Assembly: GCF_964194025.1 (NCBI RefSeq)
Contig: NC_134474.1
Span: 43,152,001-43,216,000 of the forward strand
DNA from: Convolutriloba macropyga
Lineage: Eukaryota
Direction: 5' to 3'
Length of the DNA stretch: 64,000 bases
Below are positions 1-64,000 of the stretch, one piece after another. A program made the translations under genes and the position numbers. Within the stretch, counting starts at the first letter, position 1; the number at the start of each line of letters is the position of its first letter. The notes under the pieces are model-generated. The model was not told the origin of the DNA and made no database searches. It saw nothing but the letters and a program-made list of their open reading frames with translations.

Positions 1-43
1 GGATTCCGATAATTACACGTGGGAAAAACATCGAAAACTTCTT

Positions 44-1965
44 TCATAAACATAATAATACAAACAAACAGGAAGGCTTTTGTATCCATAAGTGATGCTC
101 GATTATAAAATATAATGTTTTTTGGTACGACTTTTTTTTTATCTTCCTGTGTTTTTTCAGTATGAAGATGAACGAGCTAAAGTCTGGATCATATCCTGTT
201 TCGGTCTTGATGGGTCTTATAATACGGCCTTTTGGACGCATCGAAACTTTGAACGAGCCAAAGTCTGGATCGCAGACGATTTCCGTCTGTCCCTTATTTT
301 CGTAGATTAAAATGGTCTCGATGTACATTTTCGTATTATTACCTCAACCTGAAAAGGTTTCCTAGGCATGCTTTGGAGACAGATACCTGTGATTAGGAGG
401 ATGTTGTGAGTACCATAAGAGACTGTATGACGTAGAGGGAAGAGACAAAGGGGGGCTCACTCACTTTCAATACTTCTCAAGGATGATGGACTTTTATTCG
501 AGTGGAAAAGAACTCAACTACATTGGTGTAAGAACAATTTTGTTGCACTTTTTTCGAACTTTAGAGTAATTTCTGTATTGATCACCTCACTTATTTTTTG
601 CTCTTTGATGGTAACACTATCGTGCTTGGCAGGTATTTAGCATGAAAGAGCTGGGATATCGGTTCACGTGTCCTTGATTTGTGTCGCAACTCGAATTTCT
701 TTCCCCGAGTTTCTCGACACGAGACAGTTTTCTCGACTTTTGATGATTGCACCCTGGTCTATACTTTGTTTGTTTTTCTCATAATGCAGTCAGAGGTTTG
801 CATTTTTTCGGTCTTTACGGAGTGCAGGAAACATGTAGCCTTTATCAATGTAGCCGTTCCTGAACTTAGTCCTATTTAGGCTGTATAGCCCCCCAAAATA
901 CGTAAAGATACAAACAGGGGGCTATAATTGTGTCGGTTGATATGTTGGGCTGAGTGAGATTCCTTCAAGTTTCAAATCAATAAGAGGGAAAATGTCAAGG
1001 CTGTCTTCAAAAGAATTCAAATATAAAGCGAGCCAGTAAAACTTTACACATGATGCTGCCAGTTGATCAAATGAAATGGTCCTATACTCTGTAGACGATT
1101 CCACCAATTGCAGTCTAATCACCTTTGATACTTCACTTTTTACCCTCCGGGGGTGACCCTTCTTAGATACCATATATGGTTCCATCCGAGTCAAGGCCAA
1201 ATTTCTTGTATGATCTTGCTATGGTTTCTAAGAAGCCATATATGATTTTGAATATGCTTTTCAAGATTTTACATGAAAAAAGAGAGTTTCAGCAGAGCAG
1301 CACGCTTTTGATAATTTTCTCACAGTTCGAATATTTTATGATCTTGGAAATGGTTTCTAAGATTCAGCTCTGATAAATTAACCTACCTGATTTTACCCTT
1401 CATAAAAAACTATTTTTCGCTTTTACTTCAAACTAGGAAGAATACAGGCAGGTCATTCAATATGGGTACAGAAAAGAACAAGGTAGATGATCGTGAACTA
1501 GATAATTAGGGCCTAATGCTTTCGGTATACCCCAGGTTTATTCCTTGTCACAGCGGTAAGCCTGTTCGCAGTGTTACTAGTACCTTACCGCAAGAAACCC
1601 TGGGCATTAGAATTGCCGATACCACAGTTTCAGAATTAATTGAAAGTGTAACACCCGCACAAATGTGCGATGACTGAATTTTTAGGTGAGATCAGACGGG
1701 TATGGAGGAAACGTTATCTCCTCAATCGGGTTCGGGAAAGGATGTTTGACATACCTACCTGTCCACAGAAATGGCAAAATACGATTTCCACCAACACGGC
1801 CATTCCAATTGACGCCCAGAAATCATGGAATGTTCAACAGCTCATATCAGCTATTGCACACAGTCGACTTTGATTGGTTCAAACGATACGTCGTATGTTT
1901 CGAACGTCCCTGGATATGCTCTCATTTTGGTCCCAAAATTCCAATTGTTGATTACGTTTTGTCAT
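44..1965 (-). pseudogene. Decayed minus-strand ORF remnants of unknown product, possibly accessory ORFs of a mobile element
   Basis: Protein-like reading frames broken by stops (44..328, 922..1200, and an ATG-started frame from about 1965, MTKRNQQLEFWDQ...). No recognisable domain. Confidence 0.25.
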
Positions 1966-3039
1966 AAAGAAATCATTTCACGATAATTTCTCATCAAATA
2001 ATATCTAATCAAAACCTAGCCTACAAACTTTTATTTTAACATTGATCTCATTCTGACATCCATATAACGATTTGTTCTTTAAACCCCAAACAAGCAAGCC
2101 TAAAAGGCGTGCAATAGCTATTGTTTATTTGTAGTTTTAAAGCATACTTGATTATTTGAATTATTTGCAAGTTTTCCGCGCATTATGGGAATGGTCTAAA
2201 TGCGTTTATAAAAGAACTAAAATTTTACATTTGTGAGATTTCATACGAAAGGGATTTCATACATAGACAGAGGGAAATAACTTTCTTCTAAAAGGCTGTG
2301 ATTTGCAGAGTTAAAATCGTTTTTTTAAGAGTTGTGTTGAACTTTGAATTAAAATTTAGGCTTTTCCGCTCCTCAAAAAGAATTATGGTGTAAAAATTAG
2401 TTCAAGCGTGCTTTTCTTAGTTCGCTGACACGTTTGTTAATCACAATTATATCTTTCACACCAAGAACTTTCGCGGGTAAAACAAATAAATCCGATTTTT
2501 GACATTCAAATACAAGTATGCATCCTAACAAAAACAGCCAATGAAACAAACACTTAGAACTCAAAACACTTGTTTTAACAAAGAAAAGACCAAATTAGCA
2601 CATAAATCCCCAACAATACCACAAGTGGTGTTTTGCAAGACAAATAACACCTGATAATAGGCACACAAAATTGCGGTGCGATTTGGGGCAAGGCAAATAA
2701 GACCAAGATTATTCTTGTTGGAAAACGTCGTCATTCACATTAAAACTTATTACGTTGAAACTACAAACAAAGGAAATCAATTCATTTCCCTTAATTTTTT
2801 CAGTTAAAAGTGAATTTAGTTAATTGTCAATATTGGCCTTGCTCCAAATTTCGTCAGGCTTTAAATAATAATAGCTCTCTCGCCTTATGGACAACAAAAT
2901 TGTGAAAGAGCAACTCGGAAAGGCTCAAAAAAGCTACCTCCGGAGCCTGGAAAAACGCCACGGGCAGAACATATTGGGGTCTGCTCTAATACTAAAACAA
3001 AGAAAAAACAAAGATCCAACTAGTGAATAAAGACCCTCG

Positions 3040-3362
3040 CTTGCGAAGCAAAACGAGCAACAACTGCAGCGAACTGAGTCACATCTTCAGCAATGCGAGC
3101 AACAACAGCAACAAAGCGAGAAACATCAGCAGCATTGCGAGCATTAGCTGCTGCAAATTGGGCAACATTAGCAGCAAGGGGAGCAACAACAGCAGCAAAG
3201 GGAGCAACATCAGCAGCAAAGCGACTAATAACAGCAGCAAAGCGAGCAACATTAGCAGCAATGCGAGCAACAACAGCAGCAAAACAAGCAACATCAGCAG
3301 CAAAGCCAGCAACAACAGCAGCAAATTGAGCAACATCAGCAGCAGAAAGAGCAGCGTAAGCA
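3040..3362. repeat. Degenerate 21-bp minisatellite (consensus near AGCAACAACAGCAGCAAAGCG), about 15 units
   Basis: Gives 7-residue periodicity and long open frames on both strands (FAAVVAR, SNNSSKA, RATTAAK). Confidence 0.85.
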
Positions 3363-4098
3363 GCGACACGAGGAACAACATCATCAACCAACTTATGTTA
3401 TCGACTTGTCAGAAGATGGGAGTGCTGAGCAACACGCTGATCAACACGCTTTATGGAAATAAAAAAAGTACAAAGTGTGCGTCCTTATGCTGAGTAAAAG
3501 TTAACTCTAATTTAAGTACATAGTTGCCATGTTTGTGCTGGTCCGGCTTAATTAAATTTGCTATCAAAATTGAACAACTGACCCCTCATTTTTTGCATTA
3601 ACACAAGAAAACAATATAACAATACGTTGTTTCACTACTCGTGCCGCACTTTATTTAAATTCATCCCCTATTTGGGCGCATTTTGTTTCCAGTATAACAA
3701 TCCTAGTCAGCTCACTCGAACTCATTGGTCTCACAAATCATATAGGATTTTTTCCGTTCGTGCCCCCCCAGAACGTTATGCTCCTCAAGTTACAGAGAAT
3801 TTACCATTACATAGTAAATCATCATTTAAAAATATGGCACAAACGACTGGGCGGTGCAAATATTATGCTTCCACTAATTTGGGGGCGGGGGTCACAAACG
3901 GAAATGATCCAACGTTTAAATATTAATTCGAAAGGGTCGGGTTAGCATTCTAAAATCTGTTATTGCAACAAAATCAAGATTATCTGGGCCATTAAAAAAA
4001 GTCAGCACACATCAGTTTTGATAAGTGGCGATCCAGGCCTTCTTTCCGCAAAGAAGGACCAATTTCTTCAAATTTTCCGCCTCTATTACGGTTTTCCG

Positions 4099-4557
4099 TC
4101 AAATTGTGCCAAGTGCAGCGTACATGCAATTAAAATTAGGATCAATAGTGTCCACAGTTTCAAGAATAAAGGCTGTAGGGTGTAACGAAAGGGTGTTCTT
4201 GAAGTAATTGTTTTCCAGTAACGGCCTTTCGTTAATAACTAGACTCATGTCGTTACAAATTCTATCACGTGTAAGGCGAGTATGATGAAATAAATGGCCG
4301 GTAAAATGCCGATGAATGATGTGATCAGAGCAAGAATCGCAGTTACGTACTACTTCCCGAATGATGGGCTGAGCTCCCTGAACATCGTAACATTGTTTAA
4401 CAAGACGTTTGAGCTTAATCGCTTTAAAATGCTCGTGGTCTCGATGTAGTTTTTGAAAGATGGTTCTGATTTCTGGAATGCAAGACTTTGAGTTCAGTCT
4501 TCCTATTAATAAGGCATAGCCTTGGCTTGAGATACCGACTACATAATTGTTTGAAAT
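4099..4557 (-). pseudogene. Start-less open frame with an integrase-type HHCC zinc-binding motif followed by an OTU-like Cys motif
   Basis: Manual translation: ...IFQKLHRDHEHFKAIKLKRLVKQCYDVQGAQPIIREVVRNCDSC...TIDPNFNCMYAALGTI*. Absent from the ORF track because there is no early start codon. Confidence 0.5.
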
Positions 4558-5797
4558 TCAATTGTTTTGCCTATCAATTTCACGGTTTTTAGAAAAGAAA
4601 TTTGGCAATAGAAATTTAAATTATCTTGATAAAGGTGAGAACCATTTGCGCTTTTGATATAAATCAAACAAAAGCAAGCAAGTGGCGCTAAATAGAGTGA
4701 GTTTGTGGTTTATCACTAAAAAACATTTAAGAAATGGCTAGCTATTACCAACCTGGAGCTGAATTGAGCTTGAAATTGTTATTCAGCGTGATATATCTTG
4801 CTAAATTGTTCGAAATTTTCTCAAATATCTCCACCCCCTCGCAAGTCCTCAAAACCCTAGTTTCCCAAGCCCGATTGCCCCATAAATTTCAACTGGCCAG
4901 TCCTAGGAAAATTCCATTTGCAATGAGAAAACAACGGGCTTTTTCCGGCAACCGAAATGTTTTTTTTTCCCTTCAAAAACAAAAAAAGAAAGAGACGATA
5001 TTTAAATTTTTGTGTTTCTATAAAAAGCAACACTTTAACCAGAGTCAAAATTATTACCAAGACCTCATTCAGACCTGAAGAATTCCGGTAAATTACCTTT
5101 CAATCTCAAAGTGTTAACGTTGAAACTGTTTTATAAGGGAAAAGTGCACAAAGATCTAAATTTCTCCTTTTTTCCTTTTTATGAACGTAACTAGAGGGGT
5201 AAAATTTGTTAAAACTAAACGTCGCTCAATCTTCAGGTGGAAACATAGGTAGTCATAGGTTAAATCAGATGAGTATCCGTAACTGGGAGAGGGTGAGAAC
5301 CAACATGCATAAGCTTGCATACCGAGTGCTGAGCATGAAACGTGAATTGTGCCATGTTCTAAAACTTTGAATCCGAGTTGAACGCGCAACTCCGGTCAAC
5401 TCGAGCAAATATTTACATTAAAAAAGTTGCATCTTATGACTGACTTTCTACACTCACTATTACAATTATGCGTTAGGTGAAAATAGTCTGAAAGGAACGA
5501 TAGGTGACGTTTTGTTGTAAAAAAACTGATAAAGTTGAGTACACTTAGGCACAAGAAAAACGCTCAGAGAGAGATTAGCTTATCTGAAAAGCAGTGGTTC
5601 AGTAATTAAATTAGTGATAGATTGAGGGACGAAGTTGACACGTGAGTTCAACTTGCTTAGGTAAAAATTGTGTTGAGAAAAAAAACATAACCGATCTTTC
5701 TGATTGAGATAAATTACATGGACTAATTGTTATCGGGATTCCACCAACTGCTGTAAGTTATATCTTTGTATTTGCATTTTCTTGGATAATCTTTAGC

Positions 5798-5997
5798 NNN
5801 NNNNNNNNNNNNNNNNNNNNNNNNNNNNNNNNNNNNNNNNNNNNNNNNNNNNNNNNNNNNNNNNNNNNNNNNNNNNNNNNNNNNNNNNNNNNNNNNNNNN
5901 NNNNNNNNNNNNNNNNNNNNNNNNNNNNNNNNNNNNNNNNNNNNNNNNNNNNNNNNNNNNNNNNNNNNNNNNNNNNNNNNNNNNNNNNNNNNNNNNN
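5798..5997. other. Assembly gap
   Basis: Run of N. Confidence 1.
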
Positions 5998-6519
5998 TAC
6001 TTAGACTTGGTTGTTTTAAGAGCTATATTTCAGTGGACTATAACTTCCATTACCGGAAAAAGAAATTAATTAGTGCGCGCTTCAAATATTTTTTATATAC
6101 AGCTTTGAGAGAACAATTGGGACCACAGTCTCTACTTAATTGTCATTCGGTTTTCTTCGAAAACTCTTTCATATTTGATAGGTTTTTGGTTGCCAGCCAC
6201 TCCGCAGCTGGAAGCCTTCAAACAATAAAAAATGCAAAACTCTACTTATAGCACCCTTTCGTTCATGTTTTATTCCAATTTTTAGAAAAGTGTCTGACAA
6301 TTTAGCTTTCAAGCCGTTAGTTCAGATAAGATTTTCAAACTGATGTATCCTGTTTGTCGATATGTTTCTAGAACCATAAAAAACTCCAGAGCCAAGTTAG
6401 AGACAAAAAACGCAAAATAATGTAATTTTGTGTTGATAAATTGTCCTGAAATAGGGTTCGATTGAGGCCTCGGTTAACAGACCGGGGAGCCTGCCTGAGG
6501 GATGCAAAAAAGTTTTAGA

Positions 6520-6745
6520 TGCGGCGTTCTGTTTCTGTGTCCTGGTCAACATCAACGTACCCTCTTGCAGTGAAAAAACGATCAAAGCGTTCTTCCTGCT
6601 TCTTATCATCACTTGGGTTTCGATTGGTTCTTGAGTTGCTTGTGCAAGATCTGATAACTACCCCTTTTTATCAATTTTTATCGAGGAGGCTTCTTTGCTC
6701 TTGATAATCAGACTTTTAGCGTTATATTCTTGATCACGTTTATCA
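6520..6745. repeat. Copy of an old dispersed/tandem repeat; related copies at about 18460-18670 and 19310-19500
   Basis: Shared core TACCCTCTTGCAGTGAAA, plus downstream TTGATAATCAGACTTTTA shared with the 19310-19500 copy. Confidence 0.75.
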
Positions 6746-7040
6746 GTTCCGTTGTTCCCTTGCGTAGAAATTTTTTTACGAGGGTGCAGCTTTGCTTCCA
6801 AAACCATAAACAAGGAAAAATTCCGTGAGTTATTCTGGCTGGAAAAGATCTTAAGCGTAAGGGAGAGCAAAGTGCAAAAAACGAAGCCGAACTAATAGGT
6901 GGAAATATTTAGCAAATAATTCCAGTTTGGGAAGAAAACGACAGACGCAAAGAAAAGCCAGGCATAAAAGCACGGCAAAATGGTGGACAAACCGACCCAA
7001 CAAAATGTTTGATGAGCGACGCATGCAACGAATGAGGAGA

Positions 7041-10000
7041 AACAAAATCAGTACAAGTTTGATAAATTTTTAATTTCAAATTATTTCTTTTGAGTTACTC
7101 TCGTCCAACTTGAGTCAGCATTCTTTATAAAAAGTCAGTCATTCACATTAAAAGATTTATACCAAACTAGAAGAGAAGATATTATCCAGAAAACTGCCCA
7201 AGAGCAAAGAAGAAGGGAGGAACAAAATCAGTAAAAGTTTAATAAATTTTTAATTTCAAATTATTCTTTTGAGTTACTCTCGTCAAACCTGAATCAGCAT
7301 TATTTATAAAAAATCAGTCATTTACATTAAAAGATTTATACCAAACTAGAAGAGAAGACTATATCCAGAATACTGCCCAAGAACAAAGAAGAAGGTAGGT
7401 ATAAAGAAGAAGAAGGTATAAAAAGTCAATCATTCACATTAAAAGGTTTATACCAAACTAGAAGAGAAGACATTATCCAGAAAACCTGCTCAAGAGCAAA
7501 GAAGAAGGGAGGAACAAAATCAGTACAAGTTTGATAAATTTTTAATATCAAATTTATTTTTTTGAGTTACTCTCGTCAAACCTGAGTCAGCATTATTTAT
7601 AAAAAGTCAGTCATTTACATTAAAAGATTTATAACAAAATAGGAGTGAAGACATATCCAGAAAACTGCCCAAGAGCAAAGAAGAAGGGAGGAACAAAATC
7701 AGTACAAATTATGTTGGCGCCAATGCAAATCAGCTAGAAAAGCTATCAGAAAGCAGGAAATAACTTTTGACAATGAAAAAATCTTGAAATTTGTCAAAAT
7801 TCAAAAATGGTCAAAACTGAAAAATTTTACAAGCTGGGACCAAAAATCTGTACAACCCCCCCCCGATTTTGGGAAGGCAAAACCCGAGCAACCCGAGGAT
7901 ATGGCAGACGGTTAGTGTTACCTCTAAACTACTGATGGACCTTACGGACGTTGTTGCATCAGACCCACAAATAAGGCTATTAGCACTTAAATGTTGCAAA
8001 ATTGGCATTTTTCGATATTTTGTTATTTATTGTTAAATTTTCTTAAGTTGTTTATTTTATTATACTTTAGATGATCATTAAAGGTCAAATACCGTACATT
8101 CGAGGCATCTAGAGCCACATAATAACCATCCGCGCTTATGTCAAAAGAAGTAAAAAATGCAGTAATTTGACATTTACTATGTAAACAATGACCTAAACCA
8201 TTTTCTTGATTAACCATTCAGAAACAATTAGCAATGATGTTATAAATGATGAATATTTGATCATTTACTTTAACCTAATTGTCTGAGAAGTGAAACCGAA
8301 ATGTATTTAGAACCATTGGAAACTGTTACCAAGAGCAGTTGACTCTCAGATTGACTAAAATTTGGTTCTTTAACAACTTTTGTCTTTTTTGCTAAGTTTT
8401 GCTAGATCTTAAGATCTTGCGACTTTTAAGTTAGTTGAGCTTACTTAACGAAAAGTTAGCAATAACACTAGCTACTGGCTGAAGCCTTACAAACTTCAGC
8501 ACGAGATTGAACATAGGTTATCACTTAGGATTTTCTTAACTGCAAGCAACAAAATTAAAGTTACAGTCCTTTAATGCGTCCGAGCAACTAATTATTTCTG
8601 CGATATTGTTAGTCAATTGAACCCTGTGAAGAACCAGGCCGGCGTAAAACTCGAGAACCTGAACGTGAAGATTAGGTTCCGCTGAGATTCTTGAGCAGCC
8701 GCAACAAGTTTGATAAATTTTTAATTTCAATTTATTTCTCTTACGTTACTCTCGTCAAACCTGAGTCAGCATTATTTATAAAGAGTCAGTCATTCACATT
8801 AAAAGATTTATATCATAATAGAAGAGAAGACATTATCCAAAAATCTGCCCAAGAGCATTGTAGAAGGTAGGTATAAAGAGGAAGAAGGTATAAAACGTCA
8901 GTCGTTCACATTAAAAGATTTTTTACCAAACTAGAAGAGAAGACATTATCTGGAAAACTGACCAAGAGCAGTGAAGAAGGCAGGTATAAAGAAGAAGAAG
9001 GTATAAGACGTCAGTCGATCACATTAAAAAATTTATATCAAACTAGATGAGTAGACATTATCCAGAAAACTGCCCAAGAGCAGTGAAGATGGTAGGTATG
9101 TAGAAGACGAAAGTATAAAAAAACAGTCATTTACATTAAAAAATTTATACCAAACTAGAAGAGAAGGCATTATCCAGAAAACCGCCCAAGAGCAAAGAAG
9201 AAGGGAGGAACAAAATCAGTACAAGTTTGATAAATTTTTAATTTCAAATTATTTCTTTTGAGTTACTCTCGTCAAACATGAGTCAGCATTATTTATAAAA
9301 AATCAGTCCTTCACATTAAAAGATTTATACCAAACTAGAAGAGAAGACATTATCTGGAAAACTGACCAAGAGCAGTGAAGAAGGCAGGTATAAAGAAGAA
9401 GAAGGTATAAGACGTCAGTCGATCACATTAAAAAATTTATATCAAACTAGATGAGTAGACATTATCCAGAAAACTGCCCAAGAGCAGTGAAGAATGTAGG
9501 TATAAAGAAGAAGAAGGTATAAAAAGTCAGTCATTCAAATTAAAAGATTTATACCAAACTAGAAGAGAAAGCATTATCCAGAAAACTGCCCAAGAGCAAA
9601 GAAGAAGGGAGGAACAAAATCAGTACAATTTTGATAAATTTTTAATTTCAAGTTATTTGTTTTGAGTTTCTCTCGCAAACCAGAGTCAGCATTATTTATA
9701 AAAAGTCAGTCGTTCACATTAAAAGATTTATACCAAACTAGAAGAGAAAACATTATCCAGAACACTGCCCAAGAGCGAAGAAGAAGGGAGGAACAAAATC
9801 AGTACAAGTTTGATAAATTTTTAATTTCAAATTATTTTTTTTGAGTTACTCTCGTCAAACCTGAGTCAGCATTTTTTTTATAAAAAGTCAGTCGTTCACA
9901 TTGAAAGATTTATAGCAAACTAGAAGAGAAGACATTATCCAGAAAACTGCCCAAGAGCAAAGAAGAAGGGAGGAACAAAATCAGTTCAAGTTTGATAAAT

Positions 10001-10159
10001 TTTTAATTTCAAATTATTTTTTTTGAGTTACTCTCGTCAAACCTGAGTCAGCATAATTTATAAAAAAGTCAGTCGTTCACATTAAAAGATTTATACCAAG
10101 CTAGAAGAGAAGACATTTTCCAGAAAACTGCCCAAGAGCAAAGAAGAAGGTAGTCAATC
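7041..10159. repeat. Satellite array of two related monomers (about 180 bp and about 110 bp), interrupted by a solo LTR
   Basis: Common core AGTCAGTCATTCACATTAAAAGATTTATACCAAACTAGAAGAGAAGACATTATCCAGAAAACTGCCCAAGAGC, preceded either by AACAAAATCAGTACAAGTTTGATAAA...GAGTCAGCATT (long form) or by TAGGTATAAAGAAGAAGAAGGTATAA (short form). Confidence 0.95.
7712..8706. mobile_element. Solo LTR (995 bp) inserted in a satellite monomer
   Basis: Termini TGTTG...CAACA. It splits the monomer AGTACA-AGTTT-GATAA, with a degenerate 5-bp TSD (AATTA left, AGTTT right). Confidence 0.7.
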
Positions 10160-11232
10160 AATTACCACCCAATGAAGTGAAAAATACGTAGACGGTGTGG
10201 GGCAGAAAAAGCCAGAATTTGGTGATCTGATGAGGGAAAATGAAACGGGATCAGCCGGAATGAAGCGAAAACCCAGGAAAGAATGGTGCAAACTAGAAAA
10301 AGCAAAACAAGGTGAACGCAACTTAAATTCCACGAAAAACGACGGCAAGACGGAGACAAAAAGGATATTCGCAGGTGAAAAAATTAAAAGCATGACGAAA
10401 CAGATGAAACAAAAACGCCAGGCAAAAGACGCACCAATGGAGAAAGATAGAGATAGGCGAAATTCTAATACCAGGTGAAAGACGCATTGCAAAACTATCA
10501 AAAACAAAAATAAGCTCGTAATTATGTCTAACAAAACAAACGACTCAAGAAAACAGAAATTATATATCCTTTACGCCTGAATCAGCTATGTCACCACCTA
10601 GAAACGATTGAGGCAGATATAATTGGATTTAAAAGGGCACAAGTCACCATGGGAAGTCACAACAATCACATGAAAATAATTTGCTGCAATACACTAAGGC
10701 AACGAACTTGTAGGAAAAATCAAGGCAATAAACTATGTGGTAAAATCCAAAAAGTTCAATAAAGTGATATTCATTTGATTAAAACCAACTTTTTCGAACT
10801 ACGCCTTCATCATCAAGTTAAAATAAAGTATTTGTACGATAAAATAAATTGATCTAACAATCTTTTACCTGGTATGTGACTAAAGATGTTTTAATCTTTG
10901 AATTGAATTCAACGCAATTGATGCTTTTTTAAAATAAATCTTAGGAGCCTCGTTTAAAAACTCGTTATCTACAACTCAAAACGATTTGTTCAAGCCCACA
11001 AGCTCCTTGATTTTTGCAAGCCATGGACATGATATTTCGTTTTCATTCTTCAGAGCTCTGGATTACTCCAGAGCTCTGAAGAATCCCTCTTTTATTTTTT
11101 GGAACATATTGTTGACAAATATTTTGTTTTTGTCTTTAACATAGTCAAGTTCCAAAAACTATAGCCCATTTTTCATCTTTGATTTAAAGCTTGAATGGTA
11201 CCTAGGAATTGAAAATTTACGACCCCGGCACA

Positions 11233-11668
11233 TGTAAAGGTGAAAACACTCTTTCCCATCTTCAATTGATTCAAACTACATAAAGCAACGTCTATAAAGA
11301 TAGCAGATTGTATGTAGAGCGACGTATTGGCCTTGTTACGTACATAGCAACGTATAAACTCATCGATGATAGCAACAAGTGGTATTTTATACGGCAATTT
11401 TTGATGCTCATTTGGCCGGTTTTTTGTCTGATAACGAATCCATTCAATGCCAGTCACCATTTTGTACCAATTAATGCAAAAACCCAAAAATTATTGAGCC
11501 GAATCATGTCTTATTTGATAGGTCCTATGATTAGATTAACTTAAAATTATGTTATTTGCAATTTTTCCAAGTTTTGTACGCAAATTGGAACGATTTCGAT
11601 GCGTGTTTAAATGCTTAGAACTAATGGTTTCTGATAGGATAAATAATCTCTCGCTTTATTCAGTAACA
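11233..11668 (-). repeat. 3' LTR of the BEL/Pao element
   Basis: Direct repeat of 17589-18023; follows the integrase end RPLVKLVPIL...EDV. Confidence 0.92.
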
Positions 11669-12485
11669 TCCTCCAGCCGAGAAGAAGATGTTTGGAGAAT
11701 CGGTACTAATTTTACAAGAGGGCGAATGAGCGATCCGGTAGACGTGCGCAGGACGGCGGAGCGCGCGACGCTGTCGAAACCGTAACGGAGTTCAGTGATC
11801 CGAGCAGTTGGGTAGTAACCCCTTGGGTTACTCTTCAACTACCCAAGCCAAATCACCGGTCTTAAGGTGTTGCTCGGCAGGCGTCTGTCACTTGGAACGT
11901 CGTTTCAGCGCCGGTACCGACTCTGTGATCCAACGTGACCAAAATTGTTAGCATACGACTGTGCGCGGGTGTACTGTTTACGATGATCGAACTTGTCTAC
12001 GCCAACGATTGACGGAATTGCTGTGGCTTGGTTACCGAGTAGGAAATGATAAGGTGTTATTTCGCCTAGATTGGACGGGTCGGCGCTTACGAGCGTTAAA
12101 GCGCGGGCGTTAAGTGCGTGTTCGACGAGACAAAGAATAGTGTTCAAAACTTTGCCAGTGAGGCAACGAGTACCAAGGATGGTGTAAAATATTTGCTTAA
12201 AACCAGGTACTAGCCTGTCCCAAATGCATCCTTGGTGTTGCGCGTTGAGTGGATTGAACCTTCACTTAATGCCTTTGTGGGCAAGTTCAACGGCGATGTT
12301 GATGGTGTTCAACTTTTCGATTTTCGATTTTGATGGTGTTCACTTTTCGAAGGAACGATTTCAACATGAACAGCCCGAGCAGTTAAGCATGTGAAGAGGA
12401 AACCCCATCTCTTCTCGGAAGCCCTACGTACAGTAACGTAAAACGGGCCGAAGTAATCAACCCCGTTGTTCGTGAAGGGAAGTGG
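11669..12485 (-). pseudogene. BEL/Pao integrase, C-terminal part (frameshifted, partly deleted)
   Basis: GVDYFGPF...[20 protein letters not shown]; RFNPLNAQHQGCIWDRLV; VEHALNARALT...ITPYHFLLG; YPTARITELRYGFDSVARSAVLRT...RPLVKL. Confidence 0.9.
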
Positions 12486-12682
12486 GTAATAGGGAGTTTT
12501 GTTGCGTGTGGAATGTTCAATTGAGTTGGATTCTGTTGTTGTGCAAAAAGAGGGTTTGGCAGATGCAGCTGAACAAGCATTATAGAGCTTTTTGGTCTCA
12601 ATTGTACAGCGGATTGATTCGTGATTGATGCCTGTGGGTTTAATGAGAAAGAAAAATCAGGCGCAAAAATGGTCGAGTTCGA

Positions 12683-13765
12683 TCATGCCATAACAGGTGT
12701 CGGTGGCCGTGGATATGGCATAGGCGGCTGAAGTGGTGGCAGTGCGAGATTTTGTGCATCGGCTGACTCTTGGTTCACTGGGTTCAACACACCACTGCCT
12801 GAGGGTCTATGTACCAGATCGACTCTTCGATCACTGACAGATTGCTGTAGTTGAGCATGGAGGTGTTCCCGATACAACCCCTCTTGCTGAGCAATAGAAA
12901 TTGCAATTCCTGACCGTGTGTACTGAGATAGCATTTCAAGGTGATTTAGGTTTCCCGCAACATTATTTGAGTTTTTTGGAGGATTACTAAGTGCAATATC
13001 TTGAACAGGATAGTCAGTGGTTGCTGAACTAGGTCCAGAAAAGTTTAACTCACTTGCAGCATTCGATGAATTTAGCCAATCCTGAACAAGTTTCTGATTT
13101 CCATCTGATCCTTTATCTTTCAATAAGTTTCGTTCATTTGAGTGGTGACTATACAATGAGCGATTATCCATTAATTCTGCCTCATCTAATTTAGCTGCGG
13201 CAACACACTGGCAGTTGTCCTCCTCCAATTCTTGAAGTGCCATCTGCTCCATTTGTAATTCAAGCTCCTTTTTTCTTGTGGAAATTTCGTGTTCTTGTTT
13301 ATCGAGGTGCATGGCAGCTTGTTCTTGGTTATCAGCCTCCTCGCGTTTTAGTTTTGCAATGAGAAAGCCATATTTACGCTGGCTAGACATTGATGATGCT
13401 GTTCGGCGTGAACTTATCTCATACTTCTCTTGTGGATTAATGCTTTCGCTTACGGTGTCTCGGTCAGCAACTGAGTCAATATAGCTTCTAGCTGCAAGCA
13501 AGAAATTATCATTGTTCTTAGATACACCATCCAATCATGGTTCCAGGACAAGGTAAATGGAATCCTGGTTCTCGGCTTTACTGGCCAAGTCAAATAGTTC
13601 TTCATTCTTCTGCACCAGTTTACTGAAAACATCCTTCAACTTAGAAACCAAGGTTTCAATTTAAACCCTTGTGTTTTGGCGATCTATGGCACCTGTGATG
13701 TGGCTATGGATGTTACGATGGATGTTACTCAGATTCTTGATTAGATCTTGCATTAAAGAGCATTG
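12683..13765 (-). pseudogene. BEL/Pao gag N-terminal region (coiled coil plus Pro-rich stretch), frameshifted
   Basis: ORF 12683..13534 and upstream fragments lie between the LTRs in the same sense as the integrase; AARSYIDS helix, Ser-rich and E/K/Q coiled-coil segments fit a BEL Gag N-terminus. Confidence 0.7.
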
Positions 13766-13767
13766 CA

Positions 13768-14041
13768 CTAAGTGCAATATCTTGAACAGGATAGTCAGTG
13801 GTTGCTGAACTAGGTCCAGAAAAGTTTAACTCACTTGCAGCATTCGATGAATTTAGCCAATCCTGAACAAGTTTCTGACTTCCATCTGATCCCTTATCTT
13901 TCAATAAGTTTCGTTCATTTGAGTGGTGACTATACAATGAACGATTATCCATTAATTCGGCCTCATCCAATTTAGCTGCGGCAACACGCAGGCAGTTGTC
14001 CTCCTCCAATTCTTGAAGTGCCATCTGCTCCATTTGTAATT
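13768..14041 (-). repeat. Near-identical duplicate of gag segment 12987-13260
   Basis: ORF 13725..14033 repeats MEQMALQELEEDN...DIALS of ORF 12683..13534. Confidence 0.9.
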
Positions 14042-14680
14042 GATATTTAAATGATTAGGTCCATGATATTTAAATGATTAATTTACCAATGTAGAGTAAC
14101 TTTCAACCCGTGGAATGAGGGTTATAGCAAACCCAAATTAGGACGACTTGATAATCAAGACGTCGAAGAGCAGGGAAGAAGTTACCTAGTTACGAACTAC
14201 TCGGCGAAAGTGAGTAACAAAGGGGAGAAGGCGTCTAACGTGCTTCTAAACAACGTGTGACTAAACAAGAAGACCGGCAACCGGCGAAAGAGAACCGGGT
14301 GGACGAAGCACGACGAAACGGGAAACGAGATGGAAGGGGCGGGAAGAACGGGCGACCGGAGCGCAACGAAACAAACAACGTAACGGAACTGGCAAAAACG
14401 CGGGTAGGAGACGGTCAACGCAACGGACATGATGGAAACTGTGAACGGGCGACGCAAGAAGAAACGAGAAACGAGGAAACGAGGCGGACGGAACGGAAAT
14501 GTCGGGTGACGGGCTCACGACGCGGCGGGAAAACGGACGGTTAGAACGGAAGCGTTGAACCAGTAGCGCGCAACGAAATAGAAAGACCAGAATGAACGAT
14601 CGGGAGACGATCAAGCAACAAGCTGGGAGGTTGGGAAGTACTATGCTAGCAGGCCACTGCAACAAAATCAAACAAACAAA

Positions 14681-15202
14681 CTAGCCGTAACTGCAGAGAA
14701 AAATTTAGTCACCTTCTAGGAAGGAGGAGAGATGCCACTGCTAGACAAACCAGCACGAGTCATTTTGAGTTTCAATAAGAACAAATAACGAACGAATTTA
14801 CGGTAAATCAGTAGTATACTAAATGGATGAAAAGAGCGAGAAATTTACTAGCCGTAAGTCAAGAATAAACTTAAGTCACTCTCTAGCAATATTCAAAACT
14901 AAACAACTGATCAGCATACCAACAATATTAAACAAACTACAGCAAAAGTTAAATAACATGCGTTTTTGTAGTCTATGAAAACTGTAAAAGTGAAAAACAA
15001 TCTAACCGTAACCCCAGAACAATCTTAAGTCACACCCTAGAAGGCAAAAAGACCAAACCAACAGGCAATAATACAGTTACACGCAAACTTACAGCAGCAA
15101 AAATCAATATACTACAACAGGGGAGCTAGTATATTAGCAAAGTTGAAAAAGTCAAGAGACACTCCCAGCCGTAACTCCTGAATGAATTAAGTCACACCAT
15201 AG
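14681..15202. repeat. Four 38-39 bp conserved cores at 154-167 bp spacing
   Basis: CTAGCCGTAAC...GAA...TTAAGTCAC...CTAG-like cores start at 14681, 14848, 15002 and 15165; the sequences between them are much more diverged. Confidence 0.75.
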
Positions 15203-15961
15203 AAAACTACAAGACCAAAACAACTGACCAGCACACTAGCATAATCAACATACTGCAACAAAAACAGAAACTTACTTGATCACATAAGACAACATACTAC
15301 ATAGAAGGAACAAATGAAGCTGAGAATTACGAAATTGAACGTAAAAAATCGGAATGACCGTATACGAAAATGAATAACAAAGTTATGGGAGAGCGACGTT
15401 ATAGAAAAATAATCGGAACGGAGATTTGAAAAGATAAAGGACGGTGCGACATTGATTCGAGAACGAGAAAAAAGTCTGGCATTGCGAATTTTTTTGGAGT
15501 CCAGAGGTTGTGAATTTTTGTTCACACCCTTCTGTATTGAGATTCACTCAATTAACGAACTTTCGATTGATAAAAATAATTTTGACGAATTTGTCAAAAT
15601 TTTTTTGCTTTTGTGCAATTTTCTAAAGTTTTGGTCAATTTTTTTTTGCAAATCCTCAATTACGGAACATAATGTAGTAAATTGAACAGTTTTATATCTG
15701 AAAGTATGGTTTATCAATATTCGGTGGTGATATTCTAATTTTTTTGATTTGCCTCAAAATTGACCAAAAATTTTCTAAATTGAACAATTTAGCATTATGT
15801 TCTCACATTTTTCTTATATCTGAGGTAAATTGTTGCTATATAGCCATAGTTGACGTTTTTCCTGAATTTACTAAAATTCGACAAAAAATTTTACAAAATC
15901 GATGTTTTTTTGTCACAAAAATTTATATATGTCGGGTTTGATGGTGACCGGTTATCTAAAT

Positions 15962-16082
15962 AGCGGAATTCAAAAAATTTCTGTATTAAAAATCGCGGAA
16001 TTTCTAATTTAAGATTTCCGTATTGAAAATCGCGGAATTCTTATTTTAAGATTTCCGTTTTCAAAATCTCGGAATACTTAAA
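15962..16082. repeat. Short tandem array (unit roughly 35 bp) with CGGAA...TTCCG inverted motifs; probable MITE remnant
   Basis: AAAATCGCGGAATT...AAGATTTCCGT repeated 3-4 times. Confidence 0.65.
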
Positions 16083-16945
16083 TTTTGATCTGATACCTTT
16101 AATTTTTTTGATAACACAATATATTTGATTGAAAATTAGGTGTTGGAGTTTGCCGCATAAATTGAAAACAAATTACTGCTAAATATGTGTTGTTTTTATC
16201 TTGCAATTTTTGTTGTCTTTCGAAATCATTATCATTCTCCAGAAGATTGGGTTGTCGCAAAATTGGCCTTAAATTGCTAAGAGTGCCCACTAACTGTCAA
16301 GCTTGATTCTGTTTGCAACTTCTGATGCGCATGTCGTGAATGGCCACATCCAGGTCACTCACAGCTGTCAATATTGTCCTGCCAACTGTTACTACACACT
16401 GTCTGCACGTAGCTCTAAATACTTTTCGGGATATCTCTGGTTAGAAAGTCCCAAATCGTCACCCGACTAACGGCAACCGTCTGCGAATAGTGTTCCCCGG
16501 CTGTTGAATGCACAACCGTTTGCAAATGTCAGACAGTCCACTGATGCGTCTAGTTCCTCTGGGTACGTGTGATCAAACGACTCGATGAGTTCGATATATA
16601 CACACAATTTATGTACAACCCTTCGGTGAAGAAATTTTATGTACATTAAGAAAGAGTTTGAGTTCTTGTTAAAATTGAGTTTTGGAAATCACTCTATTTC
16701 TTCAGCGTTAGGTGGACTCAGCCATTTCAAGTGCCGTGAAGGACTTCTACTGGCTGATTTCGACATTGTACTTGAATTGGTCCTTTGACTTTTTGTCTAG
16801 CCTCGTAGAGTATGAGGGATGAGTTTCAATTTCTTCAGGTAAGTAATCTCTTAAAATAACTGATCAATACTAAACAAAAAAAACAAAAAAGCAAAATAAA
16901 ACAAATTTGCAAGGTAAAATAATAAAGAAAAAGGAAAGAATCGAT

Positions 16946-17011
16946 GTTCATTGGTGGGGCTCGAACCACCTTCTGCGCATCTGCTGATCGGTTAGCGCAC
17001 TGGACCAGAGA
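16946..17011 (-). pseudogene. tRNA-derived (SINE-head-like) sequence
   Basis: Minus strand has A-box-like TGGTCCAGTGCG and B box GGTTCGAGCCC; cloverleaf incomplete. Confidence 0.5.
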
Positions 17012-17248
17012 GTTCGTTTTAATTGAAGATAATAGGATTGAGATCTAAAACAAGTGTGTTTTCAAATTCAATTAAAAGAAGTAATGATGTGATAAAAAGT
17101 GCTACGCTGACCTAAACCGTAAAACCACTGAAACCAAACCGCGCGTAGCACATTGCAACTTAGAATGTTGTTCTTCTTTTCTTTAATTCAGTGGAGTATC
17201 AATAAAACATGTTCTAAGAACTGTAATGAAAACGAAATAAGAGACAAC

Positions 17249-17320
17249 GGCACAGCAGGGATTCGAACTTTCGTCGTAAAATTTGTCCATTCCGCGTTCG
17301 CGCTTTTAGCCGCTGCACCG
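17249..17320 (-). pseudogene. tRNA-derived (SINE-head-like) sequence
   Basis: Minus strand has A-box-like GGTGCAGCGG and B-box-like AGTTCGAATCCC. Confidence 0.4.
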
Positions 17321-17588
17321 TTTCGAAATGACTCAATGACGACTCGATGAGTTCGATATTCAATCTTTGACTAACTAGCACATAAGATTTTTTCCAAAGC
17401 GACTTTTCCTGATCTTTTCCAGGCGACTTTTCCAAAGCGACTTTCCTGATCTTTTCGCTTTGATCAGGCTTCGAATTTAAACCCCATAGATCAAATCTAT
17501 TAAACTAAAATTTGTCACAACAATTATGTAAAGATTGGATATCAGTTTTTTTCTCAAACTTTACTTGGCTCAGTAAGGAGTTGCTCCA

Positions 17589-18023
17589 TGTAAAGGTAAA
17601 AACACTCTTTCGTATCTTCAATTGATTCAAACTACATAAAGCAACGTCTATAAAGATAGCAGAATGTATATAGAGTAACGTATTGACCTTGTTACGTACA
17701 TAGCAGCGTATTAACTCATCGATGAGAGCAGCAAGTGGTTTTTTAGACGGCAATTTTTGATGGTCATTTGGGCGGTATTTTGTCTGATAACGAATCAGTT
17801 CAATGCCAGTCACCATTTTGTACCAATTAATGCAAAAACCCGAAAATTATTGATCCGAATCATGTCTTATTTGATAGGTCATATGATTAGGTTAACTTAA
17901 AATTATGTTATTTGCACTTTTTCCGAGCTTTGTACGTAAATTGGAACGATTTCTTTGCGTATTTAAATGCTTAGAAATACTCGTTTCTGATTGGATAATA
18001 ATCTCTCGCTTTACTCAGTAACA
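17589..18023 (-). repeat. 5' LTR of the BEL/Pao element
   Basis: Direct repeat of 11233-11668, followed on the minus strand by TGGAGCAAC. Confidence 0.92.
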
Positions 18024-18229
18024 GCACACCTGTTTTTGGCATTTGTCTTGAAGGGCGGTTCTGATTAATAACGATAAATCTCAAGGGATACAAACAGTGA
18101 TCAGATGAAATTCATCAAATTAGCCTACGGCGATAATTTTATTCAGTCTTGGAAACTTTTCTTACTCTCAACCCTGCACTCAGACCACGGGTATTAAGAG
18201 TCATAATTCCATAATCATAGCTGCAGATA

Positions 18230-19500
18230 CGCATGTAGGATGTTCCTCTTGAAGCTGCTGGATTTCCACTTACTGCACTTGACGTCCATGCTCGTCCATC
18301 ATTTTGCAAAGCACAGTTCTGCATTGCGCTTTTTTGGTAATCCCTTTTCATTTCAAATTAAATAAGTTATTTTGAAGTTTTCCTGATCTTTTTCCTGAAG
18401 TTTTTTTGATCCTCAATTGTTTCCCCGTTTTTGCATAGTGTGACGTTTCTTGTTCTTCTGCTTCTCTGTCCTTGATAATGACAACATACCCTCTTGCAGT
18501 GAAACAAACTCTAAAGACTTTTTGAGGTACCTTCAATCACATGAATTTTACTTGGACACTGAATTGTTTGTGCAAGATCTATGAACAAGTCATCTTTTTA
18601 AAATTTTTTTATAAGACTAGTTTGTCGTTAATTTTCAGACGTTAAAAAATATGTCCTTGATTTCGTTTATCAATTGCAGTGCTTATTTCATTAATTAATA
18701 TTGTTAACTGAGGTATAATTAAATAAATTGATCGAATAAACTTTAACATTGACTTCAACTAATTGTATCTAATTCTATGAATTGAATATCTTTTAGGACT
18801 CTCGTTTTAAAAACTCTTTATTTACAATTCCAAGCAATTCCTTCAGGATACCAACAATCCCTGTTTTTTGCAAACCATAGATTTGCCTTTGCTTTTTTCA
18901 GAGCAGTGAGTTGCTTTATCGTACATTTTTTGGAACATAGAGTTGACAAAGATGACGTTTTTTATTCGCAGAATAAAATTCCATAACTGTAGTCAAACTT
19001 TATATATTTGAACTAAAGCTCGAGAGTCAAGTTGAAAACAAAATGGGTTCTGATTAAAAGCTCGGTTAAAACAGACCGTGGAGCTTGAGGGGTGCAAACA
19101 GTGTTCCACGATGTTTCTCTTGAAGCTGCCGGATTTCCATCTTCTGCATTTGATTTCCATTCGCATGCCGACATTGCAATGCACAGTTCTGTTTCGCCTT
19201 TGTTTGTTAATTCCTTTTCTTTTCAATGTAAAAAAATTCTTTTGACAACCTGAAATTCTTGCAAACGTGTTGATATCCTGCTTTTGCATGGTGTGGCGTT
19301 TCTCGTTTTTCTGTTACCTGTGTCCTGGACAGCATCAACTTACCCTCTTGCAGTGAAAAAACGATCAAAGGATTCTTCGTTTCTTAGGATCCTGAGTCGC
19401 TTGTGCAATATCTAAGAACTGCCCGTTCCTATCAATTTTTCCGAGAAAGCTTCTTTGTTCTTGATAATCAGACTTTTAACGTTATATTCCTGATCTTGTT
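18230..19500. repeat. Old diverged tandem duplication (unit about 0.87 kb); the left unit continues at 10760-11230 once the BEL element is removed
   Basis: 18235-18670 resembles 19108-19500 (CTCTTGAAGCTGC...GGATTTCCA...GCACAGTTCTG); 18720-18990 resembles 10840-11170 (AAAAACTC.TTAT.TACAA, TTTTTGGAACATA..GTTGACAAA). Confidence 0.65.
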
Positions 19501-19736
19501 CTGGAAATTACGAAATCACAAGGGTAATTTATTTACAAGAAAATGAATAGTTGTCTAATAAATAGTTGTTAAACAGAGGTTTAATAAACTCTTAAGTTCT
19601 TATTATTCGTTTTGAATTACTCTCGTGAATAAAACTTTGCACTTGACAGTCAGTCATTCAGTCTTAACTACTTCATCATGTTTTCAATGCTTTTGCAACA
19701 CAGAAATATAAAAACTTCAGCGGCTTTGATACCGTA

Positions 19737-20342
19737 CCCGGGTCGAGGTTTTTGGGTAAATTTACGTAAGAAATGCGGTGAATGCGGTGAATTTTTGTAA
19801 GAAATGCGGTGATTGCGGTGAATGCGGTGAAAATAAATATTTCAGCGCATTTCACCGCATTTCTTACAAAAATTCACCGCAAAATTCACCGCATTTCTTA
19901 CAAAAATTCACCGCATCAACTTTTGTGGCAAAATAATGTAAGAAATGCGGTGAAAGCGGTGAATGCGGTGAAAAAAAATAATTCACCACATTTCACCGCA
20001 TTTCTTACAAAAATTCACCGCCAAATTCACCGCATTTCTTACAAAAATTGACCGCATCTGATTCCAAAGTTTACTCAATCTGATTTAAATTCACAAGAAA
20101 TTCCAAAGATGGTAGTGACAGTTGGCGCAGAGGAATAAGCAGTGGAAGGTATGCAGGAGGTCAGGGGTTCGATCCCGTGTGGGGACCATTCTTTTTTGTA
20201 AGAATACTGAAAACGCGGTGAAAATAAATAATTCACCGCGATTCACCGCATTCACCGCAAAAAGATGTAAGAAATACGCGGTGAAAATTATTTTTTTTCA
20301 CCGCATTTCTTACGAAAATTCACCACCAAACCTCGACCCGGG
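19737..20342. mobile_element. MITE (non-autonomous DNA transposon, TA target, Tc1/mariner-like), 606 bp
   Basis: TA|CCCGGGTCGAGGTTT...AAACCTCGACCCGGG|TA; imperfect TIR of about 45 bp; many internal AAGAAATGCGGTGAA/TTCACCGCATTTCTT motifs in both orientations. Confidence 0.9.
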
Positions 20343-21025
20343 TAGTATAAAAATTTCACCAATTTTAGCGGAATGGAACCACGGCTTTTTAAAAGCGGTA
20401 ACTGAATTTCTGAGTCAGGTTTAGTGTAAAAAATTCAGACAATCAGAGCAAATTGTTTGTGTCGAACTCGAACTCGAAGATGACGTTGAGCCATCGGTAG
20501 TGTGATGCGTAACGGAGTCGCAAATGTGCAAGCTAATGACACTTAATGAAACTGGTATGAGACGGAATGAAGCGAAAAGCCAAAATAGCAATGCGCAAAC
20601 GACAAAAAAAGGAAAATAATATCAGCGCAGTATAAATGGCGCATATGACGCACGACAAGACTGAGATAAGAAAATAGAATCCACAGTTGAATGAAGCGTG
20701 AAGAGAAAGACGGTACGGACAGCAAAGAAACGACATGTAGAAAAAGCACGATGAAATGTAAAAAAAGAACGAGACATGAAGTTCCAGTGCAATGTGAACG
20801 ACACATGAAAAAACTACAAAAACATAAAAAAAATTGTCAGATTTAAAAAAAGAAATAATTACAAGGACAATGAAAAAGTAGGGAGAGTCAGGGAATTTTA
20901 AAGATTTTTCGTCCTCAACAAATGGCACAAAATGAAACGCAGTAGGTGAACGCAATTGTGAAACAGTAAACAAAACAATGCTCTGAATTTAATTAAAAAG
21001 AATAGCAAAAATTATTAATGACAAT

Positions 21026-21632
21026 TCCAGGGTCGACGTTTTTGGGTAAATTTTTGTAAGAAATGCGGTGAATGCGGTGAACTTTTGTAAGAAAAGAGGT
21101 GATTGCGGTGAATGCGGTGAAAATAAATATTTCACCGCATTTTACCACATTTCTTACATAAATTCACCGCAAAATTCACTGCATTTCTTACAAAAATTCA
21201 CCGCATCAAATTTTGTGGTAAATTAATGTAAGAAATGCGGTGAAAGTGGTGAATACGGTGAAAAAAATAATTCACCACATTTTACCGCATTTCTTATAAA
21301 AAATCACCGCAAAATTCACCGCATTTCTTACAAAAATTCACCGCATATGATTTCCAAAGTGTAATCAATCTGATTTAAGTTCACAAGAAATTGCAAAGAT
21401 GCAAGTGTCAGTTGGAGCAATGGACTAAGCAGTTGAAAGCATACATGACGTCAAAGGTTCGAACCCATGTGGGGACGATTATTTTTTGTAAGAATAGTGA
21501 GAACGCGGTGAAAATATATAATTCACTGCGATTCATCCCATTCACAGCAAAAAGATGTAAGAAATACGCGGTGAAAATTTTTTTTCACCGCATTTCACCG
21601 CATTTCTTACAAAAATCTACCGCCAAACCTGG
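21026..21632. mobile_element. Second, more diverged copy of the same MITE (right TIR damaged)
   Basis: Collinear with 19737-20342, same orientation. Confidence 0.88.
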
Positions 21633-22254
21633 TTAGAATGCAGCAGGGCAATAACAGCACAGGAATGCAAAGGATAAATTTCAGTTATTTCTACCTCTTC
21701 GCCAACCCGAAATTAAAAAGCTTTTGCTTCACATTCGAGAGTTTGCTTGGTTGAAATTAAAGTACTTGAGCCTGATGTGGTCTTTACGCTTTAACACTAT
21801 AAATAGTGTTTTCGGCATAAGCATAATCTCTTGTGTAGTATTGCTAATTGGATAATTGCCGCCTCAATTACCGATACTACAGAGTATTTATAATTATTTA
21901 ATCGTCGAATTTGTGAACACTTTAGACTTAGTCTAAACTGACGGAACATCAAGAGAGAGCTATGCTGCGTGAAATGCGTTGTGTGAAAGAATACAATATC
22001 TTGACCAAATAGTGTTGCGTATTATTTAATACACTATAGAAAAGCCTATGGCAGCTGATTCACTGCCGCTATTAATACGCGTACTAAGTGATGGATACTG
22101 AAGCTATCTAGGCCGGTCTTCACAGCAGCAAGCCATAAACGAATATACGAATAATGACGAATAAGAGTTGGCTCCACGAGTGACCTGGGAATTAATTCGG
22201 AGCTGGTCATTAGCCTCGTGATTTGTTAGTCGTGTTGACTCAAGGTTAACACGC

Positions 22255-22292
22255 GCCCCCGGGCGAGCCCCCGGGCGAGCCCCCGGGCGAGC
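22255..22292. repeat. 3 x 12-bp GC-rich tandem repeat (GCCCCCGGGCGA)
   Basis: Exact copies visible. Confidence 0.9.
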
Positions 22293-22369
22293 TTAAAGCT
22301 TGTTGTTCAAGGAAGTCAGTTCCTCAACTCAACGAGCGCAATTTATGCCGCTTCTGTTTAGCTCAAAAA

Positions 22370-22371
<2 letters not shown>

Positions 22372-22422
<51 letters not shown>
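22372..22422. repeat. (CT)n microsatellite
   Basis: Directly visible. Confidence 0.98.
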
Positions 22423-22425
<3 letters not shown>

Positions 22426-23599
22426 TCTAAGAGCGAAAACTACTCCTCCGCTAAGCGGGAAATATCGCAGCAATTGTAAGTCTGCCGATTTTTATAACAA
22501 AGGAAACTTAGAGTATTATTCACATCCAGCAGTAAGATGGATTTAATTACTTGATTAAAATTAGATTCCCCACCATTTTTTCAAGTAGGATTTGCCCCCC
22601 ATTGTGCTCTATCCTTTCTTTTTGGTTCTTAATTATTCTTTATATCTAATCAATTTTTTTCTAGCAAATAACACGTAGGTTTGGAAATTAGAAAAAAATA
22701 TTGTGAGCATTTAGTGAGACTTATTCTGGCACTTAATTAAGGTCGCTAAATTAATATTGATTTAGCTCTAGTGTGGTAATTAGGATCAAGCTAATAAAAT
22801 CCCTACCACATCAGAGTCAAAAACTGGTGCGACGAAGAATAAAGAACGTCGGTTGCTCACAAATAATTAAAAACTTGGTGGACTTCTTGTGGCTAGTTTT
22901 CCGAACCAAAACTCAGAGGTCACACAGGTTCTATGGTAGGGCCACATACCGAGCTATCCCAGTACCTGTGCGAGAGGTTCTAAGATTCTGACTTCCCTAA
23001 TTAAGGCCGACCAAAGCAGACGGGTTCTCCCTACAAAAGAACAGTTCACTGATTAGTTACTGAGCGCCGGTTCTTTGCTTCTTAGACCCAATTTCTGACA
23101 CTCTTATTTGGTTTTTTAAGCGCACACCTGAGTAAAAAATTGTGCATCATAGAAACACGTCTTTTTACTCCCCTTCCGAACAATATTAGACAAAACCGGT
23201 CACCTTAATGCTACTTTTAGACTAAATATTTTTTTTCAACTTAATCAAATCTTTAATAATGTCAGCATAAGGAACTGTACTATCCCCCCTGGTCGTCTAT
23301 ACGAAATCATATGCGCATATTCCTTAATTTATCTCTCATAATATGTCATTAATTTAACTTTAGCGTGTCTTAAACCTCTTAGTTTTTCACTCATTGTCTA
23401 AATTATTGGACTTATCATTCTCCAAACCGCTAGTAATGCAGAAAAAAATGACCCACATGCAATTAAGCCTAGTTTAACGTTGTTTTGCTTCATTTTTCAT
23501 GCATAGTGTATCTATTAGTGTCTCTAAAAATTAAAAGCTCACTCTGATAGCTACAAATAACGTTGCATTGTTAATAAGCGTCTCATCAATTGCTATAGC

Positions 23600-24600
23600 G
23601 CCTAAATTTAACGCCTGAATTCTTAAAATTTCGCGGTTTTAAGTTGAACAGAGGTGGTTTTATCAAGTTTTTAGCCCAATTTTGTCTTTTTTCGCCTAAG
23701 TTAACAGGAATTAGTGAGGTTTTATTCAAAAATCGAACAATTACACCAAAATTTTTTACTAGAATTGTCCAAAATAAATTGAAAACTTTCAAATTATATC
23801 AGATTTTTGAAGAATTTAGCCCCATTTAATATTGAAATTGTATGTTTTTGCCTAAATTCACCCCAGTTTTGAGCAAATAAATGAATTTTGGTTCCAAATT
23901 TGAACTACATTTGACCAAAAAAAGCCCAAATTGTCCCCTGAGTTTGCCAACTTAAGCTCATAGAGCTCTAACAGTCACTAATTTAGACCAGATTTTTTTC
24001 AATTTTTACTTAAAAATTGTCCAATTTTAGACTGTTTGGTCCTAAATTTGCCAATTGTTAACCAGAATATTTTAGTTTTCGTCCAAAATTTACACAAATT
24101 TATCGGTTTTACACCAATGTTTACCATGGGTTAACCAGAAATTAGCCAAATTTGGTAAATTTTAACCACATTTTAAGCTTTTAAACCCAAAATCGATACA
24201 ATTTCGACCACAAATTGTTAAATTTGTCCAAATATATTGACATAAAAGCGCAAAATTGTGAAAAAAATGACCAATTTGATCCAAATATTTCGCAATTTTG
24301 CCCTGTTTCATCAAGAAAACAGGCGGTTTTGGTAATAGATTGTCAACAGTTTTTCAAAGTTTTGTCTAAATTGATCCTGTAATTGATCAAAATTGACTCA
24401 AAATTGTCTTTTTTTGCGCAAATATGACCCCAAACATTTGTGAAAAAATACGAAACTTGTGAAAAATTACTTGAATTGAACCACAAAAGCAGAAAAATAT
24501 CTCAATTTGAATAAAAACTGGCAGATCAAATCTCGAAATTGCTCTTAAACTTGCAAACAACTTCCTAAAACTGGCCGACAATCATCAAGTATTGGTAAAT
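23600..24600. other. Stretch of A/T tracts with apparent 10-11 bp phasing
   Basis: AAATTT/AATTT/TTTT tracts alternate with CC/GG/GTCC roughly once per helical turn, with no exact repeat unit. Confidence 0.5.
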
Positions 24601-25312
24601 ATTCGAACAAAAAATAGCCGTTAAAAGGCTATCAGCGCCTGTTGTGAGTTAATCTACTAATAGCATAATAGAGTTTCGTCCAAAATTAACCACCAAAACG
24701 GCAAACTTAACAGAAGTATCACGATCATTTCGTGCAACCTTCCTAAGTAAACGTTCCCTTTACTGTTATTTTGTGATTTAAGTTTTTCCTTCGTTTTTCA
24801 GAGCCATATATTTGATTGTTCTTGTTAGGTTACGTATAATTTTGCAAAGCAATTCACCTCAACAAATTAATAGCTCAAGCTGTTATCGAAAATTGTATAG
24901 AATATCAAATAGGAGACAAACAAATAAGTTTTAAACATAACTCAGCAGACTGTCGGGTGCTGAAATACGTCACCGACTTGAACAATCATACGTGACAGTA
25001 GTCTACCGTATTTAATGAACAAAAACTGTTAGACCGGTAACCAAATTTAAAACTGAAAGTACATCATTAGATTTTTTGCTTAATAGACTTAACAGACGTG
25101 GCCCCATCATCTATTTACAATGTATGTACACTCAAGCACAATAAATGTACACTCAAGCACTTCCAATAAATGAATGCAAGCAACCAAAACCTTAAATTAG
25201 TACCCTAACTAGATAATAAGCTCTAAAAATTTGAGGAAGTTTACATTTTTTCGCCAACATTACCTAACTTTAGTAAAGAAATAATTTCAAAAGAAAATGT
25301 TAGATGTATCCT

Positions 25313-25704
25313 TGTGATACCTGGTGGTATATTTATTCATTTTATTTAATTGTTGCAGTAAAATTTATTTGATGCCTTTAAATTAGTTCAATTACTTTCA
25401 CCTTCAATAACTTTGTTCAATTTGTTTACCTTATGATTTCATTCCATTGTCTGATAGTTTCCCGCTTCGTGATCAGACATGTCTGATCACGTATTCACGT
25501 TGTTCCCAAGTGGCTCCAATCTGTTAAATATTTTCCTCCTAATTTATGCAACTCAATTCAGTTTGTAAAACTGTCTCTTGTTCTCCCGCTCCGCAAGTAA
25601 GCGAAACAAAAGTCAAAGTAGATCTCGCTTCGCGAATCGCTCATAAACATTCCGTCTGCACACCCGCAACGCGAATCACCACAGCAAAATAATAAAGTAC
25701 GACA
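25313..25704 (+). repeat. 5' LTR
   Basis: TGTGATAC...GTACGACA; AATAAA near the 3' end. Confidence 0.97.
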
Positions 25705-28700
25705 TGGCGCAGTCAGCAACGAAAAGAACAACTCTTGGAATCGACCCTTTCTGGGACAAACCGACACCGGACCCACCACTTCGATGGGAGAAGTGGAGAG
25801 TTCAAAACAAATTAGCGCTTTTAGCCAAAGAGAATATCATCCTGGACACGCTACTCGGCCCGAAACCTGAAATGGTGGAGCTACCCTTGGAACCCATCTA
25901 TGAAGAGACTATTGTGGGTGCATCTGCACAATCAGAGAGGGAAAGGAACGCGCGCAACGCGCAACAAAAGATGAATTGGCAAAACAAATGCCAACTTTTC
26001 ATCGAGATAGGCATAATGTGTGGTGACAAACCGTGGTCGTTGGCGGACCGAAAATCAGTATCTCTTCTCTACTTGAGTATTGGAATAGAGGAACGCCGTA
26101 TCTTAAATTGTAAGAACCCGCATATTATGATAGATACACTATCAACTCTTAATTTCTGGAAAATCGTAGAAGAAGCATTCATCCGCCCGCGTAACATAAC
26201 ATTTGATAGACACGTCTTTCTGATCACAAAACAACTCAGAGGGGAAACTGTTGAACACTTCTACGGTAAATTAAAAGAACTGGCAGAAAACTGCGACTTT
26301 GAGAACAAAGAAGAAACTCTGATACGCGATGTGTTCATCACAAACCTGATCGACCCTGAGATGCAAAAAGAGCTACTAAAACAAACTGTGGAACCGCGTC
26401 AAGCATTGGAATTGGCAATCAACATGGAACTCGGAATGCGAAATCAACACCAAATTCAACAACATAACAAAATTGTTGTCCCGGCGAACGTAAATGCCGT
26501 ACAGTTCAACAACAATTCACGAAGACCGTATTGGCAGAACAACAATAACAATGCTGCAAGACAGAATAATAGATCAACACTCAACTGTTCCAACTTTGGT
26601 GGAATTTGGCTCCCAAATCATCGCGAAAAATGCATCACAAAAGGAAAGACGTGCAACAATTGCGGATTGTTAAACCACTTTGCAAAAGTCTGCCGCAAAC
26701 AACAAAAAACCATCAACCCAAAACCACAAGATCCCAAGAAAAAGATGGTTCGGGTAGTGGAAGAAGATCCACATCCAGAGGACTCAGTAAACTTTGTTCA
26801 ACCGCCAAAACTCTATGAATCTGATTACAGCAGCGGCGAAGAGGACAACACAGTTGCCATGATTGATTCCGCAGTAGAGAAAGTTGAACCCCTCAATATG
26901 CCACTCAAGATTGGAAACGTTAATACAACCCTGCTCGTGGACTCCGGGAGTGCATGCAGTATATTGCATCATTCACTCGCGTCGCAAGTAGTACAGGACA
27001 GCCCCCGCGCTTTCTGGATCCACAAATCGTCACCAGCACAACTACGAAATTTCTCTAACGAGCCAATACAGGTACTGGGAAAAATCCAAGCTCCAATCAC
27101 AAGCAAAGGATGGGTATGCAACACAGCAACCTTCACCGTTGTTGCTGACGGCTTAAAGTCCTTAATTGGTCGTGATTTGTTCGACCAACTTGGACTTGCT
27201 GTAACGCAATCAACTTTTCAAAAAGGTAATTATGTCAATAACATTGCATCCTTGGAATTTAAAGAGCAAATAGCTACAAAATTCCCTGGTTTGGTATCTC
27301 GCATCGGACGATCAAAAAGTCATGTAGCAAAATCTAAATTTCACAAAAATTTCAAAGCTAGACACCAAAAAGGTAGACGAATTCCTATTAATCTCCAAGA
27401 CAAAGTTAATACAGAACTTCGAGAATTATTAGCCGAAAAACACATTATAAAACTGTCGAGCTGCCCAGATAATTATTTCATTTCACCTATTGTGGTGACT
27501 GTTAAAAAAGACCAAACGATAAAGCTTGCATTGGATTCAAAAGTTTTAAATAAAGCTATCCACAAAAACAAATATCAAATGCCGAATATTGATACGCTCA
27601 TTGAATCAATTTCTCAACAAATAAGCGCTCCCGCCTCGCAAAACACAACTTACTTTTCTACGATCGATCTGAAATACGCATACAGTCAATTGAATTTGGA
27701 TGTTAATACAGCTAATCATTGCAACTTTAATATAATTAGTGGTGATATGACTGGCACGTATAGATTTCAAACAGGATTTTACGGACTTACAGATATGCCA
27801 GCAGAATTTCAAAAAGCTATGGATTATACTTTAATTGGCTTGAAAAATACATATTGCTTTCTGGATGATATTTTAATTGTTAGCAAAGGGTCTTTGAATA
27901 ATCACAAAAATTACGTCATGAAGTGCCTACAACGTTTAGATGATGAAAACCTTAGGATAAATTTACCTAAATGTCACTTTGGAAAACTAAAAATTGACTG
28001 GCTTGGGTATCATATATCACAAGAGGGTATCTCGCCTCTCGAATCTAAGACTGCGGCAATTTTGGCTCTTGATGCACCGAAAACATTAAAGAAACTCCGT
28101 TCATTTTTGGGATCCGTCCATTATATTGGGAAATTCATCCCAAATTTAGCCCAAATAAGCCACCCCCTTCGTCCGCTACTGAGAAAGTCTTCAAAATTCA
28201 TTTGGATGACTGAGCATGAAAATTGTTTCCAAGAAATAAAAACCCGCATAGCGAACGCTACTGCTAATAGTCACTACAACCCGCAACTCGAAACACGCGT
28301 GAAATGCGACGCATCTCGGTCAGGTCTTGGTGCGGCGCTCGAACAATTAACTGTAGATGGGTGGAAACCAATTGCGTTCGCGTCTCGATTTTTAAACTCA
28401 TGCGAGGAGCGCTATAGCGTAAACGAACTTGATTTTTTGGGTGTAGTCTGGTCCACAGAATATTTCAAAAATTATCTGTATGGAAAACAATTTAAAGTAA
28501 TTACTGATCACAGAGCACTTCTCTCAATTATGAAAGAACACCGATCTAATAAATCCTACAACACTAGATTAACCCGATGGGTAGATCGTCTTCTCCATTT
28601 TCAATTTGATATTGAACACCTTCCTGGGGCAAAAATGGGTTTGGTAGATTATATTTCTCGCAATCCATCTCAAAAAGCTAAAAAGGTCTCCACATATGAT

Positions 28701-30737
28701 GAAGAATTTATAGTAGCAAAGTTGAAACTAATCTCGAAATCAATTAACACATTAGAATTAAAAACTGAACACCCCACATCACGTTTACACCAGTTACTAA
28801 CAAATCATACACTCGACCTGCAAAACACACCTAAAATTGAGACACATAACTCCCCACACCAATTCACACCTAAATTTGAGTCTCTTAATAACTCAATAAA
28901 TTCACTTAGCACACGCGCTATGCAAGTATGCGAACATGTATTTAGTCATCCACTCGCTCCGCGAAATCATACCTCAAATAGTAGTTACCAATTAAACAAT
29001 TTAAAATATGCACCACTCGCGTCTCAAAATCCACTTAGCACTCCTCTCGCTCTGCAAAACACCAGTAATAACAAACAATTAATCCAAATTAGGAATAAAG
29101 TGGCATACGCGCAGCACAAGCATCAAATTACTCAATTACAAATCCCGCCAATCGAATCACATTCCGAAAATAACTCCAAAAGTCACCACCCAGAATTCAA
29201 ATCAGTGCTTTTTGCCCCTTGTCGATCTAGAATTCAGTCGCATTCTTCTAATCTCAAAAACTTAACTAAATCATCATCCATAATTAAAGACATCAATTTA
29301 ATAGCTAACAGTATGCCGTCAAAGAAAAGAATAACCAGAGTACGATTCAACGATACATCCCGCGCAGCGGATCAACCCTCAACCAGTGAAAACGTCACGC
29401 GCACCGCGAGTACGCGATCTAATTCAACATCTACACCCCGCACAGCAAATCAACGCCCGCAAACCATTAGTATTCCGCCGGCAACAAGCATGGCACACAA
29501 CATAACCCCAACATCCCCGACCCATTCTTCGAATGCTAGTACCCCGTTAACGCCGAGCCCGCACGTCCCCACGTTTGATTATATAGTATCAAAGATATTC
29601 AGTAAAACGCTCATCGCTTCTCTAACTAGCAAAGATGCCGTCTTAAAAGAAGTCAGGGATTGCATACTGACAAATAACGAAGCCCGATTAAAAGCCATCA
29701 ACCCGTACATACATTCGTACTGGAGGGACCTTCACGTGCGCTCCGGCTGCGTATGCATAGACGAGAAGGTAGCTATCCCCAACGTGCTTCGCGAAGCACT
29801 CACAGATGATATTCATGCCAGCCATCCAGGTACATGGGGCATGATTTGTATGGCAACACATTGCTGGTGGCCTTACATGCATCGGGAGCTAATAGTAAAG
29901 GCCACTGAGTGCAAACCGTGCACAGTAATTGGTAAGAATCTAATATCCGTAATTCCCGCTAAGAAATTTACTCCTCATGTACCATGTGTTGAACCTAATC
30001 ATGAAATTCAAATCGATTTTGGGGGACCAATTTTTGATGAAAAGAACAATGAAGTATATTTTTTGGCAGCAATTGACCGTTTTTCTAAACATCCAATTGC
30101 ATACATGTACGAAAAAGCTAATGGACCAAATGTTCTAAAATTTTTGGACATGTACATCGAAACTCACGGAATTCCAAGATCTATCCGTTTAGACCAAGCT
30201 AAATGTTTAATTGGACATCAAGTAAAGACTTTTTGCAATAAAAACAACATTGAAAATATTGAAGCGCCTGTAAATGATCACCGTGCTATTGGGTTGGTGG
30301 AACGATTAATTCAAACAATTAAGAATAGACTCGCATTTATCAAAGAAGAGAAATTAGCTGCACACGCCTTTCATGTAAAGCATGCATTAAAGATAATCAT
30401 TCACCAATTGCGAATATGTAAACAAAGAACAACAAAGATCTCGCCCTTCGAAGCACATTTTGGGAGAAAACCTAATACCCCGCTAAGCGTGATTGCAACC
30501 AAACCGAATTTGATGAATTTGTCGTATAAGCGTATCATAAATCACTATTTAGACGAAGAAACAGTGATGCCGGAGGAAATATTGCCTGACGACAAATGGA
30601 TAAGTGGATACCGAAGCGACATTGAAGTCGAAAAGGGCATGACACGCGCCACAACGGAAGCAAGCGCAAGAGAGAGGGCGAGCACGGATGGCGAATCCAG
30701 ATTCCTCAAACAAAAGCAATCCGCCCCATTCCCCTAA
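25704..30737 (+). CDS. Single-ORF Gag-Pol polyprotein (Gag with zinc knuckle, protease, RT, RNase H, long linker, integrase)
   Basis: CNNCGLLNHFAKVC knuckle; LVDSGS protease; IDLKYAYSQL and FLDD RT; CDAS...TDH RNase H; HASH...CKPC HHCC; IQIDF...RLDQ...GLVER integrase DDE. Confidence 0.97.
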   Translation: MAQSATKRTTLGIDPFWDKPTPDPPLRWEKWRVQNKLALLAKENIILDTLLGPKPEMVELPLEPIYEETIVGASAQSERERNARNAQQKMNWQNKCQLFIEIGIMCGDKPWSLADRKSVSLLYLSIGIEERRILNCKNPHIMIDTLSTLNFWKIVEEAFIRPRNITFDRHVFLITKQLRGETVEHFYGKLKELAENCDFENKEETLIRDVFITNLIDPEMQKELLKQTVEPRQALELAINMELGMRNQHQIQQHNKIVVPANVNAVQFNNNSRRPYWQNNNNNAARQNNRSTLNCSNFGGIWLPNHREKCITKGKTCNNCGLLNHFAKVCRKQQKTINPKPQDPKKKMVRVVEEDPHPEDSVNFVQPPKLYESDYSSGEEDNTVAMIDSAVEKVEPLNMPLKIGNVNTTLLVDSGSACSILHHSLASQVVQDSPRAFWIHKSSPAQLRNFSNEPIQVLGKIQAPITSKGWVCNTATFTVVADGLKSLIGRDLFDQLGLAVTQSTFQKGNYVNNIASLEFKEQIATKFPGLVSRIGRSKSHVAKSKFHKNFKARHQKGRRIPINLQDKVNTELRELLAEKHIIKLSSCPDNYFISPIVVTVKKDQTIKLALDSKVLNKAIHKNKYQMPNIDTLIESISQQISAPASQNTTYFSTIDLKYAYSQLNLDVNTANHCNFNIISGDMTGTYRFQTGFYGLTDMPAEFQKAMDYTLIGLKNTYCFLDDILIVSKGSLNNHKNYVMKCLQRLDDENLRINLPKCHFGKLKIDWLGYHISQEGISPLESKTAAILALDAPKTLKKLRSFLGSVHYIGKFIPNLAQISHPLRPLLRKSSKFIWMTEHENCFQEIKTRIANATANSHYNPQLETRVKCDASRSGLGAALEQLTVDGWKPIAFASRFLNSCEERYSVNELDFLGVVWSTEYFKNYLYGKQFKVITDHRALLSIMKEHRSNKSYNTRLTRWVDRLLHFQFDIEHLPGAKMGLVDYISRNPSQKAKKVSTYDEEFIVAKLKLISKSINTLELKTEHPTSRLHQLLTNHTLDLQNTPKIETHNSPHQFTPKFESLNNSINSLSTRAMQVCEHVFSHPLAPRNHTSNSSYQLNNLKYAPLASQNPLSTPLALQNTSNNKQLIQIRNKVAYAQHKHQITQLQIPPIESHSENNSKSHHPEFKSVLFAPCRSRIQSHSSNLKNLTKSSSIIKDINLIANSMPSKKRITRVRFNDTSRAADQPSTSENVTRTASTRSNSTSTPRTANQRPQTISIPPATSMAHNITPTSPTHSSNASTPLTPSPHVPTFDYIVSKIFSKTLIASLTSKDAVLKEVRDCILTNNEARLKAINPYIHSYWRDLHVRSGCVCIDEKVAIPNVLREALTDDIHASHPGTWGMICMATHCWWPYMHRELIVKATECKPCTVIGKNLISVIPAKKFTPHVPCVEPNHEIQIDFGGPIFDEKNNEVYFLAAIDRFSKHPIAYMYEKANGPNVLKFLDMYIETHGIPRSIRLDQAKCLIGHQVKTFCNKNNIENIEAPVNDHRAIGLVERLIQTIKNRLAFIKEEKLAAHAFHVKHALKIIIHQLRICKQRTTKISPFEAHFGRKPNTPLSVIATKPNLMNLSYKRIINHYLDEETVMPEEILPDDKWISGYRSDIEVEKGMTRATTEASARERASTDGESRFLKQKQSAPFP
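25705..25718 (+). promoter_or_regulatory. Primer-binding site, probably tRNA-Ser
   Basis: TGGCGCAGTCAGCA directly after the LTR is complementary to ...UGCUGACUGCGCCA, an invertebrate tRNA-Ser 3' end recalled from memory. Confidence 0.8.
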
Positions 30738-31585
30738 AAGAACGATCGGTAGAGTTAAATTTGGCTCGCAAAATTCACGGCAAAAGACGATCCAAGAAGA
30801 AACTTGAAGGTCTTTATGAGGTTCTCGACCCAGGATCGCACATCCTAAAAGTAAGCCCGACTACATCGACCATCAAGGAGCCGGGCAAACAAATTGTTAC
30901 CGTCCGCAATAGCGATATTGCCAAATTCGGCACCCAACAGGAGAGACAGACTCCATTAAAAGTATATGCTGAGAGACGCAGGCCACGTTCTGGGGAGAAA
31001 ACCGTCGAAGAGTTGATCCACAGCCACATTAAAGAGTTCACCCGAAAGCAAAAGGGTAATAAAAAGATGAAACATAGGAAGAGAGAGCCGGGCAGCGGAG
31101 TCTCTTCACAGCGCTCAAACATTTCTCGCGCGATGCGGGGGCGAGTTCCAAATTTGCCAAATTTTGCCGCAATCCGAAACGCACAACCTCCACTCGAGAT
31201 CAGCGAACCGACTACAAATGCGCCTACTGATCCACCCGCAACAGCATCTTCAAAACGATCTTCTGACCGTAATAGGCGAAGCCCGTCATATTATGGTTTC
31301 GAAACGTCATCTCCAGGATCAGACATCCTACCACCATCTAAACGACCCCGACGAGCGGGTGATGTCGAAAATTTTGCACCACCTGTCACCGTTGTCGAAT
31401 CGGTACAACAAATCCTGGAACTCCAACCCGAAGAGCAAAACGTGTCACCTCAGATTGGTTCTGTCTCGCCTCCCGCGGTACGAAATGTACCTTTGCTAGA
31501 GACGGACACCCCGACATTGGCTAGATCTATGACTGCTCTTGATGCAGAGGAACAAGATTATGAAAATGAAGATTGGACCTTGTAA
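30710..31585 (+). CDS. C-terminal continuation of integrase in the -1 frame (GPY/F-like motif plus basic, disordered tail)
   Basis: Frame is open from 30710 (TKAIRPIPLKERSVELNLARK...LEGLYEVL), overlapping the end of the main ORF; most simply a 1-nt deletion in this copy. Confidence 0.75.
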   Translation, partial: TKAIRPIPLKERSVELNLARKIHGKRRSKKKLEGLYEVLDPGSHILKVSPTTSTIKEPGKQIVTVRNSDIAKFGTQQERQTPLKVYAERRRPRSGEKTVEELIHSHIKEFTRKQKGNKKMKHRKREPGSGVSSQRSNISRAMRGRVPNLPNFAAIRNAQPPLEISEPTTNAPTDPPATASSKRSSDRNRRSPSYYGFETSSPGSDILPPSKRPRRAGDVENFAPPVTVVESVQQILELQPEEQNVSPQIGSVSPPAVRNVPLLETDTPTLARSMTALDAEEQDYENEDWTL

Positions 31586-31768
31586 AACTTGAAAACTAAA
31601 AAGACATTTTATATTGTATTAATCATCGTATTTTTAGTTATGATAACCAGCAAATATATTGATATTATCTATTTAACCGGGGACCTTGTATTAATTTGTA
31701 AATATTGTTATTATTAATTATCTCTGAAAAATTGTATATTACAATTATTCTTCTTGCTGTGAAGGGTA

Positions 31769-32160
31769 TGTGATACCTGGTGGTATATTTATTCATTTTA
31801 TTTAATCGTTGCAGTAAAATTTATTTGATGCCTTTAAATTAGTTCAATTACTTTCACCTTCACTAACTTTGTTCAATTTGTTTACCTTATGATTTCATTC
31901 CATTGTCTGATAGTTTCCCGCTTCGTGATCAGACATGTCTGATCACGTATTCACGTTGTTCCCAAGTGGCTCCAATCTGTTAAATTCATTCCTCCTAATT
32001 TTTGCAACTCAATTCAGTTTGTAAAACTGTCTCTTGTTCTCCCGCTCCGCAAGTAAGCGAAACAAAAGTTAAAGTAGATCTCGCTTCGCGAATCGCTCAT
32101 AAACATTCCGTCTGCATACCCGCAACGCGAATCACCACAGCAAAATAATAAAGTACGACA
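31769..32160 (+). repeat. 3' LTR
   Basis: Direct repeat of 25313-25704, preceded by GAAGGG. Confidence 0.97.
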
Positions 32161-33076
32161 ATCCTAACAAGAAAGTCTGATAGCAGTAACCAAATCAATT
32201 CATATCGAGTTACTGTTTTTAGGCAAAATTTAACTACAGCCTCCTCTGAAAGCACCCAAAAAGCAAAATTTTGTCACACAGGGAAACTTTTCTGGATAGA
32301 ATATGGACTAAGAGAAAATGGTTGCTATCTTAGAATAAACAAATATTCATAACTAATTACTTCCAAATACTTGTGTATAAAACAAATTGGAAAACAAGAC
32401 GAAAATTCGTTTCCTTTTTCATTGTTTTATAACTAAGCGTATAGATATTAAAACAAAGCACCTAAAAATTACCATTTTGTGCGACAAAAAAGTTGCAAAA
32501 GTTTAAAAATTCACCCTAAATAACGACAAACAATCTTTGTTTATTTATTACAAGTTCATCAACAATCCGCGTTAAAATTGTTTCATAACATATGCAAGTT
32601 ATAATCCTGATTTTTACAAAACTTTGAAAATTTGCACACGCCGAATAGTTATATTGAGCTCTAGTTCACTAAATTATACTTAAAAACTTGAGAAAATTGT
32701 GATTTCAATGAAGATTGACATTAATTTTTTGATCATTACTATTACACTTGGTCACAATATACGTAAAACTAATAGTTATAAAACAGATAAGCAAAAGCAA
32801 TATATGTTAATTCTCATTAAATTTGATAAAACAAACCTAATTTCAGCAAAACTTTAGAAGCTATCCGTACTCCAATTAGTGTTTTTGAAATAGGACCAAT
32901 TGTTTAAGCAAATTGTCTAAAACTTTTCTAAAATTCATAAAACTTTTGATCTTTTTCAAGCCTCAATTTCTTTTGATTAAACTTTTGTATTGTTTCCATT
33001 CGTTTATGTTATCTTTTTATATATAAACTTCCTTAAACAATACAAGTAATCATTGAACAAAAACCTTAAAATAAAA

Positions 33077-34370
33077 ATGGCGAACATTGTAGCATACCCA
33101 GACATTTCACTTGAGAAATTTACAAGCGTAGACCCAAGTGAGGACGTAGAAGAATTTCTAAGTTTACTAGAGCGGAAAATCGAATATTCGTTAGGAGTTA
33201 GACCAGGAGCAGGAGACGCTCAAAATGCATATGACGCACGCAGAAAAGCACTATTTGGCTCAGTCCTAAGAGGAACAGCAGCCCAATGGTTCGATTCTTC
33301 GCCGCCAGCAGAGCCATGGGAGGATGTTAAAACAGGTTTTTTAAATAGATTCACAGACGAGAATGACAAGTACAGAAAACGAATTGAGGTAGAAAACATT
33401 CGGTAGACAACCAGACGAGTTATAAAAAAGTTATGTACACAGACTAGCAAAAGCAGTGGAAAAAAGATGGCAGGACCCATTCAGAGACGTTCAAAGGCAA
33501 ACTAATTTTATGAAATTCTTATAAGAGGACTAACTCCTCCAGCACCTAAACAAAAAACGCATCAATTTTTGATAGAAACACCTCATTCAACATGGGAACC
33601 ACTTAGAAATTATGTGAGCACTAAAGATTTAGGTTTTGAAGTGAGTAGTGGTTTCAAAGGCACAGCTTCAAGCAGGATAGATAACAAAATAGAGATAGAT
33701 CGTATAAAATACCAGCTTCAAGAATTAGCAATTTTAATGAAAAAAAAAACAGAATTAGCGCAGCCCACAATCCAAATGAGCCTAGAAACGAGCAAAATCA
33801 CAGACGATTTTGCAAATTTTTTCAGAAAATCGGGTCAGACAATAGCATATTGTTCTGCGAACAGAGCCTTTCAAGAACAAAAAAGACAGCAACCTCAGCA
33901 AAGAGATAAGTTCAGAGATCTATCAAAGCCATAGAGGACGTCGTCCAAGAGAAGATAGTTATGAAAGGAATCAAAACAGATATTGACAGAACTACAGACC
34001 AAGAAACAGTTACTACAGCCAAGACAACCACAGACAATACTCTATTTATCCTAGATCTCAGAAAAATAATTTCAGAAATCGCCCACAAAGCTTTGAGAAT
34101 CAAAATCGGCGCTAGAGTATTAGATCCAGTGACCGTAGACCCCAGGACTACAGAAAATATTCAAGGGAACGACAATATGATCAAAACGATTTCCAAACAA
34201 GTTATCGTGAGTCGAACAGTCTATGACAGGATTATGGGAGAAGTAACAGTTCTAACCGAAATTCTAGAGATAACAGCAGAGAACGTAATTCAAACAGAGA
34301 TCAATTCAGAGATATTAAAGTTAACAGATTTTTTGTGGACGATCAACAAAAAGAAATTAATTTCAACTAG
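33077..34370 (+). pseudogene. gag of a large decayed Gypsy element
   Basis: MANIVAYPDISLEKF...DVEEFL...LRGTAAQWF...WEDVKTGFLNRF capsid-like motifs; decayed zinc knuckle near 33805-33855; R/N/Q-rich tail. Confidence 0.85.
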
Positions 34371-37300
34371 ACGAGGCTCCGTACAAAAATAAGAAGACAA
34401 ACATTTTTAATAACTGGTACATTTACGTCGTCGGAGACAGTAATAAACATAACGGCTCCGAATCATAGTTTCCAGTTGACACAGGAGCAACGTGTTTTTT
34501 AAAAAATTTTGATTTTTTTTACAAGAACTCAAAATCACTGATTGATGTTAAACTAATTGAATCTAAACCAAAAACAATTGCAGTTAACGGTGAACGATTA
34601 AAATTGTTAGGCTACATTCATGTTTCCGTCTCATTTGACATTGAAAGCAAAATTTACACAGATCTTAAATCATGGGTTTCATTGAAAAACGGTTGCGAAT
34701 TAAACATCCTTGGAATGGACTTTTGAATTTTGCAACAAAATCAATTGAATTCACAACGCCAAAAATGAACTTGAATTTTTATCCAAACGTTTCAATCACG
34801 CTTTCAAAATACCAAATGAAAAGTTATCCCTTTGTAAATAAATTTGAAAAAGTTGTGCTTAATAAATCTTTCGAGCTAACACCGAAATCTACTAGAGTTC
34901 TAACAATTACACCATCAAACCAATTTATCAAACAATGAATAACATTCATAATTGACAATCGCCTTCGAGACAAAGGTAAATACACATACAATGTCTGTTG
35001 CGTAAGGAAAGAAAAGTAATTACCAAAAATGCTTAACAAACCTGGTGATCGTAAAGTAACAAAAGAAAAATATTCAATAGGGTACACTTTGGAGATTTAT
35101 CAAAAATCACAAAAATACACACTGATTGATAAGGTTGCGTTCCTAGATGTCTTAACAGAAACCGAAACAGATTTCAATCACGTCTCTCATGTGACTGAAA
35201 AATGTTGAAAATACAATTCAGATGTTAGAAAATCCGAAATTAGACAAAAGAGATATCAAACAATAGTTGAAAAAAACTCTGGAAAAAATTACAAAAAAAA
35301 AGAATTTGCTGAACATCATGAGTTGGAAACAGACTTCAGTTAGGATCTAAAAGACTTAAAACCAAAAACAACAATATAAGGTGAAACTCGACCTCAACAA
35401 GTACCACTAGAAAAACTGGAACTATTTAGCAAATCAGACCGTGAGTTTCTCAAAGTTTTTGACTGCAGCCAATCAGACATTAACGATGCACAATAACTAG
35501 ATCTAATTAACTTCTTGCCAGAGACATGGACGTCTACTCTCAACATAAGTTTGACGTTGGCAAAATTAAGCAAGAATTTCTTGTAAAGCTTCTACCAAAT
35601 TCAACTTTGACTAAGCAAAGACCATCATGTGTACCATTGCATCACCAAGAAAAATTTGAATTTTTGTTACAACAGCTCTGTAAAGCTTGAACAATTCGAG
35701 AAATAAGAGACGACACCGAAACGGGATCGTCAATTATTAAGCCAGTAATCATCCTTCCTAAAGGAAACATAGTACCTAGTAATCGACGCCAGGTATCTAA
35801 ATTCAATAACCGACCTAAATAAATACTCATGGCCTCTAGAGCCAATAGGTTCTTTACTAACTATTTTGAAAGAAAACTACATCACTACAAATGGCTTATT
35901 CTCTGCATATAATTAAGTACCTCTAACGGACGAAACACAACAATTCACAAGTTTCGTAATAGGTTCAAAGCAATACACGTTTCAACGTGGTTTTTACGGA
36001 TTTTACGGACTACCAAATTTTTTCAGTAGGAAAATGACAATCCATTTTGCACCCTCAAAAAACTAGACAAGCCGTATATTGACGACACAATCATGCGAGC
36101 TCAGACAGCTGAGAAATGTACTCAATAATAAAAAAGTACCATCTTCTGCTACGCAAAGCAGGACTGAAAGCTCAGCCTGAGAAAACAAAATTCGTTTTGC
36201 GCAAAGTACAATTCTTAGGATATGTAGTAGGCAAAGACCGAATTCAACCGGTAAAGAAAAGAGTTGAAGATTTGAAAGCCTTAAAGACACCTGAAAATAA
36301 GCGAGATGTAATGCGAGTCCTACATTGTTTAGGATTCTACAGCAAGTACATTAAAAACCTTAATGTATACAGTAAGCCAGTTTACGATCTCATAAAAACC
36401 GAAACTACATTTGACTAGACAGATTAACAGGAAAGTTGCTCAGATAAATTAAGGATCGTATAAATGAAGATACAGTCTTAGCAATTCCAGACACAAAATA
36501 CCCCTCCCATGTTCATGTAGACGCATCATCAATTGGTGATGGTTCAATCTTAGTATAAGAATTTCCTACCGGAAAACGGACAGTCTCATTTAATTCTAGA
36601 GTTTACACAAAAGATGAGCAAAAAATACCAAAACAGCTAGAGAAGTTTGTGGTGTAATTTCTCCTCCACAAACGTATGATCATTACATAATAGGTTTTCC
36701 ACATCCAGTGTATCTCTACACAGATCACAAACTCCTACTGTATCTTTCGGGACGTAGAGGAAAAATAGCTCATCGTTTTTTCAGCTATCAGCTTGTCATT
36801 TCACAATTTCAAAACTTGACAAAAATCTGGACAGAAGGCAAAAACCTAGCTTTTCCAGACATTCTAAGTAGAAACGTCTCAATAAAAGACTTAGACAAAA
36901 ATCAACTTAAACACAAAAGATTCCCAAAGACATTAAGTTTTACGACGAGTCAGGCAACCAAGAAAAACATTTCGTGTTGCACGACAATTTAAAAGGGAAA
37001 GAAAAACAATTGCTATCCCAATCTGAAACAGACTTTTCTAGAAGTTTGAAAATTGAATTATGAAAAAGTACAATTTTTTCAGACAAACTAAAAACACAGC
37101 GATCGAATTTGTTCAACTTCGGAGATCCCAGAAACCGTCTTAAAAATAAAACGCAATAATTTACTATCGTGACAAATTTTCAGTTTTCACCGATTCTAAG
37201 CGAACAAGACGACAGCGAAAACTACTACTCGGAGTTGTCTTTAGAATTTGATGATAATTTAGACAAAGAGAAAGAGCAATTTCAGAAAGATTCTACAACA

Positions 37301-39427
37301 GAAGAAGACTCTTTGCTTAATTCTGTTGAATTGTCAGATTTTGAAATAAGTGACATGAGTCTCGAGCAAGCGTTGAAGCAAGCAAAGCAAACTTTGATAG
37401 AAAAGGAGGTGTTCACCTACCAAAACAATTTGTGAGAATAACGAAATTTCAGATCGAAAAGAACTCTCTCAGAAATTATCTAATTTTGCTAGAGATATCG
37501 ACTTGAACATAACACCAATCAGCCAGGAACAATTCAAAGACCCAGTCATTTAGAATGTCAGGCAAATTTTCGAATCAGGAGACAAAGATGAGAAAAACTT
37601 AAAGTTTCAACTATCAAAAGCCATGAAAACATACTTGAATAATTTTGAAAACATTTGCCTCATCAGAAACAATTTATATATTAAACAACCAACTGAAGCT
37701 CCAAACATTCAAAACATCAAAATCTGCACCATTATCACCCTTCTTAAAAATTTTTGAATTTGCTCACCAGTATTCAATTTCTGGACATTCTGGAAGAGAT
37801 AAAACATTGTCAAGAATTAAACACTCTTTTGTACTGGCCAGTTATTTGGAAATGGGTTTCTCACCTAAAAGCAAATTGTTTAGACTCTCAATAAAATAAG
37901 CAAAAACGCAAAGTCAACGGAGCACCACTTGAAAAATGGACTGTACTTTTTCCCTTCCACACGTTACATATAAATCACAAAGGTCCAATAAGTCCACCTT
38001 CAAAGGGAAATAAACATTGCTTAGTAGTAATTGTTTCTTTTTCCCGTTACAATTAGGTTTACCCAGTTCCATTAACATCAGCGAGTTAAACAATATCAGC
38101 ACTTTAGAAATTTCTTCTTACTATTGGTATCCAACAAAAACTTGTGTATGATAAAGGAACAGCTTTTATGAACCAAGAGTCCACAAGTTGGATTCATGAA
38201 GTTGGATTTACGCACGCTCATAGAACAGCATAATCTCCCTGGACCAACAAAAAATTGAGATCCAAAACAGGCACCTTGGCGCGCACTTCCAAATATTTTT
38301 TGAGCGAGCTAATCGTAATTGGAACAACTTAGCGCCAAAATTTTGCGTTTGCTCACAACACCACAGCAAACACTACGAAAAGATTAACACCCTATGAGAT
38401 TGTTTTTGTTCATGAGCCTCAAATTCCACTTTATCTAAAATTAGGATTATTAAGGGCTTCCGACTTAACTTGTTACTTAGAATTCTGCAAGGATTTACCA
38501 CTCCACAAACATTCGGAACAAAGTAGCAAGAACGATCAGATAGACAAACTGCTAAAACCAAAATTAAGTAGTTCACTGCTTGCTGGTTAGAATTAATTTA
38601 AACAAATTTACAAAACTGCATAAAGCAGAAGCCTTAAAACAAATGAAAAGCACATCAAAACAGCAACAAACAAAAACTAGGTAAGCCTTTGGACATTGGA
38701 CAGCTCGTTTTAATGGAAAATCATTCAATTGAAGACGGAAAATCCAAAAAGTTACACGAACTGAGAACAGGGCCATACGAAGTTACGAAAAAGTTGACAG
38801 ATGTAAATTACGAAATAGAACTTGTATCAAACAAAAATGTCAAAAAAGTTGCTCATAGAAAACACCTAATTGAGTACTTCCCAATTGAAAGCGCAATTTC
38901 AGAATTAGTAGTTGATTATGGTTTAAGAAATGAAAACTTCCAACCATTCTACCAGAATTTAATGAATAAACAATTTGAAAAACTAAATAGGCCAGTAGCT
39001 AAATTATCTTTTTAACAACCTTTCACTGAAATTGAATTTTTTCAAGTAGACAATTTTACAAGTAATTCAGATTATACACAAAATGAAAATCAACATGAGA
39101 AAACGCTGGAAGATAACAAAACCACAACACAATAACAAAACCGGACTGAAGTTTTCAGAAATGTTCTTCAACTACTTTTTTAGACAACACACAAATACTT
39201 AATAATCGTAGCGTAGTAGAAATAGAAGTTTTACCCCATACCCTGAACGTATTTGTTTTGCAGATCCACCTGACATTAGAGTCAGCCCTGTTAGAACCCA
39301 ACCCCGAATACAGTCACCCGAAGCAAATCCAACTTCTTCGGATGATCAACGTTCATCTCGAATAGATCGTCGATATTCGGGACGATTGAAAAAACTTACT
39401 AAACTCTATCATGCGGGATTTACTTAA
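34370..39427 (+). pseudogene. pol (PR-RT-RNase H-IN) of the decayed Gypsy element, many stops and frameshifts
   Basis: VDTGA near 34476; YIDD near 36075; KVQFLGYVV; VHVDASS; YTDHK; HSGRDKT; VYDKGTAF; TPYEIVF; TGPYEVTKKLTDVNYEI. Confidence 0.92.
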
Positions 39428-39578
39428 ATCTCACTTTTTATCTTTATTTTAAAAGTTCAAATGATCGGAAAATTAAATGCCGAGACCTTTTGTATTACCT
39501 TCCTCCAGACTTACTCTTAGCTTTCTGACACTACGAAAAAAACCAAAAACTCAGTCAATCACTAACAAAAAAGTTATT

Positions 39579-41909
39579 ATGAGAAACAATAACTTCTTTT
39601 CTAAATCTTTAACTAATTTGTTGGTCTTTATTATTGTATCCTTTTGTAGACCCTTAGTTAAGAACGAGTTGGATGACAGTTCCCCTACATTAAAAGTTGT
39701 TCATTAAGACTGTTCAGTACTGAAAAAAAGCAAATTTATTCTTTAAATCAAGTAGCCCAATGCAAAATTAAACCTGAAAATTTTAAAGTTGTACCGGCAA
39801 CGGTTACACTGTATCAAAGATCATGCAAAACAAAGGTTGAGGCAGTAATGTGTCGAGTAAAATTGCAAGCTTTAAGCTGGCACCATGGCTTTTTATCGCA
39901 CTCTTCCTTAGCATATGACCAAGTTTCCCTTACAACTGACGTAATAGTAACGCCAGTGAACTGAAGAATTGTTAACAAAACAGGAAAAAGTTCAATAACA
40001 GAGTACGATGGAACTTATAAGTTAAACAATTTAAGCGAAGTTTTAAAACACCAACATACACACGGTTGTCTGAGCGAGGACGATCACTTAGAAGATAACA
40101 CAGATTGCTCTTCATCAGGAGAAGAAAAACTTTTTTCCTTTGAAACACAAATACAAAGAGTTGAACTTGAAGTTGATCAGGAAACCAAATTAGTTTTTAC
40201 CCCGTTAGGATTGAAAGTTCGATGCCAACTAAAAAAAAGTTGTGAACCAACATCACCAGACCCATTCGCTGACTCTTGGGATGCGCCACAAAATTTCGTT
40301 GTTACAGAACTTTTAACACAAGTAGCAAAAAAGAAAAAATTCACAAAAGGAGCAGATCCACCACAAAACTACATCATAAGCACACAGTACATTCAAAATG
40401 ACATTTATCTTTTGCAAAATAACATGAAAACAGATCACACGCGAGACATAAAACTGAGGAAAAATAAAGAAAGCCATTATATTCGTGGAAAGGCTAGTTC
40501 TTTGTTTATTACAAACTTTTATTTGTTTCTTTTGCCGGAGGATTTGATATGAATACGGGAAAAACCGTAATTTTGCAGAATAATGATAATAATTACAAAA
40601 TGCAGGTCGGCACCGACAAAACAATAAGATTGAACGGTTTTTACGAGACACCTAAAAACGAGCTAGTTGGTAACCAACATTTTGGAAATCATAGACAAAA
40701 TTTTGAAAATGTTGGAAAATGCACTATCGATTAAGATGCTCATAATTGTATTGAAATTAATTTCACGATGTAAAAAGTCTATTTTGATTTAGAACAGTCT
40801 GACTTCCTTATTTTACAAAATACAAGCGAGCTCAGACAAATTCAAATCCAAATGATTAATGCATTGTCTTACAAAAACAATAGGTTGGCCGGATACATTT
40901 TAACCGGAAATCTTTCAATGTTCTTAGAAATTGAAGGTGATATAAAGTAGGTCACCTGTATCCGTGTCCAAAGTAAATTTCGCCGCTTAAAGTACTTGAT
41001 TGCTGTTACGACCAGTTTCCCCTCTTTTATGACAGAAAAACTATGTTTGTTAATCCTATTACGCGCCAAACATTTCCATTTGCTAATGAAATAGATTGTA
41101 CAGATACTTTCAAAAACTTGTTTTAACTTGATTTTGATAACACTAATTCTTGATATCAGTTGATGCCGGCGCTAGTTCCTTTTAAACCGCGCGCTGTTTT
41201 TGCTCCACGACAATTTGGTTATATTAAAAAAAATCCCTGATTGTGTTTCTCGTCTTGCAGGTACATACAAAGTAAACCAGTTGAAAGATTATTGGAGACC
41301 AATTTTGCACAAATCTGCTTCTCATTCAGCTTTGAAAAAGTTTTCTCAAACAGTGCTTCAAAACGCACACATAGACAGTAGTCAACTTGATATCTATCGC
41401 GCGCAGTTCTCAATAATCAGTTATAATTAAATTCAATGTTGGCACCATCTGTTTTCCTTGATCATTTTAAAAAGACTTTTGGACAAATTGGCAATTACGT
41501 AGAAAAAGCCGGAATTTTGTTTGCATATTTCATGTTAATCAAGTTTTAGATCGATGTTGTAATTTTTATTCTAAGAGCTTTTGAGATAGAAAAACTGTCA
41601 AAAAACACTATTGGTTTTTGGAAAACATTACTAGGAGCCTCGTGCAATTTGTTTCTACTTTCTATTGTAGCATCAATTCATCAAGCACCTAAAGTTGATG
41701 AAAACTCTGATAACAATACAAACAATGAACCAAGCAGAAGTCGTTATCTCAAGTATACACCAGATAATAACATTTATCATGACAACAGTCCAACAGAATT
41801 GTCACCACTGACTGCCCCCGAAGAACCATTAGCTCTTGTGCTAGAAATACCACATATTTTCCCTAAAAATCTTACTGATCAAGAAGTAATTGCATTTGCT
41901 CCCCCATAA
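39579..41909 (+). pseudogene. env-like gene: chuvirus-type (class III) fusion glycoprotein, decayed
   Basis: Signal peptide (LTNLLVFIIVSFC); across frameshifts H*DCS...YSLNQVAQC...VTLYQ...VMCRVK...WHHGFLSHSS; ELRQIQ...LAGYILTGN...CYDQFP...TMFVNPITRQTFPFANEIDC; C-terminal hydrophobic AGILF...LIKF.IDVVIFILR...LLGASCNLFLL. Confidence 0.75.
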
Positions 41910-41989
41910 CTCAATCATCCAATTTCTCTTTTTATACCTAACTAGTCTCACCTAATACACTCTTATTAGCCTAAACTAACTGTTTCAGC

Positions 41990-43450
41990 ATTAAGAGCTG
42001 AGACGCAAAACTTTTTTGATCTTTTTTCACGATTTTTATGGAATCATATAATACTCTTTTATACCTGCTTATGAAAACTTAGTGCGTTTAAAAGTTCGCG
42101 CACCTAAACTTTCTGACATAATAGGCATACTAATTTTTACATTTCACGAAAAATTTTATACCCTTAAGGAATTTTTATATGATTGTGAATATGGTCTGGG
42201 CAACTTAGGAAACCACATCCACTTTCTATTATAAAATGATGCATCTCAATCTTCAAAAATCCCATCGGGAACAGCTTATATTTACTTGCTAATTTTTTTC
42301 ATTTTAACTATTTTTGCCTTATTTCTTAAACATTTCAGAGAACCGAACGTATTCATTGTAAATTACAAATACTTTGAGCTCCACCAACACGAAATTAACG
42401 TTTTGGAATGTATTTTTATTAACAAGGCAGTTTAGTAAAATCTTATCAAATCAATCGATCCTTCACAGTTCACTTCCCCTATCAAATAAACCCCATTTTA
42501 AAAGTTCTGTTTGATTTTGTTGCCTCTTGGGACGAAGGTTCTATCACCATATCAGCTTTTTCCACTTATTGTAATTTTTCTGATGCTTTTTGAGCAAAAA
42601 TTGGATCAAATTTACCTTGGTTTTTTCAACTGGTGATGACTAATGTACAGATCAGATCCCTTATCCATAAATTGAATAATATTGTGTATATTATCATTGG
42701 ACTATCCACCACCCACATTTCTTTCATAATTTATATTCGCCAACCCCACAGCATTTTGAATCAATTTTTAAATTTAAAAATTAACCACCACCAAATACTT
42801 GAAACTGCCTTGTTCCGATATTTTTATTCTAACGCCGAACTGACAATTAGGTACCCGTTTACATTATCTTATATCATGTTTTTCTTATTAAATAAAGAAC
42901 TAGTCGAAGTTTGTAGTTTCGAAAAAAAACCTTCAAAATAGAACCTAGCCTTCAAGCTTTCATTTTAGTGCTCCTGAAGAACGTCCAAACCCAAGAGCAA
43001 TCAACCCTTTCAGTATATCCCACTTCTGTTTATTGGAACTATTTTTTTATCTCCTCGAAAGTTAGGCCAAATGTGCCAAAAGTGTCTCCACAGAAAACAA
43101 TAAACTATTTTTAAAATGATATTCCCATTTGAACCAGCATTTAGTCAGAATAACTGACAATAAACGTACTTTCACTGAAGCTGATAACCACACTTCCCAT
43201 TCTCTAGAAATTAACTATATAAATATCGGCACTAAGGAAATATAATTAAAATACTTACTCCTCTATCACTCCACTGGAATTTCTTTTTAAAAACTGAAAA
43301 GTCCCTTAAGTTAAAATTGAGTCAAATAAACCCCCCGGCCAACATCATCAACGAAACTATTTACCCTAACCGTGACTTCTGAAATGGAAAACTATTTCTG
43401 CTTCAAATTAGTTTTCCCCCTACAAAATTCGTCACGCCTCCTATTGTTGA
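41990..43450 (+). pseudogene. Decayed accessory ORF(s) downstream of env, unknown product
   Basis: Same-strand protein-like frames broken by stops (IPAYENLVRLKVRAPKLSDIIG; FDFVASWDEGSITISAFSTYC; QMCQKCLH). Confidence 0.4.
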
Positions 43451-43460
43451 ATACCGTAAT

Positions 43461-43790
43461 GAATGCCCCATTTGTCTAAAGAGTACTTCCTGTTGGAAAA
43501 AATTGCACCCTTCTGAAGGAGACTAACACTCCCACTTAGTTTGCCGCGATTGTAGAAATAAATTTTTCCTCCACTCTCCCCAACCCAATTGCCCCATTTG
43601 CCTCCGCCAAATTTATAAACTATCCCTTAATTTTTTTTTCGATGCTTTTATTATCGCCTGTAACCAAATAAAGAACTCCACTCACCCTCACATAAAATGT
43701 CACCAGAACCTTGGACATTTTGTGTTTGTTGCCTGTGCGAAAGATAAGAATATTTGCCCCACCTGCTTGAAACAGATTAACCCCCACGAC
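43461..43790 (+). pseudogene. Tandem RING-finger coding remnant
   Basis: ECPICLKSTSCWKKLHPSEGD*HSHLVCRDCRNKFFLHSPQPNCPICLRQI, then KCHQNLGHFVFVACAKDKNICPTCLKQI. Confidence 0.75.
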
Positions 43791-44330
43791 GTTTGGTCAG
43801 AGAGTTCTTGAACGATGCAGTCTATTCATATCCCGATTTTTGTTCTTCTCTCTTTTATCATCACCCTTTCTGTTGGCCTCCTCATAGAAGTCCTACTCCT
43901 TCTCCTCCTCTAACGACCCTTCAACACAAACAAGTATATGCTGCAATACAAAAAAAAACCAGCTGCGCGGGCCGTCGCACGGAAGGGAGTCACGAGGTCG
44001 GATAATGGATTTAGTCAGTTAAATCTGAAACAATCTGATCTACAACTCTTACACAAATATTTTTTGGATTAACAGGATATTCCTATTTTAAGAACGGAGA
44101 TTAACTTCCGAATTTCGTTTCCTTCAAATGTTTCTTTTCTTTCTTTCTACCCAGGTGGGAGCTTCGTAAAATTGATTCAGCACGTAATGTGTGATTGCAT
44201 TCTTGTACTCAAAGAGTATGAAATTTTTGGTACGATAAACCGTACGATGGTTTTGGCTTCAAAAGTTTATATTTCATCTTAAATGTTTTTAGATGTTTAT
44301 AATCACATAAGATGACCAAAAGAGAACTAG

Positions 44331-45272
44331 AAGATATCCAGCTGCCCACAGAGCACTATGAACCCGTGAACAACTTGATGACAGACCTTCTCCCATTGAC
44401 AAAGAAATCCTGAGCAATCCATCCTCGCCAACTTGGCAACAACAAGAACGACAATCACAAACAGCGTCATCTACAAAACAACAGCAAACCCACCAACCCG
44501 AACAACAATTGCAGGAAACAATTAAATCACAGCCTTTTCGACCTTTGCCCAAAAACCCATTAGATGGTGGTTTACCGAAACTAAAATTCTTCCCACTGAA
44601 ATATGCTCGCCTGGAAATCCAAAGACTAAGAGAGATGCTTCCACTTGACCAGAACCCGAAGTTTTTAACTTCTCTAGGTTGCTCACTAACAGCTGAATAC
44701 AACCATTTGCGCCTCCCAGAAATGACAGTGATCCAAATCGTCAAAACCAATACCAAAATCCAAGTACCAACAGAATCCCTGACAGTGATTCCGAACATTT
44801 TCCTTGTACCTACCGTAAGGTTTTGGAGACTTACGAATAGAACCGATCAGGATCGGAAATACGAAAAAGAGAAAAAGGTTCTGAACACTCGTGTTGAAAT
44901 ACCATTCGAGCAAATAACAGCATTTCCAAGCAGTGATTCATCACAACCGGAGACTATTTTGAACGATCACCTCATTGTTGAAAATTCCAACTTCCGGCGT
45001 CAGCTTTGAGATTCAGAGTCCAACATTGCCGAAATACAGAGCAAACTCGACCGATTGACAATTTCAAAACAAACTGCCGTCACAAAAAGGAGGACCTGAG
45101 AATGCAATTAGTGATCTCATCACAAACTCTGAAGATCAGAGATCGTCAACAACAAGAGTCTTTACAGAAAGCAAATTAAATAATAGAATCAAATAAGCTT
45201 CTCGGACACCAGCTCAAGGAACTGAAAGATATACAGAAAGTCTTTCCAGCAAAACTTGACAAAGACAATTAA
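44331..45272 (+). pseudogene. Decayed accessory ORF: Q-rich N-terminus and C-terminal coiled coil
   Basis: Includes ORF 44509..45009 and continues through a stop into EDLRMQLVISSQTLKIRDRQQQ...LKELKDIQKV. Confidence 0.5.
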
Positions 45273-45296
45273 ATTTTCATATTTTTATGTTCTTTT

Positions 45297-46154
45297 NNNN
45301 NNNNNNNNNNNNNNNNNNNNNNNNNNNNNNNNNNNNNNNNNNNNNNNNNNNNNNNNNNNNNNNNNNNNNNNNNNNNNNNNNNNNNNNNNNNNNNNNNNNN
45401 NNNNNNNNNNNNNNNNNNNNNNNNNNNNNNNNNNNNNNNNNNNNNNNNNNNNNNNNNNNNNNNNNNNNNNNNNNNNNNNNNNNNNNNNNNNNNNNNNNNN
45501 NNNNNNNNNNNNNNNNNNNNNNNNNNNNNNNNNNNNNNNNNNNNNNNNNNNNNNNNNNNNNNNNNNNNNNNNNNNNNNNNNNNNNNNNNNNNNNNNNNNN
45601 NNNNNNNNNNNNNNNNNNNNNNNNNNNNNNNNNNNNNNNNNNNNNNNNNNNNNNNNNNNNNNNNNNNNNNNNNNNNNNNNNNNNNNNNNNNNNNNNNNNN
45701 NNNNNNNNNNNNNNNNNNNNNNNNNNNNNNNNNNNNNNNNNNNNNNNNNNNNNNNNNNNNNNNNNNNNNNNNNNNNNNNNNNNNNNNNNNNNNNNNNNNN
45801 NNNNNNNNNNNNNNNNNNNNNNNNNNNNNNNNNNNNNNNNNNNNNNNNNNNNNNNNNNNNNNNNNNNNNNNNNNNNNNNNNNNNNNNNNNNNNNNNNNNN
45901 NNNNNNNNNNNNNNNNNNNNNNNNNNNNNNNNNNNNNNNNNNNNNNNNNNNNNNNNNNNNNNNNNNNNNNNNNNNNNNNNNNNNNNNNNNNNNNNNNNNN
46001 NNNNNNNNNNNNNNNNNNNNNNNNNNNNNNNNNNNNNNNNNNNNNNNNNNNNNNNNNNNNNNNNNNNNNNNNNNNNNNNNNNNNNNNNNNNNNNNNNNNN
46101 NNNNNNNNNNNNNNNNNNNNNNNNNNNNNNNNNNNNNNNNNNNNNNNNNNNNNN
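45297..46154. other. Assembly gap
   Basis: Run of N. Confidence 1.
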
Positions 46155-47590
46155 TGCCCAAGTAGTATAGTCGAGACCTTAGGATAGTTTCAGGGTTTTG
46201 AATGAGGGTTGCAGCTACCACAGCTGCACATAATCTTCCAGCTGCATGTACTCAGCTCGTTGTACTGTTCCAGGAAGAAGTTTTTATACAAATAATTTTG
46301 GCATGTTTAGATCCTCCAAAAATCCCAATTTTATCGAGAAGATGTTGACTAACTTGGCAGTTCGATGGAAGAAAATTTCACTACACTTGTTTCTGTTAAT
46401 TTTAGGGATTTCGAGTTCATTTTGTGCATCTTGTCTTGTTCTTTTACTCTCTTTGAGATTCGATTCGTCAGTGGTATTGTAGTCATACCTGTTTCTTAAC
46501 AGATCACGCAAAAAACAAAACATCATGAAGTTCAATGTACGTTGATAAGGGTAGTAGATCATATTTGATTAGTCGTGTTTTATAGTCAACATTTACTCCG
46601 AAGAACCACTTTGTGGCTGTTCTTTGATTTTTTTTTCGTTTTTTAGAGGCAAGTAGTTGTCAAATGAGAGAATAGAGAACTATATACTGGAATAAGGACA
46701 ACGTATTCATTGTAAGCGTTCAACTTAGCTTGCAGCGTGACGTTCTTGGTCACGTTTCTTTTGAGTTGATACAATACTCTCAGGGCCTTGCTGGTTCTTA
46801 AGTCAACGTTGCTCGACCATGTTAAATCACTGCTCACTCACACACCAAGATCTCTCTGCTCTTTTACGATTGGTAACTAAACTCAGAACATATCAGTTTT
46901 CAGGTCCCCTTTGAGCAAAAGCAATGAGCTTTTTTTGCATTCAGTATCAGTGTGTTTTGCCAGCACCAGTTATGTAGTCTGTCTCGATTTTTCTCAAGGT
47001 CGTGTTGGTTTGTAATTACAACCTTAACATCATCTGCAATGCCGTGACACGGATGTGTGACACAATTCGGGAAGTCATTGATAAAAATCAGAAGCAGAAC
47101 TGGTCCCAACACTGAACCTTGCGGTATATCACTAGAAACCACTAGAAACTGCTTTAAGGGATGACCTAAATGTGTTAATCTGTACGAATTTTCGCCTGTT
47201 TGTGAGATAGGAGTGAAGTAGCTTAAAAAAGTTTCCTCCAACACCAAGACGAGCAAGCTTTTCGTGGAGTCTTTCATGACAGACTTTATCGAAGGCCTTA
47301 GAGAAATCAAGATATAGTACTTCCAATTGTTTTTCAGATTCTGAGTCCTTCGGTTTGTAAATTTTAACAAAGAAACTCAAAAGTTGAAGTACTGTAGATT
47401 GATGTTTTCTGAAACCAAATTGACTGGAGTGCAGAGTATCTTTTGCAAAGAGATCGAGTGAATCAAAGATTAGTTTTCAAAAATTTTCGAGATAGAACAC
47501 AGTAGGCTGATGGCACGGTAACATGAGACGTCAGTTTTATCAATATCTTTGAAGAAAGGGGTTACCTTGCTAATCTTCCATTCATCTGGC
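46155..47590 (-). mobile_element. CR1-type LINE, 3' part of ORF2 (RT and C-terminus), decayed
   Basis: YLDFSKAFDKVCH, IPQGSVLGPVL, IADD, SSDLTWSSNV, FFHRTAKLVN, terminal TCSWKIMCSCGSC. Confidence 0.9.
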
Positions 47591-48627
47591 TTCAAAAGTT
47601 TATATTTCATCTGAAATGTTTTTATATGTTTATAATCACATAAGGTGACCAAAAGACAACTAGAAGATATCCAGCTGCCCACAGAGCACTATGAACCCGT
47701 GAACAACTTGATGACAGACCTTCTCCCATTGACAAAGAAATCCTGAGCAATCCATCCTCGCCAACTTGGCAACAACAAGAACGACAATCACAAACAGCGT
47801 CATCTACAAAACAACAACAAACCCACCAATCCGAACAACAGTTGCAGGAAACAATTAAATCACAGCCTTTTCGACCTTTGCCCAAAAACCCATTAGATGG
47901 TGGTTTACCGAAAGTAAAATTCTTCCCCCTGAAATATGCTCGCCTGGAAATCCAAAGACTAAGAGAGATGCTTCCACTTGACCAGAACCCGAAGTTTTTA
48001 ACTTCTCTAGATTGCTCACTAACAGCTGAGTACAACCATTTCGCCTCCCAGAAATGACAGTGATCCAAATCGTCAAAACGAATACCAAAATCCAAGTACC
48101 AACAGAATCCCTGACAGTGATTCCGAACATGTTCCTGATACCTACCTAAGGTTTTGGAGACTTAGGAATAGAACCGATCAGGATCGGAAATATGAAAAAG
48201 AGAACAAGGTTCTGAACACTCGTGTTGAAATACCATGCGAGCAAATAACTGCATTTCCAAGCAGTGATTCATCACAACCGGAGACTATTTTGAACGATCA
48301 CCTCATTGTTGAAAATTCCAATTTCCGGCGTCAGCTTTGAGATTCAGAGTCCAATATTGCCGAAATACAGAGCAAACTCGACCGGTTGACAATTTCAAAA
48401 CAAACTGCCGTCACAAAAAGGAGGACCTGAGAATGCAATTAGTGATCTCATCACAAACTCTGAAGATCAGAGATCGTCAACAACAAGAGTTTTTACAGAA
48501 AGCAAATCAAATAATAGAATCAAATAAGCTTCTCGGACACCAGCTCAAGGAATTAAAAGATTTACAGAAAGTCTTTCCAGCAAAACTTGACAAAGACAAT
48601 TAAATTTTCATATTTTTATGTTCTTTT
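47587..48627 (+). repeat. Highly similar duplicate of 44254-45296
   Basis: Collinear 1.04-kb copy with scattered substitutions and 1-nt indels; both copies end at the same base before an N gap. Confidence 0.95.
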
Positions 48628-48861
48628 NNNNNNNNNNNNNNNNNNNNNNNNNNNNNNNNNNNNNNNNNNNNNNNNNNNNNNNNNNNNNNNNNNNNNNNNN
48701 NNNNNNNNNNNNNNNNNNNNNNNNNNNNNNNNNNNNNNNNNNNNNNNNNNNNNNNNNNNNNNNNNNNNNNNNNNNNNNNNNNNNNNNNNNNNNNNNNNNN
48801 NNNNNNNNNNNNNNNNNNNNNNNNNNNNNNNNNNNNNNNNNNNNNNNNNNNNNNNNNNNNN
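48628..48861. other. Assembly gap
   Basis: Run of N. Confidence 1.
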
Positions 48862-48940
48862 CCTCACCTCCACGTGGTGTCCCCTGGGGGTAGGTCATGT
48901 GCTGCGGCTCTCCGCTCACATGATCGAGCTAACGAGGCAC
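48862..48940 (+). ncRNA. HDV-like self-cleaving ribozyme (5' P1 strand lost in the gap)
   Basis: P2 CCTC/GAGG, P3 ACC/GGT with L3 TCCACGT, P1 3' strand GTCCCCT, P1.1 GG, P4 GGTCATGTG/CACATGATC with inner GCGG/CCGC, J4/2 GCTAAC. Confidence 0.8.
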
Positions 48941-51309
48941 TGGTCTTCTAGTTTGTGGCGCAACTAGTCGTATCTCAGCCTTCAAACACCAAAGCAATGA
49001 GTACATTCAACCATGGCCCCGAGTCCCGGGTAAGGGGTGCTAAGAATCTCCCGAGCAACCAACTCAGAATTGCAACTTTAAAAGTCAGAACACTGACCCA
49101 AGCCGGATCTTTAGAGGCTTTGAAAATGGATCTGGCGCAATACAAGTTGGATATTCTGGGAGTGCAGGAGACGAGATTGCAGGAGCAATAAATTGATCTC
49201 GGAGACCACAAGCTCTACCTGTCTGACTCGTGGTTGTCTGGTGTAAAGTCGAGACAAGGAGGAGTGGGCGTTGCTGTAAAGAAGTCATTGATAAACAGCA
49301 TCGTAGAACAAGTGGCTCTAAGTGAACGTATTTGCTACGTCAAATTCGCGGCTCGGAGGAGAGCCAATCTAGCTGTTGTTGTCTGCTACGCACCTACGAA
49401 TGAAGCTAGTCTCCAAGAGAAGGATGAAGGATTTGTTTTGGAGTCAACTTTCAGACCTAGTTTCCAGCTTCAAACATAGGGAGCGTATTTGTGTCATCGG
49501 TGACCTCAATGCAGAGCCTGGACACCAGTTGAATGACACCATGAGCTGCAGAGGGCCGTTTGGAATGGGTGAAGAAAATGAAAACTCGGAAAAGTTGTTA
49601 TCATTTTGCACTTCACACAAATTGCTCGTAGGTGGTACATGGTTCCAGCATCGACAAGTGCATCGGTACACCTACAACCCTCCCGATCCGAGTTGTCGAA
49701 AAAAGATGCTGGATCACATTCTGTTTGCAGAGAGATACAGAGGATGTCTGACGAATGTGAGGACCAGAAGAGGGAAAACCACAATTACCGATCATGAACT
49801 GGTCATTGCGGAAGTATCTATGAAACTTTTGTCTAAAAAGCCATGTTTCACGCCCAGAATCAGTTCTGCAAAGCTGCAAGATGAAACAACGCGTGACTTA
49901 TTCACGCAGGAGGTCAAGTTACATCTTGATAAGAGCGGCGATTTCGAGAATACAGAGCAGTCTTGGGACAATTTTCGAAAAGCCCTGAACCAAGCAGCAG
50001 TGAAATGCCTCCTTCCGGACAAGCGAGTGAACAAACCTTGGATTTCTCCAGATTCTCTGGAACTTATCCGGAAACGAGCTGATCTACAGTTGAAGAAACA
50101 CAGCAGCGCGGTGGCGTTGTTAGAGTTCACAAACTGCTGTAAGGAAGTCAGAAAAGCTCTACGTGCAGACAAACGGGCATGGCTTGAACGCAAAGGCCAA
50201 GAAGTGCAGAGCTTATCGGACAGAGGCAACTTGAAGGAGGTTTTTGGGGCATCACAGCAGATTTGCCGAAACTGGAGTCCCCAGTTGACCAAATTAGTTT
50301 CAAGCACTGGCGTCAACTTACGGACGAAAGAGGAACGACTTGAACGCTGGACGGAACATTTTAGTCAACTCCTGAATCCCTCCCTCAACATCCAGTTGCA
50401 GTACGAGATTGGATCCCGAAGAAGCAGCTGAAAGCTTGTCGATTGACCTGAGCCCAATTCGTTTTGAGGAAGTGCTTGAAGCTGTCCGCAGGTTGAAGAA
50501 TGGCAAGGCAAGTGGACCCGATAACATTTCCTGTGAGATGTTGAAAGCACACAAGGGTATTGTCGAGTGGCTCTGGGACATCATAGATAAGTGTTGGTCG
50601 ACGGAAGTTCTGCCCGATGACTGGAAGGTAGCAGAAATTGTCCCATTATACAAGAGTGAAGGAAAGAGGTCAGAGTGTTCGAACCACCGAGGGATCTCTC
50701 TATTGTCAGTACTAGGCAAAGTGTTCGCTTCCGTTATTCTCAATCGATGCAAAGATTCAGTGGATCGCGTCTTAAGGGAAGAGCAGTGCCGCTTCAGAAA
50801 AAGCAGAGGATGCGCCGATCAACTCTTTGCCCTGCGTCAAATAATAGAGAAATCAATGGCGTTTCAATTGGATATTAGCTTTTGTTTCATAGACTTTCGA
50901 GCGGCATTCGATTCTGTCGATCGTGAGCAGATGTACCAGATAATGAAACACTATGGTCTTCCGCAAAAAGTGATAAACACCATAAGAAACAGCTATGATG
51001 GATTCAAATGTCGAGTCAAAGCCGAAGGTGAGAAAGGACGCTTATTTGATGTCAGAACGGGCGTTAGGCAGGGTGATGTGTGGTCCCCAATCCTATTCGG
51101 CCTTGTCATCAACTACATTTTGGCTAACTCGGTGCATGGAGGATTAGACATTGGGAGATTGGTGGCTGACTTAGATTTTGCTGATGATGTTGCTCTCGTG
51201 GGGGTCCCAGACAGTGAGGTGCAAGAAAACCTACATCGAATCGAGGCCCTTGCGGAAGCCGCTGGTCTGAAGATTAATGTGGCCAAAACAAAGAATATGG
51301 GCGTAGAAA
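48862..51309 (+). mobile_element. RTE-clade LINE: APE endonuclease plus RT in one frameshifted ORF, 3' truncated
   Basis: RIATLKVRTL, LGVQETR, CYAPTNE, IGDLNA, LDHIL, TDHELV; KASGPDNI, SNHRGISLLS, FIDFRAAFDSVDR, GVRQGDVWSP, LDFADD; no ORF1. Confidence 0.9.
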
Positions 51310-53335
51310 AATTAGTTTTCAAAGATTTTCGAGATAGAACACAGTAGGCTGACGGCACGGTAACATGATACGTCAGTTTTGTCAATATCTTTGAATAAAG
51401 GTATCACCTTGCTAATCTTCCATTCATCTGGATAGGTTACTTTGTTATGTAGTCTGTCTCGATTTTTCTCAAGGTCGTGTTGGTTTGTAATTACAACCTT
51501 AAAGTCATCTGCAAAGCCGTGACACGGATTTGTGACACAATTAGGCAAGTCATTAATAAAAATCAGAAGCAGAATTGGTCCCAACACTGAACCTTGCGGT
51601 GTACCACTAGAAACCACTAGAAACTGCTTTAAGGGATGACCCAGATGTGTTAATCTGTACGAATTGTCGCCTGTTTGTGAGATAGGAGTGAAGTAGCTTA
51701 AAAAAGTTTCCTCCAACACCAAGACGAGCAAGCTTTTCGTGGAGTCTTTCATGACAGACTTTATCGAAAGCCTTAGAGAAATCAAGATATAGTACTGCCA
51801 AATGTTTTTGGGATTCTGAGTCCTTCGGTTTGTAAATTTTAACAAGGAAAATCAAAAGTTGAAGTACTGTAGATCGATGTTTTTTGAAACCAAAGTGACT
51901 GGAGTGCAGATTATCTTTTGCAAAGAGATCGAGTGAATCAAAGATTAGTTTTCAAAGATTTTCGAGATAGAACACAGTAGGTTGATGGCACGGTAACATG
52001 AGACGTCAGTTTTATCAATATCTTTGAAGAAAGGGGTCACCTTGCTAATCTTCCATTCATCTGGATAGGTGCCTTTGTTATGTACTCTGTCTCGATTTTT
52101 CTCAAGGTCGTGTTGGTTTGTAATTACAACCCTAAAGTCATCTGCAAAGCCGTGACACGGATGTGTGACACAATTCGGCAAGCCATTGATAAAAATCAGA
52201 AGCAGAAGTGGTCCCAACACTGAAAATTAAGCTATACCACTAGAAACCACTAGCAACTGCTTTAAGGGATGACCTAGATGTGTTAATCTGTACGAGTTGT
52301 CGCCTGTTTGTGAGATAGGAATGAAGTAGCTAAAAAAGTTTCCTCCAACACCAAGACGAGCAAGCTTTTGTGGAGTCTTTCATGACAGACTTGATCGATG
52401 GCCTTAGAAAAATTAAGATATGGTACTGCCAAACGTTTTTCAGATTCTGAGTCCATCGGTTTGTAAATTTTATCAAGGAAAATCAAAAGTTGAAGTACTG
52501 TAGATCGATGTTTTCTGAAACCAAATTGACTGGAGTGGAGAATATGTTTTGCAAAGAGATCTAGTGACTCAAAGATTTGTTTTCAAAGATTTTTGAGATA
52601 GAACACAGTAGGCTGACGGCACGGTAAAATGAGACGTCAATTTTATCAATATCTTTGACGAAAAGGGTCACCTTGCTAATCTTCCATTCATCTGGATAGG
52701 TGCCTTTGTTATGTAGTCTGTCTCGATTTTTCTTAAGGTCGTGTTGGTTTGTAATTACAACCTGAAAGTCATCTGCCGTGACACGGATGTGTGACACGAT
52801 TCGGCAAGTCGTTGACAAAATCAGAAGCAGAAGTGGTCCCAACACTGAACCTTGCGGTATACCACTAGAAACCACTAGAAACTGCTTTAAAGGATGGCCT
52901 AGATGTGTTAATTTGTACGAATTGTCGCCTGTTTGTGACATAGGAGTGAAGTAGCTAAAAAAACTTCCTCCAACACCAAGACGAGCAAGCTTTTGTGGAG
53001 TCTTTCATGACAGATTTGATCGAGGGCAATAGAAAAATTAAGATATAGTACTGCCAAATGTTTTTCAGATTCTGAGTCCATCGGTTTGTAAATTTTATCA
53101 AGGAAAATCAAAAGTTGAAGTACTGTAGATCGATGTTTTCTGAAACCAAATTGACTGGAGTGGAGAATATGTTTTGCAAAGAGATCCAGTGAATCAAAGA
53201 TTAGTTTTCAAAGATTTTTGAGATAGAACACAGTCTGCTGATGGCACGGTAACATGAGACGTCAGTTTTATCAATATCTTTGAAGAAAGGGTCCCCTTGC
53301 TAATTTTCCGTTCATCTGGATAGGTGCCTTTGTTG
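51310..53335 (-). repeat. Tandem amplification of an approximately 630-bp CR1 RT segment (3 full copies plus 1 partial)
   Basis: Unit runs KGTYPDEWK...PQGSVLGP...ADD...RDRLHN and rejoins KGTYPDEWK at about 52710, 52080 and 51447. Confidence 0.92.
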
Positions 53336-54730
53336 CAACATGTCTGAAAGACAGGCTTCAGATTGCTTGATAGAGATTTGGCGCAGTTTTTCTGAATCAA
53401 GTTCCCAATTGCGTCATGGCTTCTGGCTTCGCTTTTTTTCAGACTGTTCAAAACAATTTCAATTGAGGTCTTCGATCTCTTTAGATTGTTTAGTTCACTC
53501 TTCGGCAGGCAGGTTTTGGTGGTGGAATAGCCTTCATTAAACACTTTCACAAAGTAAAGTTATTGTAAAGCGTAGACCTACCTGTCTCAGCCGATTGGTC
53601 TGCGCTTACTACACGAGTCGGGATAATAGGATTTTTTCTGATACTTGCCAAATACTTTTGTATGTGACTGAGGCACCTGGTCTGAAAAATCGTTGCTTCA
53701 AATATTTTTCAGTCATTATCTGCTGACATTTTAATTTTTCAAACTTTTTCATTTTGAGAAGTTGGCTCAGATTTTGTGTTACAAGTTTTCTTTTCAATGA
53801 ATTGAGCTTTTTTGTTTTAAGACATGTCTCCCTTGAGATCCAAGTTTTGAGAGATGATCTGTGTTTATCACACGTGGAACCAGTTTCTCAATTTTTTCTT
53901 TAATCCAGTTATACCACTGATACAGGAGAAAGTTTACATTGCTGTAACAGCACGGTGAAAAGGCGTAGACAAAATATTCTCGGTGAATTTAACATAGTCA
54001 ATTTCCTGAAAGATCTTTTTGCGGTTGTTTAAATTTGCCCCAATTGCAGAATGGTCCAAGCAGTTTTTATCATTGATTTGATATGCCTTGGTTAGCCTTC
54101 GGTCAACGGAGTTCTTGAGAAAAAGTTCCGGTTTGTTGGTCATCATCACGTCTAACTTACTGTCCGGTGGTTGGAGAAAGTTAACAAAACAATTTTCCGA
54201 TAGTTTGTCCATCAACGATTGCTCACAAGTGTTTCTACTAGTTTGGTTAGCCCAGTCACAACCCGAAATGTTCAAATCACCAGCTATGATCGTTTCCTGT
54301 GCGCCAATTGTTGTTTCATTTACATTTAACTCACTTAATAAAACGAAGAGGTCATCAATTTTCCAGCGGTTTGGACTGCCGGTGGGAGGGTTATAGATAC
54401 AAGAGAATTGCAAAACAGTTCCCGCTAAGTCAATGGTCACGCAAATAAAGTCGTCGTGAGCGACGTTAATTTTACAACGAGAGTGGTTGAGCTCATCCTT
54501 TACAGCGACGAGAACTCCCCCATGCTTTGTTTTGGCCACACTGTGGCGATCAGCTCTGTGAAATTCAGTTTTTTCGAGGAAAAGAGCTTCATCAGGAACA
54601 TGTGAGGTGAGCCACTTTTTTGTAAGAAATAAAATGTCATAACTAGAAGACATGAGAGCATTTGAGAGATCCTTTCGTCTTTCAAATTCGAGAACACTTG
54701 GAACATTAAACAGAAGCAGAGAAATTAAAA
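53194..54730 (-). pseudogene. CR1-type LINE ORF2, 5' part (APE endonuclease and start of RT)
   Basis: DILFLTKKWL, HRADR...HGGVLVAV, CIYNPP, IAGDLN, LDHSAI; downstream FQTCCNKGTYPD. Confidence 0.88.
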
Positions 54731-54739
54731 TTTTATGGG

Positions 54740-55570
54740 GGTTCTCAGAAACTGACTCTAGTGAGGCATCTGCTTGATAGACGTGCCATCCTGGAGAGTG
54801 AGTTTTCGCACTCGTTTTTCCTTTCTGTCTCGCCCTTGGGTGATGAGTTCTCTTCTGAGCTTGAGCACTTCGCGTTCTTTTATGAGATCTTCTCTTGACA
54901 ATTCAGGGCCGATGTAAATCGGATTCTCTTTAACTCCGTGTAGTTGAGAAATTTGTAGGCTGGTTTCAAAATTTCAGATTTGTCTAGCTCGTTATCCACG
55001 TTTATTATGATGGTTATTGCAGGCGTGCTTTCCGCGATTGAATTTACTTGGCTTTCTTTTAGGTTTGCACTTTTTTCCTGCCGTTGTTTCTTCCATATGC
55101 CCCACTCGTCGGAGCTTTGCAATCCTTTCTTTCACCTGTAAATGATCAAGGATTGATTGTCAACTACAGCTTGCCTATCCTGCTAAATTTGGTCCGCTGC
55201 CGTGCCTTGAGGTTCTGGGACACCCTTGATACGTATGCTCATTTTTTTCTTTTCAGATGTAGCGATACGTTTTCCCGGATTGTTCTGGCCGGTGGCCGCT
55301 GCATAAGACTTTTGTTTTTTCAGTTTCTTGACCTCTTTTTGCATTTCCTCAATTGCCTCAAACGATTTTGAGAGCTATGAGGTGAATTTATCAAATTTTT
55401 CTCTGTTTTGTATTTCTTTGCTGGTTATTTTTTCCTTCATTTCAGCTTTTCCAATCCTGTCAATTTGGTTGTCATTGACGCCTTCATTGCAGACATGCAG
55501 TATGTTTGCGGTGACATTTTCTTCGATCAAATCTATCAGGGCTTTCAAGTATATGGAATGTTGCTGAAGG
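54740..55570 (-). pseudogene. LINE ORF1 remnant (coiled coil, RRM-like region, C-terminal domain)
   Basis: EEMQKEVKKLKKQKSYAAAT; RIKGVPEP-like RRM start; IYIGPELSREDL...EREVLKLRRELI; immediately upstream of the APE domain. Confidence 0.7.
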
Positions 55571-55797
55571 GTACTAGGGAAAAAATTTCAGGCTGTTGCT
55601 TGCGTTGGATTCTGTGAAGAAACCTATGCAAGCGTATGCCTGTTTATTTCTAAGTTTAACTTTGCGTTGGATTCCGTAAAGAAACCTATGCTGTCAAACC
55701 TGAGCAGAAGTGGGTTGTCGTCCAAGGAGAGAGGCAGGGAGAGTGCTACCGTGGATCCTGAGAAGGATCCTATGGTATCACTACCCCTGATAGGACT

Positions 55798-56199
55798 TTA
55801 GGACTTGCACTTGCACTCCTGGTTGGTGTGGCACTCGTAAAAGGCAGGGTGACTTCCCTTCGCAACTTCAGGAGAGTATCGTTTCTTGTACAAAACACGA
55901 TTCTTGAGGATGGATTTAACTCCACTCAACGCATTTGGTGTCAGATGAATATGGTCGTTGCTCGAGACATCTCCTTCGCAGTAGATGTACCGGGAAATGC
56001 CTCTGTACCTCCACTTGGCCTTTTGGGATCTTTCAGCAAGGATCTTGTTGACCCTTGTGTGGCGCTGGAGCTGTTCTTCAGTTAGGTGCAATTCCTTTAT
56101 ATCTTTCACTGTCGGGAAGCGATGGGAGACAGCTAGCACGAACACGTCAGTGACACCGAAAAGTCTCTCTGCCAATTGGGTGATTCGATCAGCAAACAA
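55798..56199 (-). pseudogene. SGNH/GDSL esterase-like C-terminal fragment
   Basis: VFVLAVSHR...RVNKIL...NDHIHLT resembles SGNH blocks ending in the DxxH motif. Confidence 0.5.
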
Positions 56200-57040
56200 A
56201 ACCTTCTGTCACATAAATGTCACAAAACGCTGGTGAAATCGTTATCACTGCTCTGGAAACTGCTTGATCAATTTCCAGTACATCATAAGCAATGGCAACG
56301 AAGCTGAGTCTCAACAATTACCAAAGAAGGCAACAAGTCTGATGTACATTTACAAGCCAATTGGCCTATTCTCCCGTTGCTATAAAGTCTGAAAAGCCAA
56401 TTTCCCTTCAACTGTGCGCCTTTGTCATGAAAGCGCTCTAAGAGAATCGATTTGGATTCGGCAGAAAATTGCTCTGCAATACTTCAAATACTATTGGTTC
56501 TTGGCAGGATATAATCCAACAACCATTTTGAACGAAATAAACCAGTCGCAGTTTTCAAACTTGATTTCGCAAAATTATTCGATGGGGTACCACAGGCATG
56601 CTGATAAAGAACATTACACCAGCATGCTGGTGATTTCAAAATCATCAAACAAAACCAAGATGAAATGAATGGTGGTGTCAAAATGTAAAAAAAAACTGGA
56701 CAAAAGCGAAAGTCATGGCACACTTTCATACAAAGTGCACCATTAAACTATATTCATATTCTTAGTTCTTATTGGATTGAAATGTTGTTCAATTTCTAAC
56801 CTTTTTAGAATGTGATAGAATCTAATAATCTTATTGGATGATTTTGAAAATAATGTAAAGTAATTTAATATTAACTCACAAGAATTAGAAGAGGAATGAA
56901 TTGAAGTTAGCACGCTGAAGTTTTGTTGGGAAAAGCTGCTAAGAGAGACTCTACCATCCGAAGTATGCCATACACCTGAAATAATCAAATAGCTTTCATA
57001 AAATTCCTAGATGTTAATATAGTAAAGTTCAGACATTACT

Positions 57041-57051
57041 TGGTGACAGGA
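57041..57051 (+). promoter_or_regulatory. Putative primer-binding site of the third Gypsy element (tRNA-Leu-like)
   Basis: ...CATTACT|TGGTGACAGGA, about 760 bp upstream of gag; one mismatch to TGGTGTCAGGA. Confidence 0.5.
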
Positions 57052-57113
57052 AAAGAGCAGCCTATTATTAAAAAAAAAAGACAAGCAGTTAGAGTTAGAT
57101 TTTGAAATTAAAA

Positions 57114-57362
57114 ATGAATTTTAGAACCATTAACGTTAAGCACAAAAAACTAAAGGTCTCAGTTAATGGAAAAATTGGTAAACTACAATATTACGTCTTA
57201 AATAATTTACAAACAAACATTCATCTTGTCTATAGGAAACGAAACAAACTCCTGATTTACTTCTCAGATTTCAACTGCTCCGATTTTGATTATATTCTGG
57301 AAATGATCAAACAAGAAAAGAAAACACTCCTACTCATTGCTGATCAAAGGATAAAATTTTGA
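57114..57362 (+). CDS. Small ORF upstream of gag, unknown product
   Basis: Intact ATG-started 82-aa frame between the putative PBS and gag. Confidence 0.4.
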   Translation: MNFRTINVKHKKLKVSVNGKIGKLQYYVLNNLQTNIHLVYRKRNKLLIYFSDFNCSDFDYILEMIKQEKKTLLLIADQRIKF

Positions 57363-57484
57363 ATTCAAAGTTATTTCCTCAAAAACTTATTAAAAATTTA
57401 CATTACCCCTTTCATTTTAATTTTCTAAATCTACTTGAACTAAATAACATAAATTCAGAAAAATCAATACCGCTTTAATTTAAA

Positions 57485-57787
57485 ATGATTCCAAAATTAT
57501 CTGATTTACTTCTGGATAACACACAAGATTTGGATAATAATACCACCTACCCAATGAATTGTGTTCTGAAAATTAATCAAGAACTTTGTACTTTGTTATC
57601 AATTACATTCAACAAGGTTCTTTTTGTAATTACAATTATTTTTTCTCGCGATTTATTGAACGAAGAAATTATCTTTATTCATTCCCTTGATAAACCATCT
57701 TTCCTCTATCTTGCAATGTACTTTACAAACACAGAAATTATTCCTATCGACGATTTGGATCTCCAATATCTCCTCTTGCACAACTAA
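57485..57787 (+). CDS. Small ORF upstream of gag, unknown product
   Basis: Intact 100-aa frame with AAAATG context, ending 14 nt before the gag ATG. Confidence 0.45.
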   Translation: MIPKLSDLLLDNTQDLDNNTTYPMNCVLKINQELCTLLSITFNKVLFVITIIFSRDLLNEEIIFIHSLDKPSFLYLAMYFTNTEIIPIDDLDLQYLLLHN

Positions 57788-57801
57788 AACCTGAAAGCAA
57801 A

Positions 57802-58926
57802 ATGACGGACGTAGCAACGATGGCTAACGCCATCACAACAGCAATTCAAACTGGGTTGGCCGCAACACAGTCATCACAATCTGTTATTTTAAGTCCGTTT
57901 GAAGGAAAAGATACGGATGATTTCCGGACTTTCAAGGAACAGATTACAAGCTCGGTTGCCCTTGCTAATGTTCCAGAGGCATCAAAATTGGACTATCTAA
58001 AATTGCATTTGTCAGGTGGCGCTCTTGCTTATTATCTGGAACTTCCAAATACGTCCAGGAACACATTTGACAACGCCATCGGATCCTTGGAAACACGATA
58101 CTTGAGTCCTAACCGCATTGAACTCTTCAAACTCAAATTTCAAGAACGTAAGTATAATCAATCTCGAGAGTCAGCAGAAGATTATCTTACGGATATTACA
58201 CGTTTAGCCAACATTGCTTTTCCGGATGCAACAGGCGTTAACAGATCAGCTGAACGTACCCGCCGCATTCGAGATGCATTCATCAGTGGAATGCCAAATT
58301 CAATTAGACTGAAACTTTTGCTTGAACCTGACAATAAAACCGTTCAAGAATTATGCACATTTGTTTCAAAAAGACAAGCATTGCAAACCACCTTACCAGA
58401 TGAAGACGCCACAACTACAGCTTTCAACAACGTCGCTCCAGCTTCATCTCAGATGTCTGATGCATTGAATTCAATAGTAAATACCGAAATAGGAAATAAG
58501 GAATTGGAAATAAGGAATTGATTAGAAATAGGAAATAAGGAATTGATTAGAACACAGAAAGAAATGGGAAAGCAAATGCAACACATGAGCTCTGCTTTCG
58601 ACAGAAATCAGAACATCCGTGGTAATCGCCCATTTAATAACAATCGGGGCCATACGAGAGGGTATCAGCGCCCATCATTCAATCAGCCCAATACAAACAA
58701 TAATTTTGTCCGGGGTAACAATAATTATAGAGGGCAGTATACAAGCAACGGATATACAAGGGGGAGATACAATCAGATTCAAGGACGAAACAGAGGTTAT
58801 TTCAGAAATGTATTCTGTAATAACTGTGGTCAACCTGGTCACAAACGAGTTGATTGCTGGTATAAACCACAACCAGAACGAGGAACAAACATACCATTTG
58901 ACAAATATATTCCTCCAAAAAACTAA
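57802..58926 (+). pseudogene. gag of the third Gypsy element, broken by a short local duplication at about 58487-58550
   Basis: PFEGKD...LHLSGGALAYY...ESAEDYL capsid motifs; RG/N-rich region; CNNCGQPGHKRVDC zinc knuckle. Confidence 0.92.
58917..58923 (+). promoter_or_regulatory. -1 ribosomal frameshift slippery site A AAA AAC
   Basis: Heptamer sits directly before the gag stop; the -1 frame is open and in frame with pol ORF 58950. Confidence 0.8.
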
Positions 58927-61900
58927 TTGAGCCACATTATCTATCTTCCTTGGTTACTGCATGTCGCACGCGAATTATTCCACTTACTGGTGAAAAACTA
59001 TTTTATGTTCCAATTCTAGTCGAAAATTTTAGATTCAACGCTTTATTAGATACTGGAGCTTTTTCTAGCGCTTTATCACTATCCTTATTTAAAAAAATAG
59101 AATATTATAACACGAAACACATTTTGAAAACAAATGACCAATTCCCATGTATCGTAAAAATGGCAGACGGAACAACTGCAAAAGTTATGCGGAAGATCAG
59201 ATTACAATTTGCCATTGGCTTATCAGAATTTGAAGAAGACTTCTTGGTTCTCGAAAATCTGAATTCTACGTTACTAGGTCTACCTTTCTTCCAAAAAAAT
59301 GATATACTCATTCACCCAAATAAAGTTTTATTATATTTACCAGAAATCACTCTATCACTTAACCATTCAGAAAATTTTTCCAAATCTTTGGTAATTCATA
59401 ATCTTTCAAAAGCAGTGATTAAACCAAATCGGCAGGAAGTTGTAGAATGTGAACTACTTCATCTCGACTCTTCGTTCTCAAATACATCAGGGATTATTGA
59501 ACCTTCAACACAGTTCGAGGGAAAATCAGGTTTATGTATTATGTCATCAATTAACGAACTAAACGATAAGTGTCGCACAAAAATTGGTGTCATTAATCTT
59601 AGCCCATATAGTGTCACCATTTGCGCAAAAACTCGTCTAGCGAAATTCATCATTTTGACCCCAAAACAATCAGAATATCTTAAACCACTTCACCCATCAA
59701 TACTGAATAATTCAATATGCCCATCCCTCAACACATTAATTACCGATGAAAACAAAAACGTTTTCAAAACCTATAATGATGGATTTTGGTTTCCTACGCC
59801 AGAAAATTGTTCTAATCCAACGAAATTAACGGGCATTGAAAAACGAATCTATGATGCACTTAAAAACCTAAAACAAGACGAAATGTTAAATCCTACACTG
59901 AACAAAGACAATCGTGAACGATTCTTACAGAAATTCAACTGGAAAAATTCTATTTTTTCTAAGGAACAAAAAAGGAAAATGGAAAACTTATTAGTAAGTT
60001 ATCACAAAATTTTTGCTCGTCACAGACTTGACTTGGGTAAAAACACCGACTGTTTGGTGAAACTTACTCCCGAACATGATCGACCAATTTATTCTCCTAA
60101 TTCCATTACACCAATACACCTACGAGATGAACTCATCATAGAACTGGCCCTAATGCAATACTATGATATTATCACAACATTACATTTTTCAAAGTATTCA
60201 TCTCCGATTTTCGCGCAAAGAAAAGCTAGTGGAAAACTGAGAATTTTAATAGACTTGAGAAAAATTAGCCACTTATTACGACATGATTATGTAAATAATA
60301 ACTTTCCCATTCCAACAATGTCCGAAGCAAGTGCACATTTATCAGGAAAAAAGATATTTGCAAAAATGGACTGTAGTCAAGCCTATTTCTCTATGCAAAT
60401 GGCTGATGAAAGAAGTGTGCAACTATTAGCATTCAATTTTGGAGGACGCACTTTCGCATTCAAAAGATTGGCACAGGGATTATCACGATCTCCTACAGCC
60501 TTTAGTGCATGTGTAAGCAAACATCTTTACCCGTGTGTTGCGAGTGACAAATGTTTTGTTTATTTCGATGATTTGGGAAGCGGAGCAATAGATGGCGATG
60601 CACTTATCGAAAACCTAGAGCAAATTTTTAAAAAAATTTCTGAGCTTGGATTTAAACTTTCCATTGATAAATGTGAATTTGGAATCCCCGAAATTCAATT
60701 TTTAGGCCATACAATAACTGGAGATGGATTAAAACCTAATGTTGAGAAATTAAAAAAGTTTATCAACATGGTTAAAATGCCAAAGAATATCAAACAAACG
60801 CGACGATTGATTGGTTTTGCACAGTATTTTCAATAATTTATTCTCAATTTAGCGGTCAAGTTACACCCTTTCTTTAAAATACTTCGTAAAGAAAGCAATT
60901 TCAGAATTGAGTCCGAACACAGAACAAGTCTTGAATCGCTAAAGAAGGATATGTCTAATGCTTGTCTACTAACCTTGAAAATGGCAAAACCTAACTGCCA
61001 ATATGTTATAATATGTGACGCAAGCTTCTACGCAGCAGGATATGTTTTAGTGATTGAAGACTACCACGAACACGCAGAAGATAGTAAAATTAAAACATAT
61101 GCGCCAGTAGCATTTGGCTCGCATTTATTTTCGCCGTCACAGCTTAAATTTAGCATATATGTTAAAGAATTCCTTAGCGTACAATACGCATTTGAAACAT
61201 TTGAACATTATATTTGGGGAGTATCGTCAAAACCAATTATTGTCCTAACAGATAACAAAAGTGTTACAAGATTCTTTCAAGCAAAGAAATTACCAGGAAA
61301 CTTATGGAACTCGGTAGATTATGTTCTAAGCTTTAGATTTGTTTTGGGTCATATACCAGGCAAAGCCAATGCAGCCGCTGACTACTTATCTCGAGTTCAC
61401 ATAAACCCAAATACAAAATTGAAAATGAAATTAGAAGATCAAATTCCTGTGCATAACATTGACATAGAACTACTTTCCAACACTCCAGATAATTCCCTTA
61501 CGGCAATCCAAGCTATCACAGAATCAAACACCGCAAATGTATTAATCCCTCAACTTTCCATTACTCCAGTGGATAACCATATAAACGTTACCATAGACGA
61601 ACTTTCTGCTTTCAATGACGTCATGATTTCGTCTATGTCTATGACCAATCCACATGATAAAATGGATATTTCATTATGCCTCGATACATTGAACCTTGGA
61701 AAAGAACAACAAAAAGACTCTGACATTTTGACTGCTATAAATTGGATAAACAATAAAATCAAACCAAAATTCATTGAAGGATCATATGATCTGCAAAAAT
61801 ATTTCAAGCATTGGAACAGACTACTACTAGAGAAGGGAGTTATCTATAGAAAATTCTTTGACCACTCTGGTCGTAATTACATTAAGCAGATCGTTGTTCC

Positions 61901-63625
61901 CAAGCATTTGCGTACAGAGTTGCTATTTCGCTTGCACAATAGTAAAATGAAAGGACATTTAGGCATTCAGAAAACAATTAAAGAATTCAGGAAAAAGTAT
62001 TACTTTCCAGGATTCATTGAATATTTAATATCATATATAAATAACTGCCTGACTTGTCTTCAAGCGAAATCACCAAATCACAAAACTTTACAGCCTCCAC
62101 TTAACCCAGTCAGTTCAAACACCAGCTTGCCCGCAGATATCATGCAAATAGATATAGTTGGGCCTCTACCGAAATCCGGTGGTTTCTCATATATCTTGAC
62201 CGGAATGGACATTTTCAGTAAATACATGTTTGCCCAACCTCTTAATTCTATTACTGCAGCAACTGTTACCAAATACTTGTTTCAGTGGTTCCTTCGACAT
62301 TGTTATATACCCCTACTAATAATTACAGACCAAGGTTCGCAATTCACTTCACAAATGCTACATGAACTAGCAGATCTGTTAGAAATAAAATTAGAACATG
62401 CCACATTAAAACATGCACAAACCATTGGTGTAGTAGAAAGATCACACGGACCTCTAAAACTCTATCTACGAATTTACGAAAATCAACTACAACACGACTG
62501 GCATAAATATATTGATCTGGCCGTATTCCAGAATAATACAAGCTACCATACAACCATTGGCTGTCCACCCACTTAAATTTTCCATGGACGAATTCCTGTA
62601 AATCCGATCGACTTGCGGTTTAACAATAAATCCATTTACCATAAGAAGTGTAACTTTGACTACATTGCTGATATTCAGAACAAAATGGCGACACTATTTT
62701 CACAAACTAAGGAATCCCTTATAAAGTCTTTTAATAAATATCGGGATTACTATGACAAAAAAGCAACTGCAGCTCCGCTGAAATTGCATGAGTACTGTGT
62801 ACTTTTTCATCCGAAACTCTCCAACGAGCACAAAAAATTAGTAATTTACAATGTAAATGGTCAGGATTATATCGGATTGAAAAAGTCTTAACTCGAAGCA
62901 ATTACTTAATTCGCAAAATCAACACACTTCATACACAAATTATCCACAGAGTTAGACTAAAACCAATTAAACCACAATTCAGAATATCCGATTTGAGAAA
63001 CATTGATGAAAAAAATTTTGTTGAAGACCCATTTGTTCAAGAACAGATCAGAGAACCACAACTCTTTGATAGCAGCCTTGATGAAACTTTATTTACTCCA
63101 TGGGATACCAGAGAGGTCCGCGTCGAATCCTCTATTTATAATAAAACAGCACAGCCAAGCAATCAACCGCAACCTAACCTTCAACCAAATTTGGTTGCCC
63201 CAAATACACAAACACCCAATGAAAGATCCATTGAGAAAACTCCAACTACTACTTCAAGCTCTGACAGCTCAACAACTGAATTCCAAACACCCAAGTCCAA
63301 AACACCCAGCCCTCTAAGCGATACACAAGCCGCCTCTACACTTCATTCTAAAAGTGCTAATTTGCAACCGGGGCCCAGTAGTTTTAAGTTGAATCCATCA
63401 CAGCTCGCTAGAGAGCTAGCAGAACCAGCACAAACATCGAAAGTTGCAAAACTTATCCAAGAAAAGAAGCAGGCTCGGGAGCAAACTTCAACGCAACCAG
63501 TACTAATGTCCAAGCCGACAATACAAAAAACAGAAGTAAGGCCTACTGGAAAATTAAATGTTAGCAATACAACATCAAGTTACGGAAGACAGCGAAAACA
63601 AACTCAATTCTTCCAATCGAAGTAA
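58920..63625 (+). pseudogene. pol of the third Gypsy element (PR-RT-RNase H-IN); two premature stops and one frameshift
   Basis: LLDTGA; MDCSQAYF, YFDD; ICDAS, LTDNK; HNSKMKGH...CLTC; QIDIVGP, TDQGSQF, GVVER; KWSGLYRIEK GPY/F-like module; Ser/Thr/Pro tail. Confidence 0.95.
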
Positions 63626-63678
63626 AAACGAACAAAAGTGCGAAACATTGAAAATGTAGTTCTCACTATACTACAAAT

Positions 63679-63999
63679 ATGGAATATAAAACCATTCCAA
63701 ATTGCCTTGCGGGTTTGGCATTACTTAACAACATGACACTTTCAAACACAACAAAATGATATAAGAAACATGCATGTTATTAAAGAAACTAAAATAAAAT
63801 TTCAACAAAATGTCAGTTTCCTCAAAGCTAAGAAAAAATTAAAAAATTCTAAAACCACGGATCAATGTGATTGGTTTTTGTGATTACCATGATATAACTT
63901 TTATGTACCTGTGATATGTACACGAGCAGGGTAAATTCATTTCTAAATTGGGGTCAACGCATAGTTGGGGTAATTAGAGAATTTCGACAAAGAAAAACT
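63679..63999 (+). pseudogene. Start of a decayed extra ORF after pol; runs off the window
   Basis: MEYKPFQIALRVWHYLTT*... then PRINVIGFCDYHDITLCTCDMY...; no 3' LTR reached. Confidence 0.3.
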
Positions 64000-64000
64000 G

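Follow-up and report, generated by a model that had tools for sequence, protein, structure and literature searches.

The window, that is, the whole stretch of 64,000 nucleotides of DNA analysed here, most probably carries the decayed env gene of a Ty3/Gypsy element of about 18 kb, organised as LTR-gag-pol-env-ORF4-LTR and likely resident in an acoel genome. In the same reading, which is given a probability of about 0.8 as a whole, the protein encoded by intact sister copies is predicted to be a class III fusogen, and the element likely spreads from cell to cell as an enveloped particle. Env is best interpreted as a member of an old pool of HSV/gB-type Gypsy envs, spread across metazoans and having a common ancestry with the G proteins of Monjiviricetes, and not as a recent capture from a chuvirus.

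The decayed element in the window

Features of the element are listed by their positions in the window, with the evidence for each.

21834..22822, + strand: 5' LTR of the element that bears env, broken up by small repeats, with TG...AA at its ends; 78-80% to the LTRs of young copies
22825..22842, + strand: primer-binding site-like motif (TGGTGCGACG...)
22843..33076, + strand: long 5' leader, split by a nested element; alignment to the leader of a young copy
25313..32160, + strand: nested, unrelated Gypsy element inside the leader; LTRs 98% identical, 5-bp TSD ATCCT, 1696-aa ORF
33077..34370, + strand: gag, decayed; weak Retrotrans_gag match (intact paralogue 430 aa, E 1.2e-7)
34361..39389, + strand: pol (PR-RT-RH-INT-GPY/F), decayed, in -1 frame relative to gag; Pfam on window pieces
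39487..39509, + strand: predicted env splice acceptor, polypyrimidine tract plus CAG, ~70 nt before the ATG; sequence
39579..41909, + strand: env, class III (HSV/gB-type, PF24664) fusion glycoprotein, decayed; Pfam, alignment to a paralogue, fold model of the paralogue
41910..44311, + strand: spacer between env and ORF4, 2.4 kb, no long ORF; 76-78% to young copies
44312..45260, + strand: decayed ORF4 whose allele type differs, with a second copy at ~47587-48627; 48% to the central domain of a young copy

The env gene starts with an ATG at 39579, terminates with a stop at 41907-41909, and was read in the three forward frames. The preliminary description, made from the sequence alone, had listed motifs shared with viral glycoproteins; all reside where they had been placed, spread across the three frames (VVH*DC, YSLNQVAQC, VTLYQ, CRV, GFLSHSS, LAGYILTGN, CYDQFP, FVNPITR, IDC, IKF*IDVV and LLGA). 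Two of six single-frame pieces of the gene, one of the six being in a non-coding frame, matched the Pfam family PF24664 (Monjiviricetes_fusion) with E values of 9.5e-8 and 2.6e-3, and the family was matched in none of 14 control genomes. Relative to a natural, unbroken paralogue (87.2% identity, 2027/2324 nt), the window env features five internal frameshifts, near positions 39734, 40518, 40943, 41226 and 41402, and nine premature stops. Differences are spread over the codon positions (84/89/123), and for this reason decay seems to have been mostly neutral. The env gene of the window copy is dead.

The 5' LTR starts with TGTAGT and ends before AC-TGG. The TGG motif, which lies 2 nt past the LTR in young copies as well, resembles the Ser-GCU type described in the survey of Chary and Hayashi (eLife 2026; PMC13524379), with two extra bases; a pattern search found no tRNA matching the primer-binding motif. 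The leader of a young copy can be aligned to segments 22397-25296 and 32164-32829 of the window. The nested Gypsy is younger, lacks env, and carries an extra 319-aa ORF without a Pfam match; its pol is 27% identical to that of the host element. RNase H, integrase zinc finger, rve and GPY/F domains were recognised by Pfam in pieces of the decayed pol, and the slip heptamer at the end of gag is degenerate. No 3' LTR is visible in the window, where ORF4 is followed by stretches of N (45297-46154, 48628-48861).

Additional repeats mark the region. A 3.3-kb tandem duplication, spanning 44254-48627, includes ORF4. Repeats of ~630 bp lie beside a LINE-like endonuclease/RT (49373-51347) in the interval 46969-53334. 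Another Gypsy-type element, broken by stops and with a gag matching DUF1759, is found at 57694-63625, and may extend beyond the window end. Satellite-like arrays, made by units of ~180 and 112 bp, and MITE-like inverted repeats are located at 7036-10160 and 19735-21627.

Intact copies and related families

A DNA search of the same genome with env returned 150 candidates, of which 40 were scored, all 86-100% identical. The env ORF, 778 aa in length, is present in 15 of 19 paralogous loci. Ten copies were examined with their flanks: all carry env and a fourth ORF (323-338 aa), a 1696-aa frame for pol is found in four, and in seven an LTR lies at either end where expected, to give elements of 18.0-18.1 kb in which env lies between the same LTR pair. 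LTRs of young copies have TG...AA termini, the two members of a pair differ at 1-11 of ~933 sites, and 4-bp TSDs were found in 7/7 copies. Six of nine copies are 97.8-99.3% identical to one reference copy over 16-18 kb. The family is thus young, about 18 kb in size, and made by many near-identical copies.

Several signals point to the way in which these elements may be expressed. In young copies the leader measures 3474 nt (~3.5 kb), and the LTR features TATAAA at 409, AATAAA at 904 and a donor-like GTAAGT; the LTR would provide promoter and poly(A) signal, and drive a full-length RNA. An in-phase TTTAAAC is found at the end of gag in 6/6 other natural copies, belonging to four families. As the heptamer fits the known slippery-site pattern, Gag-Pol would be made by -1 frameshifting at this site. 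Env would be read from a spliced subgenomic RNA, joining the donor-like GTAAGT in the LTR to the acceptor before the ATG. In two young copies the candidate acceptor, 69 nt before the ATG, ranks in the top 1.2-1.4% of background positions by a crude score; scores were not significant for the env of other families, nor for ORF4. Contigs from four runs contained no joint between LTR and env, a result that is uninformative in either direction. The Env protein, with a signal helix, glycan sites, one clear TM segment and a long tail, would trimerise and fuse membranes. By analogy with Drosophila gypsy, Env-bearing particles may transfer the element from the soma to stem or germ cells.

The dN/dS of env is 0.09-0.20 in four of nine pairwise comparisons, those with dS of at least 0.04; values are 0.23-0.52, and noisy, in the five very close pairs. 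Among 15 intact copies, pN/pS is 0.09 for shared variants and 0.37 for singletons. Judging from these substitution ratios, env is under purifying selection.

PF24664 candidates in the genome number 2275, of which 68 were scored. Ten stretches around PF24664 matches were inspected, and a related Gypsy pol lies beside env in nine; the tenth is a deletion derivative. The env sequences fall into at least five families, 36-51% identical to each other, and the corresponding Gypsy pols are 46-69% identical. In trees built from seven copies, env and pol give the same deepest split; three inner families branch in a different order in the two trees, with weak support. From the wide divergence of the families, and the deepest split common to the two trees, env has long been travelling with this pol clade.

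Some relatives deviate from the standard organisation. The deletion derivative (C10:8010500-8018400) consists only of a partial LTR, env, ORF4 and LTR, and its frames are open. Its origin as a retro-copied spliced RNA was discarded, as the junction falls within the LTR at a distance from the donor-like site, and has the appearance of a deletion. In one related family (contig C2) gag and pol are fused in a 2058-aa frame, LTRs measure 368 bp, and a 611-aa ORF4 directly follows env. In the family with an env of ~900 aa (contig C6), pol and env are separated by 3.9 kb, and pol hosts a TARG1/OARD1-like macrodomain at residues ~330-450, between protease and RT (E 2e-19 to human C6orf130; Pfam Macro, E 7e-4). 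The macrodomain may reverse host ADP-ribosylation; macrodomains are not mentioned in the main text of PMC13524379. An acoel is the likely host judging from the one full-length COX1 of the assembly, which resides on a mitochondrial contig and uses the invertebrate mitochondrial code. It is 91% identical to COX1 of Symsagittifera roscoffensis (Acoela, Xenacoelomorpha) and 75% to that of Baltalimania; among the 120 rows listed, named non-acoels reach at most 68%, and Paratomella rubra, a distant acoel, 66%. Chromosomal COX1 fragments (C13:6185865-6187742) did not tie the nuclear genome to this host: they are not acoel-like, matching two non-acoel COX1 proteins at 86-88%, versus 50-58% for relatives of the host COX1, and possibly derive from a symbiont or a food organism.

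Fold, origin and role of Env

The protein encoded by the unbroken paralogue matches PF24664 (E 5.2e-44) and no other Pfam family, and viral PF24664 clusters rank on top in the ESM Atlas (score 0.96). A PDB sequence search with env gave no match, and a profile search one match at E 1.8. An AlphaFold2 model, built on 73 sequences (pLDDT 68.6, monomer pTM 0.36), was compared with the PDB by Foldseek: herpes gB is found in every listed row (best E 5.1e-15), at low whole-chain TM-scores (~0.2). By domain the agreement is good, superposition on domain IV of gB giving Z 7.8 and rmsd 3.6 over 163 residues (VIA). The modelled fold is that of a class III (gB-type) fusogen. The preliminary description had recognised a class III env resembling chuvirus G, and had suggested comparing a model with chuvirus G and herpes gB; both are matched by the model of the intact paralogue, and neither baculovirus F nor errantivirus F is found among the rows listed. 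The class III fold of the model, and the absence in env of furin-type sites (R-X-K/R-R), argue against an F-type class I env (baculovirus F, Drosophila gypsy).

Thirteen cysteines are conserved in 91-100% of the aligned rows. The ectodomain contains three N-glycan motifs, and one strong TM segment is predicted. The N-terminal stretch has a Kyte-Doolittle value of 1.56 over 19 residues. A double hydrophobic C-terminus had been noticed from the sequence: the stretch at residues 648-666 is indeed strongly hydrophobic (2.75), but the value is 1.39 in the helix containing LLGA (685-703), so that strong hydrophobicity is limited to one of the two stretches.

Among predicted viral structures, the best ten matches to the env model have E values from 1.8e-31 to 1e-22 and 14-18% identity. 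They are a mixture of xinmoviruses (Drosophila unispina virus 1), chuviruses (Tacheng tick virus 4, Wenling crustacean virus 14), chu-like entries, a qin-related virus, a rhabdovirus, and unclassified or unnamed viruses. Xinmoviruses tie with chuviruses at this low identity, and env is no closer to the latter than to the former. The chuvirus-specific resemblance initially proposed is therefore not sustained, G proteins of the xinmo-, chu- and qin-like types scoring alike; the resemblance extends to gB and to Monjiviricetes G proteins as a whole.

These data bear on the origin of env. Along the lines of the preliminary description, an acoel Gypsy lineage may have captured its glycoprotein gene from an RNA virus, either chu-like or from elsewhere in Monjiviricetes, in an event separate from those of BEL/Pao and of other Gypsy elements. 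Viral G proteins, chuviruses included, fit the env model better than herpes gB (E 1e-31 vs 1e-18), the acoel-type envs form a tight set (25-50% identity), and all env families found here reside on one related pol clade, which fits a single founding capture. The hypothesis is nonetheless unlikely: identity to any viral G is at most 18%, with the two virus groups tied, and the search for env relatives in viral contigs gave 14 pattern matches, none of them confirmed. Moreover, Gypsy elements with a gB-type env occur in cnidarians, ctenophores, tunicates and protostomes, and an ancient acquisition has been inferred (PMC13524379). A novel and independent chuvirus capture is thus not supported, the pairing being already published, the likeness general, and the acquisition argued in the survey to be ancient, and descent from an old gB-type env stock is preferred.

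As to the role of env, autonomous copies in several families have conserved the gene in cis, and shared variants have been purged of amino acid changes, as expected if env serves the spread of the element itself. Both features argue against a non-particle role, such as cell-cell fusion or transfer, or receptor blocking, in an element which copies itself inside cells. The existence of a derivative retaining only LTR-env-ORF4-LTR would fit such a role, and the route of transmission outside Drosophila is stated to be unknown in PMC13524379; on balance we consider it quite improbable. Spread as an enveloped particle is the favoured interpretation.

BEL elements are marked by DUF1758, DUF1759 and Peptidase_A17, and the order PR-RT-RH-INT is the same in BEL and Gypsy. 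An intact copy features, in the order and composition typical of Ty3/gypsy, Retrotrans_gag, Ty3_capsid (weak), protease, RVT_1, RT_RNaseH, Integrase_H2C2, rve, Integrase_p58_C and SH3_Tf2-1, and Pfam detected none of the three BEL markers in it. In spite of the common domain order, the possibility that the element is an Anakin-like BEL/Pao, or that a Gypsy pol is next to env only by chance, is extremely remote and largely refuted, because the intact copy has no BEL gag-pol and the same LTR pair encloses env in 7 of 10 copies; assignment of env to a Gypsy rather than a BEL element, already made from the sequence, is thus upheld.

ORF4 and comparison with known systems

ORF4 measures 323 aa in the young copy and lies 2.4 kb downstream of env. 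In its product, basic motifs at the N-terminus and a Q/H tract are combined with a beta domain in the centre and a coiled coil at the C-terminus. Homologues found after env in other families are 25-36% identical, and weaker in the ~900-aa-env family. In four of six stretches with distant matches ORF4 follows env; the remaining two contain either the ORF4 frame or the env frame alone. Between subfamilies dN/dS is 0.13 (two comparisons); no selection is evident among the 12 youngest copies, where pN/pS is 0.6-0.8 on 24 variants. Two copies which are 88-97% identical in flanking windows are 51-71% identical across most of ORF4 and just past it, and the window copy carries yet another allele type with respect to these two. 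From these identity profiles, ORF4 appears to have been exchanged between subfamilies as a cassette.

No Pfam family matched ORF4 above the cut-off, ESM matches score below 0.9, and the best PDB profile match has E 0.21; its 25 database relatives are all without an assigned name. The model (pLDDT 82) finds its best structural match in the PHF1 Tudor domain (Z 6.0, rmsd 2.4, 60 residues), followed by SMN, TDRD3, PWWP and KOW barrels (Z 5-5.7). Foldseek returned nothing below E 0.06 with the same model, and a wide fold search coiled coils only. The aromatic cage residues of Tudor readers are not obviously kept in the alignment, as judged by eye. Derivation of ORF4 from the C-terminal SH3 domain of integrase was discarded (hhalign probability 0.1%). 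A Tudor/SH3-like barrel followed by a coiled coil is a lead only; ORF4 is likely a nuclear accessory protein. By a wider and doubtful hypothesis, complex enveloped Gypsy retroviruses would have radiated in acoels, combining a gB-type fusogen with a swapped ORF4 acting through its Tudor-like barrel and coiled coil as nuclear chromatin reader or anti-silencing factor. If so, ORF4 would parallel, in an invertebrate, the accessory genes of retroviruses, the acoels being a bilaterian lineage that branched off early, and the radiation would also test the pre-Cambrian origin of env; an ORF4 reading chromatin or countering silencing would give Metaviridae an accessory gene of a new kind. In any case ORF4 is conserved and exchangeable, and fits into no known family.

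Glycoproteins of the same superfamily have been found inside LTR retroelements of mosquitoes. Anakin is a BEL/Pao element with a chuvirus-derived glycoprotein, 29-56% identical to chuvirus G (Dezordi et al. 2020; PMC7642597). Gypsy fragments in the neighbourhood of such genes, with no clear Gypsy capture, are described for Jg-EVEs in the part consulted of Dezordi 2023 (PMC10084718), and in that of Kojima 2025 (PMC12440569) only Anakin is still named. Unlike Anakin and the Jg-EVEs, the element described here has a Gypsy pol, its host is not an arthropod, and identity of env to chuvirus G is 14-18% in fold alignments, versus 29-56% for the mosquito glycoproteins, the alignment methods being different. 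This identity, together with the tie of xinmoviruses, speaks against a Chuviridae-derived glycoprotein. Env shares with the G proteins of Monjiviricetes (Chuviridae, Xinmoviridae, PF24664) and with herpes gB the class III fold, the cysteine pattern and the signal-ectodomain-TM layout; it differs in being encoded by a retroelement, and in having no sequence match to solved structures.

In bdelloid rotifers, LTR elements carry an additional ORF3, coding for a GDSL esterase or a DEDDy nuclease, which replaces env (Rodriguez et al. 2017; PMC5408684). Both systems have in common ORFs added as modules, which families share or exchange; in contrast to the bdelloid elements, ORF4 has here been added after an intact env, and belongs to no Pfam family. 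In the related acoel Symsagittifera, LTR elements account for about half of the genome, and the words envelope and gypsy do not occur in the portion of that report available (PMC9911081); given this abundance, enveloped elements may drive that bulk. Among the titles and abstract openings listed in literature searches, none describes env-bearing elements in acoels.

Chary and Hayashi (PMC13524379) catalogued 1512 env-bearing Gypsy elements. A Chuviridae-like glycoprotein also adjoins gypsy pol in their survey, 114 cases having been found with a mosquito BEL glycoprotein as bait. The pairing of Gypsy with a chuvirus-like G, put forward in the preliminary description, had thus been published across metazoans, and capture as such is not a discovery. 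Xenacoelomorpha are absent from the taxon list of the survey, and no acoel is found in seven supplements; accessory, fourth or additional ORFs, and splicing, are not described in its main text, and figures may hold more. The present elements share with the HSV/gB-type Gypsy of the survey the order gag-pol-env, a Ty3/gypsy pol, a class III env with conserved cysteines and without a conserved furin site, LTRs, and many near-identical copies. Correspondingly, pol includes RT and integrase, gag, pol and env form an LTR-bounded unit in 7 of 10 copies, the class III env has a predicted signal peptide and TM segment, and multiple copies identical at nearly 98% or more are open, the window copy being broken. 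Xenacoelomorpha are the unsampled branch most relevant to the question of vertical descent of gB-type env from early animals, and several intact, recently multiplied acoel families are on hand for tree placement. In contrast to the elements described in the survey, as far as its text goes, those found here likely reside in Xenacoelomorpha, measure ~18 kb, and feature a 3.5-kb leader, a 2.4-kb spacer between env and ORF4, and a conserved fourth ORF. What is new is therefore a likely acoel host, of a phylum missing from the survey, a young family of ~18 kb whose env is under purifying selection, and a fourth ORF which follows env throughout the clade.

Follow-up and report, generated by a model that had tools for sequence, protein, structure and literature searches.

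Invertebrate gypsy elements that bear an env gene are usually taken to be three-gene elements. Such elements with a gB-type (class III) env have been described by Chary and Hayashi (PMC13524379). In that source, the words "RING," "accessory," and "zinc" are absent from the main text, and "RING," "zinc finger," and "accessory" are absent from seven supplementary files. The giant planarian gypsy element Burro/GYPSM1 combines a mononegaviral-like env with MATH, BIR, and an AIR1 motif that is called a RING Zn-finger (PMC6431247). Extra ORFs in LTR elements include the ORF3s of rotifer elements (PMC5408684; "RING" does not occur in the rotifer paper) and an AlkB ORF in orchids (PMC9289625). CERV of Cer1 was considered as a precedent and set aside, being a different protein with a C4 loop that forms a ring-shaped multimer (PMC10309623). 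Among viruses, arenavirus Z unites a myristoylation signal, a flexible arm, a RING, and late domains (PMC3509680), and the C2H2C4 order of RING ligands has been described as unique to Mdm2/Mdm4 (PMC6372010). A search by titles and the beginnings of abstracts, with subscription journals and Repbase Reports lying outside it, returned no description of a RING accessory gene in LTR elements.

The locus described here lies in a stretch of 64,000 nucleotides from Convolutriloba macropyga (the window), which consists of gypsy elements, a pair of LINE-like ORFs, and tandem repeats, interrupted by three N gaps, and in which no tRNA genes were found. The window contains a decayed Ty3/gypsy element with gag, pol (RNase H before integrase), and env in this order, the env encoding a class III fusion glycoprotein, as is characteristic of env-bearing Ty3/gypsy elements. 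A RING gene lies 1.5 kb downstream of env. The features are as follows.

32252..44351, forward strand: span with similar cover by diverged copies, RING gene included (edges are bin edges)
33077..34450, forward strand: decayed gag (right edge approximate; Retrotrans_gag E = 0.009, below cut-off)
34450..39015, forward strand: decayed pol, RNase H being followed by the integrase domains (zinc finger, core, and SH3-like C terminus); its left edge is approximate
39579..41906, forward strand: decayed class III env (PF24664 Monjiviricetes_fusion, E = 1e-8, 34 bits against a cut-off of 27)
43384..43811, forward strand: decayed tandem-RING gene, putatively accessory (tblastn with the open-frame copy P0012)
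43464..43601, forward strand: unit 1, C2H2C4 RING, C-x2-C-x10-H-x8-H-x2-C-x2-C-x12-C-x2-C (8 of 8 ligands; RING fold matches)
43644..43766, forward strand: unit 2, C2H2C4 RING-like (6 of 8 ligands; profile match to unit 1; weak fold match)
43815..43913, forward strand: 32-aa hydrophobic ORF directly after the RING stop
44362-45009: ORF

The gag product starts with Met-Ala and has a capsid-like match within about its first 60–115 residues. Pfam matches in pol are spread over two frames (RT_RNaseH_2, Integrase_H2C2, rve, Integrase_p58_C, and SH3_Tf2-1), and the RT itself has no Pfam match in the broken frames of pol. A 778-aa relative, P0172, maps onto the env span, 39579–41906, in four pieces. 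No terminal repeat for the env-bearing element was found between 41900–48627 and 20000–33100, the ends being disturbed by a younger element and by N gaps. Directly upstream lies a younger gypsy element (25313–32160, forward strand) with an open frame of 1696 codons, 392-nt LTRs that are 98% alike, and a 5-bp target duplication. Elsewhere in the window are a third gypsy element (57694–63625, forward strand; gag-pol interrupted by a few stops), frames for a LINE-like endonuclease and RT together with an about 630-bp repeat in four copies (49373–51347, forward strand; 46969–47589; 51307–53334), and a 140-nt unit that recurs in nested direct and inverted orientation, in a MITE- or foldback-like arrangement (19735–21627).

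Aligned by tblastn, the window copy of the RING gene is 62.5% identical to P0012 over 144 columns (43386–43805), and the N terminus of P0012 maps to 43384, in a frame that differs from that of the rest of the gene. Between 43384 and 43811, the second codon is substituted, the frame shifts near 43438, a stop interrupts the frame at 43524–43526, and the linker is rearranged near 43630–43660. This copy is dead, damaged at several places, and incapable of the function proposed below. An earlier reading of this DNA, made from the sequence only, had noted two Cys/His units with one in-frame stop at 43461–43790; the two units and the stop are indeed there, in frame +3, but the gene begins upstream of that interval, at 43384, in another frame.

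Of the 16 zinc ligands of its family, the window copy retains 14, ligands 1 and 5 of unit 2 being lost. The third ligand of the first finger had been read as His rather than Cys. It is a His, but not that of the H-x-H string to which this role had been given: the true third ligand of unit 1 lies at 43506, a His located eight residues ahead of ligand 4. All 14 open-frame copies in alignment A2 read P-P-H here, with Pro in place of the first His of H-x-H, so that this His is, judged from these copies, a private change of the window copy. The His of the G-H pair noted earlier in unit 2 is not kept across subfamilies, and the conserved His residues of this unit are those at 43689 and 43701. The six frames of the window hold a single instance of the RING-type pattern, whereas 200 triplet shuffles gave none, and the family profile matches the window only at 43392–43799 (E = 7e-35; next best, E = 0.18); by pattern and family profile, the six frames contain no second RING. 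Pfam RING models give 14.8–16.4 bits for the window copy and 17.7–18.5 bits for P0012, against a cut-off of 27 bits. The matches of the window reading, likewise below cut-off, are to Prok-RING_4 (E = 0.009) and zf-C3HC4_3 (E = 0.026), the latter also matching 9 of 18 family members at E up to 0.05 (best, 3.4e-6), and the sole solved-structure match of the window reading is the TRIM32 RING (E = 0.009). A UBC/RWD-like domain upstream of unit 1, to which the frame +3 reading had pointed, was rejected; it is an out-of-frame reading of the RING gene's own start and has no Pfam match.

Searching with the window reading yielded nine clusters, all of unnamed ENA proteins, the best of which is represented by a 144-aa protein with 62% identity and has 34 members. 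A search of 1.84 billion representatives gave 27 matches at E up to 0.001 and down to 27% identity, and a profile search, which took in protein lengths of 59–322 only, accepted 30 of 348 candidates. P0046 (532 aa, E = 1e-4), whose match is confined to unit 1 and which could not be mapped to the window, was excluded from all counts. The open-frame relatives form at least 10 subfamilies, with 34, 17, 14, 117, 101, 56, 12, 162, 6, and 5 members (524 in total). Motif counts refer to the 127 listed of these 524 members, singletons having been put into subfamilies by eye. The tenth subfamily is partial and was left out of the nine-subfamily comparisons, for which one member per complete subfamily was used.

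Two C2H2C4 patterns, amounting to 16 zinc ligands, are kept in all nine complete subfamilies at 25–49% pairwise identity, and both patterns are present in 100 of the 127 listed members; the relatives were found with the RING as query, so that the search favours ligand conservation. The order is not C3HC4, since ligands 3 and 4 are His in both units of all nine subfamilies. Protein size across the family is 124–170 aa. Profile comparison relates the two units to each other (probability 92%, E = 6e-7), a likeness which suggests that they arose by internal duplication. Conservation of the Cys/His ligands across copies had been set beforehand as the point on which the sequence-only reading would stand or fall, and the ligands of both units are conserved across the subfamilies. 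That reading had also considered an unrelated host pseudogene; no host-gene parent appeared among the relatives, which include no named or single-copy host gene, and no names were found among the family members read. No related RING loci with DNA context were found in the viral, metagenome, or genome contigs scanned. The double C2H2C4 RING family is real and apparently undescribed.

Linkage of the RING gene to env was assessed from equal sizes of the contigs bearing env and those bearing RING, and not from the DNA itself; for members on several contigs, only the longest contig entered the test. The window-type env cluster has 221 members, 15 of them listed, and a second env cluster has 47 members, 15 of them listed, with 14 distinct contig sizes. 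For the window type, 5 of the 15 listed env contigs match the 30 window-type RING contigs by size and none match subfamilies B–F. For the second cluster, 8 of the 14 contig sizes match RING subfamilies B/C and none match the window type. The absence of cross-pairing between env and RING types gives a Fisher p of 0.0008 on the matches, a value to be read as a guide only, the copies being related. All other, unrelated pairs gave only two size matches. One contig common to env and RING by size is 16,182 bp long. Subfamilies B and C (those of P0029 and P0034) share 7 of 14 contig sizes; one of these paralogues has a Met-Gly start and the other does not, and both pair with the second env. The shared contig sizes make it probable that two RING paralogues reside on the second-env element. 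Subfamilies D, E, and F found no partner among the two env clusters, and subfamilies G, H, and I sit on short contigs.

Repeat cover was examined with contigs of four runs (two samples, one study) from organism A, which may be the source of the window itself, aligned to the window at 80% likeness. In run X1, 3528 contigs aligned, 349 of them at 99% or more, and contigs identical to the window had a depth of 38–51. Between 32252 and 44351, the summed depth of the bins ranged from 1363 to 5009, with 2279 in that of the RING gene, against 425–440 beyond 44352. Cover of the RING bin is thus comparable to that of gag-pol-env and some five times that of the flank beyond 44352; summed contig depth does not equal copy number and is read only as the RING sharing the repeat status of the element. 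No contig piece among those listed spans env to RING. The sequence-only reading had placed the fingers in a retroelement as cargo, and this placement gains indirect support from the position after env, the multicopy, dispersed family, and the subfamily-specific co-occurrence with env. On these grounds, the RING gene appears to be accessory cargo of an envelope-bearing Ty3/gypsy element.

The peptide of the 32-aa hydrophobic ORF forms the tail of four of six frameshifted RING relatives that were checked, and this ORF could encode a small membrane protein. Short, decayed ORF-like stretches at 43117–43380 and 43938–44282 (forward strand) flank the RING gene and recur in P0008, P0154, P0157, and P0010; together with the RING gene, they may form a cluster of accessory ORFs after env. 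Further downstream, a 1.04-kb stretch is present twice (44254–45296 and 47587–48627, 97% identity), and both copies run up to an N gap. It holds a decayed ORF with no Pfam match, has a lower repeat cover than the element, and could be a duplicate created in assembly. In run X4, one contig links 45018 back to 43146. In the Env proteins, cytosolic-tail words (P0152 and P0153 clusters; 41550–41906 in the window) resemble ESCRT late domains, as motifs only. In the second env cluster, PSAP occurs in 9 and LYPxV in 8 of the 15 listed tails; in the window-type cluster, LYPxV occurs in 6 and LTAP in 5 of the 15 listed, the rest being mostly fragments.

The fold was predicted for P0012 with AlphaFold2 using 18 sequences (pLDDT 73.7; low confidence for the arm, residues 1–20). 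The best VIA-align match of this model is a GID ligase RING (Z = 5.9, rmsd 4.4, 69 aligned), followed by many RING/U-box domains (Z = 4–4.8), mostly over unit 1, the top RING/U-box rows covering about residues 20–90; Z-scores under 8 may reflect a common arrangement. Foldseek returned no match at E of 0.001 or better for the P0012 model, its leaders being TRAF5/6, TRIM32, and MDM2 in the PDB and ICP0 and PE38 among viral models. With these modest scores, unit 1 is predicted to fold as a RING. Unit 2 modeled alone (pLDDT 74.1) gave weak matches (Z = 2–2.8), with RING or U-box in the titles of 11 of 28 rows and a ribosomal chain in the top row, and Foldseek gave nothing under E = 0.38. The tandem RING of the sequence-only reading thus stands for unit 1, by fold, and for unit 2 by homology to unit 1 only. 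By sequence, the C-terminal half of unit 2 is nearest to the RINGs of XIAP/cIAP (E = 0.004–0.06). In the predicted model, the two His residues of unit 2 sit in a helix, as in a classical C2H2 finger, and unit 2 may, as an alternative to a RING, be a C2H2 finger followed by a C4 site.

In unit 1, all nine subfamilies have Ile or Val in the gap from ligand 1 to ligand 2, and Pro together with a hydrophobic residue in that from ligand 7 to ligand 8; these positions belong to the E2-binding face. At the position after ligand 8, Arg occurs in none and Lys in one of the nine subfamilies in unit 1; the corresponding numbers for unit 2 are one and two. An Arg at this position is the linchpin of RING ligases, and the active ligase XIAP has Tyr there (PMC12326332). 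Because XIAP works with Tyr, lack of the Arg weakens the case for an E3 ligase but is not decisive. A Met-Gly start is found in 88 of the 127 listed members and in 7 of 10 subfamilies. The starts of five of the ten fit MGxxxS/T, which is the usual myristoylation consensus; the sequence-only reading had not noticed this signal. Met-Gly is absent from three of ten subfamilies, including B and F, one of the three being partial, and the N-terminal arms of the subfamilies are otherwise poorly alignable.

Intact relatives most likely encode a membrane-tethered ubiquitin ligase or adaptor, a reading to which we give about an even chance, and E3 ligase activity of the double-RING protein is plausible. 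The protein would be N-myristoylated and placed on the cytosolic face of membranes, where unit 1 would bind an E2 and unit 2 would serve as a partner finger or substrate grip. Ubiquitin could then be put on targets near the membrane, either host surface or antiviral proteins or the element's own Env or Gag at the budding site, and this might aid particle formation or spread between cells. An anti-restriction role at membranes, anti-restriction being the second option of the sequence-only reading, is possible.

A matrix-like structural role, in which a RING protein separate from the others and myristoylated would tie the capsid to Env and the membrane and power budding without acting as a ligase, is a minority possibility. 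It shares with arenavirus Z the architecture of myristoylation signal, flexible arm, and RING (PMC3509680), and the feature-based likeness to Z is 0.88, a lead only; the missing Arg linchpin and an env of negative-strand RNA virus type agree with it, as does the Gag of the element, which has Met-Ala and a capsid-like match so near its start, gypsy Gag having been reported not to be myristoylated (PMC3383448). However, the late-domain motifs PT/SAP, PPxY, and YPxL occur in none of the 127 listed members, zf-P11 matches only one of 18 members (E = 0.042), there are two units of C2H2C4 order, subfamilies B and F are without Met-Gly, and errantiviral Gag can itself assemble extracellular particles (PMC3383448). 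In a fuller version, which we regard as rather unlikely, membrane targeting would have moved from Gag to a separate myristoylated double-RING matrix, possibly acquired, along with the class III env, from a negative-strand RNA virus, and the Env tail would supply the ESCRT-binding motifs. If true, a Z-like matrix in retroelements would amount to a hitherto undescribed design of retroviral particle.

Another rival is a non-catalytic zinc-finger adaptor or decoy that binds and blocks host E2s, RING partners of the MDM2 or IAP type, or signalling proteins at membranes. The lack of a linchpin, the C2H2C4 order as in MDM2/MDM4 (PMC6372010), the XIAP/cIAP-like C-terminal half of unit 2, and the two paralogues that share 7 of 14 contigs, as a heterodimer pair might, all fit; the MDM2 and IAP matches are weak, though, and the conserved E2-face residues of unit 1 are compatible with either role. 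We consider this adaptor or decoy unlikely. The sequence-only reading had named anti-silencing first, which here would mean a nuclear ligase directed against chromatin factors or those of the piRNA pathway. The fold neighbours do include ICP0 and other viral RING ligases, and subfamilies without Met-Gly could be soluble, but this role is very improbable because the myristoylation-type start of most subfamilies points to membranes rather than chromatin, and no chromatin-binding domain is among the Pfam matches of family members. That the gene is not cargo at all, but a host pseudogene or separate repeat beside the element by chance, accords with the lack of a closing LTR in the window and of a listed single record spanning env and RING, yet it is largely refuted already, and has hardly any probability left, given that each of two independent env groups pairs with RING subfamilies of its own, that cover is even along the element, and that the gene is intronless and multicopy, with relatives that include no such host gene.

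The double-RING family would represent accessory genes like those of complex retroviruses in gypsy elements, kept over deep divergence and duplicated in some elements. As the protein is small and has natural open-frame members, the ligase, adaptor, and matrix roles can be separated by ordinary biochemistry. Compared with known systems, the element resembles those of Chary and Hayashi (PMC13524379) in gag-pol-env order, class III env, and multicopy state, and differs in an accessory region of about 2.4 kb with a RING gene after env. Like Burro (PMC6431247), it is a gypsy element that joins a mononegaviral-like env to cargo tied to ubiquitination or apoptosis; the cargo of Burro lies mostly within a 4,873-aa polyprotein, whereas here a small ORF of its own, placed after env, encodes two C2H2C4 units behind a Met-Gly start. 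Arenavirus Z is likewise a small viral protein with an N-terminal myristoylation signal (here a motif only), a flexible arm, and a RING, but the present family has two fingers, no late domain, no significant sequence match to Z, and a class III env retrotransposon as its host. The RING ligases of large DNA viruses (ICP0, PE38, IE2, and those of iridoviruses and giant viruses) are viral RING proteins and the nearest in features (0.90) and fold (E = 0.009–0.1), in matches that cover one finger and of which none is significant. From MDM2/MDM4, the family differs in its two units, the longer His-His loop of unit 1, the missing Arg linchpin, and the absence by Pfam of p53-binding and other Mdm domains from proteins of 124–170 aa that consist of a short arm and two fingers. 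It shares with them weak MDM2 matches (sequence E of about 0.2, plus fold) and the C2H2C4 order, and a RING order called unique to Mdm proteins is now found in a second protein family.
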